A DNA stretch of 64,000 nt, taken from positions 472,506 through 536,505 of the forward strand of contig JBAZJW010000001.1 of assembly GCA_041651055.1 (NCBI GenBank). Reading direction: 5' to 3'. This document shows, piece by piece, positions 1 through 64,000 of this stretch. The first letter of the stretch is position 1. Every line of letters starts with the position of its first letter. Origin of the DNA: Minisyncoccota bacterium. Its GTDB lineage: Bacteria; Patescibacteriota; Minisyncoccia; Phycocordibacterales; UBA5272. The position numbers were made by a program, and so were the translations under genes. The notes below the pieces were generated by a model. The model saw only the letters and a list, made by a program, of their open reading frames with translations, was not told the DNA's origin and made no database searches.

Positions 1-69
1 CTTCCCTGTCGACACTAAAAGCCTTATCGTGAAGATGAGAATGAATGTCGAAAAACGCGTACTGCATAG

Positions 70-1515
70 TTATGGAAGACGATTAAAGAGTGGCTTCTCT
101 GGCATTGTACTGGAATGAATGCACTCGAGAATTTTGGCAGACGTTTTTGGAATAAATGAAGAAAGGTTTTCTGCAATTGTTTCTAACGAAATCAAACAAT
201 GCTCTATCATTTCTCTTCCTTTCTGAGCGTCTACCTTAACCACTTTAAATGGTTCATTCGTTGCGATATATTCATCAAGCATTCCAATCTCTTTCATAAT
301 ATCTTTAATTGCTGCGTTCGTATCGAAGTTGTGTATCTCTTTTCGGCTTCTAGCTTCTAGCTTCTCGCTTCGTACTTCATTTGCCGTGGCCATTTTCATG
401 ACACGACTCGTAAGGTTCCCAATACCATTTGCAAGATATGCTGTGTATGCCGTCTTAATAGATTCGATCGTAATATCGCCGTCTTCAAATGAAGGCACTT
501 CGTGGAGCAAAATAAAACGCAGCACATCTTCTGGACAATCAGTCACATCTTTAAACATTTCAAGAATATCAAATGGATTAATTACATTTCCAATAGACTT
601 ACTCATTTTCTGTCCACCGGAAATAATAAAACCATCGATAATAATATTCGTTGTATTTGGAATATCTGCTGCAAGCAGCATTGCCTGCCAAATAGCAGAC
701 TGTTGGCGAAGATTATCTTTTCCACAATACTGAATCACTTCACGAGATTCTCCTTGTGCCCAATATGTCTCAAAGTCTTTAGACTCTGGCCAATTTAATG
801 TAGAGATATATGAAGTGAGCGCGTCAAACCACACATACATCACATGATCATCATCCCCTGGCACGGGCACACCCCATGGCATTTTTTCTTTAAGACGTGA
901 AATAGAAAAATCTTCAAGACCTCTATCAAGAAAAGCTTTGATTTCATTGAAACGAAAATCTGGGATTACAAGTGATGGATTCTTTTCATAGAGCTCACGC
1001 AGTTTTCCTTCTAGTTTTGAGAATGCAAAGAAATAATTTTCTTCTTTAATAACCTCAATGGCACGGTTTGGATGAAGCAGGCACAGTCCGTGCTCTAGTT
1101 CACTGTCTGTTTTATATAATTCACAACCAACACAATACTTTGCCTCATATTCTTTTTTGTAAATATATCCATTTGCATCACATCTCTTCCACATCTCTTG
1201 CGCAGCTTTGATATGCTTCTCTTCTGACGTACGAATGAAATGTATCTCTGGGGAGATACCGAGCTTTGGATATAATTCCTTAAATCGCGCAGCGTTTCTA
1301 TCTACATATTCTTGTACTTCTATTCCTTCTTTTTCCGCTGCTTCCAAAATCTTCGTACCGTGTTCATCTGTTCCTGTATTAAAAAATACATCATACCCAA
1401 GCGATTTCTTGTATCGTGCGATTACGTCGGCACGAACAAATTCAAGAGCATGACCTAAGTGAGGCTCAGCGTTTACATACGGAAGTGTGGTGGTGATATA
1501 GAATGGTTTGTTCAT
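70..1515 (-). CDS. metG: Methionyl-tRNA synthetase (class I aaRS, minimal form)
   Basis: HIGH-type motif PYVNAEPHLGHA near the N-terminus. KMSKS motif present (GGQKMSKSIGN). Confidence 0.9.
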   Translation of the reverse strand: MNKPFYITTTLPYVNAEPHLGHALEFVRADVIARYKKSLGYDVFFNTGTDEHGTKILEAAEKEGIEVQEYVDRNAARFKELYPKLGISPEIHFIRTSEEKHIKAAQEMWKRCDANGYIYKKEYEAKYCVGCELYKTDSELEHGLCLLHPNRAIEVIKEENYFFAFSKLEGKLRELYEKNPSLVIPDFRFNEIKAFLDRGLEDFSISRLKEKMPWGVPVPGDDDHVMYVWFDALTSYISTLNWPESKDFETYWAQGESREVIQYCGKDNLRQQSAIWQAMLLAADIPNTTNIIIDGFIISGGQKMSKSIGNVINPFDILEMFKDVTDCPEDVLRFILLHEVPSFEDGDITIESIKTAYTAYLANGIGNLTSRVMKMATANEVRSEKLEARSRKEIHNFDTNAAIKDIMKEIGMLDEYIATNEPFKVVKVDAQKGREMIEHCLISLETIAENLSSFIPKTSAKILECIHSSTMPEKPLFNRLP

Positions 1516-1527
1516 ACGAAGTAAATA

Positions 1528-2577
1528 TTATAGTTGTGGCGGATTCTTTCGCTTTTGTAAATCAGATGCGAGCTCCATGAAAATAGAGGCGACAGGAACG
1601 GAGAGGAGAACCCCCCACATACCAGCTAACTTCGCCCCAACAACAAGTGCAATAATAACAACCACCGACGGCACACCGACAAGTTTGTTCATAACACGCG
1701 GATAGAGCACGTGACTTTCAAGCTGACTAATAACAATGTAAATAATAGCGATGATGGTAAGAAGAGAGGTCCCGCCATGGGTGTACGCCAAGAAAAGCGC
1801 TGGCACCATGGCAAAAGTAAGACCAACCATTGGAATTAATTCTCCTACAAAGGCAAGCACCGAGAGAAGTGCTGCGTACGGCATGTTAAGGATAAGGTTC
1901 GGAATATACACAAGAAGAGCGACAAAGAGTGAAAGCAATATTTGTCCCTGCATCCAAAGACCAATTTTCTTTTGAGCTCTCGTCCACAAATCTTCTACAT
2001 AACTTTCGTGCACTTTAGGAACGATAAGTCGTAAAAATTTCTGCACACCTCGCTCTTCAAGGGCGAGATAAAAAGCGAGAACAAACGTAAGCACAAGGTT
2101 TACTACTCCGTGAAGCACCACCGATGTCGTAGCAAAGAAACCACTTGAACCAAAGATAGCATTCTTTATTACACTCAATATTTGACCCTTTGAAATATCT
2201 TTTGAAAGATCTGCAATGGACAAAGAGAGATCTTTGAATCCCATATCACGACCAAAGATACGAACCGAGTCGAGTATTTGCGGAAGTGCTTGTACGAACC
2301 GAGCAAGATCATCTGCCAGTGGTGGTATAAAAATAAAAGCGACAGACGCGACAACTGCAATAAGAGAAAGGAAGATAAAAGAAACTGCAAGACCTCGTGG
2401 AAGGCCCCATCTGATTAACATTTTTACAGGGAGCTCTGCAGCTGATGCGAGCACGACCGAAACCATAAGTGCAATAATAAAATCACTCACGTATACCATT
2501 CCTGCAAAGACAGCAATCCACATAAGTGTTTTGATGATTGTGCCAGAAGCAATAGTGATTCTTGTCTCGTCTTTCAT
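1528..2577 (-). CDS. AI-2E family (PerM/UPF0118-like) membrane transporter
   Basis: 349 aa with multiple TM helices. Overall architecture typical of AI-2E transporters. Confidence 0.55.
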   Translation of the reverse strand: MKDETRITIASGTIIKTLMWIAVFAGMVYVSDFIIALMVSVVLASAAELPVKMLIRWGLPRGLAVSFIFLSLIAVVASVAFIFIPPLADDLARFVQALPQILDSVRIFGRDMGFKDLSLSIADLSKDISKGQILSVIKNAIFGSSGFFATTSVVLHGVVNLVLTFVLAFYLALEERGVQKFLRLIVPKVHESYVEDLWTRAQKKIGLWMQGQILLSLFVALLVYIPNLILNMPYAALLSVLAFVGELIPMVGLTFAMVPALFLAYTHGGTSLLTIIAIIYIVISQLESHVLYPRVMNKLVGVPSVVVIIALVVGAKLAGMWGVLLSVPVASIFMELASDLQKRKNPPQL

Positions 2578-2637
2578 ACTCGTATCCTATCATAAAATAA
2601 GTCGAAAGTCCGTAAAGTCTAAAGTCTATAAAGGAAA

Positions 2638-2670
2638 TACAGGGGCGTCGCCATAGGCGACGCCCCTGTA
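2638..2670. terminator. GC-rich perfect hairpin (15-bp arms) with flanking T/A tracts; copy 1 of a repeat
   Basis: tacaggggcgtcgcc-ata-ggcgacgcccctgta followed by ttttag. A related copy lies at 4642-4674. Confidence 0.6.
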
Positions 2671-2724
2671 TTTTAGAATTTCACTTTTAACCTTATGAAC
2701 TTTACAGACTTTATGGACTACGTT

Positions 2725-4611
2725 TTATTTATCCACCACAATAGAAGGATTATCTTTCCATATTTCCCCATTGATTTGCGTCGTGAGTGCTGGAATATTC
2801 ATTCGAACATGGGTCTTTGCAATCTCTTCATCCGCATCAAGCACAATACCAGAAGTGATAGATGGAATTTGATTCACATGACTTTGAGAAGGAAGTACAG
2901 AAAGACCAATGTCTATGCTTGTCATACTGCCAGCACCAATAGCGGAAGGTGTCCAGGTAACCGTTCGTGTTTTTGCATCATAAGACACTTTCGTAGAGTC
3001 ACTTGTTACGTTGCGCCATGTTACGTATGCAGGAAGAAGAAAGGAAACTTTCGCATTAACGAGCGCATTTTGTGCAGACACTGTCATATGTGCTGTGTAT
3101 GTCGTAGCAGTGTTTGGATGAGGAGGAATTGGGCCTGTATTTGGAAATGGAGAATTTTTATATGCAGTCTTGGCACTCAAACTCGCGCTTCCTTGAACAA
3201 TCCATGTCTTATCGAGAGCTGCAACAATGTCATTTTTTGATTGTAGTGTGGCGACCCCTGTCATTGTAAGAGTAAGTGCGGGGGAATTATTTCCACTAAG
3301 AACTATCGGTATAGTTACACGGAAAACACCCTCTTTATGAGCTTCAATAAGAGCGAGTTCAGGAACAGAAGCCTTGTCCCAGGAAATGGTTTTCTTAATT
3401 GAGTCATAGTATCCGCTCGTTGAATTAATTTGTTTATAGAGAGGAGCTTCTCCTTCTATCGCAAGTACAAACGATGTATCAAGAAGCGGGAGGTCGCTTG
3501 TATTTTTATACGTAATCAAAAGGGTCGTCTTATCTCCATAACGAAGTGAATTAATAACACCCCGTTCTGTGTCGAGTGCTATAGAAAACGTCAAAGGAGA
3601 AGATCGAAGGGCGATATCAAATGTTTGTGTCGCATATACAAATCCGATAATAGCAGCACCACTACCGGTAGAACCAAGCACGGCACGCAACGTTGTCACA
3701 TCTCCACTAGAGACAGATCCTGTAAGAGTGATGTTTCGTGACTCACCGGCTTCTAACGCAGGTATCGCCCAAACAGACCCACGAGCACTTGGTTTCGGAT
3801 TCATGTTTGCAAGTGTAAAGGTATTCGGAAGTGTAAGCTGCATAACACTTGGGAGTGAGGTTGTCGAGGTGTTATTTTTTACTGAAATAGTAAAGATGCC
3901 GCTCTGTCCAGAAGACAACGTCTGAGGGCCGTCAATATGAAGAGATATTGGAGGTGTTCTTAGTGCGACAGGCGTCACAAGAACTTTACTAAAAAGAGCA
4001 TTCTGACCCGCAACTTTATATTCAAGCTTAAGTGTAAGATCACGAACCTCGGATTCACTTCCATATACCGTCACATCAAAGAATTGCTGTTTATTTTCAC
4101 CTGCACCCAATGTGCCAATATCACGCTTCACCTGAACCTTCTCCTGTTCATCTTGCGCACCTGTCCCTTGTTTGTAGGTAAGCGTTACGGTTGAGGCTTC
4201 TATTGCTGCTGTATTACGATTGCGCACCGTAAATGTAAGAGGTGTGACCTCACCTCCTTCTACAGAAGAACTAATTTCTGCTGCCATGTCGATATTTATA
4301 CCCGAAACAATATTACGAGAAGAAAGAACACGCCATGCAGCAAAAGAAAGCGCAGCCAGAAGAAGAACAGAAGACACAAGGAGAAGCTTTGCTCCAAAAG
4401 AAAATCCTTCGTCTACTTTTTCTCCAACAATAACCGCATTCTGTTCTCCCCATGAAGCTGGGAGATCTCTCATCTTCGCATCACGAACACGATGTATTAT
4501 CACATCGTCCATTTTATTCTTTGGATCATTGAGTTCGTGCTCAACCATGTCGAGCGCACTATTTTCTTGTTCAGGTAAATCCATGTTCTTTAGTATACCA
4601 GTACAGTCCAT
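2725..4611 (-). CDS. Hypothetical large surface protein
   Basis: 628-aa ORF with a single TM near aa 77-97. Large extracytoplasmic region rich in T/S/G with internal repeats (DUF11/CARDB-like). Confidence 0.6.
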   Translation of the reverse strand: MDCTGILKNMDLPEQENSALDMVEHELNDPKNKMDDVIIHRVRDAKMRDLPASWGEQNAVIVGEKVDEGFSFGAKLLLVSSVLLLAALSFAAWRVLSSRNIVSGINIDMAAEISSSVEGGEVTPLTFTVRNRNTAAIEASTVTLTYKQGTGAQDEQEKVQVKRDIGTLGAGENKQQFFDVTVYGSESEVRDLTLKLEYKVAGQNALFSKVLVTPVALRTPPISLHIDGPQTLSSGQSGIFTISVKNNTSTTSLPSVMQLTLPNTFTLANMNPKPSARGSVWAIPALEAGESRNITLTGSVSSGDVTTLRAVLGSTGSGAAIIGFVYATQTFDIALRSSPLTFSIALDTERGVINSLRYGDKTTLLITYKNTSDLPLLDTSFVLAIEGEAPLYKQINSTSGYYDSIKKTISWDKASVPELALIEAHKEGVFRVTIPIVLSGNNSPALTLTMTGVATLQSKNDIVAALDKTWIVQGSASLSAKTAYKNSPFPNTGPIPPHPNTATTYTAHMTVSAQNALVNAKVSFLLPAYVTWRNVTSDSTKVSYDAKTRTVTWTPSAIGAGSMTSIDIGLSVLPSQSHVNQIPSITSGIVLDADEEIAKTHVRMNIPALTTQINGEIWKDNPSIVVDK

Positions 4612-4641
4612 AAAGTTCTTAAAGTAGAAAGTTCATAAAGT

Positions 4642-4674
4642 AATTCGGGGCGCCGCCTACGGCGGCGCCCCGAA
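4642..4674. terminator. GC-rich hairpin; copy 2 of the repeat at 2638-2670
   Basis: attcggggcgccgcc-tac-ggcggcgccccgaat followed by ttgg. The stem keeps pairing with different sequence than copy 1. The downstream ~45 bp (cacttttaac(c)ttatgaactttat...ggact) is shared with copy 1. Confidence 0.55.
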
Positions 4675-4752
4675 TTTGGAATCCCACTTTTAACTTTATG
4701 AACTTTATGGACTGTGTATACTTTACGAACTTTCGTAACTTTTTACTGTATG

Positions 4753-5307
4753 CTACAACTGTACTTCTTCAAGAACCGCAGTGACGTGAGCACGCACAGC
4801 ATCATGAGAAAGAAGGAGGTGTGTATACAAATCATCCACACTCCACGCAAGATATTCTTTCAAGGTTTCAGCACCAATCGCTTTCGCATCAGCGTAGCCA
4901 AGCTCTACGAGCACAATGTAATAGAGAAGGAGGCGGGACTTTTGAATATCGTACATAGGTGCGACGTCGAGAAATTGAATAAGTCTATCGTACAACGCTT
5001 CATGCGCACCCTCTCCACGAATGAATCTTTTAACAAGACCAATCACACTGTGTGCAATAAGAGGAATAGCTCGTTGCTCTTCTGCACCCACAAGTCGCCA
5101 GACATCTTTCCCTTGGACGAGGGTCACAAGACTCATGGTGCGAGGAAGAATGTGTGCACGGAGTTTGCTTTCTAATTTACGAACACTCTTGGCGTGTGCA
5201 GTAAGCATACCGAACTCACGCGTAAATAGTTTATACACACGATCATGTTCTCCTTGATCATAGGCTTCAATAACGAGGCACTTGGTGACGTATTTTTCTA
5301 TGGCCAT
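4753..5307 (-). CDS. recO: DNA repair protein RecO-like (short form)
   Basis: N-terminal OB-fold region resembles RecO. At 184 aa it lacks a recognisable C-terminal zinc module. Confidence 0.45.
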   Translation of the reverse strand: MAIEKYVTKCLVIEAYDQGEHDRVYKLFTREFGMLTAHAKSVRKLESKLRAHILPRTMSLVTLVQGKDVWRLVGAEEQRAIPLIAHSVIGLVKRFIRGEGAHEALYDRLIQFLDVAPMYDIQKSRLLLYYIVLVELGYADAKAIGAETLKEYLAWSVDDLYTHLLLSHDAVRAHVTAVLEEVQL

Positions 5308-5353
5308 GAGGGGTAGTATACAGTCGACAGTTTACAGCTAAGAGTAATACAGG

Positions 5354-5386
5354 GCAAAGAGCGGCCACTTCGTGGCCGCTCTTTGC
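5354..5386 (-). terminator. Hairpin just downstream of the ileS stop codon
   Basis: gcaaagagcggccac-ttcg-tggccgctctttgc abuts the ileS stop. Confidence 0.5.
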
Positions 5387-8300
5387 TATTTGATATCAAA
5401 TGACACCGTGCCGATTGAAGTTTCTGCAGTATACGAACCGTCCCCTTCAACAATTGAACCAACTCTACAGGTACCCATGAGAGTATCTTTGAATTGTTCT
5501 GGAATAGCGTAGCTCGTTACAAGCGTTACTAGATCTTTCGGTGTAAGGCCTTTTTCTTTTCGCGCATCTTGTACCGCGCGCATTAGATTACGAACGTCCC
5601 CTTCCTTTTGTAACTCTTCTGTAATAACAAGATCAAGCGCACATACGTCTGTGATAGTAGCGTCAAAGGCGAGCTCTTTCACATTGAGTTCATCCAAAAG
5701 AATCTGATGATACTCTAACGGAATCTCATTCTTAAGTGTTAGCTTTTGGAGTGGTTGACGAACGGCGATTTTCGCTTGTGTACGAAGGGAAAGAGCAGAG
5801 GTTACTACATCTCGTACGAGCTTCATTTCTTCTCGTACAGAGGCGTCAGATTCTGGCGCTTCTGGCCACACATCCAAATGCACTGATTCACGATCTCCTC
5901 CAATAGTCTGATACACACGTTCAGCGAGGAATGGCATAACCGGTGCAATGACTTTTGAAAATGTAAGTAGTACGTATGCCAATGTTTCCTGTGCATTCTT
6001 TTTATCATCTTCCCCTGTTTCACCTTTTAATCTATCTCGTGATCTACGTACATACCATACAGAAAGATCGTCAACGAGTGCTTCGATTGGCCGTGTCGCA
6101 TCATCGAGAATATAGTCGTCGTATCCTTTGGTCGTCGAGGCGACAACCTCATTCACACGAGAAAGAATCCATCTATCCAAAACATTTTTAGAATCGGCGT
6201 TTCCTTTCACCTCCTCTTCTTTATTCATCTCATATAGAGAAAGAACATTCTCAAGACGTGAAATAACTTTCTTGTACACATCTTCAACAAGTGAATCTCC
6301 GAAAAGAATATTTTCGCCTTTAACCACAGAACTAGAAAGAAGAGCATAACGCATTGCATCCGCTCCATACTTTTCTACAAGTTCGAGTGGGTCAGTGTAA
6401 TTCTTTTCACTCTTGGAAAGCTTTACTCCTGATTCTGCCATAACAAGACCGTTTACAATCACATGCTTATACGGTGCCTTGTCGAACAATCCGACACCCA
6501 GATTAATAAGTGAGTAAAACCATCCTCTCGTTTGATCCAAACCTTCAGCAATGAAATCTGCAGGATAATTTTTATCAAAGATTTCTTTATTCTCAAACGG
6601 ATAATGAACCGATGCAAAAGGCATTGACCCAGACTCAAACCAACAATCAAACACGTCCGGTATACGAGTGTAGATAACACCATCAACAGAAAGTTTTATT
6701 TCATCGATGTACGGACGATGAAGATTAATAGCACCTGTCTCATCTCGTGGCACAAATTTCACATCTAGTTTTGTGAAGGCTCCATTTTTAAGATACATAT
6801 GCGTGTGCTCGAGAGCTTCATCTGCAATTACCTCTTCCTCTGTTGCAAGATTTGATCCAGCAATAACCATTCGAAGTGGTCCACCATGAGTGACAAGAAG
6901 AATATTTTTACCTTCATTATTTTTTTCTTCATCATACACACATGCCATCATTCTGTTCATTATTTCTTCATGCGTCTCCCCTCCTTGTGGGCGATGATCA
7001 AAACGTAAGAAATCAAGTTTTCCGTTTACCTTAAGATAGTCTGCTATTTTCCACCCATCATAAATACCGAGATGATTTTCTGAAAGACGATTATCCACCA
7101 CTACATCCTTCACACCAAGAATATCCGCAATAATCTTGGCTGTTTCTTCCGAACGAATAAACGGTGACATAACAATACGATCAATGTGCATGTCTTTCAA
7201 TTTTTCAGCGCTAGCTCTGATTTGTTCTTTGCCTTTTTCGGTAAGGTGGTTATTTGGATCACCCACGGTATCTAGTATTTCGTCAACATTACTCTGTGCT
7301 TCACCATGACGAATAGCATAGAAATTATTTTTTGCGGCGTAGGCATTTTTCTCCGCAAGATCTTTTAGGGAGCCGATCATCACCGCATCACCATTTTCAT
7401 TTTTCCATACAGGAAGTGGCGCACCCCAATACCGTGTGCGCGATACCGCCCATTCACGAGCCCCCTCCAGCCATTTACCAAATCGCCCGTCACGTGTATG
7501 CGCTGGTGTCCATCCAATCTTCTGATTTTCGGAAATGAGCTTATCTTTTATCTTTGGCACATCTACGAACCAACTCGATGTCGCATAATTAAGAAGCGGT
7601 GTTTTACATCGCCAACAAAGTGGATACGAGTGAATGATTTTATGCTTCTCAAAAAGCAGACCATTATGTGCGAGATACTTTATGATTTCAATATCCGCTG
7701 ACTGCGTGTCATCTTTTACTTTCACTTTCATTCCTGCAAAATCAGTGACAGCCGGAATAAACGTGCCATCCATTTTCACATGCTTAATCACAGGAATATT
7801 GTTTGCCTTGGCAAGCTCCATATCTTCGGCACCGAAAGCTGGTGCTTCATGTGCGATACCCGTACCTGTGTCGAGTGTGATAAAATCTGCATGCCAGATT
7901 TTGAAAATGTTTTCTTTATGTTCGATGTCAGCATTTTGAAAATATGGGAATACTGGTTTGTATGATTTTCCAATTAAAGTTTCACCAGAAAAAGTATCAA
8001 TTACCTCATACTTCATTTCTTTTAATACATCTTCTTTTCTATCATTTGCAAGAATATACAACCCCTCCATATCTTCAATAGAAACTTTTATATAGAGAGC
8101 TTTTCTAGAAAGTGCAAGAGCAACGTTTCCTGGAAGTGTCCACGGTGTCGTTGTCCACGCAAGAACAAAAGTTCCTGGTTCATCTGTAAGTTCAAACTTT
8201 GCCGTCACAGAAAGATCTGTTACATCGTGATACTCAAGACCTACCTCTGATTGAGCAAGAGGTGTCTCACATCTCGGACAGATGTGCATCATTTTGTTTC

Positions 8301-8829
8301 CTTCATACGCTAGCCCTTTTTCATACAAGGTCTTCCATGCCCACCAAATACTTTCGGTGTATGTCGCATCCATTGTTTTGTATGGATGATCCATATCTAC
8401 GAAACGACCAAGACGTGGAATAACCTTTTTCCATTCTTCTTCATACTGAAGCACGCTCTCATACGCATCTTTATTAAACTTTCCAATACCAAATTCTTCA
8501 ATATCTTTTTTACTTGCGAGACCAAGTTTCTTTTCTATCAAGTTCTCAACAGGAAGGCCGTGGCAGTCCCATCCCCAAACACGACGAACACTTTTACCGT
8601 TCATTGTCTGATATCTGGGAATAGCATCTTTGATAGTGCCTGCCAAGATATGACCAAAGTGTGGAAGACCTGTCGCAAATGGTGGACCGTCATAAAATGA
8701 AAACGATTCTTTTTCTGCTTCCCCTTCCGGCGTTTCTATAGACTTTTCAAAAATCTTTTTGTCCTGCCAAAAAAGAAGCGTCTCTTGCTCCTTTTCATTT
8801 ATTGTTTTTGGGGTTGAGTTGTTGTTCAT
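5386..8829 (-). CDS. ileS: Isoleucyl-tRNA synthetase (type 2, eukaryote-like) with an inserted histidine-phosphatase (PGAM-like) domain
   Basis: HIGH-type motif PPFATGLPHFGH and KMSKS variant GVKLSKSEK. Editing-domain and WGAPLPVW / DCWFESGSMP blocks present. Residues ~493-700 are an in-frame insertion carrying the catalytic RHGE and LVTHGGPLR motifs. Confidence 0.9.
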   Translation of the reverse strand: MNNNSTPKTINEKEQETLLFWQDKKIFEKSIETPEGEAEKESFSFYDGPPFATGLPHFGHILAGTIKDAIPRYQTMNGKSVRRVWGWDCHGLPVENLIEKKLGLASKKDIEEFGIGKFNKDAYESVLQYEEEWKKVIPRLGRFVDMDHPYKTMDATYTESIWWAWKTLYEKGLAYEGNKMMHICPRCETPLAQSEVGLEYHDVTDLSVTAKFELTDEPGTFVLAWTTTPWTLPGNVALALSRKALYIKVSIEDMEGLYILANDRKEDVLKEMKYEVIDTFSGETLIGKSYKPVFPYFQNADIEHKENIFKIWHADFITLDTGTGIAHEAPAFGAEDMELAKANNIPVIKHVKMDGTFIPAVTDFAGMKVKVKDDTQSADIEIIKYLAHNGLLFEKHKIIHSYPLCWRCKTPLLNYATSSWFVDVPKIKDKLISENQKIGWTPAHTRDGRFGKWLEGAREWAVSRTRYWGAPLPVWKNENGDAVMIGSLKDLAEKNAYAAKNNFYAIRHGEAQSNVDEILDTVGDPNNHLTEKGKEQIRASAEKLKDMHIDRIVMSPFIRSEETAKIIADILGVKDVVVDNRLSENHLGIYDGWKIADYLKVNGKLDFLRFDHRPQGGETHEEIMNRMMACVYDEEKNNEGKNILLVTHGGPLRMVIAGSNLATEEEVIADEALEHTHMYLKNGAFTKLDVKFVPRDETGAINLHRPYIDEIKLSVDGVIYTRIPDVFDCWFESGSMPFASVHYPFENKEIFDKNYPADFIAEGLDQTRGWFYSLINLGVGLFDKAPYKHVIVNGLVMAESGVKLSKSEKNYTDPLELVEKYGADAMRYALLSSSVVKGENILFGDSLVEDVYKKVISRLENVLSLYEMNKEEEVKGNADSKNVLDRWILSRVNEVVASTTKGYDDYILDDATRPIEALVDDLSVWYVRRSRDRLKGETGEDDKKNAQETLAYVLLTFSKVIAPVMPFLAERVYQTIGGDRESVHLDVWPEAPESDASVREEMKLVRDVVTSALSLRTQAKIAVRQPLQKLTLKNEIPLEYHQILLDELNVKELAFDATITDVCALDLVITEELQKEGDVRNLMRAVQDARKEKGLTPKDLVTLVTSYAIPEQFKDTLMGTCRVGSIVEGDGSYTAETSIGTVSFDIK

Positions 8830-9171
8830 AATGATTAGATTGTGTTGATAGTATGACCCGCGATCTGCCGAGGTAAAAATAAAAATCGTCCTTGAGAAAC
8901 AACTTTTTACTGTTGTTTTTCAAGGACGATTTTTATACCGTGGTACCACCTTGTTTTTCCTTTGATTCCCTCTCGATATTGCTCGGGGTAAATCTCGGGA
9001 CTCATTTGTTGGGTTCTACTAGCTTTTCAGCGTTCTTCCCGAAGCTCTGGGGTGATTAGTCCCGTCGCTGCTTATGAGTTCATAATACATCAAAACCATA
9101 TAAACGTAAACAATCTTTCTGTGACCTGGCCTTTTTATTACTTAAGCCACGTAACAATATTGGAGCTATTT
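8830..9171 (-). promoter_or_regulatory. T-box-like riboswitch leader of ileS with terminator hairpin
   Basis: Minus-strand motif caaGGUGGUACCaCGG (8938-8950, one mismatch to the AGGGUGGNACCGCG consensus). A 23-bp perfect hairpin follows at 8881-8936, then a U-tract, about 45 nt before the ileS ATG. Candidate AUC specifier in cuaAUCAcc. Confidence 0.55.
8881..8936 (-). terminator. Intrinsic terminator/attenuator hairpin of the ileS leader
   Basis: aaaaatcgtccttgagaaacaac / gttgtttttcaaggacgattttt palindrome with a T-run on the minus strand. Confidence 0.65.
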
Positions 9172-10029
9172 TTATTTAATAATCCTTGCAAATAAACTCT
9201 CAGTAATGTCACCTGACCCAGCACCTTCTTTTGTTGTTATGTAACCAGTTTCACCTCTTTCGTATGCAAAGAGAGCTGCAGCAGACAAAAGCTTATCTTT
9301 CTCATCCTTGAGATCAATTGAATTATATACAGCGTGAAGTGACTGAAGTACGTCACTGCGATGACGGTAAGTTTCTTCTAGGTGTTTTTCAGCATTATAG
9401 TTTTTTCTAAAAAATTGAACAATCTGAAAAAAGAAGAAGGCCAGCACTGCTTTTAAGATAAACACAACCAAAGAAAGATTGTACATAACATCTTCTGCTA
9501 GATGTGATTTTATAAATTTATAGTCGGAAATATTTACAAAAAATAATAACCCTATAACAAATAGCAGCATTGTTATTGCTATAAAATACCAGTTACGCAT
9601 ATTGTTTGCCAAAACCTCATGACGACCGGCTGTTGTTGAAAAAGTTTTTGAATATGCTGCAAGGGCAGTTGCCCCACTGGCTAGTTTTGCTACACGATTA
9701 AGATCTTCTAAATCAGAACTACTTTCTTGAACTTTATTTGCAAGAACATCAACGTTTTTCCCTAATTTTTTTAGATCAGTATCTTTGTAGATTTTCCAAG
9801 CAATATATTTGATAATAATATCTGCAAAATAATCACGATAACCATTAATTACGTTCGGGTTATCTTTTAGTTGTTGTACTAACCCTTTGTGTTGTTGATT
9901 TAGCAGGTTTTGAAAACCGCTATCAAGAACCACTTCTGTAAGAAGAGCCCAATCTTCACCGCCTGCCGAAATTGCTGAACTTTTTATTGCTTCTGGTGTT
10001 GCCATTTTATTTTTTATTACCGTAAACAA
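9172..10029 (-). CDS. Hypothetical protein with two central TM helices
   Basis: 285-aa ORF in a ~30% GC block. Soluble N-domain (~145 aa), 2 TM, soluble C-tail. Confidence 0.5.
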   Translation of the reverse strand: MFTVIKNKMATPEAIKSSAISAGGEDWALLTEVVLDSGFQNLLNQQHKGLVQQLKDNPNVINGYRDYFADIIIKYIAWKIYKDTDLKKLGKNVDVLANKVQESSSDLEDLNRVAKLASGATALAAYSKTFSTTAGRHEVLANNMRNWYFIAITMLLFVIGLLFFVNISDYKFIKSHLAEDVMYNLSLVVFILKAVLAFFFFQIVQFFRKNYNAEKHLEETYRHRSDVLQSLHAVYNSIDLKDEKDKLLSAAALFAYERGETGYITTKEGAGSGDITESLFARIIK

Positions 10030-10708
10030 TGTACAAAATTAAGCGATAATAAATCAATACATAGAAAAGGAAAGAAATAAAAGCAAGTATTGGTACAATT
10101 ATTGTGGCTTCTACGTAGAAGATAATACTAGGTTTAAAATTTATAATAGCAGATGATAAGTTTGTTACATCTTTTAAGTTTTGGTCATAGAAACTGATGC
10201 CGTGAAAATAACATTTTCTACTTTTATCTTCGTTAAATTGTTTTTTGATAACATCAGAAAATATGTCTAATGAAGTTGCTTGTGCTTTTTCGTAGCTTAA
10301 AGTTTTTAGATATGATGAGTATAATACTTTTGATATACCTTCTAAATATTTTTCTGGATTTTTAACACAAAAAGTTCCTTCTTCTATTTTACCTAAAGAA
10401 TATTCAGAAATATAATCTATACTACCGTCTACTAAAAGACCAAACTCTCCTTCTTGTTTAAAGAAAGTTGGAATAGTATTATTACTATCTTCTCCGTTGT
10501 AATTTTCTGTAAACTGGTAAAGTGTATTTTTGATAACGATATTATGTTTACTGAAAAAAGCTCTATCTGGGTAAAAGATAATACTTATATAGGAAGCAAT
10601 GGCTATAATTGAAAAAAGTGATATAAAAATTACTTTTATTAATCTATGCCACCAGTGTTTATTTAATTCTAAACTTTCACGAAATAACCAAGATTTTATT
10701 TTTTCCAT
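10007..10708 (-). CDS. Hypothetical membrane protein with N- and C-terminal TM helices
   Basis: 233-aa ORF overlapping the downstream gene by 23 nt. AT-rich. Confidence 0.5.
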   Translation of the reverse strand: MEKIKSWLFRESLELNKHWWHRLIKVIFISLFSIIAIASYISIIFYPDRAFFSKHNIVIKNTLYQFTENYNGEDSNNTIPTFFKQEGEFGLLVDGSIDYISEYSLGKIEEGTFCVKNPEKYLEGISKVLYSSYLKTLSYEKAQATSLDIFSDVIKKQFNEDKSRKCYFHGISFYDQNLKDVTNLSSAIINFKPSIIFYVEATIIVPILAFISFLFYVLIYYRLILYIVYGNKK

Positions 10709-10752
10709 AATTAAAGTTTACTCCTATTCATAAATAAAACTAGTCGATTAAA

Positions 10753-10930
10753 ACCCTTCGAGTACGGTGCGTCTCGTGGTGATTTTTAGGCGATAAGCCA
10801 AACCAACACATCCCTCGACCACTATGTGTCTCGGGATGATTTTCCGGCCAATGGTTCACACCGAAACAATTTACCCTTCGACCGCGATGCGTCTCAGGGT
10901 GATTTTCCGATAAGGGGCTCAAATCGGAAA
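10753..10930. repeat. Three degenerate tandem ~60-bp repeats
   Basis: Units share tcgaNNNNNNNGTGNGTCTCNGGGTGATTTTYMGG. The nested 60-aa ORF shows a periodic ENHPETH(R/S)GR peptide. Confidence 0.6.
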
Positions 10931-10931
10931 A

Positions 10932-12635
10932 TCACATCCTCTCTGGGGCGACAATGCCGAGAGTATATAATCCATGCGCCAAAATATTCTTCACCGCTTG
11001 TGAAAGCATTACGTAGTACGCACTCTTTTCTTTATCTTCTCCGACTATTTGCACGCGACTATACATGTTGTTGAATGCACGTGTGAGCAAAAGCAAATGC
11101 TGAACAATATGATGAGGCCCTAGTTCTTTATATGCTTTATCGAGCACTTGTGTGTACCCGATAATAACTTGCTCAAGCTCTCTTTCTGGTTTTTCTATGC
11201 TATAACTTTCTATTTCAATATCCGCTTCGATTGCTTTATCCAAAAGCGCACAGAGTCGAGCGTGAGTGTACTGAAGGTATGGACCAGAATCCCCTTCGAA
11301 TGAAATTGACTTTTCAAAATCAAAAACCATATCTTTCCCTGGCGCACCTTTCAAAATAGAAAACTTCACCGCACCGACAGCGATATCATTTATGAGCTGT
11401 GCTTTATCTTTTTCATCCACACGTAACTCTTCAATACGAGAAGCAATTTTCTCGGCCACTGCATCGAGCAAATCTTCTCCACCAATAACATTCCCTGTTC
11501 GAGACGACATCTTACCTGACTCGAGACGCATCATGCCGTGCGTGATGTGGACGAGCTTACCTGCAAGTTCTGGGTGCATCTTTTCTTCGACTTTGTTCAC
11601 TACCTTAAAATATTCTTTTTGCTCAACGGCAGTTACCGTCACATACTGATACGCGTCCGGAAGCAATGAAATTTTCTTTTCGTAATTTCCTATGTCTTTA
11701 GTTTCGTATGTCGGAAGGCCGACACTATTAATAAACACACGCGTATGAAGGCCGTCTTGTTCACCCTTGTATACAACAGCACCGTCTGACTCTTCAAAAA
11801 GACCCTTCTTCAAATATTCTTGTACAATAGCAAGCCCCGGTTCTGCAACTTCTGACTCAAAAACGAAAGCGTCGAATGTCGTACCAAGCTTAGCGTAAAG
11901 CTGATCAAAATATTCAAGCGACAACGCACGACCTTCTGCGTACACCTCCATAACTTTCGCATCGCTACCAGCATAAATCGCTTTGTTCACTTCTATGATT
12001 TCTGCTTTCGATGTTTCGTTTGTTTCAAATTCTCCATTTGCAAAAGCGTAACACATGCCAAGAAATGAAACCTTGTCTTTAAGTGATGCGTCACTCTTTG
12101 GCTTTTCACTTTCTTTTTTCATAACACCCCACACACCCATGGCGACATTCCGGCCGATGTCTGACGGATAACACACACGAGTCACCTCGTACCCACTTGC
12201 TTCATAAAGTCGCGCTGTCGCTTCACCAATGGTGTTGGCCATCAAGTGTCCAATATGAAAGACCTTGAAACAATTCGGATCAGTGTACTCTACGAGAACT
12301 TTTCCCTTACCTCTTACGTTTGTAATATCGCTAAGGGCAATGCTTTCTGCTTCATCGGTACGCACATCATCGTACAAGAAAAAGTTAATGAACCCCGGAC
12401 CTGCAACTTCTATTTTTTCCACCACCTCCGTAAGTGCTTCAGTTAATTCTGACACCAACCCATCTGCCACTTCCTTTGGTGATGCTCCGAGAGACTTCGA
12501 AAGAGCAAAGGCGATGTTCGTCGCATAGTCACCATGAAGGACATCTTCGGGTTGATCAAGAGAAAAACGAGAAGTAACCCCCTTCTCTTCCAAAAGCTGC
12601 ATGAGCACGTTATTGATAGTCTCGTAGGAATTCAT
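10932..12635 (-). CDS. argS: Arginyl-tRNA synthetase
   Basis: Class I HIGH-like motif (FHIGHLMAN) and GKMSSRTG (KMSKS variant). Length and domain order typical of ArgRS. Confidence 0.85.
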   Translation of the reverse strand: MNSYETINNVLMQLLEEKGVTSRFSLDQPEDVLHGDYATNIAFALSKSLGASPKEVADGLVSELTEALTEVVEKIEVAGPGFINFFLYDDVRTDEAESIALSDITNVRGKGKVLVEYTDPNCFKVFHIGHLMANTIGEATARLYEASGYEVTRVCYPSDIGRNVAMGVWGVMKKESEKPKSDASLKDKVSFLGMCYAFANGEFETNETSKAEIIEVNKAIYAGSDAKVMEVYAEGRALSLEYFDQLYAKLGTTFDAFVFESEVAEPGLAIVQEYLKKGLFEESDGAVVYKGEQDGLHTRVFINSVGLPTYETKDIGNYEKKISLLPDAYQYVTVTAVEQKEYFKVVNKVEEKMHPELAGKLVHITHGMMRLESGKMSSRTGNVIGGEDLLDAVAEKIASRIEELRVDEKDKAQLINDIAVGAVKFSILKGAPGKDMVFDFEKSISFEGDSGPYLQYTHARLCALLDKAIEADIEIESYSIEKPERELEQVIIGYTQVLDKAYKELGPHHIVQHLLLLTRAFNNMYSRVQIVGEDKEKSAYYVMLSQAVKNILAHGLYTLGIVAPERM

Positions 12636-12695
12636 ATCTTTTCTCTTATACTAACGTGTTATCGACAAATAAAGAAATACGTAAAGCAGGCAACT

Positions 12696-13877
12696 TTATT
12701 TCACTGCACTTCGTAAAACCTCGTCGATTCTTTTTGCGATGACTTTCATATCTTTTTCTTTCTTTCCACGAGTGGTTTCTGCAGCAGTGCCCAATCTGAT
12801 ACCGGACGGATCCATCACACCACGTGGATCTTGAGGGATAGTATTCATGTTCACGATGATGCCGGCAGCCTCAAGAGCATCTGATGCCACTTTTCCTGAT
12901 ACACCCTTACCTTGTGCCCACGTGTCCACCAAGAGTAGGTGTGAGTCTGTTCCACCTGTGATAACTTTCCATCCACGAACTTCCAATTCTTTGGCGAGCG
13001 CTTGTGCATTCTTAACAACATTCTTTGCATACGTTTTGAATGCTGGAGCAGCAGCCTCACGAAGCGCTACCGCAACCGCAGCGATCTGATTATTGTGAGG
13101 CCCACCTTGAAGACCAGGAATAATTGTCTTGTCTATTTTCTTATCCATTTCTCGTTTATCCTTCTTTACAAAAATCATTGCCGAGCGTGGACCACGAAGT
13201 GTCTTGTGTACCGTAGTAGTCACAACATCAGCATACGGGAACGGTGACGGATACGCTTCTCCTGCGACGAGACCTGCGAAGTGTGACATATCCACCATGA
13301 GCAGTGAGCCAGATTTCTTAGCAATCGCTGCGAACTTCTTGAAATCAACAATACGTGGATACGCTGTGAAGCCGCACACAATAATGTCTGGTTTTTCTGT
13401 CACCGCGATTTTTTCTAACTCTTTGTAATTAAGCGTTTCGGTTGTTGCATCTACTTCATACGGAACTTGCTTCCAGATTTTTCCCGTCATTGATACTGAT
13501 TGTCCATGTGTAAGATGTCCTCCACTTGAAAGTTTGAGACCCATGATCTTACCGCCGAGAGGAACAAGTGCAGAATACACGGCGAGATTTGCTGGTGACC
13601 CCGAGAGAGGTTGTACGTTCACGTGCCACTTCTTTTGATCAAGTTTAAACAATGAAAGTGCACGCTCTTGGGCGAGTGATTCTACTTCATCAATAATTTC
13701 ATTTCCTCCGTAATAGCGCTTACCTGGATACCCTTCTGAATATTTATTCGTAAGCGATGAGCCGAGCGCAGTGAGAACATCATCAGAAACGTAGTTTTCT
13801 GAGGCGATTAAATTGATGACACTGTGCTGGCGCTTGTCTTCTGCTTTTAATAACTTTTCAATGGCTTTGTCTTTCAT
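12696..13877 (-). CDS. glyA: Serine hydroxymethyltransferase
   Basis: Conserved SHMT blocks GYPGKRYYGG, SGSPANLAVY and TTTVHKTLRGPR. Confidence 0.9.
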   Translation of the reverse strand: MKDKAIEKLLKAEDKRQHSVINLIASENYVSDDVLTALGSSLTNKYSEGYPGKRYYGGNEIIDEVESLAQERALSLFKLDQKKWHVNVQPLSGSPANLAVYSALVPLGGKIMGLKLSSGGHLTHGQSVSMTGKIWKQVPYEVDATTETLNYKELEKIAVTEKPDIIVCGFTAYPRIVDFKKFAAIAKKSGSLLMVDMSHFAGLVAGEAYPSPFPYADVVTTTVHKTLRGPRSAMIFVKKDKREMDKKIDKTIIPGLQGGPHNNQIAAVAVALREAAAPAFKTYAKNVVKNAQALAKELEVRGWKVITGGTDSHLLLVDTWAQGKGVSGKVASDALEAAGIIVNMNTIPQDPRGVMDPSGIRLGTAAETTRGKKEKDMKVIAKRIDEVLRSAVK

Positions 13878-13941
13878 GATTGTGGTTTTTGGAAATTACT
13901 ACGCGAATATATCCTAAGAATACCATAAACGGAAATACTTA

Positions 13942-14514
13942 TCAGGGCACCAAAAACTCGTTTGCTTTCCTGATTTCCATGCACTCTTTTGCCCAGTTTT
14001 TGACTTCTTGCACATCTTCAAACTTTTTATACGTATCTGGCAAAAAAACTTTTCTAATTCCTGCCTTATTCATTTTCCCCCAACAACTGCCACAACACCA
14101 GTAATGCCCATACATGTACATATCAGCACCTCGCAAATCTACACCCAAATCAACAGCCTTTCTAATTAAATTAGATTCAGCATGAAAATCAGTATGACAC
14201 CCGATACATAAATCAAATTCTTCCCCCGGTTTAATTTTTTCACCACCGTTTTTTACCCTCTCTTGACTCACAAACCTTCTACGACAACCCTCGATGTGAC
14301 CCTCTGCGTGAATATTAGATTCATGATAACCATTACCATTACCTGATGCACATAGAATGTCTTTACCCTTAACTGCCAATATTCCGATTGGGTAAAGGGG
14401 TGTTAAAGAATACTTGGTAGCTGCTTCTTTTGCGGCCTGCATCAGGAAATCAGTCTCTGGAACAAAAGAGTATAAATTTATATCTTTGAATTTATTGTTT
14501 AGACTATTTTTCAT
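13942..14514 (-). CDS. Cytidine/deoxycytidylate deaminase family protein (dCMP deaminase-like)
   Basis: HAE zinc-ligand motif (NIHAEGH) and a CCGSC zinc motif. Confidence 0.55.
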   Translation of the reverse strand: MKNSLNNKFKDINLYSFVPETDFLMQAAKEAATKYSLTPLYPIGILAVKGKDILCASGNGNGYHESNIHAEGHIEGCRRRFVSQERVKNGGEKIKPGEEFDLCIGCHTDFHAESNLIRKAVDLGVDLRGADMYMYGHYWCCGSCWGKMNKAGIRKVFLPDTYKKFEDVQEVKNWAKECMEIRKANEFLVP

Positions 14515-14602
14515 TGGTTTTTAGAGGCTTCAATCCCTTTCATATTACGATCATTGTCAGAAATAACCTAAACTGTATACTGCAGTATACTAGATAAATA
14601 AA

Positions 14603-15145
14603 ATGAAAAATATATCATTCCCAATCACTCAAGTAATAAAAGCTGTCAATACTGCTAAAAATGAAGGAAGAAAAGTCGTTCTTACTTTAGGCTCTTGGGA
14701 TATGCTTCATGTTGGACACATGAGATATATAGAAGAAGCAAAGAAATTGGGCGACTTATTGGTTGTCGGAGTAGACTCTGACGCAAAAATAAAGGAGAGA
14801 AAAGGAAAAGATAGACCAATAGTAAAGCAGAAAGAGAGGGTCGAAATGCTTTCTCATTTACAACATATAGATTTGCTATTCATTTTGAGTGGTGAGGATA
14901 CCTCTATTTCTGTTACAGAGAAAATTAAGCCCAGCATACTGGTTCTTTCTAAGACATCTCAGAACAAAGATAATGAACTAAGGCTAAAAAAGAGCTGCGG
15001 CTCAATCGTTGTCTTGCCAGCGCAAGCAGAAACAAGCACAACAGCAAAAATAAGAAAACTTCACATAGATGGAATGAAGCGACTCTATAGCTCTATCAGT
15101 ATAGAGATAAATAATATTATTAAGAAAGAGGTAGAGAAAATGTAA
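14603..15145 (+). CDS. Cytidylyltransferase-like nucleotidyltransferase (HldE/RfaE domain II-like)
   Basis: TLGSWDMLHVGHMRYI matches the (T/H)xGH nucleotidyltransferase motif. VGVDSD and KERKG blocks resemble heptose-1-P adenylyltransferase. Confidence 0.55.
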   Translation: MKNISFPITQVIKAVNTAKNEGRKVVLTLGSWDMLHVGHMRYIEEAKKLGDLLVVGVDSDAKIKERKGKDRPIVKQKERVEMLSHLQHIDLLFILSGEDTSISVTEKIKPSILVLSKTSQNKDNELRLKKSCGSIVVLPAQAETSTTAKIRKLHIDGMKRLYSSISIEINNIIKKEVEKM

Positions 15146-15658
15146 CTACTTTTTCTTCCAACCCAACGGAACGGAGAGAACTTCCCTGTTTTCTTTTTGT
15201 TCTTCTTGACTACTGTTGCCAACGATAATCTGGAAATGCAAATGACTCAAGGAACTACAAGTAAATCTAGAGTCTCCAAATCTTAAGAAAAGAGAAGCCC
15301 CTGGAATTTTTCTCTCCTCTACCACCCAGTCAATCATTTCCTTCAAATCAACCCAGCTGTCAATATCTATTTCTTCTACATTTGAAATATGTTTTTTGGG
15401 TATTATGAGAACATGGTGATTTGTTCCCGAGTACGGAAATGCGTTATCAGTCACCAGGAAGGTTTTATTTTGATGTAAAATGGGCAGCTTATGGATCTCC
15501 TTCAATCCTTTTTCGCAAAAAATACAAACTTTGTTTTCCTGTGACATTTGCATTCGAAGCCTTTGATTCTCTTCTCTGGCATTATTCATATTTATTAATT
15601 TTTCTTCCATATTAAAAGCTGCTAGACAGCTGACGGGATTATCATTTTTGGATGACAA
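15146..15658 (-). CDS. HIT (histidine triad) family hydrolase
   Basis: CIFC zinc motif and histidine-triad-like SHLHFQII near the C-terminus. Confidence 0.55.
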   Translation of the reverse strand: MSSKNDNPVSCLAAFNMEEKLINMNNAREENQRLRMQMSQENKVCIFCEKGLKEIHKLPILHQNKTFLVTDNAFPYSGTNHHVLIIPKKHISNVEEIDIDSWVDLKEMIDWVVEERKIPGASLFLRFGDSRFTCSSLSHLHFQIIVGNSSQEEQKENREVLSVPLGWKKK

Positions 15659-16491
15659 ATATAGTCCACTAATTCAAAATCATCAAACCTATACTCTTTG
15701 ATATCTTTTTTTGTATTTTTTATTACTAATTCGGGAAAAACCCTAGAATCTCTCGCAAGTATTTCTTTTGCTTCTTCTAATTGATTTTCGTAAATATGCG
15801 CATCTCTCAAATAAAATATTAGACGCCTAGCCTTAAGACCAGTCACAGATTCTACCATTTTTAAAAGTGCGCAATACGATATCATGTCATTTGGGAAACC
15901 TAGCAGAACGTCCGCTGATCTGTGGTCAGAGATGAGATCCAAGTTTCCATTTATGACCCTAAAATGTAGGTTCCCATGGCACGGAGTAATAACTGACTTC
16001 TGTCTACCGCCGTAACCATTCATAAATGGTATCCAAGAAGTCACATAAATAGTCCTCCTGTTTCTTAATTTTTCATCTGATAACATTTCTATTGCATTTT
16101 TAATTTGGTCAAACCCTCCCTCACCATCAGGAAAAGCTGCAAAGGCTGGGCCATAAGACCCGCCCCCTAAGCACCCCCTCTTAGCTCCAGCCTTTTCACA
16201 CTTTTCATCAGAAATCCATGGATCCCAGAAAGGACCAGGGACGGAATACTTTTCTTTCATAATAGAAAAATCTTGTTCCCCATTTATGAAAGCGCACATT
16301 TCCCCAATCGCCCCTTTAATACCTAACTGCCTCTCGGTTATTATCGGTGTACCGTTTGATAAATCATATACAAGGGGGGCTGTCGTACCGAAGCAGGTTA
16401 AAGCGTCAATTTTTTGTGGAGTTGTTACTTTTTCACCGTTAGATAAAATAAACCTAATCAAATTTTTGTATTGTTCGTCGGGATGTTTCAT
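15622..16491 (-). CDS. thyA: Thymidylate synthase (ThyA, divergent)
   Basis: TPCHGNLHF (catalytic Cys-His) and DAHIYENQ blocks. Sits in a folate/dTMP gene cluster. Confidence 0.75.
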   Translation of the reverse strand: MKHPDEQYKNLIRFILSNGEKVTTPQKIDALTCFGTTAPLVYDLSNGTPIITERQLGIKGAIGEMCAFINGEQDFSIMKEKYSVPGPFWDPWISDEKCEKAGAKRGCLGGGSYGPAFAAFPDGEGGFDQIKNAIEMLSDEKLRNRRTIYVTSWIPFMNGYGGRQKSVITPCHGNLHFRVINGNLDLISDHRSADVLLGFPNDMISYCALLKMVESVTGLKARRLIFYLRDAHIYENQLEEAKEILARDSRVFPELVIKNTKKDIKEYRFDDFELVDYICHPKMIIPSAV

Positions 16492-16533
16492 GTAAAAAAG
16501 TTTAGCTCACAAAATCAGCTAAGTACATATATT

Positions 16534-17208
16534 TTATTCTACAGTAAAGGTGTTATCCGTTCCGTAATATTCTGGCCAATGAGTGTTGTAATGCGCAAAC
16601 ATTCTTTCGAGACGACCTTGGGGCAGTTCTTCTGTTCCCATACGCTCCATAAAAGAAAGAAGACTCTCTTTTGTTTCTTGTACGAGAGCTTGATCATCGA
16701 CAACTTTCTCAAACTCAGCAAGGTATCCATACCCAGCATTTTTATCAAGACATACAGTAATGCCTTCTCCTTCATACTCTTCTCTTTGACGAGACCACTT
16801 GGCCTGATATTGTAACCCTGAGTCTAAAAGTATTTGATCTAGTTCGACAAGTGTCATTGGCATTTCTATTTCGAATTCCATTCGAGCAACACCATTTGAA
16901 CTGGAATCATCCCCCAAAGAAGCTTTTACAACGAGAAGCACTTTGTCGTTGGACTGACGTGTACGAATAGAAAAATTACTACCTTCTTTGATTGTTTTGA
17001 CAAAGAGATCTTTCTTTTCTTCTGGAACATACGGAAGAGTTGTCTCAAGAAACATTTCTAAATCGGAATACGTAAAGTAATGATTAAGTTGAGTGCTCCT
17101 TTTTGGAGAATCGATAACAAAACCGGCCCGTGCAAGATTTTGTATCAATGTATCTGCTTTATCTCTCGTTCCCAGAAGGCTCTTTATTTCAACTTCGTAC
17201 TGTGACAT
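16534..17208 (-). CDS. CYTH-domain protein (CyaB/thiamine-triphosphatase-like)
   Basis: N-terminal YEVEIK (ExExK) motif. Start taken at the internal Met of the longer 17337 ORF. Confidence 0.5.
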   Translation of the reverse strand: MSQYEVEIKSLLGTRDKADTLIQNLARAGFVIDSPKRSTQLNHYFTYSDLEMFLETTLPYVPEEKKDLFVKTIKEGSNFSIRTRQSNDKVLLVVKASLGDDSSSNGVARMEFEIEMPMTLVELDQILLDSGLQYQAKWSRQREEYEGEGITVCLDKNAGYGYLAEFEKVVDDQALVQETKESLLSFMERMGTEELPQGRLERMFAHYNTHWPEYYGTDNTFTVE

Positions 17209-17267
17209 GGCTGTAAAATAGTATCTATACTTTAATAATATTGTTAGTATACTAAATAACAACATCC

Positions 17268-17759
17268 ATGTCTTCTTCAAGAATAAGCATAATTGCAGCA
17301 ATAGGAAAGAATCGAGAATTAGGTAAAAACAATACACTTTTGTGGAAAATACCTGATGATTTGAAGCGTTTCAAGGTTTTGACTTCTGGTCACCCTGTCG
17401 TTATGGGAAGAAAAACTTTTGAATCACTTGGCAGACCCCTCCCTAACAGGGTAAACATTGTTGTAACACGCAATGAAACCTGGAAACCAGAAGGTGTGAC
17501 TATTGTACATTCTCTTTCAGATGGGATTTCTTTGGCTCAACAGTTAGACAGTGTAGAGATTTTTATTCTTGGAGGAGGAGAGATCTACAGCGAAGCTCTT
17601 CCGCTCTCAAACAGACTATATCTCACTGTGATTAATGATGAAAAAGAAGCTGATACTTTTTTTCCTGAGTACAAGAATCTCTTCAATCTTACATCCGAAG
17701 AAAAGCATCATGACGCGCAACTTGGAATAGATTACTCATTTCAGATATTAGAAAAATAA
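17268..17759 (+). CDS. folA: Dihydrofolate reductase
   Basis: IIAAIGKNRELGKNN...LLW and VVMGRKTFESLG motifs. Confidence 0.85.
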   Translation: MSSSRISIIAAIGKNRELGKNNTLLWKIPDDLKRFKVLTSGHPVVMGRKTFESLGRPLPNRVNIVVTRNETWKPEGVTIVHSLSDGISLAQQLDSVEIFILGGGEIYSEALPLSNRLYLTVINDEKEADTFFPEYKNLFNLTSEEKHHDAQLGIDYSFQILEK

Positions 17760-17763
17760 AAAG

Positions 17764-17807
17764 CCCGTTCGAGAAATCGGTGCGAAGCGCACACGTTCTG
17801 CGAACGG
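17764..17807. terminator. Bidirectional terminator between folA and rplK
   Basis: cccgttcg...cgaacgg inverted repeat followed by ttctttaaaaa. Confidence 0.55.
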
Positions 17808-17876
17808 TTCTTTAAAAACAAACCATCCGCCAGAAGCGGATAGTTTGTAAGAATTCTTTAAATTTTTCTTCGTGTG

Positions 17877-18287
17877 TTAGATAACTTTGATACCAGCAGA
17901 ACGCGCAGTACCTTCGATAATCTTCATCCCCTGTTCAATCGTATGAGCAGTAAGGTCCTTTAGCTTGAGCTCTGCAATTTCGCGGATTTTATCTTTTGAA
18001 ATTGTTCCTGCTCCCCCTTTACTGTTTCCTTTTGCAACGTTCGCTGACTTCATCACGAGTGATGTTGCTGTCGGAGTCTTGATAACGAAATCATAGGTAC
18101 GATCTTCGTACACATAGATTTTTACTGACATTCTTCCTTGCTGTCCTTGGGTTGCTGCGTTAAATTTATTAACGAAATCTCCAATCTGAACACCGGCCTG
18201 TCCGAGGGCAGGACCAAGTGGTGGAGCAGGAGTAGCTTTACCCGCTTCAATCTGAACCTTTACGTATTTTGTAATTTTCTTAGCCAT
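17877..18287 (-). CDS. rplK: Ribosomal protein L11
   Basis: [30 protein letters not shown]-terminus. Start taken at the internal Met of the longer ORF. Confidence 0.9.
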
Positions 18288-18360
18288 ATATATAAGTTGT
18301 GGTATTTTAGCACGTTTTTGTATTTTCTTCAACAGCACCCTCGCCTTCCCCTAAAAAGGT

Positions 18361-18460
18361 TTAGATTGTGCCAGGTTCTAGGCGTAAGCAAATTTTGTGA
18401 CCAAAATGTACGAATAGTACATTGCGGGAACAAAATTTGCTTACAACGACGAAGATGGCA
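18361..18460 (-). promoter_or_regulatory. Structured leader element upstream of rplK: ATGTAC-N5-GTACAT palindrome inside a 12-bp enclosing stem
   Basis: aatgtacgaatagtacatt (18395-18413) flanked by gtaagcaaatttt / aaaatttgcttac. Homologous copy at 20372-20430 with a compensating stem. Confidence 0.5.
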
Positions 18461-18474
18461 TGATATAAACCTTT

Positions 18475-19020
18475 TTAGACTTTTTTGATTTGGAGGAAGT
18501 CTAGCTCAACCGGAGTCTCTCTTCCAAACATATTCACCAAGACCTTAAGCTTTCCTCGTGCCTTGTCAACTTCACTGACCTTTCCTTCAAAATCCTTAAA
18601 TGGACCTTCTATGATCGAAACAAGTTCTCCGACTGCGACAGTGATTTCATGTTCAACTTCTCCGTTATTCATACGACCAAAGAGGAAGTCAATCTCTTCT
18701 TGCTTTAGAGGTACGGGGGTTGTCCCTGCTCCTACGAATCCAGTTACACGGGGAGTATTACGAACAACGTACCAACTATTATCATCCACGATCATATCCA
18801 CAAGAATGTATCCTGGGTAAATCTTTTCCTCAACCTCGACACGCTTTGTTCCTTTTACTTTAATTTTCTTTTCAACGGGAACAACCACGGCAAAGATTTT
18901 GTTCTCCATACCGAGAGATTCGATACGTTGTTTCAAATTACGCTGTACAGCGTTCTCATATCCACTGTAGGTGTGAATGGCGTACCAATGACGCTCTCCT
19001 GTAAATTCTTGTTTGGCCAT
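18475..19020 (-). CDS. nusG: Transcription antitermination factor NusG
   Basis: NGN and KOW regions. Sits in the secE-nusG-rplK block. Confidence 0.9.
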   Translation of the reverse strand: MAKQEFTGERHWYAIHTYSGYENAVQRNLKQRIESLGMENKIFAVVVPVEKKIKVKGTKRVEVEEKIYPGYILVDMIVDDNSWYVVRNTPRVTGFVGAGTTPVPLKQEEIDFLFGRMNNGEVEHEITVAVGELVSIIEGPFKDFEGKVSEVDKARGKLKVLVNMFGRETPVELDFLQIKKV

Positions 19021-19082
19021 AGGGGTAGTAATTAGTTAATAGTAATTAGTAATTCGTTAATACAAATACACGCGATGCAATA

Positions 19083-19265
19083 CTAGCGGACGAGAAGCTT
19101 TGTAAGCGCTTCACGGAGACCGAAGTCTGTTCCACCAAGCAACGCAGCCACTATCACAGAGAGCGCAATAACGGCTAACGTGTACGTAATAGTCTGTGTA
19201 GCACTTGGAAATGTTACTTCTTTGAGCTCCGCTTTTGTTTCTTTGAGGTATTGGAAAAGATTCAT
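19083..19265 (-). CDS. secE: Preprotein translocase subunit SecE
   Basis: 60 aa with a single C-terminal TM. Lies upstream of nusG. Confidence 0.7.
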   Translation of the reverse strand: MNLFQYLKETKAELKEVTFPSATQTITYTLAVIALSVIVAALLGGTDFGLREALTKLLVR

Positions 19266-19354
19266 AATAGTGTGATAAGACGTTTATTCTAAAAAACGCC
19301 CCCGTGGGCATTTATAGGTACAATGATACCAAACCAATTGCCACTTGTCAATCA

Positions 19355-19384
19355 AAAAACCAGTCCCCTTATGGACTGGTTTTT
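19355..19384 (-). terminator. Intrinsic terminator downstream of the SIMPL gene
   Basis: aaaaaccagtcc-cctta-tggactggttttt. Confidence 0.6.
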
Positions 19385-19402
19385 GTTGCACGAGTGGTAA
19401 TT

Positions 19403-20230
19403 CTACTTTAGAGAATACGTAACTGTTACACTTGATTTAATAACACTTTCTCCTTGTGGAAGACTAACGCTCATAGGACTTTTTGATGAAACCATATCCA
19501 TTCTCGCGTATGTAGAGTAGTTACCGTTATCGCTAAACTGTGTAACTTCACCGAGATGAGCACCAAGAGCTTTTGCTGTAGCTTCGGCTTTTACCTTTGC
19601 TTGTGCGATAGCCTTTGCTTTTGCTTCCGCCTCTGCAGCATCCATATTGTCCACCGTAAATTCTGGGCCAGAAATTTCTGTAACATTTACACCGCCAAGA
19701 GCGCCGACAACGGCACCGGCTTGGTCAATTTTTCTCACTTTGATTTGTATAACTTCTGCGACCTCGTAGCCAACAACAACGGTACGCCCTTGTGGACAAG
19801 GAATCGTAATACAATAAATCTGAGCTGTCTCATATTTTGGATTAACAGTATATGAAAGTGTTTTTGTATCCTTCTTGTCAACAGAAAGCGCTGAAACAGC
19901 CGCGAGAACTGCTGACATTTTCGTCTCTGCAATTTTCTGAGCTTCAGGAACAGTCTTGGCAGATTCACGAACAGTAAAAGTAACCGTAGCGATATCTGGT
20001 AACGCTGTTACCTCCCCTTCACCTAAAACGGTAATCGTTGGAACTGTCCCGTTCGGATAGTTAACTAATTTCAAACTACTGATTCCTGTAGCAAGAGACA
20101 CGAAAGCGATGCCGATAAGTGCGACACCTCCTGCAATCCATGTATATTTTTTGTAATCGAATGATTCCATATAGTGTGTGTGATTAATGATGATAATTAG
20201 CCTACTTTCACAGGGCAAAGATTGTTTCAA
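19403..20230 (-). CDS. SIMPL/DUF541-domain periplasmic protein
   Basis: N-terminal TM anchor. ITVLGEGEV...PD.A.V.F.V pattern typical of DUF541. Confidence 0.55.
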   Translation of the reverse strand: MKQSLPCESRLIIIINHTHYMESFDYKKYTWIAGGVALIGIAFVSLATGISSLKLVNYPNGTVPTITVLGEGEVTALPDIATVTFTVRESAKTVPEAQKIAETKMSAVLAAVSALSVDKKDTKTLSYTVNPKYETAQIYCITIPCPQGRTVVVGYEVAEVIQIKVRKIDQAGAVVGALGGVNVTEISGPEFTVDNMDAAEAEAKAKAIAQAKVKAEATAKALGAHLGEVTQFSDNGNYSTYARMDMVSSKSPMSVSLPQGESVIKSSVTVTYSLK

Positions 20231-20254
20231 TTACGCGAAGATGGATGTTTTTTC

Positions 20255-20440
20255 GAGGAAGATGTACATATCGTACATTGACCGAGAAAAAGCGTTCATC
20301 GACAAAGTAAGTGGAACAATATATGCCTTGTGACTAAATTCTGAGCCAGAAATTGCTTTAGATGCAAGGCGTCAGAGATTTTTATGACCAAGATGTACGA
20401 ATAGTACTTCGCGGGAATAAAAATCTCTGGCAACGAAGCA
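20255..20440 (-). promoter_or_regulatory. Leader of the SIMPL gene with two copies of the ATGTAC-N5-GTACAT motif
   Basis: atgtacatatcgtacat (20261-20277). atgtacgaatagtac (20393-20407) enclosed by the cagagattttt / aaaaatctctg stem. Confidence 0.5.
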
Positions 20441-20458
20441 GATGAAGTAATTTATGGC

Positions 20459-21250
20459 TTAGAAACGAGCGTTGGAGTACATATAGCCCAGTAAGAGAAG
20501 TATAACAACTAACATCGCAGCCGCAAGCGCTATTATTTTCTCATCTTTTCCTGTCAGCGGCGTCTTGGCAATACGCACGTTATCAATAACGATATGCTTC
20601 TCGATAATCTTTTCCTTTTCCACAACCTTCACAGCTTCCTTTACATCTTTTCCTTCTTCGACTTTTGGCGTTGGCATGATTTCTCCAAAAAAGATATCTT
20701 TATATCTCGAGAATGGCCACACGGACTCAGTGCTTTCGAAAGGACGAAGAGGAAGGTTATGAGGAATTTCAGCCTCTACTTTCTGTAGAGATTTTTCTTT
20801 CGCCGCAATATACTCGACAGGCTCAATGAGTGATTGAGGTTCGCTCACTTTAATCTCCGCCACTTCATACTTCGTTATTTCGGGAACCACTTCAGGAACT
20901 ACCACTGTGGCCTCTGCGGGAATAGGTAACACCTCTTCTGCTGCCGGACCCTCAACTGACTCTATAACCGGCTCCACAGGTAGCTCTTCTTGTGGATTAT
21001 GTTCAAGAAGTTCATGTGTTTCGTCGATCATTTCCGGAAGTACATGCGATGCTTCTGTAGGAACGAGAAGTACTTCTGGTTTTTCAGCGCTGAGAGACTT
21101 CCCTTTTCCACGGAAAAGAACCACTGCGTCAGCAATGGTTCTTTCGTCCCACCCTCCTGCAGTGAGCAGTGTTGTAAGCATCGCCTCATCTAATTGTGGA
21201 TGACGTGCTTCGAGTGTGTTAAGGATGGTTTCTACCTCACGTAAGGTCAT
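20459..21250 (-). CDS. Hypothetical E/P-rich protein with C-terminal TM
   Basis: 263-aa ORF. Its start overlaps the upstream gene's stop (TAATG). Confidence 0.5.
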   Translation of the reverse strand: MTLREVETILNTLEARHPQLDEAMLTTLLTAGGWDERTIADAVVLFRGKGKSLSAEKPEVLLVPTEASHVLPEMIDETHELLEHNPQEELPVEPVIESVEGPAAEEVLPIPAEATVVVPEVVPEITKYEVAEIKVSEPQSLIEPVEYIAAKEKSLQKVEAEIPHNLPLRPFESTESVWPFSRYKDIFFGEIMPTPKVEEGKDVKEAVKVVEKEKIIEKHIVIDNVRIAKTPLTGKDEKIIALAAAMLVVILLLLGYMYSNARF

Positions 21251-23265
21251 TATTTTTTAACAGCTGGAGCTGCTGTCGGCTGTACAGATGTAAGAAACTT
21301 CTGTAGATCAGCATTTCCAGGATTACGTCTGAGCAATTCTTCACCGATAGTCTTTGCTAAATCCGGGCGACCTCCATCACGAAGTGAGAGTGCAAGGAAG
21401 TACGCAACATTAGCGTTATTTGGATCCTTCTCAAGCGCTGTCTTAAGAGCAGTTACTGCATTTTGATAATCTTTCTTTCCGTAGAAAAGAAGGCCGGCCT
21501 GAATGTACGTAAGAGGATCATTCGGAGCATTCTTCACTGCTTCGATAGCATATGCGAGTGCTTCGTTTCCTTTACTTTCTGAAGCCTCAAGCTGGCTCAT
21601 GAGATAGAGGGCATCTGCAAAATTCTGCTTCTTCTTAAGTGCTTCGGTAAGCTGTGCTCGCACACCTTCTTTTGTTCCAGCTGATGCTTCAAGTCGGGCA
21701 AGCATCACATAGAGGTAAGGATTTTCTGGGTAGAGTTTAATAGCTTCCTGATATGACTTCTTCGCGCGATCGTACCCCCCTTCTTTATCAAAAGGAACAG
21801 CGAGTTCGTATGCTCGTCCAAGTGACACGTAGTTCTGGTAATTATCGGAGTTTGCCTTCACTGCTGCGAGACCTGCATCAACAGCTATTGCTGCAGTTTT
21901 CAAATACTCAGTCTTAAGAGCTTCCTGATCAAGTGCTGCACTTGAAACAAGTGCTCGGTTAGAAGCGATGGCAACCTCAACCTGTGTTCGGTAGAACCCA
22001 TCAAATCCGTACAAAGAAATAGCCTTTGCAAGAAGAGGAGAAACATCCTGTGTTTGTGCTAATGATTGCGCCTTACTAAAGAGAGCGAAAGCACGAGTTC
22101 TTTGCACAAGCATGACCGCATTGACCGCGAGCAAGACTGCGAGAGGAATGAGGAGAATTGCAAGCTTCTTACTTGGGTGGTATTCCGTAAGTTTTGCCTT
22201 TGCAAGGCCTAAGCCCCCAACGCTCACCCACACGACAAGCATTGCAAAGGAAAGAGGAACCGTAAAAGCAACGAGCACAAAGTAAAGCAAGATAAGGGAA
22301 AGTAGTCCTAGAATGGTACGATCATTGCCTTGGCCCGCCTGTCTATAACTAATAAATGTACTGTAAAGCGCTGATAGCATGAGCATCAAGAATGCAAGAA
22401 CCCCAAGAATTCCAATAGTTACAAAAAGAGTACTCACCGTATCTGATCCTTGTGTAAAGTCATAACCAAAGTATGGAGAAGCAATGACACTTTCTGGGCG
22501 ATACAACTGCCATGCACGACTAAAATTTCCAGCCCCTATACCAAAGACACCGTCGTGAAGCAAGACACTCTTTCCAACAGAGACTGTACTTGAAAGGTTC
22601 GGACGAACATTCTCTTGTGACGAAAGCGCAACAGCCCATGCTACGAAAAATACTGCGGTAATAATAACTGCAGTCTTGTATGTTTTTGAAACCTTAAGCT
22701 TTTGAACAAAAAAGAAACAAGCAAGAGCGAAGAGCCCTAGGTATGCAGCAAACGAAACTGAGTTTGAAAACCCTAAGAAAAGCTGCTTAACGGTCTCAAC
22801 AAGTGAGCCACTAAACATAAGAGCAGACACGAACACAAAAGCAGAAATACTTAACACAATAAGTAGTATGTACTTGAGTTTCTGTCGTAATGCTTCAGGT
22901 AGTGTACGAACAAGGTACATGACAACAGGAAGAGAGAGAAGTGACACCGCAGAGAGAGTGTTGAAAGCATCCCCAAAGAGGGCGACTCGTGGATCTTTTG
23001 CAAACAAAACAGATCCCAGAAGCGCAAGTGTGAACGCAAAGTATGAAAGAAACTCCAACTTCGAAACACTGTGCCACGACCGCGTAATTACCGCAGAAAC
23101 AACATATGACACAAGTGCCACTGCCACGAGAATCATCATGGTGATGTAATAGGTTGTTTCTGGTGTGAACCCTGTTCCTGGAATAAAGAAAAGTGGTGAC
23201 CCTACAACAATAAACATTGTCGCGTACTGATAAAGTCGAGAGAAGAACGATGCTAATAGTTTCAT
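21250..23265 (-). CDS. O-antigen-ligase-like polytopic membrane protein with C-terminal TPR repeats
   Basis: ~12 TM helices followed by repeated TPR-like A.AY...G...A motifs. Confidence 0.55.
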   Translation of the reverse strand: MKLLASFFSRLYQYATMFIVVGSPLFFIPGTGFTPETTYYITMMILVAVALVSYVVSAVITRSWHSVSKLEFLSYFAFTLALLGSVLFAKDPRVALFGDAFNTLSAVSLLSLPVVMYLVRTLPEALRQKLKYILLIVLSISAFVFVSALMFSGSLVETVKQLFLGFSNSVSFAAYLGLFALACFFFVQKLKVSKTYKTAVIITAVFFVAWAVALSSQENVRPNLSSTVSVGKSVLLHDGVFGIGAGNFSRAWQLYRPESVIASPYFGYDFTQGSDTVSTLFVTIGILGVLAFLMLMLSALYSTFISYRQAGQGNDRTILGLLSLILLYFVLVAFTVPLSFAMLVVWVSVGGLGLAKAKLTEYHPSKKLAILLIPLAVLLAVNAVMLVQRTRAFALFSKAQSLAQTQDVSPLLAKAISLYGFDGFYRTQVEVAIASNRALVSSAALDQEALKTEYLKTAAIAVDAGLAAVKANSDNYQNYVSLGRAYELAVPFDKEGGYDRAKKSYQEAIKLYPENPYLYVMLARLEASAGTKEGVRAQLTEALKKKQNFADALYLMSQLEASESKGNEALAYAIEAVKNAPNDPLTYIQAGLLFYGKKDYQNAVTALKTALEKDPNNANVAYFLALSLRDGGRPDLAKTIGEELLRRNPGNADLQKFLTSVQPTAAPAVKK

Positions 23266-23571
23266 AAATACTTTGTGTTATTAATAAATAAATTGATATT
23301 GTATCACTACAGTATATCTTGCATCTATCTCTCGTCACTGTGGACAGATATATGTGAACAACATACAAAAAACAAGCTATACTGTTATGAGTTATGGACA
23401 CCACTACCAACGAACAAACACCTTCTCTCTCGAGGGCTCCTGTACAAGAGATTGCGGTCACAAAAGAAGTAAACATCTACCCTGTTATGCGCACGATTTT
23501 ACTTGTTGTATTTCTTGTGCTCGTTGTATGTGTCGCACTTTTCGTAATCTACCACAACGGTAAAAGTATTT

Positions 23572-25140
23572 ATGAACGTGGTATCTAATATTCTTTCTGG
23601 TGTTCCACCTCTTTTCTCCTCTCTTGCAAACACCCTTTCTGGTGAAATAGACTGCTCACAGCAAACACTACAATCCCATAGCGTAGATGGATCCCCTTTG
23701 ATCATTCGTCCCCAGGCTGTCATTTATCCAAAGCACGCGGGCGACATCAAGCAAGCCATTTCTTTTGCAAAAGAATATAATATGCCACTTACGGTGTGTG
23801 GAAATGGTAAAGCTCATACAGGAGGAGCTCTTGGCGAAGGAATTATTCTTAACATGACGAGACATTTTACACACATTCGTCAGGTTAATATGATGGAGCA
23901 TACGATAACCGTCGACGCAGGAGTTACCATAAAAACCCTTCGTGAAAAACTTCGTGGTTGGCATATGGAAATACCGATACTCACATCAGCGGACAACGAC
24001 ACAACTATCGGGGCACTCGTTGCAACTAAAAGTGCAAGCCCTTCAACGTTCCATCATGGAACCATTCGCGAATGGACAGAGGCATTAACTGTTGTCGTAG
24101 ACACAGGAGAAGAACATCGCATTGCAGATGGCATCACACCAAGTGGTCGCCTTCTTGGTATTTACCAAACCATTTTCCCACTCCTAACAGAAAACGGGCC
24201 AACACTTCGTGCATCAAAACCTGAGACGAGAGACGATGCGACGGGATACTGTGTATGGAACACTTCTATTGGACCACGACAGCTCATCGATGAACTCGTC
24301 GGAGGAGAGGGTACGCTTGGCATTATTACTTCTGTCACTCTTAGACTTGTTCCTCTCAAACCACATGCACATACAACATGTATATCAATGCAGGATACAT
24401 CGCTTCTTGTATCATTACTCGAAATAGCTAAGCACCACAAAGCAGAGCATATATTTTTATGTGATGAAACATATAGCAATCTTACAAATCGCTATCATCC
24501 AGGACTTATCAAGGAAACAGGTCGCAGTATGTACACACTCTTTGTAACACACTTCGATACCGACAAAGAAAGACTGCACGACACCGTGAGAACCTTCACC
24601 CGTGCACTTCCAGACCCCTCTTTGTCTTTATTTTTTTATGAGGACACATCCTTCATAGAACGTATCACGGAGGGGGGATTTCTTCTTTCTCTTTGCAATG
24701 CTTACACTGGGGGAGCTCATATACCGAGCACGTTTGGTGACGGCATTATCGTGCCTCTTATGCATTATGCCAAGATGCTGAATGATCTCGATACCTACCT
24801 TGCTTCAACAGGGAAACTCTACACAATATCAGGAAATGCGGGGAGTGGGCATATTTCGGTAGTCACTCTCTTTGACCAAAAGGCACCGTCGTACACCCAC
24901 GACCTTGATAGATACATGCAGTCTCTTTCTGCAATTGTAGAAAAACATAAAGGAGGACTAAGTGCAGTAAGTGGTGACGGACTTATGCGAACCCCTTTTC
25001 TGTCATATATCTACAACGAAGCCACACGTGAAGTATTTCGCAAAACAAAAGAAGCGTGGGATCCGAAAGGAATACTTGGTCCTGGTAAAAAAACTGGGAG
25101 CACTACAGACTTTTTATATAAACATCTTTCACACAAATAA
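23572..25140 (+). CDS. FAD-binding (PCMH-type) oxidoreductase
   Basis: N-terminal FAD-binding block LTVCGNGKAHTGGALGEGIILNM. 522 aa. Confidence 0.65.
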   Translation: MNVVSNILSGVPPLFSSLANTLSGEIDCSQQTLQSHSVDGSPLIIRPQAVIYPKHAGDIKQAISFAKEYNMPLTVCGNGKAHTGGALGEGIILNMTRHFTHIRQVNMMEHTITVDAGVTIKTLREKLRGWHMEIPILTSADNDTTIGALVATKSASPSTFHHGTIREWTEALTVVVDTGEEHRIADGITPSGRLLGIYQTIFPLLTENGPTLRASKPETRDDATGYCVWNTSIGPRQLIDELVGGEGTLGIITSVTLRLVPLKPHAHTTCISMQDTSLLVSLLEIAKHHKAEHIFLCDETYSNLTNRYHPGLIKETGRSMYTLFVTHFDTDKERLHDTVRTFTRALPDPSLSLFFYEDTSFIERITEGGFLLSLCNAYTGGAHIPSTFGDGIIVPLMHYAKMLNDLDTYLASTGKLYTISGNAGSGHISVVTLFDQKAPSYTHDLDRYMQSLSAIVEKHKGGLSAVSGDGLMRTPFLSYIYNEATREVFRKTKEAWDPKGILGPGKKTGSTTDFLYKHLSHK

Positions 25141-25141
25141 A

Positions 25142-25546
25142 TTAATGCTTCTTCTCAAGTAGATGCTGTATCTGATCGCGAGGGTCATAACTCGCACGAA
25201 CAACTTCACGAGCCCATACACGAAACTCTTTGCCCCATTCACCTTTAACACGAAATCCGATAGCAATAACCACGTCTGAGTTATAGACATATACCTTTCT
25301 TTCTACTTTTTTTGTACCCTCTTTTTGAGTAATCATAAGAGCTCTCTCACTTGCCGCTTTCATTAATTCTCGTTCACGATATATTTTTTTCAAATGATCG
25401 TTGATGGTTGGAATACTTCTGCCATAAATACGAGCAATACGTTTTTGCGTACTCCACACTTCGTCATCAACAATAAAAACCCCTTCTTTAACGAGCTTAG
25501 GGTACTGATCCATATGGACGCGAGGAATATCCTCATTGTTTTTCAT
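25142..25546 (-). CDS. RhuM-family protein (virulence-associated, DNA-binding)
   Basis: C-terminal IAIGFRVKGEWGKEFRVWA matches the RhuM core (SVGYRVKS..G.QFRIWAT). Confidence 0.5.
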   Translation of the reverse strand: MKNNEDIPRVHMDQYPKLVKEGVFIVDDEVWSTQKRIARIYGRSIPTINDHLKKIYRERELMKAASERALMITQKEGTKKVERKVYVYNSDVVIAIGFRVKGEWGKEFRVWAREVVRASYDPRDQIQHLLEKKH

Positions 25547-25561
25547 ATAAAAAGTATACCA

Positions 25562-27394
25562 CTACAGCGCCCGTAGTGCATTTAGAATCACGAGCACATC
25601 AATACCTTCCTGAAGAATAGCTCCCTCTACGGGAGGCAAATATCCGAAGAGAGCTGCTGTCATCGCCATCACACTTAAACCCATACCGAAAAACATTGAC
25701 TGCTTGGCGATACGCACGGTGTGCTTACTTATTTTGAGCAAGTACACAATCCTTTCCAAATCATCAACCATAATTACCGCATCTGCGATATCCGTAGAAG
25801 CTGTCGCCCCGTGCGAACCAAGAGCAACCCCAAGCGACGCTGCTGCCAACGAGGGTGCATCGTTCACACCATCCCCAATCATAGCAACAGGCATACCTTC
25901 ACGTTCGTACGCTTGTATCAAATCAACTTTATCTTTAGGAAGACAGTTTGCTTTAATCGTAACAAAACCAAGAGATGATCCAACCTCTCTCGCGCGCACT
26001 TCGCCATCCCCTGTAATGAGAACAAGATCCACACCCTCCTGTAAAGCACGAACTTCATCAAGTGTTTCTTTCGCATGTTTCCGCACCGTATCTGAGAAGA
26101 CAATACTTCCGAGAAGCGTTTTCTCTTCCGCAAGGTATACCGTTGGTTTTGCTTTTACATCGTCTTTTCCTATTTCCTCACCTGAAAAAGAAACACCAAA
26201 GGTTTTTAAATATGAAAGCTTTCCAATATGGAACCTTCTTCCTTCAAGCGTCCCACTAATCCCTTCCCCGGTTGTCTCTGTGACAGAAGTCGGTGTAAAG
26301 AGAACAACTTTTTCCGCCTGGGCCTTACTCACAATACCTTGTGCGAAAACATGAACAGACACTTGTTCGAGTGACGCAGCATACTTAATGACATCATTTT
26401 GTGAAAAAGATTCCGTGTGTGTTTTCACCAAAGATACCTGTGGTAAACCAAGTGTCAGTGTTCCCGTTTTATCAAAAAAGAAAGCTTTCACATTAAGAAT
26501 GGCTTCAAAAACCCCTCCATGTTTTACAATAATCCCCTTCTTTGCCGACTTACTCATGCCAGCAATAAATGCTATCGGTGCTGCAAGAATAAGCGGACAC
26601 GGCGTCGCAACAACAAGTACTGCAGTTGCCAAATGTGGATCTTTAAGAAAGGCAACACCGGCAATACTAAATGTAAACAAGGTAAAGTACAAACTGTACT
26701 TATCTGCAAGACGTACCGTTGGTGCCTTTTCTTTTTCTGCCTGTTCGACGAGGTGCACAATGCCAGAAAAAACACTCTTATCATACGTCGCTGTTGCTTC
26801 TATAGTAAAAAAATCTCCAGAGTTTGTTGTGCCGCTCACAACAGTATCTCCGACAGCAATGTCTCGAGGGATTGGTTCGCCGGTAATTACAGATTCGTCG
26901 ACACTCGAAGTGCCTTCATAGACAGTACCGTCAACAGGGATAACCTCCCCTTTCTTTATACCCAAAACATCTCTAACTTTCACCTCATTAATAGAAACTG
27001 TTTGAAAAAGACCATTCTTGTAGAGAGACGCCACAACAGGAACTCTTTGCAAAAGTTTTTCAAGAGAACTTCTTGCTCTATTTTCTGCAAATCGTTCGAG
27101 CGATTCACCTCCGGAGAGCATTAACAAAACAATCCCGGCCGCAAGTGTTTCTCCTGTACTAAGCGCTGCAATAATTGCCACAATAGCGATGACATCGACT
27201 CCAAAAACCCCTCGCCGTAATGACGAAACAATACCAAAAACAAGTGGAAGAGAACCGACAATCACCGTGCCGTAAAGAATGGTGTACCACAAAGCTTTAT
27301 CTGCTGGAGAAAAAAACAAACCAGAGAGAAGTACGAAGGCTATACCAAGAGCCACAACGAGATCCACATTAAGATATGTTTTAATCATTGTCAT
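25562..27394 (-). CDS. P-type cation-transporting ATPase (P1B-like, no N-terminal metal-binding domain)
   Basis: DKTGTLT phosphorylation motif, GDGVNDAPSL hinge and a TPCP motif in a TM helix. Confidence 0.85.
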   Translation of the reverse strand: MTMIKTYLNVDLVVALGIAFVLLSGLFFSPADKALWYTILYGTVIVGSLPLVFGIVSSLRRGVFGVDVIAIVAIIAALSTGETLAAGIVLLMLSGGESLERFAENRARSSLEKLLQRVPVVASLYKNGLFQTVSINEVKVRDVLGIKKGEVIPVDGTVYEGTSSVDESVITGEPIPRDIAVGDTVVSGTTNSGDFFTIEATATYDKSVFSGIVHLVEQAEKEKAPTVRLADKYSLYFTLFTFSIAGVAFLKDPHLATAVLVVATPCPLILAAPIAFIAGMSKSAKKGIIVKHGGVFEAILNVKAFFFDKTGTLTLGLPQVSLVKTHTESFSQNDVIKYAASLEQVSVHVFAQGIVSKAQAEKVVLFTPTSVTETTGEGISGTLEGRRFHIGKLSYLKTFGVSFSGEEIGKDDVKAKPTVYLAEEKTLLGSIVFSDTVRKHAKETLDEVRALQEGVDLVLITGDGEVRAREVGSSLGFVTIKANCLPKDKVDLIQAYEREGMPVAMIGDGVNDAPSLAAASLGVALGSHGATASTDIADAVIMVDDLERIVYLLKISKHTVRIAKQSMFFGMGLSVMAMTAALFGYLPPVEGAILQEGIDVLVILNALRAL

Positions 27395-27439
27395 AGTGTG
27401 TAGGTTTTATACATACCTGTGGCATGTGCTTGTAGAGAA

Positions 27440-28411
27440 TTATACCGTTACTTCATTTAATCCTTTTCCTTTTTCAAAAAAATGAATAACGTTTTCCGCC
27501 ACGCTCTCCGACATCTTTTGTCTCACACTATCTCGTGATGATGCAATATGTGGTGTCAGAACAACATTTGGAAGTGCGAGCAATTCACGCGACACCGAAG
27601 GCTCGAATTCGTACACATCGAGTCCGGCACCTTTGATGAGCCCTCCTGTAAGTGCGATGATGAGAGCCCCTTCGTCAACCACTGGTCCACGGGACGTGTT
27701 GATGAGGAATGCACTTTTTTTCATCTGCAATAACGCATCTTTATCAATTAAATGTTTCGTTGAAGGAAGGAGTGGTACGTGAAGAGAAATAATATCACTT
27801 GTTTGTAGCAATGTTTCCTTGTCGACATAGGTTGCTCCATATTTTTCTTCGATGACACTATTTCGAGCAACATCACTATAGATAATCGGACAATTAAAAC
27901 CACCGTGCACTATCGCTGCCACCTCTTGACCAATAGCTCCTCCTCCAAAAAGTCCTATCGTTTTCCCTGTAAGGTCGGTACCGTTGAAAAGATATGGTGA
28001 CCAGCCTTTGTATTTGTCTGCTCTCATAAAAAGATCACCTTCTATTGTTCGTGTGGTGAGCGATAGCATGAGAGCGACAGCGTGTTCGGCGACAGCACGA
28101 GACGATGTTCCGGGGGTGTTCGTTACGACAACATTTCTCTTCTTTGCCTCTTCAATATTAATGTTGTTGTAGCCGACGGAGTACTGAGCAAAGATTTTTG
28201 CTGTCGGACAAGCATCAAACAGCGCAGCATCAACCTCATCCGTAAGAAAACAAATAACCGCATCATATGGTTTTTGAGAAAGCGCGTGGACGAGTTCTTT
28301 GTGTGTAGGCGCTTCTTCTTTTTCACCAACATCTACCGTATATCCTTTTTCTTTAAGCAGTGCGACACCATTTTCTGGAATGCGGCGTGTTATATAAATG
28401 AGTTTTGACAT
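27440..28411 (-). CDS. D-isomer-specific 2-hydroxyacid dehydrogenase (glycerate/hydroxypyruvate reductase-like)
   Basis: NAD-binding GLFGGGAIGQEVA. Catalytic R/E/H framework typical of the family. Confidence 0.8.
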   Translation of the reverse strand: MSKLIYITRRIPENGVALLKEKGYTVDVGEKEEAPTHKELVHALSQKPYDAVICFLTDEVDAALFDACPTAKIFAQYSVGYNNINIEEAKKRNVVVTNTPGTSSRAVAEHAVALMLSLTTRTIEGDLFMRADKYKGWSPYLFNGTDLTGKTIGLFGGGAIGQEVAAIVHGGFNCPIIYSDVARNSVIEEKYGATYVDKETLLQTSDIISLHVPLLPSTKHLIDKDALLQMKKSAFLINTSRGPVVDEGALIIALTGGLIKGAGLDVYEFEPSVSRELLALPNVVLTPHIASSRDSVRQKMSESVAENVIHFFEKGKGLNEVTV

Positions 28412-28420
28412 AGCGTTAAA

Positions 28421-29206
28421 TTAGAGAACTTTATGAGCCTCTGCATTAGAAATAATTCTATCCATCATCTCTACGGTCTCGATAGGATGTTCTCCTTCAG
28501 TAGTTTCTTCGGACAACATCACTGCACTCGCTCCACCTGTAACGGCGAATGCTACATCAGTTACCTCCGCTCGTGTCGGTCTTTTTGCGTGCACCATAGA
28601 AAGAAGCATTTCGGTTGCAACAATAACAAATTTATTCTTCTTTATGCATGATGATAGTATTCTTCGTTCAAGGAACGGCACCTCTTCTATTGGAAATGCC
28701 TGACCGAGATCACCGCGCGCAATCATGACTGCATCTGCTGCATCAATAATTGCTTCAATATCTTCCACTGCCTCGACCCTCTCGATCTTAGCAATGATAG
28801 GAATGTGCGCTCCGAGCTTTTCAATGTGTGAACGAAGAAGCGTCACATCCTCTGCTTTTCCTACATAGGAAAGGGCAATGTAGTCAACAGCGTGTGCAAC
28901 ACCAAATGTGAGGTCATCTAAATCTTTCTCAGTAAGAACACTCTCTCTATCACCATTAAAATGATGTCCACCTTCTTCTTGTGTTCGAGGACCAGACAAA
29001 TCCTGTATGATAGAGATTGTTTTTCCATGCTCAACACTAATTCTTCTTACCGTTTCAATATAGTGCTCCATGTCATCATGCGTACCCCATGAAAAGTTGA
29101 GTCGCACCATATCAAGATGTGGGAGCATTGCCACAAGAACTTCTTCCGCCCGAGTAGCGGGACCCAGTGTTGCAATTATTTTTGTTTTTCTTTCTGTGTG
29201 TTCCAT
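28421..29206 (-). CDS. pyk: Pyruvate kinase, minimal (barrel domain only)
   Basis: KIIATLGPA N-terminus, MIARGDLG and VATEMLLSM blocks. Only 261 aa, so the lid (B) and C-terminal domains appear absent. Confidence 0.65.
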   Translation of the reverse strand: MEHTERKTKIIATLGPATRAEEVLVAMLPHLDMVRLNFSWGTHDDMEHYIETVRRISVEHGKTISIIQDLSGPRTQEEGGHHFNGDRESVLTEKDLDDLTFGVAHAVDYIALSYVGKAEDVTLLRSHIEKLGAHIPIIAKIERVEAVEDIEAIIDAADAVMIARGDLGQAFPIEEVPFLERRILSSCIKKNKFVIVATEMLLSMVHAKRPTRAEVTDVAFAVTGGASAVMLSEETTEGEHPIETVEMMDRIISNAEAHKVL

Positions 29207-29224
29207 ACGTAGTAATAAGTGGTA

Positions 29225-30448
29225 TTAATTTTTTTGTATTGCAAGCAGTCGTGCGTACTTCACCTCGCGCTCTTTCGGTCCACGAGCACCAGACTTCATG
29301 CCGAAACAATAGAATGCAGATGTAATATCTGCAATCATTGTATCTGACGTCTCCCCACTTCTGTGACTCACGATACACTTGATTCCTTTTTCTTCCGCAT
29401 ACCTTATCGTATCAATTGTTTCTGACAGTGTACCTATTTGATTCGGCTTCACAAGGAGACCTGAAATACTTCCCATTTCAACAGCTTGTGTTACACGCAG
29501 AATATTCGTTACCGTAAGGTCATCGCCGACAATTATCACATCCGGAATATCCTTTTTTAGTTGTGAGAACGATTCAAAATCTTCTTCATAAAAAGGATCC
29601 TCTATTGAAATAAGGGGGAAGGCCTCCACAAGAGAAACATAGGTATCATGAAGCTCTTCTTGTGTATGTTGTTCACCTCCGATGGTATACATTTTTGTTG
29701 CTTCGTCATAGAAAGATGTGGCTGCAACATCGAGCGCAAACATCACTTCATTTTCAACACCGCATTGCTTCACCGCTTGAGAGAGGAGTTCGAGCGGTTC
29801 ACGAATATTATCCGTTGGAACAGCGTACCCTCCCTCGTCCCCGCGCGCGACTTCACCATATTTTTCTTTCACGATTTCACCCAGTGTATCTTGTACCTTC
29901 TGTGCGATTTCGAGTGATCTTGAAATGCTGTGAACCGTTGGCACGAGATGATATTCCTGAAACGAAAGCGCGGTAGACGCATGCTTGCCGCCATTGATAA
30001 GATTAAAATAAAGAAGCGGACACTTTTCTTCTGACGAAACTTCTGCAAGGCTTTGCAAATATTCGTAAAATTCTTTACCGAGAGATTGCGCTGCCGCTTT
30101 ACCACATGCAACGCTCACACCGAGAATACTATTCCCTCCTAACTTTTCTTTATTCGGTGTACCGTCCATTTCTATAAGAAGCGCATCGATACCCCGCTGA
30201 TCAGTAACATCAAAACCTTCAAGTGCGGGGGCAATAACAGTATTAATAATTTCTTGTGCCTTCGTGACGCCACCATGAGATGTGCCGTCATCACGAAGCT
30301 CAAAAGCCTCATACTTTCCTGTGCTTGCGCCTGAGGGCACAGCACATACCCCTACACCTCCTCCGCTTGTCGTTACCGTAACCGAAAGCGTTGGTACGTT
30401 TCGTGAGTCTTCTATAATGTCCGCAACGATTGAAGTAATGGTATTCAT
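29225..30448 (-). CDS. eno: Enolase
   Basis: SHRSGETSDT signature. Full-length enolase blocks. Confidence 0.9.
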   Translation of the reverse strand: MNTITSIVADIIEDSRNVPTLSVTVTTSGGGVGVCAVPSGASTGKYEAFELRDDGTSHGGVTKAQEIINTVIAPALEGFDVTDQRGIDALLIEMDGTPNKEKLGGNSILGVSVACGKAAAQSLGKEFYEYLQSLAEVSSEEKCPLLYFNLINGGKHASTALSFQEYHLVPTVHSISRSLEIAQKVQDTLGEIVKEKYGEVARGDEGGYAVPTDNIREPLELLSQAVKQCGVENEVMFALDVAATSFYDEATKMYTIGGEQHTQEELHDTYVSLVEAFPLISIEDPFYEEDFESFSQLKKDIPDVIIVGDDLTVTNILRVTQAVEMGSISGLLVKPNQIGTLSETIDTIRYAEEKGIKCIVSHRSGETSDTMIADITSAFYCFGMKSGARGPKEREVKYARLLAIQKN

Positions 30449-30451
30449 ATA

Positions 30452-31720
30452 TTAATTTCGTATCATGAGATATAAATCAGATACATTACTTCCTGTATCT
30501 CCTGTAATAATTGCATCTCCTGTTTCCATAAAAAGTTCACTGTCTTTATTTTCTTCGTGATAGGCTTTACTGTCTATGTTTTTTTCTTGTAATTTCTTTT
30601 TTGTATCTGCATCTGCAATGGCACCAGCAGCGACAGATTTGTTATCAATACCATCAGAAGCAAAAGCAATGAACATATCATTCTCACCGATAATATCCAG
30701 TGCCTGATTCGCAATATATAAATTCCTTCCTCCTACTCCCCCACTTTTTGAAAGAGCAATAGAAAGCTCTCCTCCTGCGATAACCATTGTCTTTGGTTTC
30801 AGTAGACTCTCTGCATTTTTGAGAAATACGTCAGGACTATCGTATACTTCATCTCCAAGAATAATAACCTCGTACCCCCTTCTCTTTCCCTCTGCTTCCA
30901 TTTTCCAAAGGGCTTCTTTGTTCGAGATAAAAGGAATATTCCTAACCTTCGTAAACACCTGCTCGTCTTTTGGCGTCTCATTAAAGATAAAATGTTCGTT
31001 AACATTATGTTTTACTAAAAGATTTTCAGCGTCCGAGATTGTGGTTGTATCCAAATACGTCGGACCAGATGCTACGTCTTTAAAATGATCTCCTGGGACA
31101 TCAGAAAAAATAAGACTTACCACCGTTGCAGGATGTAACATCTTCGCCAACCCTCCACCCTTAATAGATGACACATGCTTACGCAGTGTGTTGAGATCTT
31201 TAATATTCCCTCCAGCTTTAAGCAACTCTGAATACAGGAGCGCCCCCTGTTCACACTCAGAGAGAGGTAAACAAAGAAGGGCCGATCCTCCGCCGGACAC
31301 AATAACAATCGCCAAATCTTTTTCGGTAAGAGATTCTGCAAGATCTGCAATTTTTTGTGACACCTCGACATTGTGTGGACTTGGAAGCGGGTGTGTTCCC
31401 TCGAACACTTCTACGACATCACATTTCGTTGCATGTTTATCAATAACAATTCCTTCCGTCAAAAAATCCCCCAATATGCGTTCAAGTTCTTTCGCAGCCT
31501 TGCATGAAGCTTTTCCAAAACCAATGATCACGACTCGTTCATACTGGCTGAGCTCATATGGATGCCCTTGTATAGAAAGAGTCCCATCCTCTAGTGTTAT
31601 TTTAGAAGTCATTGCAGACACCGTATCGATTGCCCTGTACCCCTCTTCGATGATTGACAAAGCGTCTATGCGTAGCTGGTTTGTAGCAAGACTGTCGAAA
31701 TTAGAAATGATGCGAGACAT
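30452..31720 (-). CDS. Glycerate kinase (MOFRL family, glycerate 2-kinase-like)
   Basis: DUF4147 N-terminal and MOFRL C-terminal pattern. VSGGGSALL block. Confidence 0.65.
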   Translation of the reverse strand: MSRIISNFDSLATNQLRIDALSIIEEGYRAIDTVSAMTSKITLEDGTLSIQGHPYELSQYERVVIIGFGKASCKAAKELERILGDFLTEGIVIDKHATKCDVVEVFEGTHPLPSPHNVEVSQKIADLAESLTEKDLAIVIVSGGGSALLCLPLSECEQGALLYSELLKAGGNIKDLNTLRKHVSSIKGGGLAKMLHPATVVSLIFSDVPGDHFKDVASGPTYLDTTTISDAENLLVKHNVNEHFIFNETPKDEQVFTKVRNIPFISNKEALWKMEAEGKRRGYEVIILGDEVYDSPDVFLKNAESLLKPKTMVIAGGELSIALSKSGGVGGRNLYIANQALDIIGENDMFIAFASDGIDNKSVAAGAIADADTKKKLQEKNIDSKAYHEENKDSELFMETGDAIITGDTGSNVSDLYLMIRN

Positions 31721-31787
31721 ATGAAAAGTATATCACACGAAAAACGCTTATATTGTAAGCAAAGAACTCTTTGTTCTCAGGGAGAAT

Positions 31788-32690
31788 TTACCCTCTTTTC
31801 AAATACACTTTTACAAAACTACTCTTTAACTCTGCCGCCTGAGATGACAAAACTTCTACATTATTATCTCTCGCCGAAGAAACCACCTGTTCTAATTTTT
31901 GACGAATTGTTTGTATTTCTGTGTCATTAGCAAGATCTTCAACCGCTTTTAATTTATCATTTACTTCAGGGTACACAGAAATAATTTGTGTTGCATTTTT
32001 TTCATCTGCTGCTGTAATTATTTTTTCCATAGCATCATGAAAATCTACAAGATAAACCGCAAGCATTGAAAAATTATTTCTTTTCAAAATATCCTGAAAT
32101 AGTGGACGCACCAACTCAAACTCTTTATGTGTTCTAGGAAGGTCACCACTTGCAACATTTTCTTTAAGAGAAGCGATAATATCTTGTATGTGCTTAATGT
32201 CTGCATTAAACTTTACATCCCCAGAAATAACATAAGGGTGATATTTAGAATATTTCTGATAAAAAATATCATACTCAGTTACAAGATTTGCATAATTATT
32301 CAAAGACTCTGCCCTGTTATTCTGTCCCGTGTAAAAAAGAGTTTGTTTGTAGTATTGATTCATCTTTGAATAATCCTCAAGGAAAAACTTTTTAGTAAAA
32401 AAGTTACTATAATAACTTCCAAGCGCAGCGATCAAAATAAACACCAGAAAGGCAAAAAACTTTCCTACTTTTGATTCAGACTTTTCTTCCGCAGGACATG
32501 TTTTTATTCCGAGCAATGTATACAATCCGCAAAATCTAAACGAAGCCGTGACTAGCATGGCCGCCGCAAGAACATACAAAACTATTTGCACAGCACCGTA
32601 TGTCCAGAAAAACGCCAGCAGGAAAAAGATTTCGGCAAAGATAAATCTAATAACTCTATCGAGGGTGCCTATATTTTTTGTGATGTTCAT
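31788..32690 (-). CDS. Hypothetical membrane protein
   Basis: 300-aa ORF. N-terminal TM helices and C-terminal coiled region. Confidence 0.45.
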   Translation of the reverse strand: MNITKNIGTLDRVIRFIFAEIFFLLAFFWTYGAVQIVLYVLAAAMLVTASFRFCGLYTLLGIKTCPAEEKSESKVGKFFAFLVFILIAALGSYYSNFFTKKFFLEDYSKMNQYYKQTLFYTGQNNRAESLNNYANLVTEYDIFYQKYSKYHPYVISGDVKFNADIKHIQDIIASLKENVASGDLPRTHKEFELVRPLFQDILKRNNFSMLAVYLVDFHDAMEKIITAADEKNATQIISVYPEVNDKLKAVEDLANDTEIQTIRQKLEQVVSSARDNNVEVLSSQAAELKSSFVKVYLKRG

Positions 32691-32695
32691 ATATT

Positions 32696-33091
32696 TTATT
32701 TTTGTATAAGTTCTGGTGCTAACTGAAGCCCTCCACGTAATTCATAAATACTTTTTATACCATTGGCTTTCATGACTGCCACAGCCTGACCAGACCTATT
32801 CCCTGAACGACAATATATGAAGTATGTTTTTGCTGCATCTAAATTTTTAATCTCCGAAACAAAAGAAGCGTTTTCAAAATCGATATTTATTGCATCATTA
32901 ATATGTCCAGAAGCAAATTCATTTGGAGTACGAACATCGACAAGTACGGCATTCGCAGTTTTGTTATATTTGTCCAAAAAATCTATACCAGACAGTTTAA
33001 TTCCTCCTCCTTGAGAAAACAACACAAATAAAGCAACAATAGCCACACCAATACTTCCCCAAATTACAAGATTGTTATTTTTCTTTTTCAT
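32696..33091 (-). CDS. Rhodanese-domain sulfurtransferase
   Basis: Active-site loop YCRSGNRS. N-terminal signal/TM. Confidence 0.75.
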   Translation of the reverse strand: MKKKNNNLVIWGSIGVAIVALFVLFSQGGGIKLSGIDFLDKYNKTANAVLVDVRTPNEFASGHINDAINIDFENASFVSEIKNLDAAKTYFIYCRSGNRSGQAVAVMKANGIKSIYELRGGLQLAPELIQK

Positions 33092-33099
33092 GTAGACAA

Positions 33100-33339
33100 T
33101 TAGCCATTAATAAGTTTCTCAAAAACATCTGGCTGGAAACCTACAATAATCTGACCATTGATATCTATAACAGGTACGCCCATCTGACCACTCTTTGTTA
33201 TCATTTCTTGAGCAGCGACTCTATCAACTCCGACATTTTTATCTTCATAAGCAACTCCCATTTTTCCAAAATAATCTTTTGCCATGACACAATAGTGACA
33301 TGTTGGTGTTGAGTAAATAATAATCTTTTTTGTATTCAT
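33100..33339 (-). CDS. Glutaredoxin-like protein (NrdH/Grx fold)
   Basis: CHYC redox motif at the N-terminus. 79 aa. Confidence 0.7.
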   Translation of the reverse strand: MNTKKIIIYSTPTCHYCVMAKDYFGKMGVAYEDKNVGVDRVAAQEMITKSGQMGVPVIDINGQIIVGFQPDVFEKLING

Positions 33340-33350
33340 ATTTTTGTAAT

Positions 33351-33617
33351 TTACTTTGATAAATCTAGTAACAGCCTAGAAACCTGTAATACTTTTTTAT
33401 TCTTAATAACGTATATCTGTTTTTTACCATCACGATTGCACACAGCAACCCCTCCTTCTTTTAAAATAGACAAATGCTGAGAAAGAGCCGATTGAGAAAG
33501 TTTACAGTGGGCACGTAATTCCGTAACACTTTTAGGTGTCGATAAGCAAGCTATCAACTTCACTCTATTTTCGTTTGAAAACACTTTATAGATATCTGTT
33601 GTATTTTTCGTATCCAT
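33351..33617 (-). CDS. ArsR/SmtB-family transcriptional regulator
   Basis: Winged-HTH block VTELRAHCKLSQSALSQHLSILKEGG. Confidence 0.75.
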   Translation of the reverse strand: MDTKNTTDIYKVFSNENRVKLIACLSTPKSVTELRAHCKLSQSALSQHLSILKEGGVAVCNRDGKKQIYVIKNKKVLQVSRLLLDLSK

Positions 33618-33623
33618 ATTGTC

Positions 33624-33643
33624 ATATTAGCATATGCTAATAT
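33624..33643. promoter_or_regulatory. 20-bp perfect palindrome, likely ArsR operator
   Basis: ATATTAGCATATGCTAATAT lies 7 bp upstream of the arsR start codon. Confidence 0.55.
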
Positions 33644-33704
33644 GAAAAAGCAACACCATAACGCTACGTCACTTTTTATATTTAGTGTACTATCGTAGAC
33701 GGGA

Positions 33705-34100
33705 TTAGAACTGAGGTCCGAATTTTAAATTTGGAAATTTAACAAGGGTATCCACGTAATCTTTACAGGAATTTACGTGACTAGAGCCCCTCGTGTCCGA
33801 AGAATATGGTTTAACTAGATCACAAACACTTTTATCCTTCATAAATCCTGCTTGCTTCTGATAGCATAATGCTTTTATATCTTCTCTGGTAATATCAAAT
33901 CCATTAAGAAATAATACTGGAGTTTTTATCTTACTACATATAGTTAGGTCTTTCTCAGTCGCTGCCATGTAAGCAATCCTTTCTGCATCCATTGCCCCGT
34001 CCGCTAGGTAAGGATAGGAATTTCTATATACCCCAAAGACTACTACAGCAATTAGCAAAAGCAATGCAATAATCCCAAATACTTTAAAGAGTGTTTTCAT
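33705..34100 (-). CDS. Hypothetical secreted protein
   Basis: 131-aa ORF with N-terminal signal/TM. Confidence 0.4.
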   Translation of the reverse strand: MKTLFKVFGIIALLLLIAVVVFGVYRNSYPYLADGAMDAERIAYMAATEKDLTICSKIKTPVLFLNGFDITREDIKALCYQKQAGFMKDKSVCDLVKPYSSDTRGSSHVNSCKDYVDTLVKFPNLKFGPQF

Positions 34101-34144
34101 ATTATGAAGTATACACTTTTTTGGTGTTACAGAGGAGGTTAGAA

Positions 34145-34894
34145 CTATGGTTCATGAACAGGAAAAATGAACTTCTTAGGGTCCATATTTGGAACAACCA
34201 CTCCTTCGAGAAAAACTTTATTTTTATCCGCAGCATAACCATCTTCATACTCAGAATTAAAAGTACTAAGATCTGCACCTATTACTTCTGCACTCTTGTA
34301 GTAAATATGACTTTTGTCTCGACTATAATTTCCGCCAACTCGCCAACCATTACTTAGCACACCCAAAGGCTTAAAACTAGCTGAATCAACTTTTGGAAGA
34401 ATAACCTCACCCTTGTAATAAGAATTACTTACATCTTGTGCATAAACCTGTTCTGTTCCTAACACATCAGGCCAAACCACTACAAAACTCGTACCATCAG
34501 CACTTTGTATTACTTTCCCGTCATAATAAACTTTATTTTTATCTTTTGAGTAGTGTGCAATATTCTCACCAGAATATCTCCTTGTTGGAAAAGGATTTTG
34601 GTCGATTATTTGGAAAGATTTTTGTTCAGCATCTTCTATCTTCAGACCGTCAAAATAAACATTCCCATTACCGGAGGTGTACTTATGTTTTTCATCAGAC
34701 CAAATTACCAAACCGTCTAACTGAAGTGAGCTAGATGTTGAAACATTTGTTTCAACTATTTTTGAATTTTGCTGAGTGGTAGTTGCGGTGGCTGGCACAG
34801 AAACCTGTTGAGATTGTGTAGACATGGCGGTATGTCCAAATAACCCTGAAAATAAAGCGATGATACCTGCAAACAAAGTAGCTAATGTGTTCAT
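34145..34894 (-). CDS. Hypothetical secreted protein with DKNKVYYDG-type repeats
   Basis: Signal peptide. Threefold repeated DK..(V/I)Y(Y/L).G motif. Confidence 0.45.
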   Translation of the reverse strand: MNTLATLFAGIIALFSGLFGHTAMSTQSQQVSVPATATTTQQNSKIVETNVSTSSSLQLDGLVIWSDEKHKYTSGNGNVYFDGLKIEDAEQKSFQIIDQNPFPTRRYSGENIAHYSKDKNKVYYDGKVIQSADGTSFVVVWPDVLGTEQVYAQDVSNSYYKGEVILPKVDSASFKPLGVLSNGWRVGGNYSRDKSHIYYKSAEVIGADLSTFNSEYEDGYAADKNKVFLEGVVVPNMDPKKFIFPVHEP

Positions 34895-35326
34895 GTGAGA
34901 AGTATAACATCCTCATTTCCAGCAGGCGCTGTAATTGGGAGCAAAACCAAAAGATATCACTACAATTTTCAAACAAAAAGACTGACTATCGGGGATGTTT
35001 TCCACAAGTTTCGTCTCGTCGCCACTCAACGAACTCACCTTGTCCTCACGGCATGATTTACTAATCAACCGCCGCTCGTGGTTTCACGCACAGGGGTCGC
35101 CTCTCCCGACTTGCTTGAGTACAAGCTTTGCTGGACTGCGATTTCAACAGGCCGAGTACGGTCTAAGAAATCGGGAGCGTACTGCTGTACTCGAGACCTA
35201 CGTCTTCTCGTCGAAGACTGCGGGCAACGATAAATCTTTTGCACTGCAGTTTCAACGGATTGATTACAATCCAAGAAACTGGTAGCCCGCGGTTCGACCC
35301 CCGATAGCCACTACAATTTTCTATAA

Positions 35327-35357
35327 CAAAAATCGCAAGCATGTCGCTTGCGATTTT
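35327..35357. terminator. Perfect hairpin downstream of tRNA-His
   Basis: aaaaatcgcaagc-atgt-cgcttgcgattttt. Confidence 0.6.
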
Positions 35358-35369
35358 TGTTTGAAATTG

Positions 35370-35441
35370 TGTGACTATCGGGGGTCGAACCCGAACTGAG
35401 GGCTCCACAAGCCCGCGTGCTACCATTACACTATAGTCACC
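35370..35441 (-). tRNA. tRNA-His (GTG)
   Basis: Cloverleaf with anticodon loop TTGTGGA, extra 5' G (G-1) and T-arm TCGGG-TTCGACC-CCCGA. No encoded CCA. Confidence 0.85.
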
Positions 35442-35605
35442 ATCTGCTCAATTCGTTTCCGAATTAGGTTTTTACTCTAACACATTTCCGCACTTTTTTG
35501 AAGGGTGCGATTTTTTGTGGAAGTGCTAAGATTAGGCCCACGTAGCTCTTTAATTCCATTTTGTTTTATTGAGCCCCTTTAACCCGTACAAAGAAGGAGA
35601 CATTC

Positions 35606-36133
35606 ATGATACGGAAAATAGTGGCGTTAACCGCAGTTCTTGCGGCGATGATCTGCCCTACTACTTCCAATGCGGGAGAAAAGGATTTCCCTTGGTGCAA
35701 GAGTATTGCGTACACCTTCTGGACACATTCGAAGCATCCAGGAGGAGATAGAAATGGTCGTCTCAACCAAGATAACGGGGGCATAGGCTTCAAATGTTTT
35801 CTCGAAAAAGAAAACTCCATGTTCCTCAGCATGGACGCTCTCGAGAATAGTCAATTCGGAAGCACAATTACCGCGGGCATCGGAAAGCAAATTGACCTGC
35901 TTAAGATATCGCGAGTAAGTATCTATGTTGGAGGGGAGTTAAGTCTGGTCAACTACGATGTTCCGAGAAAACATGAAGCAATTTTCGGAGTGATGCCAAG
36001 TCTCTATCGTGGCATTGGGTATTCCCTTCCGTATGGGTTTGGTATCGTTTCCTTCGAGGAAAAGCTTCTCCTTGGAGACATTCGACTTCGGTCGTGGGGA
36101 TGGCAATACAAGAAAAGTGTGAATATTTTCTGA
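35606..36133 (+). CDS. Hypothetical secreted protein
   Basis: 175 aa with a signal peptide. Followed by a terminator. Confidence 0.5.
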   Translation: MIRKIVALTAVLAAMICPTTSNAGEKDFPWCKSIAYTFWTHSKHPGGDRNGRLNQDNGGIGFKCFLEKENSMFLSMDALENSQFGSTITAGIGKQIDLLKISRVSIYVGGELSLVNYDVPRKHEAIFGVMPSLYRGIGYSLPYGFGIVSFEEKLLLGDIRLRSWGWQYKKSVNIF

Positions 36134-36149
36134 CGATGTTCATACTGCA

Positions 36150-36177
36150 AAGGCCACGTCTTGGACGTGGCCTTTTT
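36150..36177 (+). terminator. Intrinsic terminator
   Basis: aaggccacgtc-ttgg-acgtggcc followed by ttttt. Confidence 0.7.
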
Positions 36178-36192
36178 ATTTTTGATACAAGA

Positions 36193-36422
36193 GAACTTGG
36201 TCACAAAGTCTATTTTTGATCCGCCGGCTGGCGGACAAAAATATAAGACTTCGCGAAGTCGACTGGTAAATTAGTCGACACCTGTAGACGGCCCTATTTA
36301 AGTCCTACGGAAGTGACGTAGGCCATTCTAGGACTTGGTCACAAAGTCTATTTTTGAGTACAAAAATATAAGACTTCGCGACCCCTATTCAAGTCCTCAC
36401 GTATCGCACGCAGGTGCGATAC
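36193..36422. repeat. Two tandem copies (R1, R2) of a composite structured repeat downstream of tRNA-Leu
   Basis: Each copy begins with a partial tRNA-Leu T-arm copy (ggacttg / aacttgg), then gtcacaaagtctatttttg...caaaaatataagacttcgcga. R2 ends in the hairpin gtatcgcac-GCAG-gtgcgatac. R1 carries an extra gtcgac palindrome. Confidence 0.6.
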
Positions 36423-36427
36423 TTCCT

Positions 36428-36483
36428 GGGCACAAAATACAAAAAGCAAAGTCATATGACTTTGCTTTTTGTATTTTGTGCCC
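36428..36483. repeat. 56-bp perfect AT-rich palindrome abutting the tRNA-Leu 3' end
   Basis: gggcacaaaatacaaaaagcaaagtcatatgactttgctttttgtattttgtgccc. The conserved arm cacaaaatacaaaaag is shared with the palindromes at 38050 and 59578. Confidence 0.7.
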
Positions 36484-36562
36484 AGGAGAGGACTTGAACC
36501 TCCATGCCGTTGCCAGCGCTACCACCTCAAGGTAGTGCGTCTACCAGTTTCGCCACCTGGGC
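36479..36562 (-). tRNA. tRNA-Leu (GAG)
   Basis: Long variable arm, anticodon loop TTGAGGT, acceptor GCCCAGG/CCTGGGC. Confidence 0.85.
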
Positions 36563-36647
36563 ATATATCTATCTTTCTTCTCTTGAGGTATTGAAATACT
36601 AACACAAAAGAAGCCAAAACAAAACCCGCATTTCTGCGGGTTTTGTT

Positions 36648-37076
36648 TTATGCCGTTGCCTCTTCCGGTGTATCTTCTACGACAGCTTCTGTTGTTGTAG
36701 TTGACCCCTTCTTGATAACACGAGTGTCTTTCTTTAACTTACGACGGACATCACGTAGAGCCTTGTCACGAACGTAGTACAACTTACTACGACGAGTTCG
36801 TGCACGACGGACGATTTCAATTTTATCAATCATCACAGAGAAAAGTGGGAATACACGTTCTACTCCTACACCTGATGCTACGCGGCGAACCGTAAACGTA
36901 GAACCAATTTCTTGACCATGCTTTCGAGCGAGAACCATTCCTTCAAAGGCTTGAAGACGTGTCTTGCCGTTATCTTCCTTAATTTTGTTCCATACACGGA
37001 CGACGTCTCCAGAAGAGAAATCGAGCGCCTTGCGGGCATCCATGTCGACAGGTGTTAGTTGTATCGTTGTTTTCAT
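36648..37076 (-). CDS. rplS: Ribosomal protein L19 with basic C-terminal extension
   Basis: L19 core blocks (GDVVRVWNKIKE...RLQAFEGMVL). Confidence 0.8.
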   Translation of the reverse strand: MKTTIQLTPVDMDARKALDFSSGDVVRVWNKIKEDNGKTRLQAFEGMVLARKHGQEIGSTFTVRRVASGVGVERVFPLFSVMIDKIEIVRRARTRRSKLYYVRDKALRDVRRKLKKDTRVIKKGSTTTTEAVVEDTPEEATA

Positions 37077-37147
37077 AGAAATGACTTAGTAGAGAAATAC
37101 TATCACAAAAAATGACTCTTCGCAAGAGGCAAAAGGCTTTACCCTTC

Positions 37148-37882
37148 CTACAAATCTACTTGGAAATTAAGGGCTCGTAGCGTTTCCTTCATATCCTTAG
37201 GAACAGGTGAGACAATAGTCATCTCATTTTTCCCTTCTTTTTCTGCAGGAACTTCAATCGTAAGTGAATACGCGTGAAGCATAGAACGAGGAGCCTCGTC
37301 CTTGCCCTTTAATGACCCATAGAGGTCGTCTCCAATGATGGGGTGACGAATACCTCTAAAGTGCGCACGAATCTGATGTGTACGGCCTGTGAGGGGGTAA
37401 CATTCCACATACGTATAATTCTTACCCTCTTTTGAGGTGGCTCGAGCCAAAACCTTATACCTTGTAATTGCTTCCCGTTCTTCTCCGCGTGCATCTCCTG
37501 AAAAGGCGTCCACGACAGTACGTTTACGGAAATCACTTCGAGCACGAGCAATCGGAAGCGATATCATTCCTGTCTCATGACGAATATGTCCTTCGACAAT
37601 TGCTCGATATACCTTGCGTGCCGTATGGTCACGAAACTGTTTCTTGAATGTGGTGTATGCCACATTGTCTTTTGCGAGCATGATCACGCCCGTCGTATTG
37701 CGATCCAGTCGATGAACAATTCCTTCTCGCCCTTCATCCCCTATGCCTTTGACACCGTAGGTTTCTTTCATCCAATCGGCGATAGTGTACTCTTCTTGTC
37801 GGTCATCTGGGTGCGCAATAATACCCACCGGTTTATCGATGGCGACAGCATGCACATTCTCAAAGAGAATAGGAAGTTTCAT
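37148..37882 (-). CDS. RluA-family pseudouridine synthase
   Basis: HRLDRNTTGV catalytic-Asp motif. Confidence 0.8.
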   Translation of the reverse strand: MKLPILFENVHAVAIDKPVGIIAHPDDRQEEYTIADWMKETYGVKGIGDEGREGIVHRLDRNTTGVIMLAKDNVAYTTFKKQFRDHTARKVYRAIVEGHIRHETGMISLPIARARSDFRKRTVVDAFSGDARGEEREAITRYKVLARATSKEGKNYTYVECYPLTGRTHQIRAHFRGIRHPIIGDDLYGSLKGKDEAPRSMLHAYSLTIEVPAEKEGKNEMTIVSPVPKDMKETLRALNFQVDL

Positions 37883-37981
37883 ATAAAGTACACTCTACCA
37901 TATTTAAAGGCGAAAAGGCATGTTGCAGAGATGTTAGCACTTGAATATACTGTAAGATATGGTATAGTTGATGGGGATTAC

Positions 37982-38054
37982 GGGCGATTAGCTCAGTTGG
38001 TAGAGCAGCGCATTTACACTGCGAAGGTCAGAGGTTCGACCCCTCTATTGCCCA
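37982..38054 (+). tRNA. tRNA-Val (TAC)
   Basis: Cloverleaf with anticodon loop TTTACAC, acceptor GGGCGAT/ATTGCCC. Confidence 0.8.
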
Positions 38055-38105
38055 CAAAATACAAAAAGCACCATCTTTCGATGGTGCTTTTTGTATTTTG
38101 TGGGC
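38050..38105. repeat. 56-bp AT-rich palindrome abutting the tRNA-Val 3' end
   Basis: gcccacaaaatacaaaaagcacc-atctttcgat-ggtgctttttgtattttgtgggc. Confidence 0.7.
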
Positions 38106-38267
38106 AATAAGCAAATGACCTTCGTCACTTGCGTGAGGGGTCGAATACGGGTCGGAAAATCTTTTGTTTTGAGTGAAGCGAAAAACTGATTTTGTGACCG
38201 ACCCCCCTATTACTAAAAACCCTATCGTCTCTTTCAAAAATTTCTGCTAGTATACATACGTATCCAT

Positions 38268-38339
38268 GCCCCTGTAGTTAAATGGATATAACTGCGGACT
38301 TCTAAGCCGTTATTGCTGGTTCGATTCCAGCCGGGGGCA
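38268..38339 (+). tRNA. tRNA-Arg (TCT)
   Basis: Acceptor GCCCCTG/CGGGGGC (one G-U). Anticodon loop CTTCTAA. T-arm GCTGG-TTCGATT-CCAGC. Confidence 0.75.
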
Positions 38340-38426
38340 CAAAACGTTAAGAAAATCTTTTCTGCTAAAGATTTTTAGTTTTGTGTGCCGCAGTGATGTT
38401 TTGTTTTTATTGTCTTCCAGACAAAA

Positions 38427-38482
38427 ACAAAACCACGAGGCGGGCCGTCTACAGGTGTCGACTAATTTACCAGTCGACTTCG
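38427..38482. repeat. Inverted partial copies of repeat arms found near other tRNAs
   Basis: 38442-38482 is the reverse complement of the gtcgac-palindrome segment of R1 (36253-36293). 38427-38441 (aaaccacgaggcggg) is an inverted ccgccgctcgtggttt arm. Confidence 0.55.
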
Positions 38483-38579
38483 AGAGTACTTATGAGCAAC
38501 TCATACGAAGTATGATTAGTGCAATTAGTAACTCGTGACCAAAGTGTAAAGAAATCTCCCTTACGGGAGATTTCTATTT

Positions 38580-38837
38580 TTAATGGTAGATAATTTTTTC
38601 AGCTTTCTGCAAAGCCCCACTCGGATCTCGTAAGTATTCTTCTAATAATCCAGAATCAGCTTTGAGCATTAGGTCGACATCATTTGCATGTTTATCTATA
38701 AAAACAAAAATATCCTCTTGATGTCTACCTGCGAGCTCTACTTGTAACTTATTTCGAAGGCCAACAATATCTTCTGCGGACATTTGCATCTGTTCATTTA
38801 CTGGCACCCCTGTTCCTCCCATTTGTTCCATGTTCAT
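38580..38837 (-). CDS. Hypothetical small protein (possibly YbaB/EbfC-like)
   Basis: 85 aa. Q/M-rich N-terminus then a beta-rich segment. Confidence 0.35.
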   Translation of the reverse strand: MNMEQMGGTGVPVNEQMQMSAEDIVGLRNKLQVELAGRHQEDIFVFIDKHANDVDLMLKADSGLLEEYLRDPSGALQKAEKIIYH

Positions 38838-38846
38838 ATATAAAAA

Positions 38847-39080
38847 TTATTCGTACTCTACTTCCCTCTTCAGTCTATCCTCCAATTTCCTTCCCAGCAT
38901 TCTCCTCGCGTCCCCTGTTCCACATACGACCACGTTATCCTTGCCAATTTTGTGCACGACCATATCGAGAACTTCGTTGATAGCTCGTGTTATTTCTTTT
39001 TCTATTACAAGCTTACCGACCGGGATCATTTCACCGTCGAAGGTAATGTAATCATCTTGTATACAGATATGGTGCGTCAT
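38847..39080 (-). CDS. Hypothetical small protein
   Basis: 77-aa ORF. Confidence 0.35.
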   Translation of the reverse strand: MTHHICIQDDYITFDGEMIPVGKLVIEKEITRAINEVLDMVVHKIGKDNVVVCGTGDARRMLGRKLEDRLKREVEYE

Positions 39081-39082
39081 GT

Positions 39083-39706
39083 CTAAAGTATACCCCGCAC
39101 TTTAAGCAAGACATAGAGAGCAATGAGCGCAACAAGAATAATTGTTGCATTCTTTGTGTGCTTCAATATGTAAACGCGAGCTTCTTTTCCAAAATAGAAT
39201 GAGAAGTACGCAACGATTCCCACACGAATAAAACGTCCGAGGAAAAAGGCTACGAGCACCACGGGAAGTGACAAAGAAAATACTCCCGACAAAAAAGCAA
39301 ACACCCTGTCCGGAAGAGGCGTAAACGCTGCCAAAAATAAACTTACGAAAGTATTGTGCGCAAAAAGACTTTGTGTGTATGTTGCCAAGCTAGATGAACT
39401 AAATAAGGTGTGGAAAAAAGCTTCGTACGATCTATACAAATACTTGCCTAAAAAATAAAGAAGACCTGCTCCAAGTGTGGACCCTGCTGCTGAAATCGCA
39501 CTTAGTAATTTCCATGAAATATCTTTACGATATGAAAGCACCGCAGCAACCACAAGCTCAGGAAGAAGTGGTGAAATAGTCGTCTCAAGAAAAGCTACGA
39601 CAAATATTCCTGTCTTTATCCATGTACGCGTCGCAACATATTTAACCCACCTATCAATACGAGTTACTTCTTCTTGTAAATTTTTCTCAACGAAGTCTTG
39701 TTCCAT
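39083..39706 (-). CDS. DedA/TVP38-family membrane protein
   Basis: FLETTISPLLPEL and LGRFIRVG blocks resemble DedA signature regions. Start taken at an internal Met to reduce overlap. Confidence 0.5.
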   Translation of the reverse strand: MEQDFVEKNLQEEVTRIDRWVKYVATRTWIKTGIFVVAFLETTISPLLPELVVAAVLSYRKDISWKLLSAISAAGSTLGAGLLYFLGKYLYRSYEAFFHTLFSSSSLATYTQSLFAHNTFVSLFLAAFTPLPDRVFAFLSGVFSLSLPVVLVAFFLGRFIRVGIVAYFSFYFGKEARVYILKHTKNATIILVALIALYVLLKVRGIL

Positions 39707-40070
39707 TTGGGAGAATTTTTGTTGGATTAAGCAGTGCGAGAGTCTCACCCTCACTTCCGGCGAGAATCATACCTTGTGATTCGTATCCACGAAGCATGCG
39801 CGGTGCGAGATTTGTTACGAAAGGAAACTGCTTTCCGAGCAAGTCTTCAGCTTGCACGTATTCACGTATACCAGACAAAATCTGTCGCGGTTTTTCTTCT
39901 CCGAGATCCACGGATAAAATGTAGAGCTTGTCTGCCCCTTCTACAACAGCCACCGAAAGCACGGTGCCCATACGTATTTCGATTTTCTGAAAATCATCAA
40001 TCGTAGCGAAAACTTTTTCCGGAACCACTGTCACATTTTCCTTTTTTATATCTTCAGTTGTTTCGTTCAT
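39687..40070 (-). CDS. tRNA-binding protein (CsaA/Trbp111-like Myf domain)
   Basis: IDDFQKIEIRMGTVLSV...ADKLY...QILSGI...FPFVTNLAPRMLRGYESQGMILA pattern. Confidence 0.7.
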   Translation of the reverse strand: MNETTEDIKKENVTVVPEKVFATIDDFQKIEIRMGTVLSVAVVEGADKLYILSVDLGEEKPRQILSGIREYVQAEDLLGKQFPFVTNLAPRMLRGYESQGMILAGSEGETLALLNPTKILPNGTRLR

Positions 40071-40079
40071 ATCTTCACT

Positions 40080-40535
40080 TTACCAATTATCTGCATTTGT
40101 GTCATCCTCTTCCTCATCATCCCCCACTTCTTCGTCAGAGATACTTGGTCCATTAACTTTATCCAAGTGTCGCTGAAGCACGATAGCCGCCGCCTGATCA
40201 TCCACATTATGATTCCCTTCATTGCCTGGCTGCTTGCGCGCCTCCACGGTCGAGTACCACTCCTTTTCAAAAACAACACGTACATCGATAGCATTTTCTA
40301 TCTGTGTGCCGAAAGCTCTCGCCTCTTTAGCGATAGCGTTTGGTTTTCCTTTTTGATCGACACTTTCCCCGATGACAACGGTACTGAATTTCATTTCGCG
40401 AATAAGTTCTAGTGTGTCGGGAAGAAGTGACTTGTCGTTCGGCGAAATCATCAAAGGATACGCCATGCGTCCTTCGTCATCTGATTGTGCGAACCCTACT
40501 TTTTTAGATCCAAAATCTATTCCTAAATATTTCAT
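40080..40535 (-). CDS. ruvX: Holliday junction resolvase-like RuvX/YqgF
   Basis: MKYLGIDFGSKKVG N-terminus (RNase H fold) and an acidic C-terminal tail. Confidence 0.8.
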   Translation of the reverse strand: MKYLGIDFGSKKVGFAQSDDEGRMAYPLMISPNDKSLLPDTLELIREMKFSTVVIGESVDQKGKPNAIAKEARAFGTQIENAIDVRVVFEKEWYSTVEARKQPGNEGNHNVDDQAAAIVLQRHLDKVNGPSISDEEVGDDEEEDDTNADNW

Positions 40536-40742
40536 GAAGAACAGTTTACCGTTTTTTGGAAGAAAATTCTAGGGATTTGAGATGTGTGATTTTCCTGCAA
40601 ATTTCATGTCGCTGTCGCTGAACAAAAATGGCCCACCAATTTCTTGGTGGACACATTTTTATACGAGGATATTTGCGGAGGCATATCCATAGTCGCGAGT
40701 ACGCTCGCGATTTTGCGGAGGAGGTGAGATTCGGTTACAAAG

Positions 40743-40819
40743 TCTAGTTTTGTGAATACACAAAACAGAAGACTTCGCGACCCCTATTCTCATCTCGCGC
40801 AAGTGACGCAGGTCACTTG
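40743..40819. repeat. Copy R3 of the composite repeat, directly after the partial tRNA-Ser copy
   Basis: ggttacaaagtctagttttgtgaatacacaaaacagaagacttcgcgacccctattc, then the hairpin gcaagtgac-GCAG-gtcacttgc. The stem is compensated relative to R2; the loop is conserved. Confidence 0.6.
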
Positions 40820-40836
40820 CTACTGTCCCTCGCTGT

Positions 40837-40880
40837 GAATATAAAAAGCACAAGGTTGAAACCTTGTGCTTTTTATATTC
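40837..40880. repeat. 44-bp AT-rich palindrome
   Basis: gaatataaaaagcacaaggtt-gaaa-ccttgtgctttttatattc. Confidence 0.6.
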
Positions 40881-41010
40881 AAGCGGTGATGTCGGGTTAA
40901 GTGCCCACAGGGTCAACCCACATAAGGGTATTCTAGCATCTTTTACTTAGTGGATTCGAGGACAGTGGGTCGGGTCTTAATAGACAGAATAGACACTATA
41001 AAAAGAAGAG

Positions 41011-42135
41011 CTAATGTTTATGACCGTGTGTGCTTTCCGCATCAGATACCTTTCCATGAAGCATATATGAAGCAATAAGTGTTGTTATTGGAACGGCAAG
41101 AACTAGGCCAATACTACCAATTAAAATACGAACCACTTCTGTTGCAAATACTTCACTATTTAAAATAAAGAGAACTCCAACAGTCGAACTCTGTATAAGC
41201 AGCAGCAATGGAAGAGATGCTCCGACATATGCGATGGCCAGAGTATTTACCAAAGCACCAATATGCTCTCGACCAATACGTATTCCTCGCTTATAAACTT
41301 CTTTACGCGTCATATGCTTGCCAGCTCTAAACAACTCTTCTATCGCGATTGCTTGCCCTATTGCAATGTCATAGAGAACCCCAAGAAGTCCTATCATAAT
41401 CCCGCCGAACAAAAGCCCAACCATACTTATCACTCCACGACTATCTAGTGTAAGATAGGTGGCCTCCTCTGAGCTATATCCACTAAGATTTCCTGCGTGC
41501 ACCACACAGTATGCGGCGAGGCCTGCCATGATAACAGTGATAATCATGCCGACTACTGCGGCAGTAGTTGTTCTGTTAAAGCCGTGAGTAATATACGACC
41601 CAGCAACAATAATTAAAGAAGCCACACCAATACTTACCAGTACCGCATTGTATCCGCCGTAGATACCGGGAATAAGAAGATAGAAGATTAGGAAGAAGCT
41701 ACCTATCAAACTAGCCAATCCACGCACTCCTTGAATGCCACCGAAAACAAATATAAGAACTACAAAAGTAACGGCTAGCCACAAAAGAATATCGAGCCGG
41801 TACGGGTCAGCCACCGACCAGTAGTCAGAACCATCTAAATGATTACTTTGGTGTCGAGCATAAAAGATCTCCCCTTCTTTTAGTTGAATATAATCATTCT
41901 TAAAGGTTGCTGTCTTCCCCTGATCTTTACCGCTGATGACTTCTATTTTTATGGTTTGTGTTTGGCCTACGGTATCAGTTCCAGGAATAGTTGTTGTTCC
42001 ATGATCTAAAATTTGAACTACTTTAGCTTTTTCGAAAGTTTCAGTATCTGCTACAAGTGTTGCGTCTTGAGCAAATGACAAAGTAGGCATAAGAGTGAGA
42101 CTAAACAATGATAGGAAAAGTAGCTTCTTTAACAT
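41011..42135 (-). CDS. YibE/F-family membrane protein
   Basis: Signal peptide, soluble N-domain, then ~8 TM with YibE/F-like glycine-rich helices. Confidence 0.65.
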   Translation of the reverse strand: MLKKLLFLSLFSLTLMPTLSFAQDATLVADTETFEKAKVVQILDHGTTTIPGTDTVGQTQTIKIEVISGKDQGKTATFKNDYIQLKEGEIFYARHQSNHLDGSDYWSVADPYRLDILLWLAVTFVVLIFVFGGIQGVRGLASLIGSFFLIFYLLIPGIYGGYNAVLVSIGVASLIIVAGSYITHGFNRTTTAAVVGMIITVIMAGLAAYCVVHAGNLSGYSSEEATYLTLDSRGVISMVGLLFGGIMIGLLGVLYDIAIGQAIAIEELFRAGKHMTRKEVYKRGIRIGREHIGALVNTLAIAYVGASLPLLLLIQSSTVGVLFILNSEVFATEVVRILIGSIGLVLAVPITTLIASYMLHGKVSDAESTHGHKH

Positions 42136-42153
42136 AGTGTAAGTATACCAATC

Positions 42154-42585
42154 TTATTTTTTACTGCAGGCTTTACAAAGACCGAAGAACTCAAGCGAGT
42201 GAGAGTTAATGATAGAAAAGTTCTTTGAAGACTTAAGAACTTCTTTCTGAAGATTGGCCTGTTCACAGTGTTCAATATCTTCAATCTTCCCACATCTCTC
42301 ACATACGATGTGATGATGGTGGTGGTCTTCATGAAGAAATTCATAATAGGCAGCGGTGTCTTGGAGATTAATCTTTCCAACGATTTTTGAGGTTACAAAA
42401 TCCTCTAGCGCACGATAGAGCGTAACCTTGTCCATTACCTCTCCCATTTCCTTTTGTATCTCTCCTGCAGTTAAGGGTTTCTTGGAGCGACTAAGAAATG
42501 ATAGAAGTGCGATTCGCCCGGGTGTAATTCTGTACCCGTGCTCCCGCAATAACTCTTCGTGTCCCAAAGTGTCTTTAGATTTCAT
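42154..42585 (-). CDS. Fur-family metalloregulator
   Basis: Winged HTH, HHHHH and CxxC...CxxC metal sites. Confidence 0.8.
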   Translation of the reverse strand: MKSKDTLGHEELLREHGYRITPGRIALLSFLSRSKKPLTAGEIQKEMGEVMDKVTLYRALEDFVTSKIVGKINLQDTAAYYEFLHEDHHHHHIVCERCGKIEDIEHCEQANLQKEVLKSSKNFSIINSHSLEFFGLCKACSKK

Positions 42586-42670
42586 AGTTGCATTAGTATA
42601 CCACTAACGCAACTCTATTGCAATAGTAAGTTAGATGTTGTATATTCTATATGCAACTCATTTGTGTTAT

Positions 42671-43498
42671 ATGAAAATAGCATTCGTCGGAAAAGGAGGC
42701 AGTGGAAAAAGCTCCGTATCATGGCTAGCTGTTAAGACTATAGAAGATATAGGGTCTTCAGTCTTGGCTATTGATGCTGACCATAATATGGATCTTACTT
42801 CTAACTTAGGACTTGATCCTGAGACTACTCCTCTTATGCATAAAACTGAACAAGAGTTTATGGAGCAAGTAGGTGTTTCAAAAGTAAGCGGTGTACTTAA
42901 CAAAGACATAACCACTCTTCCTTCATTTACGACAGACCCTCAGGACTCATACACAGCGTCTATAGCTACATATGTGAGTGATAAAATTTCTCTTATCAAT
43001 ATCGGACTAGGAGCGCCTGATGTTATGTTTTCGGGTAAATGCGCTCACGGTCTATCTGGTCCGCTTAAATACTATCTTGGATTGCTCGATGAAAAGGACG
43101 ACTTTGTAGTAATCGACAGTGTTGCGGGTGCTGACATGCTTAATTACGGACTCTACGCAGGAATTGATGCAGTGATTGGGGTTGTGGAGCCACACAGAAA
43201 CAGCGTTAAAGTATTTGAGCAGATACAGGATATTTGCCGCAAGTCTTTGATTCCATGTTTTGCTGTTGTTAATAAACCGACAGATAATGAATTCTATAAA
43301 GACTTTGTTTCAAAGAATGGCGAGAAGATTTTAGGAGAAATTCCATTTGATGAAAATGTAATGTCTTATAACTACACAAGGGTACAAACAAAAACAAAAC
43401 AAGCTATGACTTCTGTATTAGAAAAGATTAAGCGCTTAAAGAAGAGGGGCAATCTTACAACTATCAAGAGTTTTCAAGATATGAAGACAAGTAAGTAG
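42671..43498 (+). CDS. ParA/MinD/CooC-family P-loop ATPase
   Basis: Deviant Walker A KIAFVGKGGSGKSS. Start taken at the internal Met of the longer ORF. Confidence 0.65.
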   Translation: MKIAFVGKGGSGKSSVSWLAVKTIEDIGSSVLAIDADHNMDLTSNLGLDPETTPLMHKTEQEFMEQVGVSKVSGVLNKDITTLPSFTTDPQDSYTASIATYVSDKISLINIGLGAPDVMFSGKCAHGLSGPLKYYLGLLDEKDDFVVIDSVAGADMLNYGLYAGIDAVIGVVEPHRNSVKVFEQIQDICRKSLIPCFAVVNKPTDNEFYKDFVSKNGEKILGEIPFDENVMSYNYTRVQTKTKQAMTSVLEKIKRLKKRGNLTTIKSFQDMKTSK

Positions 43499-43586
43499 TG
43501 CTCAATACGTTTTGTCTGCATTTGAATATGCAGGTAAAACGTCAGAGTGCTCCTTATCATCAATCCAACTTCATGGAGAAGTCATC

Positions 43587-43937
43587 ATGTCTTTGCCTTC
43601 AATCGCAACTGTCGATACCAAGAACCTCAAGCCCGAACAGCTGGAAGACCTGCTGTTTGAGGCCATCAAGAAAGACCTTCCCTTGGCGTTCGCCTGGTTC
43701 AAGAACTTGAGCCTGGGCGTCCACCACAAGGAAGACCCCGCGACGCCGCTCGCTTCCCAGATCAAACGTGTCGTTGCCGACGGCATGCGCCACGTTCTCG
43801 AGAAGAAGCTGTTTGACGGCAAGCGGATCGTGTTTGCGAACTGCTGCGACGTGATCGTTGATCCCCCGAAGGGCTTCAACGCCGTCCTGTTCCAGTTCGA
43901 GACACAGAATGGGAAGCTCAACTATGCCGACTGCTGA
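43587..43937 (+). CDS. Hypothetical protein, GC-rich cassette gene 1
   Basis: ~57% GC against a ~40% background. Start chosen at the ATG preceded by ggagaag. Confidence 0.5.
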   Translation: MSLPSIATVDTKNLKPEQLEDLLFEAIKKDLPLAFAWFKNLSLGVHHKEDPATPLASQIKRVVADGMRHVLEKKLFDGKRIVFANCCDVIVDPPKGFNAVLFQFETQNGKLNYADC

Positions 43938-44295
43938 GAGTTCGTTCAGCGCTTTCCTAGCCGAAAACGCGGATCATCTCCTCCTGCTTTGCCGAAAGGA
44001 AGGCTTTGCGTTCTCGGTGAAAGAAAGTTCGCGGTGCATAACCGTGCGGTGTACGCTGCCTGGGGGTCACGTCCGCTTCGTCATCTTTGACGATCATCGG
44101 ATTGAAAATCCTCACGGTGGCAAACCGCACGTGTGCAACCAATGGCACAAGGCGGTCGGCGACCCCATCTCGTACACGATGGGGAAAGACATGGCTGATG
44201 CTTCGCAGTTAGAAAGTGTGCTTCGTGCCACAGCTGTGATGTGTCTTACGCAAAGCGAAGCGTACAACACCATGAAGGAAACAATCTTCCAGTAG
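43924..44295 (+). CDS. Hypothetical protein, GC-rich cassette gene 2 (Rx4H HEPN-like motif)
   Basis: ATG overlaps the upstream stop (ATGCCGACTGCTGA). Contains DDHRIENPHGG. Followed by a terminator. Confidence 0.5.
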   Translation: MPTAESSFSAFLAENADHLLLLCRKEGFAFSVKESSRCITVRCTLPGGHVRFVIFDDHRIENPHGGKPHVCNQWHKAVGDPISYTMGKDMADASQLESVLRATAVMCLTQSEAYNTMKETIFQ

Positions 44296-44333
44296 TAATC
44301 TTCTTCTGCTGCAACAAGTCTCCTAATGTGGGA

Positions 44334-44362
44334 GCGGCCCGATTTCAGTCGGGCTTTTTTAT
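44334..44362 (+). terminator. Intrinsic terminator after the GC-rich cassette
   Basis: gcccga-tttcag-tcgggc followed by tttttt. Confidence 0.7.
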
Positions 44363-44386
44363 TGTTTTAAAAAGGTATATACCATT

Positions 44387-45067
44387 TTAGTAACTGGAAT
44401 ACTTATATCTTTCCTCTTCAGTTTCTTGAACAACGAAATCTACTCGCTTCGCACTTCCATCAAACATATTGTCATCAAGCGAATAGGTAACTGGTTTTCC
44501 TCGTGCTGAGTACTCGAGTGTCTTGAACAGATATCCAAGGAACGAGCCTGTATACCTGTATCTGCGAGTGCACCCAAGAATGATTTGGTCTATCTCGTCT
44601 TGAAATCCTTTCCATTTGTGAATCTGGTAATACTTATCTATCCATTCATCAACAACGCACCGTACCCATCTGACAATCTCATTGCTCGCTACCATGTTTC
44701 CTTTCTGGGATACTCTGACTAAGCGAATGATTATCTTGTTCCGTAGGTTTCTGTCATGCTCATCTTGCGGAGCAATAAATATGTAAAGCTTCTTCTGATA
44801 CTTTATTAAAATCTTATCTACCTCTTCTTGTTTGCTGTACTGCTTACGAACTCTCACTCTGTACCGTGCCCATCGCTTCGCATGTGATCTCTCGATTGAA
44901 GAAGTTATGGTATCCCAATCGATACTTCCGTCTTCGGTTCGTATGTTGTTTCGGAAATAATGATAGACAGTTTGTAGATGCTTAAATATCCAAGAGCTAC
45001 TGAATGTCTCTGGCTGTAGTTCTGCTAATTTTGAGTTGAGTTGTGCTATGGCTCTATCAAAATTCAT
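44387..45067 (-). CDS. Hypothetical protein
   Basis: 226-aa ORF inside the island. Confidence 0.5.
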   Translation of the reverse strand: MNFDRAIAQLNSKLAELQPETFSSSWIFKHLQTVYHYFRNNIRTEDGSIDWDTITSSIERSHAKRWARYRVRVRKQYSKQEEVDKILIKYQKKLYIFIAPQDEHDRNLRNKIIIRLVRVSQKGNMVASNEIVRWVRCVVDEWIDKYYQIHKWKGFQDEIDQIILGCTRRYRYTGSFLGYLFKTLEYSARGKPVTYSLDDNMFDGSAKRVDFVVQETEEERYKYSSY

Positions 45068-45076
45068 TTCTCATAA

Positions 45077-45373
45077 TTATCCTCTCACAAAGCCCATCAG
45101 TAAACCAAGTGCAATCATGCCACCAACACCGATAAGGATCCACTTCATAGTAAGTTTGAAATCTTTACTCATTCCTTGTGGCTGTTCAACAACGTGACCC
45201 GCAATGTGAACGTCTTTTGTTAAAGCCCATACGAGTGCAACTACCCAACCGATGAATGTCCACCCTAAGAAGATGTTTAACATGAGCACTGCCATTCTGT
45301 TTAACTTCTTGTTGTTAAACGCAATGATGGATGGAATAAAGTAGAGAACTGTGAGAATTATAAATAGAACCAT
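45077..45373 (-). CDS. Small membrane protein (3 TM)
   Basis: 98-aa hydrophobic ORF. Confidence 0.5.
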   Translation of the reverse strand: MVLFIILTVLYFIPSIIAFNNKKLNRMAVLMLNIFLGWTFIGWVVALVWALTKDVHIAGHVVEQPQGMSKDFKLTMKWILIGVGGMIALGLLMGFVRG

Positions 45374-45804
45374 AGTTATTTAATTAATTGATAACTGTGG
45401 TGAGATACAAAAAGCCCACCACGTGAGTGAAGTCTTGCGACTTCCATATCCGTTTCCAGATATGACCGGTAAAGGTAAATCCCACATGATGGGTTCTTTA
45501 TCCTTTACCGGGTTTTCGACCATACCTTACAAGAAATTCTCACAAGGGTTAGGTCTCTTTATTGATTTGTTGTTTTATTTTATCACTTTTAGTGACTTTT
45601 GCATCCTAGCTTAGCTTCAGGTGTTTGTGTAGTCTTGACTTCAACCAAGTGTGAGGCATACACTGGGAGCAGTTCAGAAGCAAAACGAAATACCTACCTA
45701 AACAGAAGAGGACGGAATACCCATTCCCAACCCTCGCTTGTTTGGGTGGGTATTTTTGTTTCTGACATACCTAAACGGATTTACTAATTAACAATATATT
45801 TGTT

Positions 45805-47133
45805 ATGAATAATCTAAACATTGTGTATGTTAGCGTAACAGACATTAAGCCCGCAGAATATAATCCGCGCAAGTGGAGCGAAACTCAAGCGGAAGCTCTT
45901 AAGGAGAGCATTACTAGATTCGGTATGGTGGACCCACTCATCTGTAATTTATTTGAGGGACGAAAGAATATTCTCATCGGAGGACATTTCCGTTTCAAGA
46001 TTGCACAGGACTTAGGATTCGCTGAAGTTCCTGTGGTGTATGTTTCAATCTCTGACCTTGCTAAGGAAAAGGAACTCAACCTTCGTCTTAATAAGAATGT
46101 CGGTGAGTTTGACTTCACTCTTCTCAAAGAGTTTGATGAAGCATTCCTTGAAGATATTGGTTTTGGTTCTTCTGAACTAGATACTATCTTCGATATAGAA
46201 ACCGTTGAAGAGGTATTTGATTTAGAAAAGGAACTTAAGAAGTTAGATATTAATGAAGTAAACGTAAAGAAAGGAGATATCTATGAACTCGATGGCTCAC
46301 GCCTTATGTGTGGTGATTCAACAGTAGACGGTCAGTGGGAAACACTTTGTAACGGTAACCTTGCAGACATGTGCTTCACAGACCCGCCATATATTTTGGA
46401 CTATCTTCATGGCAAGACTCGTAACGGTAAAGCAACAGAAGGATTCGGTACAAAGAAGAATCGCAGGTATTTAGAAACAGAATCATTACCAGATAATTTC
46501 ACTGACCTTTGGATGGAACAAATTGCTAAAGTGCAGAAGAAGGACTTCTCAATCATCGTGTATGAGAATCCAAAGAACCTGCGAACCATTTGGAACGCAC
46601 TTGAGAAACATTGGAAGTACCGCAATACGATTATCTGGCACTTACCAAACCGTATGCAGGGATTCTCTGCGAAGTACAAGTTCTTCAATAAGCATGACTT
46701 CGCTATTGTTGGATCAATTGGAAACGTGGAACTCAATCTTAAAGACGAGGACGATCTCTTCCAAACGGAATACGAGACAGCGCTCTTTGCAACGTCTGGC
46801 TCACCTTATTGGGAATCCTATGGTAAAGGCAAGAAGTACTGCCCAACGGATTTCATTGAGTACAAGTCATCGGATGCAAAATCTTCTGGGCAAGGAATAA
46901 TCTTCGGTACGAAACCACTGGAGATTCTCATCTCGTATATCAAAGTACTCACTAAACGCAATGACTTAATCCTAGAGCCGTTTGGAGGGTCAGGAAGCAC
47001 GTTAATTGCTTCAGTTAAGATGGGACGTCGCTGTTACATTATGGAAAAGTCACCAGTATACGCAGAAGTAATTCTCAAGCGCTGGGAGAAGGCCACTGGA
47101 AAGAAACCAGTTAAGGTAGAACTCCATGGCTAG
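45805..47133 (+). CDS. ParB-like N-terminal domain fused to an N6/N4 DNA methyltransferase (beta class)
   Basis: ParB/Srx block IGGHFRF. DPPY motif IV (CFTDPPYILDY) precedes FxGxG motif I (EPFGGSGSTLIA). Confidence 0.8.
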   Translation: MNNLNIVYVSVTDIKPAEYNPRKWSETQAEALKESITRFGMVDPLICNLFEGRKNILIGGHFRFKIAQDLGFAEVPVVYVSISDLAKEKELNLRLNKNVGEFDFTLLKEFDEAFLEDIGFGSSELDTIFDIETVEEVFDLEKELKKLDINEVNVKKGDIYELDGSRLMCGDSTVDGQWETLCNGNLADMCFTDPPYILDYLHGKTRNGKATEGFGTKKNRRYLETESLPDNFTDLWMEQIAKVQKKDFSIIVYENPKNLRTIWNALEKHWKYRNTIIWHLPNRMQGFSAKYKFFNKHDFAIVGSIGNVELNLKDEDDLFQTEYETALFATSGSPYWESYGKGKKYCPTDFIEYKSSDAKSSGQGIIFGTKPLEILISYIKVLTKRNDLILEPFGGSGSTLIASVKMGRRCYIMEKSPVYAEVILKRWEKATGKKPVKVELHG

Positions 47134-47788
47134 TCGTAGGGCTAGCAAAACACCTAAACAGAAAAAGTCTCCTCAATCTGAAACGGCGACCCAGAAAGAG
47201 AAACTACTTGTGCAGTTAACCAAAGTTCCCATTGTGCAGATTGCCACAGAGCGAGTCGGTATAGGACGCTCTACGTATTACGCGTGGCGAGATACCGATG
47301 AAGAGTTTCGAGAGCTAGCAGACAAGGCATTACGAGAAGGAAACTGTGTCATCAATGACTTGGCTGAATCTCGCCTTATTAAGAATATTCAAGAAGGCAA
47401 CAATACTTCGATTATCTTCTGGCTGAAGAACCACAGCAGTAACTACTCAGACCGTATCGTTCACCAAATGGAACTTCCTAAGTTTACAGCGGAAGACGCA
47501 AAAGAACTTGGGCAGACATTCCTTCGAGCATTTGGTGGGTCGCTTGCTAAAGTTCCTCAACATATCGTTGACGAGTTCCAGGACAAGAATTGGGAGTTAG
47601 ATGAAGATGAGCTTGAAACTCTTAACGAGCACATGAAGCAAGATGTGATTGTTCCGCTTACCGAGGAAGACATGGAAATGACTGATGAGGAAAATGAAGT
47701 TGTCGATCTTCCACCACCAAAGTCATCTCCAAATACGAAACGACGAGGTGTTAATTTGCAAGAGTTTGAGAAACGGAGGAAGAAGTAG
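47126..47788 (+). CDS. HTH DNA-binding protein, phage terminase-small-subunit-like
   Basis: HTH segment VQIATERVGIGRSTYYAWRD. Overlaps the MTase stop by 8 nt. Acidic C-terminus. Confidence 0.45.
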   Translation: MASRRASKTPKQKKSPQSETATQKEKLLVQLTKVPIVQIATERVGIGRSTYYAWRDTDEEFRELADKALREGNCVINDLAESRLIKNIQEGNNTSIIFWLKNHSSNYSDRIVHQMELPKFTAEDAKELGQTFLRAFGGSLAKVPQHIVDEFQDKNWELDEDELETLNEHMKQDVIVPLTEEDMEMTDEENEVVDLPPPKSSPNTKRRGVNLQEFEKRRKK

Positions 47789-47795
47789 ATAGAAT

Positions 47796-47818
47796 AAAAC
47801 CCACGTTACGTGGGTTTT
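47796..47818. terminator. Bidirectional hairpin between convergent genes
   Basis: aaaacccacgt-t-acgtgggtttt. Confidence 0.55.
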
Positions 47819-47850
47819 ATTCTTCAGACAATATGGTAGTAACTTGCATA

Positions 47851-48738
47851 CTACTCAGGTTGTGCTTGAGACTCTGCTTGTTTCTTAGCTACAGTCTTGT
47901 CGACAACCTCAAGTAAATGACTGAGCATTATTATTCTTGAGGCTGCTTCATGTGGTGGCAACTGATCTACGTTACCGTGACCAACAATGTTCTTACACCA
48001 TTGCATTGCACCCATAGCAACTAGCATAAATCCCTCTTTCTCATCCATTGGATTTGCAATCGCACTTCCATGGTATCGAGAGACATCTATTAGTGGGGTA
48101 TCTTTGTTGAATACTTGTGCCATAAGGTTACGTCCGAATTGACCATGTACCCCTGACCACCTCATGATTTCTGTTTCTGTAATTTCTCCAGCTTTCCTCA
48201 CTGACTCATTCATGTAGCCATCCTTGAATAAAGGGATAACATCAGACAATAATGTCTTATGCAGCCCGATGCCTTGTAGTGATTGAAGGATCACTGGGTT
48301 CGGAGGTGTTATCGCTGGACGTGTAATAGGTAATTCAAGTTCATCTATTTCCTTTCTCAGATCAATGCCGAACTCCAGGAGCTTCTCTTTGAACAAATCT
48401 GCTTCTGGTCTTAACCAAGGATTACCCTGTGAACGACATCTTATGATGCAATCTGCAAGAATGTCATTTATCAAACGCTTCAACGTTTTCGGATGTGCTT
48501 TATGTACAGCAGAAATGAAGTGAGTGAATTGCTTCTTTTTGCTCTGTCCTTCAAGGAAGTACTTCGATAGACCTTTGTTTTTTGCAATCTTCTGTAAACA
48601 AAACGGGCTACGAGACGTTGCAGGGAGTAATTTACCCAACATTTCTGCAAGATCTTGGATCACTTGCTGTTGTCTGGGCGAATAGCGTTTCCTTGATGGA
48701 ACTGCTTTTCTTTTCGCCTTTTTAATGACTTTCTTCAT
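47851..48738 (-). CDS. Hypothetical protein (possible Abi/Ymh-like C-terminal region)
   Basis: 295-aa ORF with a basic N-terminus. C-terminal block HGQFGRN...VGHGNVDQLPPHEAASRII. Confidence 0.45.
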   Translation of the reverse strand: MKKVIKKAKRKAVPSRKRYSPRQQQVIQDLAEMLGKLLPATSRSPFCLQKIAKNKGLSKYFLEGQSKKKQFTHFISAVHKAHPKTLKRLINDILADCIIRCRSQGNPWLRPEADLFKEKLLEFGIDLRKEIDELELPITRPAITPPNPVILQSLQGIGLHKTLLSDVIPLFKDGYMNESVRKAGEITETEIMRWSGVHGQFGRNLMAQVFNKDTPLIDVSRYHGSAIANPMDEKEGFMLVAMGAMQWCKNIVGHGNVDQLPPHEAASRIIMLSHLLEVVDKTVAKKQAESQAQPE

Positions 48739-48750
48739 AGGAAGAATTTA

Positions 48751-49536
48751 TTACTCTTCCGAAACATTAACTTCAGGCACCATCTCTTTGAGGTGTGCAT
48801 TAGAAAATGCTGTTAGCGCAGTACGGGCATCTTTCAAATCCCCATCAGCGATAGCATTCGATGTTGCTTCATTGCGTGGAATAATGAGCTTAATTCCGCC
48901 TTTGAAATTGAAAACGAAACTGTCGGTCTCTTCTGCTCTGACAGTGTTTGAAAGTGAGGGTGCTTTTTCTGTAACCTTATTTGGTGTTACAGTAGTCTCA
49001 GTTGGAATTACTTCACTTGCTCCTTGTAACTCTGATAAAACCAATATTTCGTTCTGCATCATTCCAGAGTATTCTGCTGATCTTACGAAATTTCTTGCTG
49101 CAGTATCTTTCGCCGCCGCTTCAATACCGTAGTCGTGTACTAAAAGGTTACCGAGTGTCTGAACTTCTGGCAACTTCTTACCTTTGAAGACCTCAACTAA
49201 TTCTCCATAGAGTTGAGGGGCAACGAACGCTTTACGTATCGCTTGAACTTTCGATGGTTCATCTCGCGGAAACGCTATCTCTTTTCCTAGTGGAGAAAGA
49301 GATAGTTTGCCGCTTTCCTGATTTATTAGGCCGAACTGTTTAGCAGAGCTCACACGACCGATAAAAGTCGAGTTGTTTACTGCCTTACCCATATGTGCGG
49401 CGACAGCATCACCAGATACTCTATTTCCACCCAGAGTATTTACGATACCGATAAACGTGATAACTTCCTCAAGGTCATAGCGGGGGTATAACCTACTTCT
49501 TGCCTTTGTTTCCTTTTCTTTTGGTGTATTTTCCAT
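48751..49536 (-). CDS. Hypothetical protein
   Basis: 261-aa ORF upstream of the 47851 gene, same strand with a 12-nt gap. Confidence 0.45.
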   Translation of the reverse strand: MENTPKEKETKARSRLYPRYDLEEVITFIGIVNTLGGNRVSGDAVAAHMGKAVNNSTFIGRVSSAKQFGLINQESGKLSLSPLGKEIAFPRDEPSKVQAIRKAFVAPQLYGELVEVFKGKKLPEVQTLGNLLVHDYGIEAAAKDTAARNFVRSAEYSGMMQNEILVLSELQGASEVIPTETTVTPNKVTEKAPSLSNTVRAEETDSFVFNFKGGIKLIIPRNEATSNAIADGDLKDARTALTAFSNAHLKEMVPEVNVSEE

Positions 49537-49763
49537 ATAAATTAACTTTTAGTGTGATTAACGGAGTTTGTGCCTCCTGTTTGATATCGTACCAAATAAA
49601 TGGAAGTAAAGTCAAGTGTTTGTGCAAGAACTTCTACCTGTTTTATAAATCCCTTATTTATCAAGCACTTATGTATAGTTATCCACATAGAAAGCAGTGA
49701 TTAGGAGTGGAATACAAAACCGTATATTACCTACTTGACTAGTCCAGGGCCCTGCGTCATTCA

Positions 49764-51098
49764 TTGGTGTATATGAGCAATACAGTACAGACACCATTTG
49801 GGACACCAAATAAGGAGGTTCTAGAACCCTTGAGGCTAAAATACTGCCTTTACGCACGCAAAAGCACCGAAGCCGAGGAAAGGCAGATGCTTTCGATAGA
49901 TTCACAAATAAAAGAGATGTTACTACTGGCTGAACGTGAAGGACTGGAGATAGTAGCCATGAAGCGAGAATCTCACTCCGCCAAGGAAACAGGACAACGA
50001 CCAGTGTTTAATGAAATCATCAACGAGATTAAAGAAGGTAAATATAATGGCATTCTTACATGGGCGCCTGATCGAATTTCCCGTAACGCAGGAGACTTAG
50101 GGAAAGTCGTAGACCTTATGGACAGAGGAACACTGAAAGAAATACGCACCTACGGGCAAAGCTTCAGTAATTCACCGAATGAAAAGTTCCTTCTCATGAT
50201 ACTCGGTTCTCAGGCAAAGCTTGAAAACGATAACCGAGGCATTAATGTGAAGCGTGGATTGCGCATGAGGGCAGAGATGGGGTTATGGTGTGGCAAGGCA
50301 CCGCTCGGCTACCTCAATCAGAAAGATATGGATAAGAAGTGTCAGGTATTAGTAGACCCACTACGCGCACCAATCATTAAGAAAATGCACGAGAGAGTTG
50401 CGTACGAAAAGTGGAGTGGAAGGAAGTTGTACAACTGGTTGCGATTTGAATGTAATTTCTACACAAGAGGAAACAAACCACTCACACTTGCAGGTGTATA
50501 CAGAACACTAGAAAATCCTTTTTACTACGGGGTGTTCGAGAGACCAAAAGGAAGTGGTGAATGGCATCAAGGAAAGCATCAACCCATCATTGACCAAGAG
50601 CTCTTTGAGAAAGCGAGAGCACAACTGAAACGTGACCAGATAGTTCGTGAGAGTAAAGAATTTGCATTCACTAAGATGTTTACCTGTGGTTACTGTAGTA
50701 GTGGCATCTCAGCAGAAGAGAAGTGGAAAGAGTTGAAAGGTGGAGGAGCAAACAGATACATCTACTATAGTTGTTCTCGGGCGAGAGATAGAAATTGTAA
50801 GAATAAGTATATTCGTGAAGAAGACTTGATACTGGAATTGTTAAAAATACTGGATGAGCTAGATATCAATGAACTTGGTATGAGACAGCGCCTCGAAGAA
50901 GAAATTGCCAGGTTCAATATATTTCAAAGGTCTGTACTTGGTGCAAAGGAAAAGTTGGAAACGAACAAGGAAACAGATATACGGAACTATGCGAAATATA
51001 TCCTTAAAGAAGGAACTACCGATGAAAAAAGACAGTTACTCGGTAATCTTAGAACAAGAATTATATATAAGGATAAAAAATTAGAGTTAACTAAATAA
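49764..51098 (+). CDS. Large serine recombinase (resolvase/invertase N-domain, recombinase domain and zinc ribbon)
   Basis: YARKSTEAEERQ...SIDSQ catalytic-Ser region. Recombinase-domain blocks GKAPLGY. CxxC...CxxC zinc ribbon. Confidence 0.85.
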   Translation: MVYMSNTVQTPFGTPNKEVLEPLRLKYCLYARKSTEAEERQMLSIDSQIKEMLLLAEREGLEIVAMKRESHSAKETGQRPVFNEIINEIKEGKYNGILTWAPDRISRNAGDLGKVVDLMDRGTLKEIRTYGQSFSNSPNEKFLLMILGSQAKLENDNRGINVKRGLRMRAEMGLWCGKAPLGYLNQKDMDKKCQVLVDPLRAPIIKKMHERVAYEKWSGRKLYNWLRFECNFYTRGNKPLTLAGVYRTLENPFYYGVFERPKGSGEWHQGKHQPIIDQELFEKARAQLKRDQIVRESKEFAFTKMFTCGYCSSGISAEEKWKELKGGGANRYIYYSCSRARDRNCKNKYIREEDLILELLKILDELDINELGMRQRLEEEIARFNIFQRSVLGAKEKLETNKETDIRNYAKYILKEGTTDEKRQLLGNLRTRIIYKDKKLELTK

Positions 51099-51127
51099 TC
51101 ATCTTTATTTTTTGTTATAATCTAGTC

Positions 51128-52198
51128 ATGAGCCAAGTATTCATTGCTTTTTATGGACACCCTGAACCTGTTATGAAACAGGAAGAGAATATTTATGTGA
51201 CTGCTGAAAATTTTGAATGCTGGAATTTACGGAATTTCTCTGCAGAAGAGTTTATGAATACTATAAAAACTAAGATACCTCCTATTAATGATAATGTGCT
51301 AATAAATTATCTGAATGAAGGAGCGGGTTCGGGTGGTATAAGTAAAGAACAGTATGGTGACTGTCTCTGGGGGTTATTGTTACCTGATCCAGAAAGAAAT
51401 TTTAGTAACTCGAAAGAAGTAAACTCTCTCCTGAATCTGTTTTCAACTAAGTATATGAGTCCCGCTTTCTTTGTTACAGACATGGGAATACGAAAAGAGA
51501 ATAAGTTCATAGGAGTTGACGTCGAACCGAATGATCATCAAAGGTACGAGGATTTTAAAACGACTGATTTTGTTTCTTTCTATAATACTATGATTGACCA
51601 GATGAAGTATTTCACCTGGAGAAGAGATACTGCTACGACTTGGACGGAAGAAGATTGGAGATTATTTATGGCAGCTGGTTTTTATGAGGGATTAGAAGAA
51701 TACAGTAAAGGCAAGACGTCTTACACATGGCAGAGAGAGTCCGCAGATATGGCGACTTTGTTAGAAACATTATTTACAGCTGGTGACTCTCAAAACGAAG
51801 AAATTGGATATAGGCTAAGAAAAAGAGTTGGATCATTGATAAAGTGGAAATTCAACGATATCGAAAAAGAAATAAAGGTTCTATATAAAGACCGCAGTGA
51901 TTTTGTTCATGGTAATTATTACACCAGGATTATTAGAGAGATGAGAGGTAACCAAAATGATAACGCAATGCTACCTCCACCAGATTTCGAGAAACTCTAT
52001 ACCACGAAAGAACGCATAAGATTTATCTTTGTTGCATACTTATATTTACATAAAACGATGATGTCTCGTTCTGAACAATCTTTTGCTACATATACTAGCG
52101 TTCAACAAATGCTGGAGGATGCTGTTTTAGATACAGAATTAAGATTAAAGATAATTGAAACTATCGAACCCGTAATAGATTTATTGCCTGAAGCTTAA
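51128..52198 (+). CDS. Hypothetical protein with C-terminal Rx4H (HEPN-like) motif
   Basis: 356 aa and AT-rich. Contains DRSDFVHGNYY. Confidence 0.45.
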   Translation: MSQVFIAFYGHPEPVMKQEENIYVTAENFECWNLRNFSAEEFMNTIKTKIPPINDNVLINYLNEGAGSGGISKEQYGDCLWGLLLPDPERNFSNSKEVNSLLNLFSTKYMSPAFFVTDMGIRKENKFIGVDVEPNDHQRYEDFKTTDFVSFYNTMIDQMKYFTWRRDTATTWTEEDWRLFMAAGFYEGLEEYSKGKTSYTWQRESADMATLLETLFTAGDSQNEEIGYRLRKRVGSLIKWKFNDIEKEIKVLYKDRSDFVHGNYYTRIIREMRGNQNDNAMLPPPDFEKLYTTKERIRFIFVAYLYLHKTMMSRSEQSFATYTSVQQMLEDAVLDTELRLKIIETIEPVIDLLPEA

Positions 52199-52626
52199 GA
52201 AAAGATACCAAGAGCATGACCATGGTTTATATTAAAACTTATCTCTCCTAATAAAATGACTCCCTCAGGGGTCTTAATATTCAAAAGATATATTCTCTTT
52301 GATTCCGAAATTCTTTTTGGGTGATGACCAGAGTATCCTTTTTGTTCTGACTTAAAAAGAGTGCTTATATTTTTATCCACATTGCTAATGTCAACATCCA
52401 AGGTTCCATAGTTCTGATCCCAACGTGCAGTAAAAAATGGCAGCATACCATCAAGTGGTTCAACCTTAAAAAGTACCAGTAATCCAGTATCTGATAATTT
52501 TTGAGATTCGTCTATTTTAAAAAGATAGTTTGAGCTAATAAATTCTTCCTTGAATTCAAGGTTTGACACCTTGTCGACCCTGAAGACATTCACTCCATCT
52601 TTTTTGAAGACATTGTCTTTTTGCAT
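52195..52626 (-). CDS. Hypothetical protein
   Basis: 143-aa ORF convergent with the upstream gene. AT-rich. Confidence 0.4.
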   Translation of the reverse strand: MQKDNVFKKDGVNVFRVDKVSNLEFKEEFISSNYLFKIDESQKLSDTGLLVLFKVEPLDGMLPFFTARWDQNYGTLDVDISNVDKNISTLFKSEQKGYSGHHPKRISESKRIYLLNIKTPEGVILLGEISFNINHGHALGIFS

Positions 52627-52650
52627 GTTTTTTTAATTTTACCACCCCCA

Positions 52651-52682
52651 GTACAAAGTGACCCACTATAGGGATAGTGGGT
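52651..52682 (-). terminator. Hairpin immediately downstream of tRNA-Ser
   Basis: agtgacccactat-aggg-atagtgggtcact. Confidence 0.55.
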
Positions 52683-52706
52683 CACTCCGATACTTAATTA
52701 TTTATG

Positions 52707-52794
52707 CGGAGGAGGTGAGATTCGAACTCACGGTCCGATTACTCAGACTTCTGTTTTCAAGACAGATGCGATAGACCAACTCTGCCACTCCTCC
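52707..52794 (-). tRNA. tRNA-Ser (TGA)
   Basis: Long variable arm. Anticodon loop CTTGAAA. Acceptor GGAGGAG/CTCCTCC. T-arm GTGAG-TTCGAAT-CTCAC. Confidence 0.85.
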
Positions 52795-53051
52795 CTGTTT
52801 ACCAATTGTTTTACCAATTGTTGCAATACTATACCACGTTTTATCAATTTTTGAAATACTTGAAAATGTCTACAAATGATGTTCCTCGTAGTGACAATTC
52901 GGGCAAATTAATTCCAAGTTTTCTAAACTGTTGTCGCTTCTGTTTCTGTTTTTATGATGAATTTGTAGTATTCCGCTTTTGTCATAACTACACCAGCAAA
53001 CTAGTCGACACAAGGATCTTTCTTGTCTTAAGCAAAGAACCGGCCCACCTC

Positions 53052-53984
53052 TTACTTTGTAACATCTACTTTCTTTACTTTCTCAAGCTGTTCTGATGTC
53101 GTTTTTGAAACAATCTTAAGTAGAGAAAAATCTGTACTGTCATCAAAATACTTACCCAAATCATTTACGCTATCTATTTTTTTACCTATACACACCCTTT
53201 TTTCTTCCACGGTATCGAGTATCAATCGATCGTTAAAGATAGTATATGTTTCAACCGAATTACAAGGATACAGCCCAAACGGCCTCATGCCATAAACCTT
53301 AATCTGATCAGTCTCTTTATCATATATAGCATTGGTAATATCTTTCTGAACATGTGCTTCGGAATCAAGATATGGAAGTGGTTCTACTATAACACTTGAA
53401 TCTCCCATAAAAGTAGCCATGTATGTTGTGCTAAATATATTATATACACCTGAGTTCACCATATCACTCAGAATAAAAAGAACTGAGCCATCTTTTCTGT
53501 AATAACTATCAATACGAAATGGATCGAATCCATCCCACGATTCAAAAGCATCTATAATACTTGCGCCAGGCATGTCTGTCGGCAACTCTCCAAAGCGGTT
53601 TCCAAGCTTAAGAAAAACATAGTCATCAAAGATGGACTTCCATGTCGCCTCGTTGCTTTTATTTGTGCGACTTTGTGTTAGATAGTTCTCGACATCCTTA
53701 TGATTGTTATCCATGAGCTTCCACCTGCGTATTCGAAGATCTTTTACAGCCTTATCATCTGAGGTTTCTTGAGATTGACGTGTGTTTATTTCTTTGGTGA
53801 CTGCCTCTATCTCTGAAATAAAAGGTGATTCGACTAATGTTTCATTGTTAGTTTTTTTACCAAGAAAAAACCATATGTTTTTATTACTATTTTTATTTTT
53901 TAAAACTAAAAAAACTGAGACAATAACAAGTAAAACAAAAAGGAGAATTAAGCTAATTATTTTTTTATGAGAAAAGTTTTTCAT
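53052..53984 (-). CDS. Hypothetical membrane-anchored protein
   Basis: 310 aa with an N-terminal TM. AT-rich. Confidence 0.45.
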   Translation of the reverse strand: MKNFSHKKIISLILLFVLLVIVSVFLVLKNKNSNKNIWFFLGKKTNNETLVESPFISEIEAVTKEINTRQSQETSDDKAVKDLRIRRWKLMDNNHKDVENYLTQSRTNKSNEATWKSIFDDYVFLKLGNRFGELPTDMPGASIIDAFESWDGFDPFRIDSYYRKDGSVLFILSDMVNSGVYNIFSTTYMATFMGDSSVIVEPLPYLDSEAHVQKDITNAIYDKETDQIKVYGMRPFGLYPCNSVETYTIFNDRLILDTVEEKRVCIGKKIDSVNDLGKYFDDSTDFSLLKIVSKTTSEQLEKVKKVDVTK

Positions 53985-54145
53985 AGGTAAAGTATACCCT
54001 AAATAATCGGCATTAGGTTGTCGGGCCGTAGCGATCGTCCTATATAGGAGTGCTCCTGTCTCTAAAAAAGAAGAACAAACAAAAACATCGAAGGTGAACC
54101 TTCGATGTTTTTGTTGAAAAAATTATGTTACAACCTGACGTCTTT

Positions 54146-54829
54146 TTATTTAAGACCGTGCCCCATAGACCATGCAGGAAGTGTTATTCCGGCATTCGTA
54201 AGAAGCGTCTTGGCTTCTGTTTGCTTGCCAGCTTCCATAAGTATATGAGCCTGCTTCATGACTTCTTTCTGTGCATCAGTAAGAGACGCAAAGAATGAAT
54301 TCATTTCGCCTGCGCCACGATGTCCTCCTGCTGGCATTTTGATTCCAGCTGCATCAAGCAATGCTTGTGCTTCTGTATTCTTTCCTGCCGCGAAGAGTGC
54401 TTTCGCTTGTGTCATTGTCGCCTTCTGTGCGTCAGTTAGATTTTGCATTTGCATCCCCATTCCCTTTTCTCCAGCCTGGTCACCGTGCATGCCTTTTTTA
54501 CCGAGCACTGGTGGTTTGATACCAGCTTCGTCGAGAAGTTTCTTGGCGCCTGCAATATCTCCATTTGCACGAAGTTTGTTAGCAGAAACCATAGCATTAA
54601 ACTGCGCTTCAGTAATTGTGTTTACACCCGCTTTACTATTTTTTGTTGCGGCAATGAATGCCTGGTAGTCACCATTGGTAACTGCCTGTTTAATAGCGGT
54701 ACGTGTTTGGTCACGAACATTTGATGGAGTTCCTGCTGGTAATGATGCGGCACTTACGGACGCAAATGCGCCGAGTGCCCCTATTCCTGCCAATGAGAAG
54801 GCGAGGAACTGTTTGCGTTTTGAATTCAT
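54146..54829 (-). CDS. Secreted protein with three ~45-aa internal repeats
   Basis: Signal peptide. Repeated DAQK..M.QA..L..AGK.TEA..LL..AGI motif. Confidence 0.5.
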   Translation of the reverse strand: MNSKRKQFLAFSLAGIGALGAFASVSAASLPAGTPSNVRDQTRTAIKQAVTNGDYQAFIAATKNSKAGVNTITEAQFNAMVSANKLRANGDIAGAKKLLDEAGIKPPVLGKKGMHGDQAGEKGMGMQMQNLTDAQKATMTQAKALFAAGKNTEAQALLDAAGIKMPAGGHRGAGEMNSFFASLTDAQKEVMKQAHILMEAGKQTEAKTLLTNAGITLPAWSMGHGLK

Positions 54830-54906
54830 AAGAATTGTAGTGTTTAGAAATTAAAGTAATTTGTTGGTGTATCTATGTGACGTCATTGTGCAACCAACAC
54901 TCTTTA

Positions 54907-55722
54907 CTACGCTCCCACATTTACTTTTCTTTCACCTCCTCGCATATGATTTTTCATATCATCGAGCAAGGTTGTACAATCAGGATTTTTGTTCTGCAAT
55001 GATGGCAACAACAACATCTGCTTGCGCATTGGAGGAGCTGCGCGCGGAAATGCACCAATATCCCAAGGGAATACCATGCATGCCACGAACACACGCTCGC
55101 CCGTTGTCGTTCCTATAATTCTTATACTTTTTCCCTCTTCAACAAAAGGAAATGTTGTCGTTCCAAAACCAGAAAAATCAATAACCCAGACCACGTCATC
55201 TTTGTCACGAAGAACAACCCTCGAGTCCTCTTTCTTTTCTACATAACCTGCAAGTCTTCCTTCTGAAAGAGAAGACCACACGCGCTGCTCTCGCTCGTGC
55301 ACCGGATAACGAATCACACTATCCACCTCAAAAGAGTCATCTATTTTGTAAATAATAATTCCAAGAACCACACTTGTCGTAACGCTTCCAAGTAAAATCC
55401 AATGTAATGAATATCTATATCCAAAATGTGTCGTGCGTAATGCCTTCACAATAAACCCACCGAATAACGCAAAGGAGAGAACCCATATAAATGGAATATT
55501 TGCGGTAATAAAATCAAACTGTGAAGCATAGACAAACTCCTGATATTCCCAGCCAGTGTGCATGCTTGCAAAGAGCCCTCCTGCAACAGCGACAGCACCG
55601 AGCAATGTCACCGCAATTCCTGGAATCCAAAGAGCCGCATGTTCCACAACAAAATACCACTTTGCTTTTGGTTTAATATTTTCTTTATGTATCTTTGTGA
55701 GAATTGTTTCTGATGTTGTCAT
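54907..55722 (-). CDS. Putative anti-sigma factor (membrane protein)
   Basis: 4-nt ATGA overlap with the ECF sigma gene. Cytoplasmic N-segment, TM helices, extracytoplasmic C-domain. Confidence 0.45.
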   Translation of the reverse strand: MTTSETILTKIHKENIKPKAKWYFVVEHAALWIPGIAVTLLGAVAVAGGLFASMHTGWEYQEFVYASQFDFITANIPFIWVLSFALFGGFIVKALRTTHFGYRYSLHWILLGSVTTSVVLGIIIYKIDDSFEVDSVIRYPVHEREQRVWSSLSEGRLAGYVEKKEDSRVVLRDKDDVVWVIDFSGFGTTTFPFVEEGKSIRIIGTTTGERVFVACMVFPWDIGAFPRAAPPMRKQMLLLPSLQNKNPDCTTLLDDMKNHMRGGERKVNVGA

Positions 55723-56351
55723 GGTGTTTTTTTATCTGCGTCTACGTATCCTTTCAATGTGTCTTGAAGAATCTTTTTTGCTCGCGACAAACGTATCGCA
55801 ACGGTCCCTGGAGGGATTTGTAAAATGTCCGAGATCTCTTCATAACTCTTGTCTTCAAAAAAACGTAGGAAAATAATTTCCTGATATTTCGGGTCAAGTT
55901 TTTTTATGATGTCTCCGATTTCCTTTTTTGTTTCTGTTTGTATCGCTTCTTTTTCTATATTAATATCTCCAGCAATAGAAGCGAAAATATCTTCATCATC
56001 GGCAGACGAAACAAATTGTGGATTTCTTTTTTGTTTACGATACCAATCAATGAGCTCGTTGTGCGTGATGCGATATGCCCATGATGAGAAGCTGAGCGTC
56101 GTATCGAAGTCGTTAATGTTCCGGTACATCTTTATGAAACTACTCTGTACAATATCTTCTGCGTCTTCTTTTGTGGCCTTGGAGCGACGCATCACGTATC
56201 GAAGAAGCACAGTTTCGTAACGTTTAATAAGTTCGCCAAAATAGGCAGTGTCAGAAACACTAAGCTTTACAAGCTCTTCATCTGTACAGTTTGTGATATT
56301 GTGCACAATATAGAGTATATACGAAGATGGGGAGTAAATTCTTTCAAACAC
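55719..56351 (-). CDS. ECF-type RNA polymerase sigma-70 family factor
   Basis: Region 2 (FIKMYRNINDFD...SWAYRITHNELIDWYRK) and region 4 HTH (YEEISDILQIPPGTVAIRLSRAKKIL). Confidence 0.8.
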   Translation of the reverse strand: MFERIYSPSSYILYIVHNITNCTDEELVKLSVSDTAYFGELIKRYETVLLRYVMRRSKATKEDAEDIVQSSFIKMYRNINDFDTTLSFSSWAYRITHNELIDWYRKQKRNPQFVSSADDEDIFASIAGDINIEKEAIQTETKKEIGDIIKKLDPKYQEIIFLRFFEDKSYEEISDILQIPPGTVAIRLSRAKKILQDTLKGYVDADKKTP

Positions 56352-56432
56352 CTTCTTCTTCGATTTTTTAACACAGAGAAAAAAGAAAAGCCCTGTCTCA
56401 ATATACGAGACAGGGCGCTTGAAACAAGGTCG

Positions 56433-58394
56433 TCAGCCTTGTATTGTCAGACGTTTAGACACAATATCGACAACCAGCCCGTCATAGTTGACTGCCGTCA
56501 TTTCCACATCAGGTGAAGCCGTGAAGCCGAACGAGTTAAACAGCTTGCACATTTTCGTGTTGCTCTTGTAGGTGATTGCGTGCAACTTCTCTACCTCTGC
56601 CTCCTTCGCCCAATCAACCAAAGTACACATGAGATGCTGCCCTATCCCCTCTCCTTCGCGACCGCTTAGTCGAGAGAAGGCAACCTCATACTCCTTTTCA
56701 CCTTCAACTTTGAATGCGTGCGCCACTCCAATAATGGCACCATGTAATTCAACGACGAAGGCGGCGTGCTTCACAAAATCAAGCGAATGAACATACCAAT
56801 CGTTCATACGTTTGTCAGACGTAAGATACGAAACACTTACCGTTCCCATGTATCGACTGGCGAGGTCTGAGGTCGACTGAGAATTAAGGTATGTTCTGAT
56901 TGCGGGAATATCGTTTGATGTTGCTGGACGAACAGTTACATGCTCACCGCTTTTCAAAAGAACGATTCGTGGGGGAATGACCCCGACCCCTTGCATTGCA
57001 GGAAGAAGCCCCACTTTTCTCTCAAGCGAGAATCTCCACTTCGGACAAGAGACCTCCAACATTGCTTCTACTCGTTGACGGTCCGAGCGACCTCGCAAGT
57101 CGGCAACACCTTGCTCAGTTATTACAACGAGAGGCAAGTTGGCACTAATGGTGTAATGAGACCCTTCTGCGTGGACATCAACAATCTTGCCCTCTTCCGT
57201 TCCTTCCCCTAAGAAAACGGAACTTCGGAAAGCAATGATGGAGACCCCTCCACGAGAACGACGCGCTCCGTAAGCGAAATCGTACTGACCACCAACATCG
57301 GAGTAATACTCCTTGCCAATCATCGACGCAACAACTTGACCAAGCAGACTCACAGCAAGTGCTGTGTTAATGCTAGCCATATAGTCATTACGCCCAATCA
57401 TGAAAGGATCGTTCACAATTTCTTGTGGAAGCACCACAAAGTCGTGATTCTCGTGCATCGTCTCATACAACTCTTTCGAGCCAAGGACGAATCCGACAAC
57501 GATACGGTCGCGGAGATACTCCCCTCGAGTGTTCCGAATCAATCCTGCTTTGTAGAGCTGAAGGACCCCATCTGAGAACATTTCAGACCAAATGCCGCGA
57601 ACAGACACCCCAAGTGTCGCAAGCATTTCTGCGAACGCATTTGGAATAGCTCCGATACCCAGCTGAAGTGTGTGGGGAAGCTCAGAAACCTCGGAATAAG
57701 AAGACAGGAATCTGACAATCTTGCTCGCAACCGCTTTAGACGGCAAGACATCCTTCGGTTTGATCTTCATCGCGTGCTCAAGGAGTATTTCATCCTGATA
57801 CACTACGAGGTCGAACTCATCGAGGAACATCGCGCATCCGTAATCGATCTCGAGGCCAGTCTCCTTATCCTTGATCTTTCCAATTGCGAAGCGAGGCATA
57901 TTACTATTCACGACCGCGATCTTGAATTTCGCATTCCTGACTGCGGAGATGTCGAGTCCAGCATTCAAGCCGAGTGTGACACGTCCAAGGTCATCAGGAG
58001 ACGAAACGTGCGCGAACGCAACATCAGGACGCCAGAGTCCTTCGAAAAGTTCGTGCACGTTGGAAAGATGTTCATGAATATTGTCCGCATGTCCTTCGTT
58101 TACCAGATCACGAACCCCGGGTCCAATGAATGGTGTTACAGGCCTCACGCCGTGTGCAACTGCTTTCCTCCATCCATGTTTATCGCCGAGTGAGAGTGTC
58201 TGAAACACATAGGTCAGCTCACCTCCAGTAATAATCCGTGCATTAGTGAACAAGAGTTCTTCGAGCCATCCAATTCTTCCTGTGTTACCAGGAATGTAAA
58301 GAACTGGAGTCTTCCCCTCTTTTTGAATCAAACCAAAAATCTCCCCTACGTAGTTCATGGCAACGGGGGCAGTGCAAACCTTTTTGTTAGTCAT
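56433..58394 (-). CDS. Acetyl-CoA hydrolase/transferase-family domain fused to a C-terminal GNAT acetyltransferase domain
   Basis: SDVGGQYDFAYGA (GGQxDF family hallmark) in the first ~480 aa. C-terminal ~160 aa has GNAT motif A (LSGREGEGIGQHLM). Confidence 0.7.
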   Translation of the reverse strand: MTNKKVCTAPVAMNYVGEIFGLIQKEGKTPVLYIPGNTGRIGWLEELLFTNARIITGGELTYVFQTLSLGDKHGWRKAVAHGVRPVTPFIGPGVRDLVNEGHADNIHEHLSNVHELFEGLWRPDVAFAHVSSPDDLGRVTLGLNAGLDISAVRNAKFKIAVVNSNMPRFAIGKIKDKETGLEIDYGCAMFLDEFDLVVYQDEILLEHAMKIKPKDVLPSKAVASKIVRFLSSYSEVSELPHTLQLGIGAIPNAFAEMLATLGVSVRGIWSEMFSDGVLQLYKAGLIRNTRGEYLRDRIVVGFVLGSKELYETMHENHDFVVLPQEIVNDPFMIGRNDYMASINTALAVSLLGQVVASMIGKEYYSDVGGQYDFAYGARRSRGGVSIIAFRSSVFLGEGTEEGKIVDVHAEGSHYTISANLPLVVITEQGVADLRGRSDRQRVEAMLEVSCPKWRFSLERKVGLLPAMQGVGVIPPRIVLLKSGEHVTVRPATSNDIPAIRTYLNSQSTSDLASRYMGTVSVSYLTSDKRMNDWYVHSLDFVKHAAFVVELHGAIIGVAHAFKVEGEKEYEVAFSRLSGREGEGIGQHLMCTLVDWAKEAEVEKLHAITYKSNTKMCKLFNSFGFTASPDVEMTAVNYDGLVVDIVSKRLTIQG

Positions 58395-58593
58395 TTAGAA
58401 TTCCCTCACGAGTGACTGTTGATAAAGAACCGTATTTTTATATGAGTGATATACATCACCTGTCTCTACAAACACCCTACCATATTATCTATAAGGGGTG
58501 CAATAATTTTGATCTATTCCAAAACTCCAATAAGGAACTTTTAAAAAACCGAAATTCGGCATACACTAGAAACTATTACACGAACACTCCCTA

Positions 58594-58847
58594 TTTAAGC
58601 CCGGCTCTTACACATGCCACAACCGAAACGTATTTCTTGGTCGCTACGTATGCCTTCTCTGTAGCGTTGGCACAATTAATAAGTACGAGTCCTGTTTTTG
58701 TTTGCTTTGCACTTTTTTCTTGTAGCTGTGTAAGTGCGATGTTAGCAGTATTAAGCTTTGCAACCTGTGCTGTGTGGTCAAAAAAGAAGGCCACCGACAC
58801 GCCAATTAAGAGAACGCTGAGCAAAACGATTGAAATTGTTTTCATAA
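58594..58847 (-). CDS. Small secreted hypothetical protein
   Basis: 84 aa with an N-terminal signal-like helix (MKTISIVLLSVLLIGVSVA). Start chosen inside the longer ORF. Confidence 0.3.
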
Positions 58848-58939
58848 AAATGTATAGAGATAGTATACAACATAATGAGGAGGAGTTGGGGGATAAGTGA
58901 GAATAAAAAAGCCCCCACGTTTCCGTGAGGGGTGGGCGA

Positions 58940-59356
58940 TTAGCCGAGTTGTCCGTGTCGCGTCCATGCGCGCCGCGTGCAGGTGAGTGCAACGAGGGCG
59001 GCGCCGAAAGCGGAAAAGACACAGGCCCAGAGCGTGCTGGTGCGTGCGAACTCTTCAACACTGGCGTACAACTCCAGATCCTTCATCTGCGGAATCATCA
59101 GGCCGGAGCCGACGAGGCCTGCAAGGCAGATGACCAGCCATCCGATGAGGAACAGCAGGCGGGCGCGCTTGGTGACGGCAACCTCCTTCAACGCAAAGTG
59201 CAGTACGAAGTACTGGAACACAAAGCTATTGAAGAAAATCAGGACGCCGATAAAGGCCAGTGCCCCCGACAAGGCCAGGCCGGTCACGCCCGAAAGCGCA
59301 AGGGTGGCCAAGAAGCTGTACAGAATGCGGGCGACAAGGTGAAGTTCTTTGATCAT
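58940..59356 (-). CDS. Hypothetical 4-TM membrane protein in a GC-rich (~58%) block
   Basis: 138-aa ORF. Composition strongly deviates from the flanks. Confidence 0.5.
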   Translation of the reverse strand: MIKELHLVARILYSFLATLALSGVTGLALSGALAFIGVLIFFNSFVFQYFVLHFALKEVAVTKRARLLFLIGWLVICLAGLVGSGLMIPQMKDLELYASVEEFARTSTLWACVFSAFGAALVALTCTRRAWTRHGQLG

Positions 59357-59446
59357 GCTATGTTCTCCGGGTTGTTAAAGGACTTAACCAGTATAGCATG
59401 AAAAATAGACTGTGTCAATAGCTTGCGAAGAGATCGGCTCTCGGCA

Positions 59447-59463
59447 GGAATCGGCTACAAATC
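59447..59463. repeat. 17-bp direct repeat of the tRNA-Arg(GCG) 3' end
   Basis: gctctcggcaggaatcg is identical to 59630-59646. Followed by gctacaaatc...tcgtcgccactcaa...ccgccgctcgtggttt, an arm homologous to 35020-35086. Confidence 0.6.
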
Positions 59464-59577
59464 TTTTTTCGTCGCCACTCAAAAAGTTCGCAGCCCGCCG
59501 CTCGTGGTTTTTCTTGCTAGAAAAACATCACTGCGCCCATTCGATTCCTGACGAAAAGCGCGCAGGCGCTTTTCTCC

Positions 59578-59635
59578 GAGAGCACAAAATACAAAAACCA
59601 CTTCTTTATGAAGTGGTTTTTGTATTTTGTGCTCT
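59578..59635. repeat. 58-bp AT-rich palindrome abutting the tRNA-Arg(GCG) 3' end
   Basis: gagagcacaaaatacaaaaaccacttc-tttatg-aagtggtttttgtattttgtgctctc. Confidence 0.7.
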
Positions 59636-59700
59636 CGGCAGGAATCGAACCTGCATCGCAAGTACCGCAAACTTGAATTCTATCCATTGAACTACGAGAG
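59629..59700 (-). tRNA. tRNA-Arg (GCG)
   Basis: Acceptor GCTCTCG/CGAGAGC. Anticodon stem CAAGT/ACTTG with loop TTGCGGT. T-arm GCAGG-TTCGATT-CCTGC. Confidence 0.7.
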
Positions 59701-59863
59701 CATGTGTACCACGAAAGTTTTCTCACGTGATACCGTACACCGCACGAGAAGTTTCTCTAGAAACTGAATGCAGTACGAGGAGCTTAGAAATTTTTGGAAG
59801 TAAGGCGTACATGCTAGTACGACGACTGAGAAAAATTCCGTAGCGACAACGTAATGCGTCAGT

Positions 59864-60130
59864 TTATTTAGAAACTTTCGCTACAGCCTTTGCGAGGCGT
59901 GACTTCTTGCGGTTCGCAGTCCCCTTCTTGATAGTACCCTTCTTTGCAGCTTTATCGAGAGCTTTGAAAGCGAGAGAAAGATCTGAAGTGAGTGCTTTCG
60001 CATCCTTACTTACAACATCTTTGCGGACAGTTTTCACAGCTTCCTTCATTGTACGACGAACACGGTCGTTAACGACTCGCTTTCTATCGCTTACACGTAA
60101 TGCTTTCTTTGCGTTTTTTGTAATTGCCAT
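59864..60130 (-). CDS. rpsT: Ribosomal protein S20
   Basis: Basic 88-aa protein. MAITKNAKKALR...RNR pattern. Confidence 0.8.
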   Translation of the reverse strand: MAITKNAKKALRVSDRKRVVNDRVRRTMKEAVKTVRKDVVSKDAKALTSDLSLAFKALDKAAKKGTIKKGTANRKKSRLAKAVAKVSK

Positions 60131-60292
60131 ATCTTTTTTGTATGCCTCACTATACCACGTATCGTCAACCTTTTCAAGGCGAACAATACGTCAAAAAATG
60201 AAAAGTCCATAAAGTGAAAAGTGGGGGCAATTTCATTCCCTATACAAACCCACAACCTAACACCCACAAACTATTCCTGATATACTACCCCC

Positions 60293-60853
60293 ATGATTGG
60301 ATTTCTTCGCGGCAAAGCCCTAATAAGTAATGAAAGCGCTGTACTGCTTGATGTTTCTGGTGTTGGCTATCGCGTCCACTGTCCTTTACCTCTTCTTGTT
60401 TCTGTAACGGTTGGCCAAGAAATGTCTCTCTATATTCATTCTCATATACGTGAAGACCAGTTCACGTTGTATGGATTCAAGGATGAACTCGATCTTTTCC
60501 TTTTTGAAAAACTTATAGGTGTCTCTGGTATCGGACCGAAATCTGCGCTTGCCATGCTGTCTGTTCATTCCCCTGCTTCTATCGCGGACGCTGTCGAAAG
60601 AGAAGATGTTTCTGCTCTTTCGCACACACCAGGTGTTGGTAAAAAAACTGCTGAGAAAATTATACTCGAACTTCGAGGAAAACTTTCTCATCTCGTAGGA
60701 ACAAAAGAAACTGACACAACCTACGAAGTTCGTCTTGCTCTTGAAACCCTCGGATACTCTTCAAAAGAAATTCATGACGTTCTCCAAAAACTTCATGTCG
60801 ACAAGAAAACAACCAGTGCACTTATCAAAGAAGCCTTAAGTCTCCTTCAATAA
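60293..60853 (+). CDS. ruvA: Holliday junction DNA helicase subunit RuvA
   Basis: MIGFLRG...VGYRV N-terminal OB domain. Two HhH motifs (GIGPKSA, GVGKKTAEKI). Confidence 0.85.
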   Translation: MIGFLRGKALISNESAVLLDVSGVGYRVHCPLPLLVSVTVGQEMSLYIHSHIREDQFTLYGFKDELDLFLFEKLIGVSGIGPKSALAMLSVHSPASIADAVEREDVSALSHTPGVGKKTAEKIILELRGKLSHLVGTKETDTTYEVRLALETLGYSSKEIHDVLQKLHVDKKTTSALIKEALSLLQ

Positions 60854-60857
60854 TTAT

Positions 60858-62165
60858 ATGGAAAAAATTCTACGCGCCATCGAAAATCTCATTCCAAAAA
60901 AACTCTACTCATTCTTTCAGCCAATCTATCATTTCCTTCTTGCTCTGACCGGCACCTATCTTTACCGAAATCCATCTCGAAACATTTTTGTCATCGGTGT
61001 CACGGGCACGAAAGGAAAATCTTCAACAACAGAATTCATTAATGCTGTGCTCGAAGCCTCTGGAAAGAAAACTGCAATTCTTTCAACAATACGTTTTAAG
61101 GTTGGAGAAGACAGTCATGCCAACAAATATAAAATGACAATGCCGGGAAGATTCTTCACACAAAAGTTTCTCCGCGATGCGGTAGATGCGAAGTGTGAAT
61201 ACGCGATTATTGAAATGACCTCTGAAGGTGCACGCTTCTATCGTCATGTTGGTGTCGAAATGGATGCGCTTGTGTTCACCAACCTCTCCCCTGAGCACAT
61301 CGAGTCCCATGGGTCGTTTGAAAAATACAAAGCCGCAAAGCTTCGTCTCGTAAGACATCTCGCCAAAAGTCCGAAGGCAGTGCGCATGTCTATCGCAAAC
61401 GTGGACAATGAACACGCTCCCTCTTTTCTTGTTCATGATGTTGAAAAAAACATTGGCTACTCGCTCAAGGATGTAGAAATTATTTCTGAAACAGAAACAT
61501 CAAGTACTGTGCTGTGGCAAGATACAAAAATAACCATACCTCTTCCGGGTAAATTTAATATTTCAAATGCAGTCGCAGCACTCACGCTTGCGCGAGAGTT
61601 AGGAGTTTCTGTGGAAGATGCCAAGAAAGGAATCGAAGGGCTGTCGCTTATTCGCGGACGAGTAGAAAGAATTGAGATGGAACCTCTCGAAGGAACTCGA
61701 GGTAAACAAGATTTCACGGTCATCGTCGACTACGCACACACCGATGATTCTCTTCGCAAGTTGTATGAAGCGTTTCCTTTGTCTCGAAAGATTGCCGTGC
61801 TCGGCTCTACCGGTGGAGGAAGAGATTCTTGGAAGCGTCCCGTCTTAGGAAAAATTGCAGACGAACTGTGTGAAGAAATTATCATCACCAACGAAGATCC
61901 GTATGATGAAAATCCTATGAAAATTATTAACGAAGTGGCAAGCGGTGTAACCAACCATATCCCTATTATTCTTCCGGATCGTCGTGAAGCAATAGCAAAA
62001 GCAATTTCACTCGCGCGTACTGGTGATGTCGTTCTCATCAGCGGGAAAGGTACCGATCCGTACATCATGGGTCCACATGGTGCGAAAGAAGTGTGGGACG
62101 ACGCGACCGTGGCGAGGGAGGAGTTGGGGAAGAAGTTAGGAGAACGAAGTAGGGAGCATGAATAA
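60858..62165 (+). CDS. Mur ligase family protein (MurE-like)
   Basis: P-loop GVTGTKGKSST. DYAHTDDSL and GSTGGGRDSWKRP C-terminal blocks. Confidence 0.65.
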   Translation: MEKILRAIENLIPKKLYSFFQPIYHFLLALTGTYLYRNPSRNIFVIGVTGTKGKSSTTEFINAVLEASGKKTAILSTIRFKVGEDSHANKYKMTMPGRFFTQKFLRDAVDAKCEYAIIEMTSEGARFYRHVGVEMDALVFTNLSPEHIESHGSFEKYKAAKLRLVRHLAKSPKAVRMSIANVDNEHAPSFLVHDVEKNIGYSLKDVEIISETETSSTVLWQDTKITIPLPGKFNISNAVAALTLARELGVSVEDAKKGIEGLSLIRGRVERIEMEPLEGTRGKQDFTVIVDYAHTDDSLRKLYEAFPLSRKIAVLGSTGGGRDSWKRPVLGKIADELCEEIIITNEDPYDENPMKIINEVASGVTNHIPIILPDRREAIAKAISLARTGDVVLISGKGTDPYIMGPHGAKEVWDDATVAREELGKKLGERSREHE

Positions 62166-62520
62166 AATACAAACATTTACAGACCTAATTACTTGGCAAG
62201 AAGGACATGTTCTTGTTCTTGAAATTTACAAAATAACAAAAACATTACCAAGGCAAGAACAGTACGGAATAACCAGTCAAATACAGCGCGCTGCAGTATC
62301 CGTAACATGTAACATTGCAGAAGGATTTGGAAGAAGAGGTCAAAAAGAAAAAGTTCAATTCTACTATATTGCTCATGGATCATTAACAGAAACACAGAAC
62401 TTACTGTTTATCTTACGAGATACGGGATTTATTTCTCAAGAACTAGCAGTTTCCGTATTTGCTCAGACCGCTAAAGTCCAATCACTCCTTAATGGTTTAA
62501 TACGAAGCACAAAGGAATAG
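62158..62520 (+). CDS. Four-helix-bundle protein (TIGR02436-like)
   Basis: NIAEGFGR motif and overall 120-aa helical pattern. Confidence 0.65.
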   Translation: MNKIQTFTDLITWQEGHVLVLEIYKITKTLPRQEQYGITSQIQRAAVSVTCNIAEGFGRRGQKEKVQFYYIAHGSLTETQNLLFILRDTGFISQELAVSVFAQTAKVQSLLNGLIRSTKE

Positions 62521-62567
62521 TGTTCATACTTCTTGCTCCATACTTCATTCTTCTGTAGAGTATATCC

Positions 62568-63488
62568 ATGCCAGAACTCCCCGAGGTACATACTACCGTC
62601 ACCGGTTTACAAAACGTTTTACCGAATCTTTCTATCACGGATATTTGGTCAGATATGTGGAGCGAGTCAAAACTTGCGAAGAATACGATTAAAGATCGTG
62701 ATTATTTTTCCTATTTCAAAAAATACACACTCAATCAAAAAGTTCTTCAGGTGAGACGTCGCGCAAAATATATTCTCATTGATTTAGAAAATGGTTTCAC
62801 GATAGTTGTTCATATGAAGATGACAGGCCATCTCATGTATGGAATGTACAAGCATGATGCAAACTACAATGGTCGGGAATGGTCATGGATTCCGACCGAA
62901 AAAGATTCACCTCTCCACGATTCATACAACCGTCACATTCACGTCGTGTTCACACTTTCCAATAAAAAGCAGTTGGTGTTTTGTGACTCTCGCAAGTTCG
63001 GCACCATTGTTGTACAGAAAACAGATACGTTACACACCGACAAACTTGCTCACCTTGGCCCCGAACCTCTCGAAACGTCGTTTACCTTTCCTCTCTTTGC
63101 GGAACGACTCATGAAATCCCCTGCTCGCGCCATCAAAACAGTTCTCATGGACCAAACAATTATTTCCGGTATTGGAAATATTTATTCTGATGAAATGTTG
63201 CACCGCGCGCACATTCTTCCTACACGTACACCAAAAAGTCTCAATGAAAAAGAAAAGAAATTATTGTATGTATCACTACGCGAAGTTTTGAAAAAAGGAA
63301 TTGATTTCGGTGGTGACAGTATGAGTGATTACAGAAACATAGAAGGGTCTCGTGGTGAGTTTCAGAAAAAGCACCTCGTCTATTTAAGAACAAAAGAAAA
63401 ATGTTTTACCAGAGGATGTAGTGGAACAATTGAAAAGAAAACAATAGGAGGAAGATCTGCGCATTTTTGTCCAAAGTGTCAGAAATAG
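62568..63488 (+). CDS. mutM: Formamidopyrimidine-DNA glycosylase (Fpg/Nei family)
   Basis: N-terminal MPELPEV with catalytic Pro2/Glu3. H2TH region. C-terminal zinc finger CxxC...CPKCQ. Confidence 0.85.
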   Translation: MPELPEVHTTVTGLQNVLPNLSITDIWSDMWSESKLAKNTIKDRDYFSYFKKYTLNQKVLQVRRRAKYILIDLENGFTIVVHMKMTGHLMYGMYKHDANYNGREWSWIPTEKDSPLHDSYNRHIHVVFTLSNKKQLVFCDSRKFGTIVVQKTDTLHTDKLAHLGPEPLETSFTFPLFAERLMKSPARAIKTVLMDQTIISGIGNIYSDEMLHRAHILPTRTPKSLNEKEKKLLYVSLREVLKKGIDFGGDSMSDYRNIEGSRGEFQKKHLVYLRTKEKCFTRGCSGTIEKKTIGGRSAHFCPKCQK

Positions 63489-64000
63489 AAAAGAGGAGAG
63501 CGTGTAAAGTTTAGAGAGATACAAAATACAATGACCGTCATTGTATTTGAATATTGATTATTGTTTCATTGAATATTATTTCTCCTGCTATACTATTCCT
63601 CATATGGGAGTACTTCTAAAAATCTTCTTCGGCTTCTGGCTCGTATGGCTACTCTGGTATGTTACTGGTGGACCTCTTCGTGACGACAGATCAAAACCAT
63701 ATATTGGGTTTAATCAAGGAGGACAATTAGAAAACTTTGGAACGAGCACGGTCAAATAGGTTCCTTGGTCGCTCTTCCCAGACTGGAAAAGCGTTGTATT
63801 TTGTGATAGTATGTTAAAACGTTATTCGAAAAGACTTTATTGTGTTTGGTTTTTCTAAAGTCTAATGTCTAATGTCTAAAATCTGTTTCCGTGTCCCTGT
63901 GGCTCGAGCGGCTCGGCCGCGAGATGTCGTAAGCTAGCAAGCGTCGACGCAAGTCGGTAGATATAGCAAAGCGTGCACATGGTGAGTAGGTAGTAAAATA

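What the first reader, a model, noticed from the sequence alone, without database searches (positions are those of the whole stretch)
6730..7353. Isoleucyl-tRNA synthetase with an in-frame histidine-phosphatase (PGAM-like) domain inserted in its connective-peptide region
The 1147-aa ileS ORF is one continuous frame. Canonical IleRS blocks flank the insertion on both sides: WGAPLPVW...AVMIGSLKDL upstream, and INLHRPYIDE...DVFDCWFESGSMP downstream. Between them, residues ~493-700 form a ~200-aa module with the hallmarks of histidine-phosphatase superfamily branch 1: YAIRHGEAQSN (catalytic RHG), LTEKGKEQ, SPFIRSEET and LVTHGGPLR (second catalytic His). In ordinary IleRS this position holds only a short zinc-binding connective peptide. 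I know of no described aaRS carrying a phosphoglycerate-mutase-type phosphatase. The conserved catalytic residues argue the domain is functional, possibly acting on a nucleotide or phospho-intermediate, or on a regulatory substrate.
Basis: seen in the sequence. Interest (0 to 1): 0.85.

Follow-up and report, generated by a model that had tools for sequence, protein, structure and literature searches.

The report
Isoleucyl-tRNA synthetase carrying a nested phosphatase
The enzyme that loads isoleucine onto tRNA here has a complete, apparently active phosphatase domain built into a surface loop; this design is shared by a whole class of ultra-small (CPR) bacteria, recurs in their valine enzyme, and I found no paper describing it.

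Summary
ORF 5386-8829 (-) is one 1147-aa frame. It is a type-2 IleRS (TIGR00392, 841 bits). Residues 493-699 are a His_Phos_1 domain (Pfam E 2e-33) nested in the CP3 subdomain, where the closest solved IleRS has about 9 residues.

It is not an assembly artefact. The best 80 species-level genomes (Paceibacteria/Parcubacteria MAGs) and the best 120 database relatives all carry it. In 72 of the 80 loci one unbroken ORF of 1130-1300 aa spans it; in the other 8 the ORF is shorter, mostly cut by a contig end.

The catalytic set R507-H508, N514, R559, E584, H648 is conserved in at least 79 of 81 sequences. dN/dS of the insert is 0.02-0.09, like the synthetase core.

The domain resembles small phosphatases (PhoE, PspA, CobC), not mutases.

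Related CPR proteins show the same domain at three or four other IleRS sites, in one to four copies. It also sits at the homologous CP3 site of ValRS.

Of the 150 nearest domain clusters, 92 sit in IleRS or ValRS and none in any other host.

The substrate is unknown. I favour an active phosphomonoesterase tethered to the synthetase for a synthetase-linked job. An unrelated housekeeping passenger is the main rival.

The architecture is common in databases. Nine full-text searches, a few of which turned up papers I then read, gave no description. Interest is moderate to high.

The parts
5386..8829 (-). ileS: type-2 isoleucyl-tRNA synthetase with nested phosphatase, 1147 aa plus stop codon
   Evidence: Single ORF. 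TIGR00392 841 bits against cutoff 621. Pfam tRNA-synt_1, Anticodon_1 and DUF5915. Best solved relative is IleRS2 8c8u, E 5e-208.
7354..8829 (-). IleRS residues 1-492: first Rossmann half, CP core, CP1 editing domain, CP2, and first half of CP3 (WGAPLPVW...SLKDLA)
   Evidence: Aligns to 8c8u residues 9-475. The threonine-rich editing motif WTTTPWTLPG is present.
8650..8661 (-). HIGH signature (HFGH, residues 57-60)
   Evidence: Translation.
6733..7353 (-). Nested histidine-phosphatase (His_Phos_1) domain with its linkers, residues 493-699
   Evidence: PF00300 E 2.3e-33. AF2 pLDDT 92-97 over residues 491-700 in the full-length model. A domain-only model matches PspA, CobC, Rv3214 and PhoE folds. 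dN/dS 0.02-0.09.
7303..7311 (-). R507-H508-G509: phosphate-binding Arg and the nucleophilic His
   Evidence: Translation. R and H are each kept in 80 of 81 aligned sequences. In the broader set of 170 domain copies, 145 keep the full six-residue pattern R-H-N-R-E-H.
7288..7290 (-). N514, phosphate pocket
   Evidence: Kept in 79 of 81.
7153..7155 (-). R559, second phosphate-binding Arg (SPFIRSEET)
   Evidence: Kept in 80 of 81.
7078..7080 (-). E584, general acid/base
   Evidence: Kept in 81 of 81.
6886..6888 (-). H648, second catalytic His (LVTHGG)
   Evidence: Kept in 80 of 81.
5389..6732 (-). IleRS residues 700-1147: second half of CP3 (AINLHRPYIDEIKLSVDGVIYTRIP), second Rossmann half, stem-contact fold, anticodon-binding domain and type-2 C-terminal domains
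   Evidence: Aligns to 8c8u residues 485-892. Anticodon_1 at 885-1029 and DUF5915 at 1000-1105.
6409..6423 (-). KMSKS signature (KLSKS, residues 803-807)
   Evidence: Translation.

Best explanation
This is a genuine, lineage-wide bifunctional protein. Shown: a complete type-2 IleRS (HIGH, KMSKS, CP1 editing motifs, anticodon-binding and C-terminal domains intact) carries a folded branch-1 histidine-phosphatase domain inside its CP3 subdomain. The domain has every catalytic residue and is under purifying selection as strong as on the synthetase core. Inferred: the synthetase still charges and edits tRNA-Ile. The nested domain is an active PhoE/PspA-type phosphomonoesterase. R507, R559, N514 and H648 would hold the phosphate, H508 would attack it to form a phospho-histidine, E584 would protonate the leaving alcohol, and water would release phosphate. 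My commitment: the domain is kept on IleRS (and on ValRS in other CPR lineages) because its activity is used at or next to the synthetase. What is selected is tethering, not an exact geometry. CP3 follows directly on the CP2-CP3 linker, which in yeast IleRS lines the pocket for the tRNA CCA end. The most plausible substrates are therefore a terminal phosphate on tRNA or a nucleotide-type phosphomonoester met at the synthetase. The substrate itself is a guess.
For: Architecture and integrity. Not an artefact: all of the best 80 species-level loci match across both junctions, and in 72 of them one unbroken ORF of 1130-1300 aa spans the match. The other 8 are shorter, mostly cut by a contig end. 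All of the best 120 database relatives carry PF00300, and a 97%-identical fragment from another dataset carries it too (P0157). Selection on catalysis: R507, H508, R559 and H648 are each in 80 of 81 sequences, N514 in 79, E584 in 81, while the insert has diverged to about 39% identity. Insert dN/dS is 0.024, 0.027 and 0.085, against 0.033, 0.047 and 0.071 for the core, in three close pairs. Folded domain with confident linkers: pLDDT 87-97 across residues 481-700. Junction residues N501 and P694 are kept in 98% of sequences. Host specificity: of the 150 nearest 50%-identity clusters, 92 are nested in IleRS or ValRS, 49 are free-standing, 9 are tandem pairs, and none sits in any other host. Recurrence: the domain occurs at the window's site (492/700), at about 711/722, at about 741-757 and at about 866-881 of IleRS. 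It also occurs in ValRS between WGxxxP and DxxDTWF, the homologous CP3 site, in 72 of the 119 nearest ValRS, in one to three copies there, and in four in the ValRS fragment P0005. Nearly every copy keeps the catalytic pattern. CP3 position: PMC7191050, PMC7955072.
Against: No substrate is shown and no activity has been measured. The conserved residues are only the generic family core. Nothing distinguishes nested copies from free-standing CPR homologues. Use of several sites far apart in the sequence, together with variable copy number, argues against substrate channelling and fits a mere passenger equally well. The insert evolves faster than the core over long distances (49% against 81-88% identity). 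Gene neighbours (argS, recO, a DUF11 protein) give no hint. Whether the genome holds a second, plain IleRS was not testable.
Confidence: 0.45

Rival explanations
1. Housekeeping passenger. The domain is an active small-molecule phosphatase, for example for phosphoserine, a sugar phosphate or a cofactor intermediate, whose function has nothing to do with aminoacylation. It sits in IleRS or ValRS only because their CP3 loop tolerates insertions and an essential, constitutively expressed host guarantees expression in a minimal genome.
For: The catalytic core is identical to free-standing CPR homologues, with no nested-specific residues. Many insertion sites and one to four copies occur. CP3 is structurally the most variable IleRS subdomain (PMC7191050). 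Other unrelated domains are also found nested in CPR IleRS or ValRS: GNAT, a REP-associated transposase, DUF559 and HU. The nearest solved relatives are metabolic phosphatases.
Against: Among the 150 nearest clusters the only multidomain hosts are IleRS and ValRS. The domain was inserted independently at the homologous CP3 site of two paralogous synthetases in different CPR classes. The junction residues are conserved and the linkers are modelled confidently.
Confidence: 0.35
2. Glycolytic phosphoglycerate mutase. The nested domain supplies cofactor-dependent mutase activity (3PG to 2PG and back) for the cell.
For: The best NCBIfam hit for the insert is the short archaeal-type dPGM model NF038349. 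The window's lower-glycolysis operon (glycerate kinase, enolase, pyruvate kinase) contains no mutase.
Against: NF038349 scores 99 bits against a cutoff of 225. TIGR01258 scores 29 against 81.7. All other dPGM equivalogs are far below their cutoffs. By my own reading of the sequence, the segment after E584 follows the PhoE pattern (E-x-x-x-G-x-x-x-G-K) and lacks the mutase Tyr, Lys and Arg-Arg substrate-binding motif (plus family knowledge). The best sequence matches in PDB are phosphatases. The glycerate 2-kinase route makes 2PG without a mutase.
Confidence: 0.07
3. Non-catalytic module. The fold is kept as a structural, tRNA-binding or phosphate-sensing element, or as a protein phosphatase or regulator of the synthetase, rather than as a metabolite hydrolase.
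For: Tandem arrays of two to four copies would suit avidity binding. In human IARS1, CP3 is a protein-docking surface (PMC13439101).
Against: A purely structural role would not keep the nucleophile His, both Arg, the Glu and the second His nearly invariant in 145 of 170 diverged copies, including every member of the tandem arrays examined.
Confidence: 0.07
4. Artefact or selfish element: a chimeric misassembly, a pseudogene, or an intein or mobile insertion that is spliced out.
For: None beyond the unusual architecture. One relative (P0094) carries a transposase-like domain in the same gene.
Against: The same in-frame architecture appears in 80 independent species genomes and 120 database clusters from four sources. 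There is no Hint or intein Pfam hit and no Cys/Ser ... His-Asn-Cys/Ser/Thr splice junctions. There are no flanking repeats. Composition matches the host gene. Purifying selection is strong.
Confidence: 0.02

Closest known systems
Type-2 (eukaryote-like, mupirocin-resistant type) bacterial IleRS, e.g. Priestia megaterium IleRS2 (PDB 8c8u/8c8v) and Thermus thermophilus IleRS (1ile)
   Same: Full-length collinear match apart from the insert (E 5e-208; Foldseek top hits). Same HIGH and KMSKS signatures, CP1 editing domain, anticodon-binding domain and type-2 C-terminal domains.
   Different: About 207 residues replace about 9 at the tip of CP3. The four CP3 zinc-knuckle cysteines of 8c8u (CEGC...CPVC) are lost here.
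Small branch-1 histidine phosphatases: PhoE/YhfR of Geobacillus stearothermophilus (1ebb, 1h2e), phosphoserine phosphatase PspA (4ij5), CobC alpha-ribazole phosphatase, Rv3214, Rv2419c
   Same: Same fold and the same catalytic set. About 200 aa without the mutase C-terminal tail. These are the best sequence hits (E 1e-11 for PhoE) and the best fold hits.
   Different: Those enzymes are free-standing. Identity is only 20-29%, and no NCBIfam equivalog cutoff is reached, so substrate specificity cannot be transferred.
NCBIfam NF040702, 'isoleucine--tRNA ligase, N-acetyltransferase domain-containing'
   Same: It is a precedent, curated by NCBI, for an IleRS carrying an extra enzyme domain. A CPR relative (P0094) carries both a GNAT and the phosphatase.
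   Different: The added domain and its position differ. This protein scores 313 bits against a cutoff of 1999.
Bifunctional RNase H / acid phosphatase (Rv2228c type, NCBIfam NF005567)
   Same: A CobC/PhoE-like histidine phosphatase fused to a nucleic-acid enzyme. The insert matches the phosphatase half (82 bits, model positions 175-346).
   Different: That is an end-to-end fusion, not a nested domain, and the partner enzyme differs. The score is below the cutoff of 326.
CCA-adding enzyme of E. coli with its HD-domain phosphatase/phosphodiesterase (my own knowledge, not tested here)
   Same: A tRNA 3'-end enzyme that carries its own phosphohydrolase, thought to clean damaged tRNA ends. It is the functional analogy behind my preferred reading.
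   Different: The fold (HD) is unrelated and the domain is appended, not nested. No evidence here ties the CPR domain to tRNA ends.
Accessory domains of eukaryotic aminoacyl-tRNA synthetases; human IARS1 CP3 as docking site for LARS1 (PMC13439101)
   Same: CP3 is used as an evolvable peripheral platform on IleRS.
   Different: The eukaryotic additions are non-catalytic interaction modules. Here a complete second enzyme is inserted.

Membership tests
Isoleucyl-tRNA synthetase (class Ia; TIGR00392) | Equivalog HMM score above the curated cutoff | tested here: met
   841.4 bits against cutoff 621.4, in two stretches interrupted by the insert.
Isoleucyl-tRNA synthetase (class Ia; TIGR00392) | HIGH and KMSKS signature motifs | tested here: met
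   HFGH at 57-60 and KLSKS at 803-807.
Isoleucyl-tRNA synthetase (class Ia; TIGR00392) | CP1 editing domain and anticodon-binding domain present | tested here: met
   WTTTPWTLPG and GTGIAHEAPAFG motifs are in the sequence. The isolated CP1 structures 1wk8/1wny match residues 200-403. Anticodon_1 PF08264, E 4.5e-34.
Isoleucyl-tRNA synthetase (class Ia; TIGR00392) | Charges tRNA-Ile with isoleucine | not testable with these tools
   Inferred from intact motifs and strong purifying selection on the core.
Type-2 IleRS | Type-2 C-terminal domains and closest similarity to IleRS2, eukaryotic or MupA-type enzymes | tested here: met
   DUF5915 PF19302 at 1000-1105. Best PDB hits are IleRS2 8c8u, yeast, human and Thermus enzymes at E 1e-190 to 1e-208, against IleRS1 (1ffy) at 2e-90. 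MupA and MupB models score 681-691 bits.
Histidine phosphatase superfamily, branch 1 (Pfam PF00300) | HMM score above the gathering threshold | tested here: met
   115.9 bits, E 2.3e-33, against cutoff 21.7.
Histidine phosphatase superfamily, branch 1 (Pfam PF00300) | Catalytic set: RHG nucleophile His, two Arg, second His, acidic proton donor | tested here: met
   R507, H508, R559, E584 and H648, plus N514, are present. Each is kept in 79-81 of 81 homologues.
Histidine phosphatase superfamily, branch 1 (Pfam PF00300) | Alpha/beta fold of the family | tested here: met
   pLDDT 92-97 for the domain in the full-length model. The domain-only model (pLDDT 71) matches PspA, CobC, Rv3214, PhoE and dPGM at probability 1.00.
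Histidine phosphatase superfamily, branch 1 (Pfam PF00300) | Phosphomonoesterase or phosphotransfer activity through phospho-histidine | not testable with these tools
   Inferred from residue conservation only.
Cofactor-dependent phosphoglycerate mutase (dPGM) | Equivalog HMM scores above cutoff | tested here: not met
   NF038349 99 against 225; TIGR01258 29 against 81.7; NF002339 39 against 316; NF010713 25 against 305.
Alpha-ribazole phosphatase CobC / phosphoserine phosphatase PspA / phosphohistidine phosphatase SixA | Equivalog HMM scores above cutoff | tested here: not met
   TIGR03162 79 against 162.9; NF045917 50 against 350; TIGR00249 48 against 74.5.
Intein or other self-splicing insertion | Hint domain; N-terminal Cys/Ser and C-terminal His-Asn plus Cys/Ser/Thr at the junctions | tested here: not met
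   No Hint or intein Pfam hit. The junctions read ...LKDLA|EKNAY... and ...RDETG|AINLH....
IleRS with GNAT domain (NCBIfam NF040702) | Model score above cutoff | tested here: not met
   312.6 bits against cutoff 1999.

The most novel reading that the evidence does not exclude
The nested phosphatase is a third catalytic site of class Ia synthetases in CPR bacteria and takes part in tRNA charging itself. For example, it could remove a blocking 2'/3'- or 5'-terminal phosphate from tRNA-Ile or tRNA-Val before aminoacylation. Alternatively it could destroy, on the target enzyme, a phosphorylated inhibitor or near-cognate ligand. That second idea would fit the GNAT domains also found nested in CPR IleRS, and the peptide-nucleotide-antibiotic resistance hydrolases reported from Parcubacteria (PMC7157772). 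Either would be a new kind of built-in repair or self-defence step in aminoacyl-tRNA synthesis.
Probability: 0.2. Interest if true: 0.85.

Novelty: new variant of a known kind. Interest (0 to 1): 0.62.

Why it matters
Aminoacyl-tRNA synthetases are among the best-studied enzymes, and extra catalytic domains inside their cores are rare: the CP1 editing domain is the classic case. Here a whole bacterial class keeps a second, apparently active enzyme inside IleRS. The same domain entered IleRS and ValRS repeatedly, at several sites and in multiple copies, in different CPR lineages. That pattern points to a selective link between a phosphatase activity and Ile/Val-tRNA synthetases, and I found no paper that addresses it. 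The question is directly testable with recombinant protein.

There is also a practical consequence. The insertion appears to stop NCBI's pipeline from naming these proteins: they are labelled only 'class I tRNA ligase family protein'. If, as is possible though I did not check it, metabolic surveys of CPR genomes count phosphoglycerate-mutase-family hits without regard to domain context, some of those hits would be synthetase inserts.

Tried and rejected
(1) Misassembly, pseudogene or mobile insertion. Rejected by comparative data and junction inspection.

(2) Intein. No Hint domain and no splice junctions.

(3) Assigning a substrate through NCBIfam equivalogs, PDB sequence search or fold search. 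All characterised subfamilies score below cutoff, and fold hits do not discriminate: E is about 1e-10 for PspA, CobC, PhoE, Rv3214 and dPGM alike.

(4) Looking for residues specific to nested copies compared with free-standing ones. None was found beyond the generic core.

(5) Tracing the origin of copies at different sites by pairwise identity. All are about 35-42% identical to each other, so there is no resolution.

(6) Gene neighbourhood. The order argS-ileS-recO-DUF11 is conserved but uninformative. The free-standing homologue P0001 lies among ftsEX, UDG and NYN genes.

(8) Literature. Nine full-text searches, a few of which turned up papers I then read, gave no description of a synthetase with a histidine-phosphatase domain. 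A 2026 survey of IleRS evolution does not mention it.

(9) A second His_Phos_1 gene in the window. None.
Full report
**1.

The minus-strand ORF 5386..8829 is one uninterrupted frame of 1147 aa. Residue i lies at 8829-3(i-1), so the reported 6730-7353 is residues 493-700.

The segment alone scores 115.9 bits (E 2.3e-33) on Pfam His_Phos_1, against a cutoff of 21.7. The whole protein is an IleRS by the NCBI equivalog (TIGR00392, 841 bits against 621). Its strong similarity to MupA/MupB-type enzymes makes it type 2.

Against all solved structures, the best match is IleRS2 of Priestia megaterium (8c8u, E 5e-208). The alignment stops at query 492 / chain 475 and resumes at query 700 / chain 485. 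About 207 residues therefore stand where that enzyme has about 9. No solved synthetase has such an insert.

**2. Where the insert sits.**

Published domain maps place this stretch in CP3. This subdomain links CP2 to the second half of the Rossmann fold. It spans residues 473-534 in Candida IleRS and 459-526 in yeast IleRS.

CP3 has a different topology in every solved IleRS, and it binds zinc in Thermus (PMC7191050, PMC7955072). The CP2-CP3 linker just upstream is ARDWNVSRNRYWG in yeast and AREWAVSRTRYWG (457-469) here. In yeast it forms part of the pocket for the tRNA CCA end, where reveromycin binds (PMC7955072). In human IARS1, CP3 is a docking surface for LARS1 (PMC13439101).

The four knuckle cysteines seen in 8c8u are absent here. 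A relative (P0010) keeps them together with the insert, so loss of zinc binding is a separate event.

**3. It is real and lineage-wide.**

A scan of one genome per GTDB species found at least 490 relatives. The best 80 loci all match the 320-residue junction-spanning query from end to end. They come from Kaiser-, Adler-, Yonath-, Wolfe-, Taylor-, Nomura-, Vogel-, Lloyd- and Yanofskybacteria and other Paceibacteria/Parcubacteria MAGs.

In 72 of these 80 loci one unbroken ORF of 1130-1300 aa spans the match. In the other 8 it is shorter, mostly because the contig ends.

The best 120 relatives among 5.8 billion proteins (64-75% identity; NCBI, JGI, ENA and Logan sources) all carry PF00300. They include a 97%-identical fragment from another dataset. 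They are named only 'isoleucyl-tRNA synthetase' or 'class I tRNA ligase family protein'.

There are no repeats at the junctions. Composition is like the rest of the gene. There are no intein features.

The gene order argS-ileS-recO-DUF11 is kept in about 60 of the 80 loci.

**4. The phosphatase is under selection as an enzyme.**

Across the window plus the 80 loci, insert identity falls to about 39%. Even so, R507, H508, R559 and H648 are each present in 80 of 81 sequences, N514 in 79, and E584 in all 81. The family-typical E618 and R626, and the junction residues N501 and P694, are conserved as well.

Over long distances the insert diverges faster than the catalytic core: 49% mean identity against 81-88%. 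That is similar to the C-terminal domains.

Between close pairs, dN/dS is 0.024, 0.027 and 0.085 for the insert. For the core it is 0.033, 0.047 and 0.071. For the anticodon-binding and C-terminal part it is 0.06-0.14. dS is saturated, so these values are rough, but pN is far below pS.

AlphaFold2 on the 120-sequence alignment gives pLDDT 92-97 for residues 491-700, with confident linkers (87 and 83 for the blocks on either side). Overall pLDDT is 80 and pTM is 0.73.

**5. What kind of phosphatase.**

No characterised subfamily is reached. The archaeal-type dPGM model scores 99 against 225. CobC scores 79 against 163, PspA 50 against 350, SixA 48 against 74.5, and classic dPGM models 16-39 against more than 300.

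The nearest solved sequences are the broad-specificity phosphatase PhoE (E 1e-11), PspA, TIGAR and CobC. A domain-only model (pLDDT 71) hits PspA, a riboflavin-pathway phosphatase, Rv3214, CobC, Rv2419c, PhoE and mutases with indistinguishable scores.

By my own reading of the sequence, the stretch after E584 follows the PhoE pattern and lacks the mutase substrate-binding Tyr, Lys and Arg-Arg. I therefore call it a small PhoE/PspA-like phosphomonoesterase of unknown substrate, not a mutase.

**6. The wider pattern.**

This goes beyond the finding but bears on its mechanism. A full HMMER search of 1.84 billion cluster representatives with the insert gave 13,750 hits at E up to 1e-3.

Of the best 150:
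- 92 are nested in class Ia synthetases;
- 49 are free-standing proteins of 260 aa or fewer;
- 9 are tandem pairs;
- none sits in any other host.

Most nested copies use the window's site (492/700). Others lie at about 711/722, at about 741-757 and at about 866-881 of IleRS. Examples of the 741-757 site include P0151, an NCBI 'isoleucine--tRNA ligase' from Candidatus Peregrinibacteria. Some proteins carry two copies at two sites. One such protein, P0017, has six near-identical members on contigs up to 1.06 Mb.

P0144 is a bona fide ValRS (849 bits against 704) with two copies. P0005 is a ValRS fragment with four tandem copies.

Among the 119 nearest ValRS, 72 carry one to three copies. These ValRS carry names such as Peregrinibacteria and Gracilibacteria. 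The copies nearly always lie between WGxxxP and DxxDTWF, the site homologous to the window's CP3 site. A Nomurabacteria ValRS has none.

Nearly all copies, including each member of the tandem arrays, keep the R-H-N-R-E-H pattern.

Other domains also occur nested in these genes:
- a GNAT and a REP-associated transposase in P0094;
- DUF559 and HU domains in some ValRS.

NCBI already curates an 'IleRS with GNAT' family.

**7. Mechanism.**

Shown:
- an intact synthetase;
- an intact, folded and selected phosphatase domain;
- its nesting in CP3.

Inferred: IleRS works normally. The domain hydrolyses a phosphomonoester through a phospho-H508 intermediate. R507, R559, N514 and H648 would bind the phosphate and E584 would act as general acid.

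Two readings compete on why it is there.

For a functional link to the synthetase:
- exclusive IleRS/ValRS hosts among the nearest 150 clusters;
- repeated independent insertion, including at homologous sites of two paralogues in different CPR classes;
- conserved junctions.

Against a link, or for a mere passenger:
- no nested-specific residues;
- many sites and variable copy number, which fit tethering but not channelling;
- a notoriously plastic host loop;
- other unrelated nested domains.

I give the coupled, tethered-phosphatase reading 0.45 and the housekeeping-passenger reading 0.35. Smaller shares go to a mutase role (0.07), a non-catalytic or regulatory role (0.07) and an artefact (0.02).

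The substrate guess is a terminal phosphate on tRNA or a nucleotide-type monoester. It rests only on the position next to the CCA-pocket linker and on an analogy with the HD phosphatase of the E. coli CCA-adding enzyme. That analogy comes from my own knowledge.

**8. Novelty and score.**

The architecture is abundant in public sequence databases. Nine full-text searches, and the few papers I read from them, gave nothing. These included a CPR synthetase study, a CPR protein-family study and a 2026 IleRS evolution preprint. The held library lacks most subscription papers.

I class it as a new variant of a known kind: a synthetase with an added domain. What is unusual is that the addition is a complete second enzyme, that it is nested, that it recurs, and that it is lineage-wide. 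Interest is 0.62.

**9. Limits.**
- No coordinates were available for geometry.
- One structure library was missing.
- I could not check whole genomes for a second ileS, a free-standing phosphatase or a phosphoglycerate mutase.

Noticed in passing
window 9172-10708 (-): Two overlapping ORFs (285 and 233 aa, apparently membrane proteins) lie between argS and ileS. They have no Pfam hit. GC is 0.26-0.33 against about 0.41 around them. They have no homologue in any of the 80 related loci, although the order argS-ileS-recO-DUF11 is otherwise conserved. This looks like a lineage-specific insertion.
   Followed up: partly
window 27440-31720 (-): An operon encodes a D-2-hydroxyacid dehydrogenase, a very short pyruvate kinase (261 aa, barrel only), enolase and a glycerate kinase (DUF4147+MOFRL). 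It gives a glycerate to 2-phosphoglycerate to PEP to pyruvate route that needs no phosphoglycerate mutase. glyA lies at 12696-13877.
   Followed up: no
window 45429-45555 (-) and 45805-51098: A LOOT RNA (Rfam RF03000, 92 bits) sits beside a ParB_N-DNA methylase fusion (45805-47133) and a large serine recombinase (49764-51098). This may be an integrated element.
   Followed up: no
related proteins P0144, P0005, P0280-P0393 (ValRS) and P0017, P0041, P0056, P0083, P0151 (IleRS): The same phosphatase domain is nested in ValRS of Peregrinibacteria/Gracilibacteria-type CPR, in one to three copies at the homologous CP3 site among the nearest ValRS, and in four tandem copies in the ValRS fragment P0005. 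It is also nested at three or four other sites of IleRS, sometimes with two sites used in one protein.
   Followed up: partly
related proteins P0094, P0297, P0378, P0347: Other domains are nested in CPR class Ia synthetases. P0094 is an IleRS with a REP-associated tyrosine transposase domain, the phosphatase and a GNAT. ValRS P0297 and P0378 carry DUF559 (PF04480), and ValRS P0347 carries an HU domain (PF00216).
   Followed up: no
L009 3488-4357 (+): A free-standing 290-aa His_Phos_1 ORF (E 5e-16 against the insert profile) lies immediately upstream of an ileS that also carries the nested copy.
   Followed up: no
database names of relatives: NCBI names synthetases with the insert 'class I tRNA ligase family protein', whereas insert-free relatives are named 'valine--tRNA ligase'. 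The insertion seems to push these proteins below the naming rule, so essential synthetases look missing or unspecific in CPR genome annotations.
   Followed up: no
window 56433-58394 (-): An acetyl-CoA hydrolase/transferase is fused to a C-terminal GNAT acetyltransferase domain (653 aa).
   Followed up: no

Follow-up and report, generated by a model that had tools for sequence, protein, structure and literature searches.

The ATGTAC-N5-GTACAT dyads of the window (the whole stretch of DNA analysed, 64,000 nucleotides) were found to be the apical helices of larger hairpin units of ~126–136 nt, a conclusion that is well supported. The hairpin itself, composed of P1-P2-P4-P5-P6, is strongly supported by covariation. 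It is also well supported that the element is multicopy in a scattered minority of Patescibacteria (Saccharibacteria, Paceibacteria/Nomurabacteria and others) and that the family was previously unannotated. Our best explanation, a tentative one, is that the element is a new extragenic hairpin repeat, strand-specific and of the REP/REPIN/ERIC kind. Much of bacterial diversity belongs to the CPR/Patescibacteria, whose genomes are tiny (~0.5–1 Mb). To our knowledge, almost nothing is known about their non-coding repertoire.

The occurrence of the dyad in the window was compared with chance expectation. Three sites were found against 0.09 expected, a number reached by 0 of 100 shuffles, and the TGACCA...CGGGAA flanks were seen twice against 0.06 expected. 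Both the repetition and the flank conservation reported in the preliminary description are therefore real, and the enclosing stems of two copies do keep their complementarity with unlike sequences. The dyad of copy 1 exists as well, while its position, given as 18395-18413, was ~10 nt too low. The stem around it, taken to be 12 bp, is 15 bp long and lies inside further helices. The third site, thought to be a bare dyad, belongs to a complete diverged element (E~1e-17) whose helix P5 reads GG/CC instead of CC/GG, with the tandem G.A and the AA retained. A covariance model search gave four full copies in the window, all on the + strand, with copies 3 and 2 in tandem (Table 1). About 1% of the 64-kb window is occupied by the ~130-nt element.

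Table 1. Positions of the hairpin copies, their parts and the neighbouring features in the window (scores in bits, R1 / R2).
Feature	Position	Strand	Score	Remarks
Copy 1, full hairpin	18351-18478 (model core 18367-18461)	+	98.4 / 97.4	outer stem overlaps nusG stop codon (18475-18477)
Copy 1, P4	18384-18398 / 18430-18444	+		
Copy 1, Loop II	18398-18404 and 18424-18430	+		TGACCAA and GCGGGAA
Copy 1, apical helix and loop	18405-18423 (dyad 18406-18422)	+		dyad exact
Copy 2, full hairpin	20339-20464 (core 20354-20448; dyad 20393-20409)	+	96.4 / 96.7	dyad with one mismatch; outer stem overlaps last codon and stop codon (20459-20461) of 263-aa ORF
Copy 3, diverged full element	20208-20333 (core 20223-20317; dyad 20262-20278)	+	67.5 / 75	dyad exact
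Copy 4	59745-59880 (core 59765-59861)	+	46.9 / 61.4	between rpsT stop codon (59864-59866) and tRNA-Arg
rplK (L11)	17877-18287	-		ORF; not followed by rplA
nusG	18475-19020	-		ORF; Pfam NusG 1.8e-27; stop codon abutted by copy 1
SIMPL/DUF541 gene	19403-20170	-		
263-aa ORF	20459-21250	-		no Pfam family; stop codon abutted by copy 2
rpsT (S20)	59864-60130	-		ORF; stop codon abutted by copy 4
tRNA-Arg	59629-59701	-		
Promoter-like site of rplK	18332-18304			TTGAAG-17-TAAAAT; between copy 1 and start codon
Promoter-like site for SIMPL gene	20218-20190			just downstream of copy 3 in gene direction
Bidirectional terminator	~19355-19386			follows SIMPL gene
-10-like hexamer	18300-18308	+		TGgTATTTT
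-10-like hexamer	20192-20197	+		GATAAT; 11 nt before copy 3

On the + strand, the hairpin runs in the order P1, P2, internal loop I, P4, tandem G.A pair, P5, AA/GM mismatch and P6, with a helix total of ~45–50 bp. P1 is a locus-specific outer stem of 12–22 bp, internal loop I is GAGGC/CAAC-R-AA, and P4 is a covarying helix of 15 bp, in place of which Saccharibacteria have a purine-rich loop. P5 contributes 2 bp between the tandem G.A pair and the AA/GM mismatch, and P6 consists of 7 bp capped by a 5-nt loop. The internal loops, UGACCAA/GCGGGAA and GAGGC/CAACRAA, are purine-rich and invariant. The two arms differ from each other systematically, the conserved blocks being internal and the feet locus-specific. 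Some outer stems carry A-run and T-run arms, as in copy 1 (CTAAAAAGG...CCTTTTTAG).

Covariation was measured on an alignment of 64 covariance-model hits with E≤1e-7, made up of the four copies of the window and 60 further elements from 56 Patescibacteria loci. Double-sided changes were found at 27 of the 31 pairs, and 86.8% of the cells were paired. The covariation score was 0.513, compared with 0.159 in shuffles (0/500 reached the observed value) and at most 0.097 for slid partners, and compensated cells numbered 404, compared with 130.5 in shuffles and 39–90 in slid controls. The observed value was reached by 0/500 shuffles on any of five covariation measures. The hairpin thus covaries beyond controls over many independent sequences, as a structured nucleic-acid motif should, and the earlier suggestion that the covarying stem marks such an element rather than a plain protein operator is borne out across the 64 copies. 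The P6 dyad was itself changeable. At locus L015, it differed between the tandem copies (GTAC..GTAC and GTAG..CTAC); it was TTAC..GTAA at L021, and GTAG..CTAC in the nusG copies of L063 and L065. Because the dyad changes by compensatory substitution, the conserved feature is the pairing and not the half-site sequence. Copies with a flipped P5 retained the tandem G.A.

The placement of the element relative to genes was then compared across loci. All copies were intergenic, and the fixed landmark was the stop codon of the previous gene. In ~45 of 57 copies the element was antisense to, and 3′ of, the adjacent gene, whose convergent stop codon lay 3–25 nt beyond the model 3′ end, as it does in the window, where the outer stem of copy 4 pairs with the last five codons of rpsT. 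The neighbours were functionally diverse: the element abutted nusG, rpsT, rpsG (8 loci), rplB, rplK, rpsR, ssb, gyrB, dnaB, secG, pilC, pgk, rpiB, HU, murD, alaS, the RNR small subunit gene, dnaJ and others. A canonical terminator came next in the gene direction at no fewer than 12 of 59 loci, and in the opposite direction at 0/59. Seven copies lay directly on the start codons of essential genes (dnaK, obg, rpmA, bipA, murJ and others). The orientation bias was roughly 80:20, and at L021 two oppositely oriented copies were present within 2.6 kb, which argues against a pure replication rule for orientation.

These data bear on the preliminary interpretation, in which the 6-5-6 dyad was a dimeric-repressor operator, or its stem a leader riboregulator, co-regulating rplK and the SIMPL gene as a regulon. 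The over-representation of the dyad in the window is in keeping with this, as are the two copies that map upstream of rplK and the SIMPL gene and the presence of the element between nusG and rplK in the window, L053, L063 and L065. However, the dyad bases were exchanged by compensation both within and between genomes, and the sites lay 50–150 nt upstream of promoter-like -35 boxes, positioned by the preceding gene's stop codon rather than at promoters (in the window, the dyad centres were ~80 nt upstream of the -35 box for rplK, and ~50 and ~180 nt for SIMPL). The assignment of the copies to the leaders of these two genes was misplaced, since the flanking genes are all on the minus strand and each copy begins where the upstream gene has its stop codon. 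In other genomes the element was found behind >25 unrelated genes, and the adjoining genes share no function. Among the related genomes examined, it was missing upstream of SIMPL in 7/7 and upstream of rplK in 4/7; in relatives with 77–90% identical NusG, the nusG-rplK gap was 29–178 nt and element-free. A search of the window against Rfam gave no cis-regulatory RNA match and no ribosomal-leader match. The preliminary description had named random scatter, including inside coding regions, together with no leader preference and no covariation in further copies, as evidence against its proposal. A leader preference was indeed absent, whereas the copies were non-random, lay outside coding regions and covaried. 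The operator or leader-regulon reading is therefore largely refuted, and its remaining probability is very small. The element is not a leader, is not part of a regulon, and does not control rplK or SIMPL as one.

The folding of the two strands was compared. The whole element was ~10 kcal/mol more stable on the + strand (55/59), and P1 alone, with energies computed using symmetric linkers, favoured the + strand by 2.9 kcal/mol (43 vs 16, p~1e-4). Isolated mismatches in P1 were G.U in 23 cases vs A.C in 9, and core oppositions were G.U in 86 vs A.C in 31, and R.R in 157 vs Y.Y in 60. The plain MFE structures, with 110 G.U and 110 A.C, were uninformative, and Watson-Crick-only folding and P1-only energies were used instead. 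In the window, the MFE on the + strand and on the reverse complement was -63.5 and -55.8 kcal/mol for copy 1 (z = -9.0), -63.2 and -42.2 for copy 2, and -60.8 and -35.4 for copy 3. The orthologous nusG copies of L063/L065 reached -53/-45 kcal/mol on the antisense strand vs -34/-25 on the gene strand. The same asymmetry was obtained with DNA energy parameters (-26.8 vs -17.7 kcal/mol for copy 3). By these predictions, the well-folding strand, with its tandem G.A pairs, is antisense to the adjoining genes, rplK and SIMPL included, which also contradicts the leader interpretation. The folded strand is the transcription template strand and, for co-oriented genes, also the leading-strand template as judged from GC skew.

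The strand preference might be explained by small structured + strand RNAs whose transcription converges on the neighbouring gene in antisense orientation. Such RNAs would start in the 5′-side gap, for example as the divergent half of the bidirectional promoter of the downstream gene, and the hairpin would serve as a scaffold for protein binding or stabilisation. The transcript would run antisense into the 3′ end of the neighbour or, at ~15% of loci, would provide the 5′ UTR for a gene in the same direction, whose start codon is held in P1. This agrees with wobble-mediated covariation at two inner P1 pairs (U.G 28 and 17, no A.C), and with the purine-rich loops, tandem G.A and energy asymmetry, which all favour the + strand. 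It also agrees with the spacing, because the 5′ side was always gapped (typically 70–120 nt) and the 3′ side tight against a stop or start codon, and, by eye, the -10 boxes of rplK and SIMPL overlap + strand -10-like hexamers (Table 1). Consensus scans, on the other hand, showed no enrichment of promoter-like sites upstream of P1 (15/56 vs 16.5 in shuffled sequences; 24/56 on the minus strand) and a terminator after the element in the + direction at 0/59 loci, which speaks against an independent small RNA gene with its own promoter and terminator on the folded strand. In at least 12 loci a bidirectional terminator stood between the would-be promoter region and the element, and the copies of L005 and L013 were squeezed between two genes with 13–18 nt to spare. 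Moreover, a single sRNA present in tens of copies would be unusual for a genome of ~0.6 Mb. We consider such + strand RNAs rather unlikely.

The opposite strand was considered too, with the hairpin as a cis-acting part of the sense mRNA, located between cistrons or in the 3′ UTR. The reverse complement would fold as UUCCCGC...UUGGUCA with pyrimidine-rich loops and could act as a processing site (e.g. for RNase III), a 3′-end stabiliser, an insulator of translation or transcription, or the source of a 3′-UTR-derived RNA. Transcription of the gene strand is certain at most loci, and copies lie within the conserved operons nusG-rplK, rpsG-fusA, murD-ftsW, ssb-rpsR and rplB-rpsS. The position between stop codons and canonical terminators, where REP, ERIC and Correia elements are also found, speaks for a sense-strand role, as do the two invariant A/C oppositions of the + strand, which become G.U pairs on the sense strand. 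However, the sense hairpin was systematically weaker, and its outer stems collapsed in L063, L065 and copy 3. Compared with A.C mismatches, sense wobble pairs were under-represented, whereas selection on a sense RNA would give the reverse, and we know of no structural precedent for conserved loops made of pyrimidine-pyrimidine oppositions only. The 15–20% or so of copies that are oppositely oriented were equally well conserved, and close relatives did without the element at the same sites. A cis element of the sense mRNA is accordingly judged improbable.

The distribution of the element was examined with a core pattern of 22 specified bases, searched in 596 Gb. Matches were obtained at 33 genome loci and 23 metagenome loci, compared with ~0.07 expected by chance. 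The named records were labelled as Patescibacteria lineages or plain 'bacterium', with the single exception of L005 (Oligoflexia), and the core was recovered in MAGs labelled Saccharibacteria, Paceibacterota, Nomurabacteria, Vogelbacteria and Zambryskibacteria. At most five strict copies were present per MAG; the 64-kb window has four copies. In several MAGs, hairpins were located at contig ends. No copy was found in four related genomes over 20 kb each, nor in the viral contigs searched. The closest relatives retained the nusG copy only, of a different core type and heavily remodelled by compensatory changes. Copies within a MAG were more alike than copies at orthologous sites of other MAGs, and orthologous copies at rpsG, gyrB, nusG, ssb and other sites kept the structure through many compensatory changes. 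Rfam 15 gave no family at gathering score in the window or in 18 loci, and at E≤10 only chance-level matches to miRNA-like hairpins. No description of the element was found in the literature searched.

Several other candidates were rejected. For an intrinsic terminator, no consistent T run followed the outer stem in either direction, and separate terminators came after it in ≥12/59 cases. For a MITE derived from a DDE transposon, the termini were variable in most copies and no direct target-site duplication was seen. A tRNA/tmRNA scan gave nothing related to the element, and TIGR arrays, which are short tandem guide arrays, did not fit it. Inspection of the alignment by eye for a K-turn, SECIS-like quartet, loop E, SRP domain IV and attC R-box showed no 3-nt bulge, wrong spacing or strand, or missing boxes. 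The frame CDQxVxxVxCGNK is open, with a 25-codon ORF in one subfamily, yet all three codon positions were invariant and the variation fell in paired columns, which does not fit coding. The -10-like hexamer of a possible promoter in the core, TTGTGA-17-TACATT, fell in covarying columns.

Taken together, the element was multicopy and extragenic, its hairpin was upheld by compensatory changes, and it was patchy among related genomes, as expected of a repeat of the REP/REPIN/ERIC kind. As such a repeat, it would act as a single-stranded hairpin, specific to one strand, with conserved purine loops that a putative protein recognises. The hairpin could form in ssDNA, as in REP-RAYT or attC-IntI, or, less likely, in RNA. 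It would lodge at gene boundaries, chiefly immediately 3′ of stop codons, be gained, lost and remodelled over short time scales, and be passively co-transcribed into 3′ UTRs or intercistronic mRNA as the weaker-folding reverse complement. The ~80:20 orientation bias would then reflect the orientation tolerated by the host, or strand-specific insertion, rather than regulation of the downstream gene. Several observations fit this proposal poorly. No mobilising or binding protein was found. No RAYT/IS200-like motif was present in ~700 kb, which carries little weight for a single-copy gene sought in windows of ≤20 kb per genome, and no REP-style GTAG/CGTC tag was found in the element. Most subfamilies were without conserved termini, and no target-site duplication was observed; in one subfamily with conserved ends (GAGGATTTTTG...CAAAAAGACC), the flanks were inverted complements and not direct repeats in seven loci. 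The folded strand is, for co-oriented genes, the leading-strand template, which is least often single-stranded, the opposite of the IS200/IS605 prediction, and this argues against a REP-like reading. Because orthologous copies keep the structure by compensation, selection in place is suggested, and a host function would account for this no less well than a selfish one. The seven copies on start codons of essential genes would be hard to explain as the survivors of purely tolerated insertion.

It is also possible, though we would not count on it, that the element is the cis component of an undescribed strand-specific CPR system, either as structured RNAs (antisense or divergent) situated where housekeeping genes end or as a new kind of ssDNA hairpin folding on the transcription-template strand. 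A dedicated partner protein would read the tandem G.A and purine loops, and the element would spread between distant CPR lineages while compensatory evolution holds it in place. Should there be a partner protein, the system would give new access to genome dynamics or gene expression in these organisms, which are otherwise hard to study. The element is unusual in that distant classes share it while close relatives lack it, and in that selection for folding acts on the strand antisense to the host transcription units. In practical terms, the hairpins may break up assemblies or attract wrong annotations as leaders, terminators or operators, as in the preliminary description.

Compared with known systems, the element resembles an intrinsic terminator in forming a hairpin right after a stop codon, with A-run/T-run outer arms in some copies, but it has a far longer helix with conserved internal loops and no consistent U tract, and it lies inside operons that need read-through. 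In many bacteria an L1-binding leader lies between nusG and rplK, where one copy of the element is also found. Unlike ribosomal-protein leaders (L11/L1; Rfam r-leader), however, it has no Rfam match even at E≤10, rplA does not come after rplK, the element also follows dozens of non-ribosomal genes, and its folded strand is antisense to rplK.

The attC site of integrons is a hairpin of 57–141 nt immediately 3′ of an ORF, often at the stop codon, whose folded, recognised strand is the bottom (antisense) one; its structure is conserved rather than its sequence, with specific unpaired bases kept. The element shares this geometry, the antisense folding, the precedence of structure over sequence and an overlapping length. 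With the 3′ position and antisense-strand folding present, the R-box consensus was nevertheless missing at the base: attC has RYYYAAC/GTTRRRY boxes at the base and a variable top, whereas the element has a variable base and a conserved interior. Its neighbours are essential housekeeping genes in conserved operons rather than cassettes, and no integrase was seen. ERIC/IRU is a 127-bp imperfect palindrome in transcribed intergenic regions near stop codons, conserved beyond the species and patchy at orthologous sites. Size, imperfect palindromy, stop-codon proximity and patchy orthologous presence are common to both; the element differs in its unrelated sequence, its host phylum, its strong bias in orientation, which puts the better-folding strand antisense to genes, and its highly conserved non-canonical loops.

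REP/REPIN sequences are multicopy extragenic imperfect palindromes associated with the RAYT (Y1/HUH) transposase in Enterobacteria and Pseudomonas, and REPINs are ~100-nt hairpins with stems held by compensatory change (in part after PMC3116915, PMC3733652). REPs are mostly located directly downstream of genes, where they are co-transcribed, and are recognised on one strand as ssDNA; a REP family is either present in a genome or lacking. The element is similar in its multicopy extragenic hairpins, compensatory stems, post-gene position and presence or absence by genome. It was found without the GTAG/CGTC tag at the foot of a 20–40-nt palindrome or the inverted REP doublet, and no RAYT gene was seen in the ~700 kb of partial data. 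Its conservation lies in internal loops near the middle and apex and not in two terminal REP units, and its arms differ in a conserved, asymmetric way. Finally, while REPs are species-specific, the core of the element is identical across CPR classes.

The dyad ATGTAC-N5-GTACAT was present at 18406-18422 and 20262-20278 as exact copies and at 20393-20409 with one mismatch, giving three sites in the window versus 0.09 expected, and no shuffle contained three. Flanks of the form TGACCA...CGGGAA occurred twice versus 0.06 expected. The repeated dyad with conserved flanks noted in the preliminary description is therefore real, and the two long stems do differ in sequence while complementarity is kept. 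The first site was also present, but about 10 nt higher than had been assigned, and the enclosing stem was found to be 15 bp, not 12-13 bp. Alignment of two copies showed conservation well beyond the stem, and every element sequence folded into one long hairpin. On the + strand the outer stem P1 comes first; it is specific to each locus, extends 12-22 Watson-Crick pairs past the model and has an inner part of 3 bp. P2, also 3 bp, and internal loop I follow, the latter placing GAGGC across from CAAC-R-AA and containing a single conserved G-C pair. Next come a 15-bp P4 followed by a U-A pair and tandem G.A/A.G, a 2-bp P5 (CC/GG) followed by AA opposite GC, and a 7-bp P6, which is the original dyad, with a 5-nt loop.

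A covariance model of the element (R1) was built on 33 sequences and rebuilt (R2) on 64. The search of the window with filters off gave exactly four copies, all on the + strand. The third dyad, previously regarded as bare, lies in a complete diverged element, as indicated by its model match and outer stems; its P5 is flipped from CC/GG to GG/CC, with the G.A and AA positions the same. Weak matches beside tRNA genes (35310-35374, 36408-36504, 38044-38111 and 59564-59653; 15-20 bits, E 0.005-0.2) were rejected as family members, because they look like ordinary terminator hairpins, e.g. aaaaaccacttctttatgaagtggttttt at ~59590-59625.

Genes and element copies in the window (positions of copies include the outer stems)
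Feature	Position	Strand	Model match	Score (bits)	Remarks
rplK	17877-18287	minus			Pfam confirmed
Copy 1	18351-18478	+	18367-18461	97-98	adjoins nusG
nusG	18475-19020	minus			Pfam confirmed; stop codon 18475-18477
secE	19083-19265	minus			Pfam confirmed with gene set
SIMPL gene	19403-20170	minus			Pfam confirmed
Copy 3	20208-20333	+	20223-20317	67-75	tandem with copy 2
Copy 2	20339-20464	+	20354-20448	96-97	tandem with copy 3
263-aa ORF	20459-21250	minus			stop codon 20459-20461, then tandem pair
Copy 4	59745-59880	+	59765-59861	47-61	next to rpsT, then tRNA-Arg
rpsT					stop codon 59864-59866

The covariation seen between two stems extended to further copies: among the 64, both sides had changed in 27 of the 31 modelled pairs, and 86.8% of cells were paired. 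The covariation score was 0.513 versus 0.159 in shuffles (0/500 reached 0.513), and slid partners gave at most 0.097. The element thus represents a new multi-copy hairpin family supported by covariation. As for the cis-regulatory RNA suggested earlier, no Rfam 15 family matched at the element positions, even at E ≤ 10, and a full-text literature search returned no description of this hairpin. Elsewhere in the window, a full-length LOOT RNA (RF03000, an orphan structured RNA) was detected at 45429-45555 on the minus strand (92 bits, E 2.6e-16), which accords with the Patescibacteria (CPR) origin indicated by related loci and NusG homologues.

Gene contexts were counted with every locus turned to present the element as TGACCAA...GCGGGAA. 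In ~45 of 57 loci the neighbour on the element's 3′ side was encoded on the opposite strand, and its stop codon lay 3-25 nt past the model end, thus within P1 or at its base. Of 59 loci, at least 12 had a canonical intrinsic terminator within ~40 nt of the element in the gene direction, and none had one in the other direction; the element is thus part of the upstream transcription unit, distinct from its terminator. In seven copies the polarity was reversed: the element adjoined the start codon of a gene running in the same direction (dnaK, obg, rpmA, bipA, murJ, an epimerase and a yqeY-like gene), and P1 contained that gene's start or Shine-Dalgarno sequence. Three more copies were located in sense orientation 250-275 nt upstream of ruvB (comparison loci L001 1000-1330, L012 4290-4620 and L022 6555-6815); their 250-nt spacer had no Rfam match, and in L001 and L012 an additional hairpin, GUGAAUCUGNUGAUUCAG, is inserted in the element's 3′ half. 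Placement is therefore extragenic at gene boundaries, with fixed polarity and without gene specificity.

The annotated genes around the rplK-SIMPL elements are all on the minus strand. Promoter-like sites lie between these elements and rplK (18332-18304) or the SIMPL gene (20218-20190), placing the elements upstream of both promoters and not, as had been proposed, in the leaders. Elsewhere the element adjoined rpsG (8 loci, before fusA), rplB, rplK, rpsR, ssb, gyrB, dnaB, secG, pilC, pgk, rpiB, HU, murD (before ftsW), alaS, an RNR small subunit, dnaJ, FKBP, an RRM protein and others, which have no common function to define a regulon. The preliminary observation was real, but its scale was too small and the wrong genes were assigned; an operator or leader regulon is highly improbable. 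The -10-like boxes of the two promoter-like sites overlap opposite-strand -10-like hexamers (TGgTATTTT, 18300-18309; GATAAT, 20190-20197) that point into the elements. Both sites may be bidirectional, a reading without statistical support across loci. In the 17268-18287 region, rplK is followed not by rplA but by a terminator-like hairpin (~17830-17850) and an opposite-strand gene resembling DHFR (163 aa), whose homologue in related loci is a PF00186 gene. The arrangement was the same in all related loci examined; the usual rplKA operon with its L1-binding leader is therefore absent here.

The strict core TGACCAA-N3-GTAC-N5-GTAC-N3-GCGGGAA (22 specified bases; ~0.07 chance matches expected in 596 Gb, both strands) was found at 33 loci among species-representative genomes and at 23 further loci in metagenomes, and at none in viral contigs. 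Only ~25 of 185,579 species representatives carried it, yet these span several CPR (Patescibacteria) classes. All named records but one were labelled simply "bacterium" or as Patescibacteria lineages (Saccharibacteria, Paceibacterota, Nomurabacteria, Vogelbacteria, Zambryskibacteria, Minisyncoccia). The exception, L005 (CAYHWW010000148.1), comes from a MAG with the label Oligoflexia and has a full copy (59.8 bits, 63% G+C) separating murD from ftsW; the contig was binned wrongly, or else CPR are not the element's only hosts. Several copies were located at contig ends. One subfamily (L003, L004, L009, L011, L015, L025, L028, L045 and L047) has conserved ends GAGGAUUUUUG...CAAAAAGACC and, after the GAGGA of these ends, a frame that stays open for 25 codons, LFEFKARRFVCDQSVHLVLCGNKQN; equal conservation at all codon positions suggests that the frame is non-coding.

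Copies within one MAG had common subfamily features (e.g. L011 and L028; five copies of CAYVZI01), which same-site copies in other MAGs did not have. By its NusG homologues the window belongs with Nomurabacteria/Paceibacteria-like CPR. Four related genomes (NusG 77-90% identical) had the SIMPL-secE-nusG-rplK order of the window and no element in 20 kb each; their nusG-rplK gaps were 29-178 nt, with the rplK promoter conserved. In one of them (L057 10547-10680) this gap holds a weak, imperfect hairpin (-30 kcal/mol, z -1.9) unrelated to the element; either a vestige or another repeat could account for it. The closest relatives (92-94%) kept one copy after nusG and none before the SIMPL gene. 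The core of the retained copy is of the GGAAG...GACUGA type, its P6 is GUAG/CUAC, and compensatory changes have rewritten its P4. These closest relatives also showed a marginal match (29.6 bits; L063 1423-1517 and L064 1435-1529, both +) in the divergent gap before a TPR-protein gene, which may be a decaying copy. With the strict core in so few species representatives yet spread over several CPR classes, the family is patchy and dynamic, and horizontal exchange is probable. Single copies are nevertheless structurally maintained for considerable time.

Judged by context, the reverse complement (UUCCCGC...UUGGUCA) is present in the mRNA, whereas the structural evidence points to the opposite strand. 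In 55 of 59 non-redundant copies the whole element was ~10 kcal/mol more stable in the + orientation, and the locus-specific outer stem alone (symmetric linkers) favoured + by 2.9 kcal/mol (43 vs 16, p~1e-4). Copies 2 and 3 gave -63 and -61 kcal/mol on + versus -42 and -35 when the gene strand was folded. For the copies at the orthologous nusG site in the closest relatives the values were -53 and -45 versus -34 and -25, with sense RNA that folds without the outer stems. DNA energy parameters gave the same strand ranking. Isolated P1 mismatches in Watson-Crick-only folds were more often G.U than A.C (23 vs 9) and more often R.R than Y.Y (20 vs 11), as were oppositions in the model alignment (G.U 86 vs A.C 31; purine-purine 157 vs pyrimidine-pyrimidine 60), and the two inner P1 pairs cycle through U-A, U.G and C-G, never A.C. 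The conserved non-canonical positions form tandem G.A (5′-UGAC/GGAA, or 5′-CGAG/CGAG where P5 is flipped), a classic stabilising motif on +, and a U.C/C.U tandem on the gene strand. Folding is thus asymmetric, and these models make it very probable that + is the strand under selection for folding. A sense-mRNA processing or stability element, although consistent with the location within upstream transcription units, is quite improbable. The + strand has negative GC skew across most of the window, apart from a positive patch at 44-52 kb, and the minus strand carries 44 of the 62 long ORFs. The minus strand is therefore probably the leading strand, with the folded strand of all four elements on the leading-strand template.

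An antisense or divergent structured RNA family, which would accord with the + fold, is unlikely: promoter-like sites upstream of P1 on the + strand were not enriched (15/56 vs 16.5 in shuffles), and no downstream terminator was found. Minus strand sites, including the downstream gene's promoter, numbered 24/56. Some copies had <20 nt free on both sides, and bidirectional terminators often lay between the element and any promoter region. Scans for predicted promoters, terminators and spacing thus lend no support to an independent + strand RNA, yet the + fold is favoured; this is the main unexplained result. It may be, and we say so guardedly, that what is seen here belongs to a larger strand-specific system, of RNA or ssDNA, that has yet to be described.

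Compared with known systems, the element has no GTAG/CGTC tag as in REP, no R boxes at its base as in attC, no TIR or TSD as in MITEs, and no match to any Rfam family, and it was assigned to none of these groups. Our tentative reading is that it comes closest to the extragenic palindromic repeats of REP/REPIN/ERIC type. The strand-specific hairpin would be read by a putative protein, and the element would spread or be homogenised within genomes while being passively carried in mRNAs. The strand paradox could then be reconciled if the + fold is needed for the element's own biochemistry, with copies surviving mainly in the orientation that gives the mRNA the weaker hairpin. The element is thus a previously unannotated CPR repeat family, marked by an unusual strand paradox.

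Follow-up and report, generated by a model that had tools for sequence, protein, structure and literature searches.

A modular hairpin cassette at tRNA 3′ ends of CPR/Patescibacteria and its possible nature as an insertion element

Direct repeats of a tRNA 3′ end that begin in the T-loop are the classical mark of tRNA-targeting integrases. Among described systems, the islands and prophages at tRNA and tmRNA genes (T-loop sublocation class) resemble the cassettes reported here in that both lie at the 3′ end of a tRNA or tmRNA gene, leave the tRNA intact, show a direct repeat starting in the T-loop, have the original 3′ end displaced downstream (in one cassette with its CCA), and can occupy a site in tandem. 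The cassettes differ from islands, however, in being non-coding stretches of about 150–250 bp that carry neither an integrase nor any other gene, in serving at least 25 tRNAs with one family, and in adding a hairpin-split inverted copy of the target and a conserved modular hairpin body. They occur in CPR/Patescibacteria, bacteria with genomes of about 1 Mb or less. The 64-kb stretch of DNA analysed here (the window) holds complete cassettes at tRNA-Leu, tRNA-Val and tRNA-Arg(GCG), an orphaned one that belonged to tRNA-Ser, a tandem unit (R1) at the Leu locus, and variants at tRNA-His and tRNA-Arg(UCU). A sequence-only reading of the window had posited a family of composite structured repeats tied to tRNA 3′-end copies; this family is genuine, and its repeats are present where they had been placed.

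Architecture and relation to described systems

Read on the tRNA strand, the unit comprises the tRNA 3′ end, consisting of T-loop (a), T-stem (b) and acceptor (c), followed by H1, c′, a single A, H2, G(U), b′a′, the linker AAUAGGG, H3 and a direct copy that repeats the tRNA from C56. H1, directly after the tRNA, is a perfect palindrome with arms of 29–32 nt in the window. Its sequence fits the form of a bidirectional terminator (for example, AAAAAGCAAAGUC-AUAU-GACUUUGCUUUUUGUAUUUUG, a G+C-containing stem flanked by A- and U-tracts). A simple terminator scan did not list it, on our reading of the scan rules because the T-run is apparently paired inside the long stem. The segment c′ is the complement of tRNA nt 65–73 and is preceded by ...TTTTG rather than TGG, the complement thus being one of a tRNA without CCA; b′a′ is the complement of nt 54–64. 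Together, c′-H2-b′a′ represents an antisense copy of nt 54–73 that H2 splits at nt 64/65. H2 has a 9-bp stem and the loop CUGC (GCAG on the opposite strand), and the arms of H3 read GGUCGCG...UGUGACC. The nucleotides around H2 are kept as well: an A precedes it in 57/61 copies, a G follows it, and the loop is CUGC in 55/61. The cassettes contain no ORF, and their ends, H1 on the left and GTGAC on the right, are not mutual inverted repeats.

Several other systems share individual features with this architecture. Integron attC sites and the forked attP(+) hairpin of the CTX phage, both folded single-strand attachment sites, likewise keep their structure while the stems vary and favour one strand, and two inverted target-like copies can fold into a duplex that mimics the target, with an extrahelical element (here H2) on one arm. 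However, the R″/R′ consensus of attC (RYYYAAC / GTTRRRY) is absent, the cassette arms reading GGGGTCGCG ... YGTGACC; no integron integrase or attI context is present, and the cassettes sit singly behind tRNAs. Their target is a tRNA gene instead of attI or dif, and the direct-copy boundary lies at the inner, not the outer, end of the arm. MITEs, the PATEs of IS200/IS605, REP/BIME/REPIN and the Rickettsia palindromic elements are also small, non-coding, hairpin-rich and intergenic, occur beside terminators in nested or modular form, and are present in some relatives but absent from others. The cassettes are set apart from this group by strict tRNA specificity and co-orientation, and by the target-derived antisense and sense segments that each one carries. 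Unlike MITEs, they lack terminal inverted repeats and high-copy, near-identical families within a genome, and their duplication of 8–22 nt is tRNA-specific instead of fixed in length. IS200/IS605-derived PATEs possess strand-specific subterminal hairpins; of the cassette hairpins, H3 is strand-specific, and H1 and H2 are strand-symmetric. PATEs also insert 3′ of a fixed tetra- or pentanucleotide without duplication, in genomes with a Y1 transposase; the cassette target varies with the tRNA.

A complement to the insertion-flanking DNA, with guide halves that flank a hairpin, is further known from group II introns (EBS/IBS), the IS110 bridge RNA, the guide tetranucleotides of IS200/IS605 and the TnpB omega-RNA. 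In the cassettes, by contrast, the two halves of the guide are complementary to a single strand of an uninterrupted 20-nt target, a ribozyme core or protein gene is lacking, and the guide differs with the neighbouring tRNA. TIGR-Tas arrays, which in CPR have 9-nt spacers pairing with opposite strands and are located beside Tas genes (PMC12045711), were considered since they are present in this group, and were rejected on architecture; no TIGR array or Tas (Nop-domain) gene lies near the cassettes. Finally, the primer-binding sites of retroviruses and LTR retrotransposons are 18–20 nt complementary to a specific tRNA 3′ end from the T-loop region. The cassette complement differs from them in lacking the complement of CCA (TTG, not TGG, before c′), in being interrupted by H2 and in lying in cis beside the tRNA gene, and a reverse transcriptase was not found.

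Cassettes in the 64-kb window

The tRNA-Leu(GAG) gene (36478..36562, − strand; predicted by ARAGORN and Rfam) does not encode CCA, and its 3′ 20 nt, comprising T-loop a, the T-stem 3′ strand b, and the acceptor 3′ strand c with the discriminator, are the source of the copies in unit R2. H1 of this unit (36424..36487) is a perfect 32+32-nt palindrome, 100% complementary (CACAAAATACAAAAAG-variable-CTTTTTGTATTTTGTG) and terminator-like, whose arms reach into the acceptor 3′ strand (36478–36487) and into c′ (36424–36432). The remaining parts are all read on the − strand. H2 (36401..36422), with its 9-bp stem and CUGC tetraloop, is flanked by the complement of tRNA nt 65 on one side and that of nt 64 on the other. 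The b′a′ segment (36388..36398; GAGGACTTGAA on the − strand) is the exact reverse complement of tRNA-Leu nt 54–64, with an inverted match score of 11 at +79..89. It is followed by the linker AAUAGGG and H3 (36338..36387; GGUCGCGAAGUCUU...AAGACUUUGUGAC), in which G·U pairs form only on the − strand, that of the tRNA, and by a direct copy of nt 56–63 (36330..36337; CAAGTCCT). The flanks of the GCAG hairpin (ttcaagtcctc / tcctgggca) are thus themselves an inverted tRNA 3′ end. Interpretation as a degenerate tRNA duplicated in tandem was rejected, because the T-loop segment (ACTTGAA for Leu) is present as reverse complement and not as a direct copy.

Next to R2 lies R1 (36192..36329, −), a tandem unit of greater age that lacks H1 and c′. 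The hairpin at its H2 position (36304–36322) is a different one, its a′ segment is degenerate, and a direct copy lies at 36192–36199 (−; CAAGTTCT). The H3 of R1 holds two additional inserted hairpin modules, and the module at 36243–36294 recurs at 38442–38493. The sequence-only reading had described the units as fused to partial tRNA copies. Such copies exist, but the units lie directly downstream of full tRNA genes and hold an inverted as well as a direct copy; the inverted tRNA 3′ end around the GCAG hairpin and the H1 palindromes (29–32-nt arms), which join the unit to the real tRNA, had been missed.

Behind tRNA-Val(UAC) (37982..38055, +; no encoded CCA), a complete cassette (38056..38213, +) follows, composed of H1 (38046–38109), c′ (38101–38109), H2 with the loop CTTC (38111–38132), b′a′ (38135–38145), H3 (38146–38199) and the direct copy GACCCCCCTATTAC (38200–38213). 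The variant after tRNA-Arg(UCU) (tRNA 38268–38340; variant 38341..38539, +) has an H1-like hairpin and a c′ of 4 nt only, ends with TCGTGACC, and has body modules in common with the Arg(GCG) cassette and R1. After tRNA-His (35369–35440), a second variant (34983..35368, −) consists of a hairpin (35325–35361), an uninterrupted inverted copy of the tRNA 3′ end (35291–35311), and a long modular body that closes with a 12-nt direct copy (34983–34994). The Val copy and both variants had likewise gone unnoticed. A third complete cassette (59437..59628, −) follows tRNA-Arg(GCG) (59629..59701, −; no encoded CCA). It contains the H1 palindrome (59576–59638), c′ (59576–59584), H2 (59553–59574; GAAAAGCGC CUGC GCGCUUUUC), b′a′ (59540–59550), a type-B body (59454–59539) and a 17-nt direct copy (59437–59453).

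The orphaned cassette (40714..40881, −; unit R3 of the sequence-only reading) starts with a perfect 20-nt direct copy of the tRNA-Ser 3′ end (40714–40733), followed by H3 (40734–40784), a decayed b′a′ (40787–40796), H2 (40799–40820), a decayed c′ (40823–40835) and H1 (40836–40881). Its flank at 40690–40713 is the native 3′ flank of tRNA-Ser in the relative L031. The former partner, tRNA-Ser(UGA) (52706..52794, −), is now 12 kb away, and the interval between it and H1 of the resident cassette is occupied by an integrated element (40882..52705) with genes for a large serine recombinase (49764–51098, +) and a ParB-methylase, a LOOT RNA and other genes. This 12-kb element is separate and serine-recombinase-integrated, and it split the resident cassette from its tRNA. 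The alternative that the interval is an autonomous full-length cassette was rejected, since it has its own attP-like inverted motifs and interrupts a pre-existing cassette; further long-range tRNA repeats were not found in the fetched loci. The motif GTGACC/GCGACCC is common to H3 arms and serine-integrase junctions, and is too short to serve as evidence.

Units in the window also share sequence beyond the tRNA copies. ACAAAGTCTANTTTTG occurs exactly at 36203, 36341 and 40737, and AAGACTTCGCGACCCCTATTC at 36370 and 40769, where 0 matches are expected by chance. The GCAG-loop hairpins at 36401–36422, 40799–40820 and 59553–59574 have wholly different, yet complementary, stems.

Occurrence, match to the local tRNA and structural conservation

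The same architecture was found at about 24 CPR genome loci by the H1 pattern alone and in about 77 metagenome copies by the H3 pattern alone. These copies spread over two CPR classes and neighbour at least 25 tRNA anticodons and, in one case from the H1 scan, a tmRNA. All of the about 77 further metagenome copies have tRNA-derived flanks, which bears out the proposed tRNA association of copies elsewhere. Direct copies measure 8–22 nt and start at C56/R57. The tRNA-derived stretches that had been noticed in front of the units are genuine, with lengths of 8 nt (Leu R2), 20 nt (Ser) and 17 nt (Arg-GCG), and divergence from the tRNA does begin in the T-loop. Tandem units exist at L045, L099, L111 and L122 in addition to R1/R2. 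Neither the H1 nor the H3 pattern had a match in viral contigs (0 matches), and a blastn search for distant matches with R2 as query yielded none in collections of phages and plasmids. Rfam contains no family for the cassette, as judged from the window at the gathering threshold, positions 36100–36600 at E up to 10, and eleven loci; only tRNA, tmRNA, LOOT and sub-threshold miRNA-like noise on H1 were matched. An earlier description was found neither in the literature on tRNA palindromes, repeats and non-coding RNAs of CPR/Patescibacteria nor in that on miniature tRNA-integrating elements or tRNA-like downstream elements; what the literature offered was limited to loose analogues from archaea (mobile tRNA introns, disrupted tRNA genes).

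The tRNA-derived segments match the adjacent tRNA better than other tRNAs, with identities of 0.84 vs 0.62 for b′a′, 0.71 vs 0.35 for c′ and 0.78 vs 0.48 for the direct copy. An inverted copy was present at 64/128 distinct tRNA genes, compared to 8/128 when the 3′ end of a different tRNA was used as control; since the loci were picked for containing the element, such occupancy figures are biased upward. Within these element-selected loci, the cassette accompanied 3/19 CCA-encoding tRNA genes vs 61/109 others. Decay often affects the acceptor portion of the direct copy (identity about 0.6 at nt 64–70), and in one subfamily c′ does not match its tRNA. The b′a′ segment and the direct copy co-vary mutually even when they differ from the tRNA, for example at L014, and at L070 the displaced direct copy retains CCA, the tRNA beside H1 being without it.

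Comparison of close relatives showed that a filled site equals the empty site plus the cassette and a duplication of the tRNA 3′ end. At tRNA-Leu of L031 the tRNA is followed by the cassette, AAGCTCTCCTGGGCA and the terminator hairpin CCGCGAAAGCGG; in L032–L036 this hairpin follows the tRNA directly, and no cassette is present. The tRNA-Ser site is empty in L031 and L032 and filled in L037. The body at tRNA-Arg(GCG) is of type B in the window and L031 and of type A in L032 and L037, and H1, H2 and H3 at tRNA-Leu all differ among genomes with about 90% identity in ribosomal protein L19. At this L19 identity, presence or module type differs at 5/6 orthologous tRNAs. Judging from these sequences, close relatives have gained, lost and exchanged cassettes, and the modules are mosaic.

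The covariation that the sequence-only reading had noticed in the GCAG/CUGC hairpin holds in the larger set: 98.8% of the alignment cells of H2 are paired, both sides change in 9/9 pairs, and 0/500 shuffles were equally good. The base pairs of H2, however, comprise 6 GU and 7 AC vs 530 Watson–Crick among 545 pairs, and so few G·U pairs are atypical of an RNA stem under selection. H1 and H2 are strand-symmetric. In H3, the tRNA strand is the more stable one in 53/53 modules, with 149 G·U pairs on it vs 6 on the opposite strand; at those arm positions that the search pattern leaves free, G·T vs A·C amounts to 32 vs 5, plus 43 G·T at arm position 7. Other bodies, like H3, form the better fold when read on the tRNA strand, with G·U at conserved positions, and the likely structured strand is opposite to the + strand on which the units had been read. 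Folding predicts a three-way junction of −108.1 kcal/mol (z-score −19); the + strand also folds stably (−101.2 kcal/mol). Promoter-like sites were not enriched compared to shuffled sequence.

Possible nature of the cassette

We tentatively favour the explanation that the cassette is a non-autonomous, non-coding insertion element specific for tRNA and tmRNA 3′ ends of CPR/Patescibacteria. In its favour are the recurrent architecture, the match to the local tRNA, the filled and empty orthologous sites and the replacement of modules, along with the covariation of H2, the strand specificity of H3 and the lack of ORFs and known homologues. Tandem units, the displaced CCA at L070 and the rarity of cassettes at CCA-encoding genes are further traits that an insertion would be expected to show. 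Insertion would be site-specific, in the region from the T-loop to the 3′ end, and H1 would provide the tRNA with a replacement bidirectional terminator. The process might act via a folded single strand of tRNA polarity, either ssDNA or read-through RNA, whose antisense segment could pair either with the 3′ end of the tRNA or with the direct copy inside the cassette. The resulting three-way junction would display first H2 and then H3 to a putative trans-acting enzyme. The perfect, strand-symmetric complementarity of H1, c′ and H2 may be maintained by templated correction within the palindromes (quasipalindrome template switching) or through selection for a DNA hairpin, and the mosaic modules may arise by recombination at conserved anchors, namely the tRNA, A-H2-G, TCGAA-TAGGGGTCG, and GTGACC with the direct copy. 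Near-identical full-length copies within one genome were not seen, those on a single contig differing in H1, H2 and often H3; because of this and the mosaic modules, there is no sign of a recent transposition burst. Other points also speak against the insertion reading. A transposase, integrase or reverse transcriptase was detected neither in nor consistently beside the cassettes, and the 30 ORFs of the window that were scanned yielded no such enzyme save the unrelated serine-recombinase island, and no tyrosine recombinase. The tRNA-specific segments would need rewriting at each newly colonised tRNA, and to our knowledge no mechanism is known that would accomplish this; deletion between direct repeats could also account for the difference between occupied and unoccupied sites; and H3, with its G·U bias and its constant orientation along a strongly transcribed gene, would equally fit an expressed RNA with a host function.

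The last point leads to the main rival, which we regard as the less probable alternative, though one to be taken seriously: the cassette might be a host-useful RNA domain of the tRNA transcription unit, transcribed as a 3′ trailer by read-through past H1. The antisense of the trailer would fold onto the tRNA 3′ half or onto its own direct copy, in the latter case mimicking an acceptor/T minihelix in which H2 replaces the D and anticodon arms, and the three-way junction would serve enzymes of processing, quality control or modification, such as RNase III, RNase P or RNase Z, as a substrate or sensor. Cassettes would then be inherited, homogenised through gene conversion and frequently lost. The strand preference and conserved-position G·U pairs of H3 and other bodies, the very stable predicted junction and the conserved linkers and CUGC loop are consistent with this possibility, as are the co-variation of b′a′ and the direct copy even when unlike the tRNA (L014), the presence in two CPR classes at most CCA-less tRNAs of the element-selected loci, and the absence of an identical-copy, burst-like family. 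However, H1, a strong intrinsic terminator in form, separates the tRNA from the domain, and H1 and H2 contain hardly any G·U. Moreover, the element is dispensable and highly variable, as illustrated by the orthologous tRNAs of close relatives, the acceptor part of the direct copy is often decayed, and a subfamily has a c′ not matching its tRNA. As about half of the CCA-less tRNA genes in the element-selected loci carry a cassette, it would be either a parasite that does remarkably well at the safest sites of a streamlined genome, or a layer of tRNA biogenesis that has gone unrecognised in a very large, mostly uncultured portion of the bacterial tree. In practice, cassettes could serve as markers of tRNA-linked genome plasticity, prophage attachment sites and strain type in CPR metagenomes, and annotators should not mistake the tRNA fragments and perfect palindromes that follow CPR tRNA genes for assembly artefacts.

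The combination of a hairpin-split antisense target, a terminator and a direct copy could reveal a new type of insertion-site recognition via a folded single strand or guide. An unlikely proposal in this direction is a self-targeting, guide-bearing mobile element, in which the 20-nt antisense, split by the putatively protein-binding CUGC hairpin, would pair with the 3′ end of the tRNA gene or transcript and direct insertion by a host or phage enzyme, the guide being re-templated for each target. If true, this would constitute a nucleic-acid-guided, gene-free class of mobile elements confined to CPR.

Close to the integrase idea of the sequence-only reading is the explanation, which we consider quite improbable, that cassettes are scars (attR remnants) of integrase-borne islands or prophages, left by repeated integration and deletion at tRNA genes. 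They do show direct repeats of the tRNA 3′ end beginning in the T-loop, tmRNA is targeted likewise, and CPR proviruses with a serine integrase occupy tRNA 3′ ends. Nevertheless, one ordered architecture with conserved linkers and hairpins at 25 or more anticodons and across phyla is unlike random deletion scars, and viral contigs, phages and plasmids yielded no instance of the pattern. Serine-integrase elements abut the extreme 3′ end of the tRNA, use another conserved motif, TATCGG.GTGACCC, and lack H1-c′-H2-b′a′, and the one in the window interrupts an existing cassette and did not create it. The suggested link to tRNA-targeting integrases is not supported, in that no tyrosine integrase accompanies the units.

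Very unlikely is that no element exists and the copies are by-products of replication template switching at terminator palindromes (DUP-INV-DUP). Formally, abc-H1-c′b′a′-H3-abc is a duplication, an inverted copy and a duplication, the palindromes are perfect and strand-symmetric, and tRNA-His has a simple uninterrupted fold-back copy. Independent events fail, however, to explain the common H2 position, linkers, CUGC loop and H3 sequences across hundreds of loci and many lineages. This explanation is largely refuted by the conserved non-tRNA modules, and could survive only as a process that perfects palindromes.

Least probable of all is a small antisense RNA gene convergent with the tRNA (on the + strand used in the sequence-only reading) that ends at H1 and carries a sense copy of the tRNA 3′ end, because, although a bidirectional H1 would terminate such a transcript just after a tRNA-like 3′ end and the + strand fold is stable, promoter-like sites are no commoner than in shuffled sequence, no particular feature lies upstream on that strand (a terminator in some cases, the next gene in others), and the strand asymmetry of H3, on which this candidate was rejected, would cost its RNA nearly all wobble pairs and make it less stable in every module compared.

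Composite cassettes at tRNA 3′ ends

The repeat unit described by the sequence-only reading is present where that reading had placed it: ACAAAGTCTANTTTTG occurs without mismatches at 36203, 36341, and 40737, and AAGACTTCGCGACCCCTATTC is exact at 36370 and 40769, where no occurrence would be expected by chance. Its GCAG-loop hairpins (36401–36422, 40799–40820, and 59553–59574) have stems that are mutually unrelated, yet each is complementary. According to ARAGORN, the window carries six tRNA genes (His, Leu, Val, Arg-UCU, Ser, and Arg-GCG), and a repeat finder revealed further features not included in that reading: a 140-nt inverted match of the Leu unit to the region 3′ of tRNA-Val (I1), perfect palindromes with arms of 29–32 nt that lead, at the respective tRNA, from the acceptor strand into a hairpin and back (I3, I4, and I6), and, in inverted orientation, a copy of the 3′ end of tRNA-His (I15).

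Read on the tRNA strand, the order of elements is identical at the Leu, Val, and Arg-GCG loci. The tRNA 3′ end, which consists of the T-loop (a), the 3′ strand of the T-stem (b), and the 3′ strand of the acceptor stem with the discriminator (c), and does not encode CCA, is followed by the hairpin H1 (CAAAAUACAAAAAG-variable stem-CUUUUUGUAUUUUG). Next come c′, the exact complement of nt 65–73, with a single A, and the hairpin H2, a 9-bp stem with the loop CUGC (CUUC in the Val copy) and a subsequent G(U). The segment b′a′, the exact complement of nt 54–64, then leads via AAUAGGG into a hairpin body, which is either H3 (GGUCGCG...UGUGAC) or, at Arg-GCG, a type-B body, and a direct tRNA copy starting from C56 (8 nt for Leu, 14 nt for Val, and 17 nt for Arg-GCG) closes the cassette. 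Since c′ and b′a′ are exact tRNA complements, the motif cccctattc and both flanks of the GCAG hairpin, whose presence had been noted correctly, are inverted tRNA-derived sequences, an origin that had gone unrecognized. RNAfold predicts a three-way junction in which c′ and b′a′ are base-paired to the 3′ end of the tRNA, with H1 and H2 as protruding hairpins and H3 following (−108.1 kcal/mol, z-score −19.0).

The Leu locus carries tandem units, the older of which (R1, 36192–36329) lacks H1 and c′ and contains additional inserted hairpin modules, one of them found again 3′ of tRNA-Arg(UCU) (I2 of the repeat finder). A 52-nt sub-module (GGGCCGTCTACAGGTGTCGACTAATTTACCAGTCGACTTCG) is shared with 92% identity by two otherwise different cassettes, R1 (36243–36294) and the Arg-UCU variant (38442–38493). 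This suggests that small hairpin modules nest within cassettes.

Distribution and match to the adjoining tRNA

The element is real and widespread. Homologues of L19 group the organism with Paceibacteria-like CPR bacteria, and a genome scan with the H1 flanks as sole pattern and one genome per species yielded 30 loci, about 24 of them in CPR genomes (Saccharibacteria, Paceibacterota, Taylorbacteria, and Nomurabacteria). In these, H1 adjoins a tRNA in all cases but one, where it adjoins a tmRNA; c′, H2, b′a′, a body, and a direct copy come after it. The six non-CPR matches resemble ordinary terminators. A metagenome scan that used only the H3 arms retrieved 93 stretches; adding the window and the previously retrieved loci gave 96 non-redundant matches. 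About 77 of these are cassettes with the full, conserved composite architecture, which adjoin at least 25 different anticodons, and about 19 are G+C-rich chance matches within coding DNA. Fifteen copies without an upstream tRNA call mostly belong to tandem arrays, lie at contig ends, or follow decayed tRNA 3′ fragments, and no other Rfam RNA was found upstream of them. The sequence-only reading had named copies elsewhere without tRNA association or covariation as its refutation, and the idea withstands this check. Within the collections searched, cassettes are confined to CPR.

Every tRNA-derived segment is closer to the neighboring tRNA than to other tRNAs, with identities of 0.84 versus 0.62 for b′a′, 0.71 versus 0.35 for c′, and 0.78 versus 0.48 for the direct copy, whose nt 56–63 are conserved to approximately 90% and nt 64–70 to approximately 60%. 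An inverted copy was present at +35 to +130 in 64 of the 128 distinct tRNA genes of CPR loci (8 in a control with mismatched tRNA 3′ ends), a sample skewed by the selection of loci for presence of the element. By CCA status, 3/19 CCA-encoding versus 61/109 CCA-less genes had such a copy. One cassette subfamily (Arg-GCG in L032, Arg-CCU in L070, Leu-GAG in L051, and Leu-UAG in L122 and L099; L-numbers denote loci from relatives' genomes and metagenomes) has a conserved TTTTGC[GA]GTATT[AG]G at the position of c′, and related tRNAs in it have near-identical H1. As this motif mismatches the tRNA acceptor strand, complementarity of c′ is not obligatory.

Covariation and strand preference of the hairpins

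H2 has a 9-bp stem in 59, the CUGC loop in 55, and a preceding A in 57 of 61 copies. The covariation claimed for this hairpin, GCAG on the opposite strand, was borne out: across 45 distinct sequences, pairing holds in 98.8% of cells, and all nine pairs have changed on both sides (140 cells), a degree of pairing that no shuffled sequence and no slid register approached. The pairs comprise 530 Watson–Crick, 6 G·U, and 7 A·C combinations and 2 mismatches, so that wobble is nearly absent and strand-symmetric. Pairing in H1, including c with c′, is likewise perfect. An RNA stem that drifts via G·U intermediates would usually look different. The pattern speaks for a constraint, or else a templated correction, to which both strands are equally subject.

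H3 behaves in the opposite manner. Its tRNA strand is the more stable one in 53 of 53 distinct modules (−23.5 versus −15.1 kcal/mol) and has 149 G·U pairs, versus 6 on the other strand. Positions left free by the search pattern show 32 G·T versus 5 A·C, and at arm position 7 a further 43/49 are G·T. Other body types follow the same strand trend, more weakly (12/14, p = 0.0035). The sequence-only reading had used the plus strand; H3 and the other bodies fold better, with G·U, on the tRNA strand, which therefore is the structured strand, either as RNA or as single-stranded DNA.

Site polymorphism, the tRNA-Ser locus, and the nature of the cassettes

Four genomes with approximately 90% identical L19 proteins (the window, L031, L032, and L037) were compared. 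At tRNA-Leu, a cassette occupies the site in the window, L031, and L037, the three cassettes differing entirely in H1, H2, and H3; the site is empty in L032–L036. The terminator hairpin CCGCGAAAGCGG comes after the direct copy AAGCTCTCCTGGGCA in L031 and directly after the tRNA in L032; the filled site thus equals the empty one plus a cassette and a duplication from the T-loop to the tRNA end. The tRNA-Ser site is filled in L037 and empty in L031 and L032, a complete cassette at tRNA-Val exists only in the window, and the Arg-GCG body is type B in two genomes and type A in the other two. Modules are shuffled at conserved anchors, tandem cassettes occur in the window, L045, L099, L111, and L122, and L070 has kept CCA in the displaced direct copy, the tRNA next to H1 being devoid of it. 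Such polymorphism, module exchange, tandems, and CCA displacement characterize DNA that is inserted and exchangeable. About 55 nt upstream of tRNA-Leu, L032 (10550–10643) and L037 (10506–10612) have a pseudo-fragment, absent from the window, in which tRNA nt 1–19 are followed by a fold-back (the reverse complement of nt 10–28), a 5′-side counterpart of the direct-plus-inverted pattern.

We tentatively regard the cassette as an insertion element that is non-autonomous and specific for the 3′ ends of tRNAs and tmRNA. The tRNA would remain unharmed because the inserted cassette would supply its own terminator. The folded strand of tRNA polarity might be used, its antisense segment pairing either with the end of the tRNA or with the direct copy in the cassette itself, and the fold could present H2 and H3 to a putative trans-acting enzyme. 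Weak points are that there is no burst of identical copies, near-identical full-length copies not having been seen within any single genome, and that we know of no way of rewriting target-matching segments. The main alternative is a 3′-trailer RNA domain of use to the host, which would sequester the 3′ half of the tRNA in a three-way junction or else mimic the acceptor/T minihelix. It is supported by the conserved linkers and the G·U bias, but a terminator-like hairpin precedes the domain, the cassette is dispensable, and H2 is G·U-free, which makes this explanation the less probable one. Scars of integrases are improbable, pure by-products of template switching slightly more so, and convergent antisense sRNAs are the least likely.

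Cassettes have no coding capacity and match no known RNA family, phage, or plasmid. They have the target site and direct repeat in common with tRNA-integrating islands, conservation of structure over sequence with attC and CTX attP hairpins, small size and modularity with MITEs, PATEs, and REPs, and the principle of an internal sequence complementary to the flanking DNA with group II introns, bridge RNAs, and omega-RNAs, but differ in one or more defining features from every family that was testable. We class the cassette as a new variant among tRNA-targeting insertion elements; a new, guide-based class is unlikely. It is apparently undescribed, as no description was found in the literature searched, although an unseen one may exist.

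At the 3′ end of tRNA-Ser(UGA), an integrated element (40882–52705) encodes a large serine recombinase (49764–51098, plus strand) with Resolvase, Recombinase, and Zn_ribbon domains. The 20-nt tRNA-Ser copy (40714–40733) reported previously is real, but it is the direct copy closing a cassette whose tRNA is 12 kb away. The flank past this copy (AAATCGCGAGCGTACTCGCGAC...TATGGATATGCCTCCGCA) is the native tRNA-Ser 3′ flank in L031, and the attP rebuilt from the window junctions has inverted outer motifs (GTGGGCAC-N18|N20-GTGACCCAC); therefore, the element entered a site that lay between tRNA-Ser and the H1 of a cassette already in place. This orphaned cassette has retained H2, H3, and the direct copy, whereas its c′ and b′a′ have decayed, which suggests that the perfection of these two segments depends on adjacency to the tRNA. 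Among 33 relatives of the recombinase in IMG/VR proviruses, 12 loci have a tRNA (Ser, Asp, Glu, Asn, Trp, or Gln) whose 3′ end faces the recombinase gene, with a conserved TATCGG.GTGACCC or AGCGACCC about 20 nt past the tRNA end. These recombinases appear to form a family of serine integrases of CPR proviruses that target tRNA 3′ ends. The outer attP motifs (52640–52680 and 40882–40930) resemble the base arms of H3 (GGGGTCGC and GTGACC) in sequence and polarity, which could link the cassettes to this recombinase family, the match being too short to interpret.

The integrated element also contains a full-length LOOT RNA (Rfam RF03000, 45429–45555, minus strand, 92 bits), which adjoins a gene for a small membrane protein (45077–45373; Imm_superinfect in the near-identical contig L039) and lies upstream of a ParB-N6 methylase gene. 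Elsewhere in the window, the isoleucyl-tRNA synthetase (5386–8829, minus strand, 1147 aa) has a histidine-phosphatase domain (His_Phos_1, residues 504–657) inserted within its catalytic domain.
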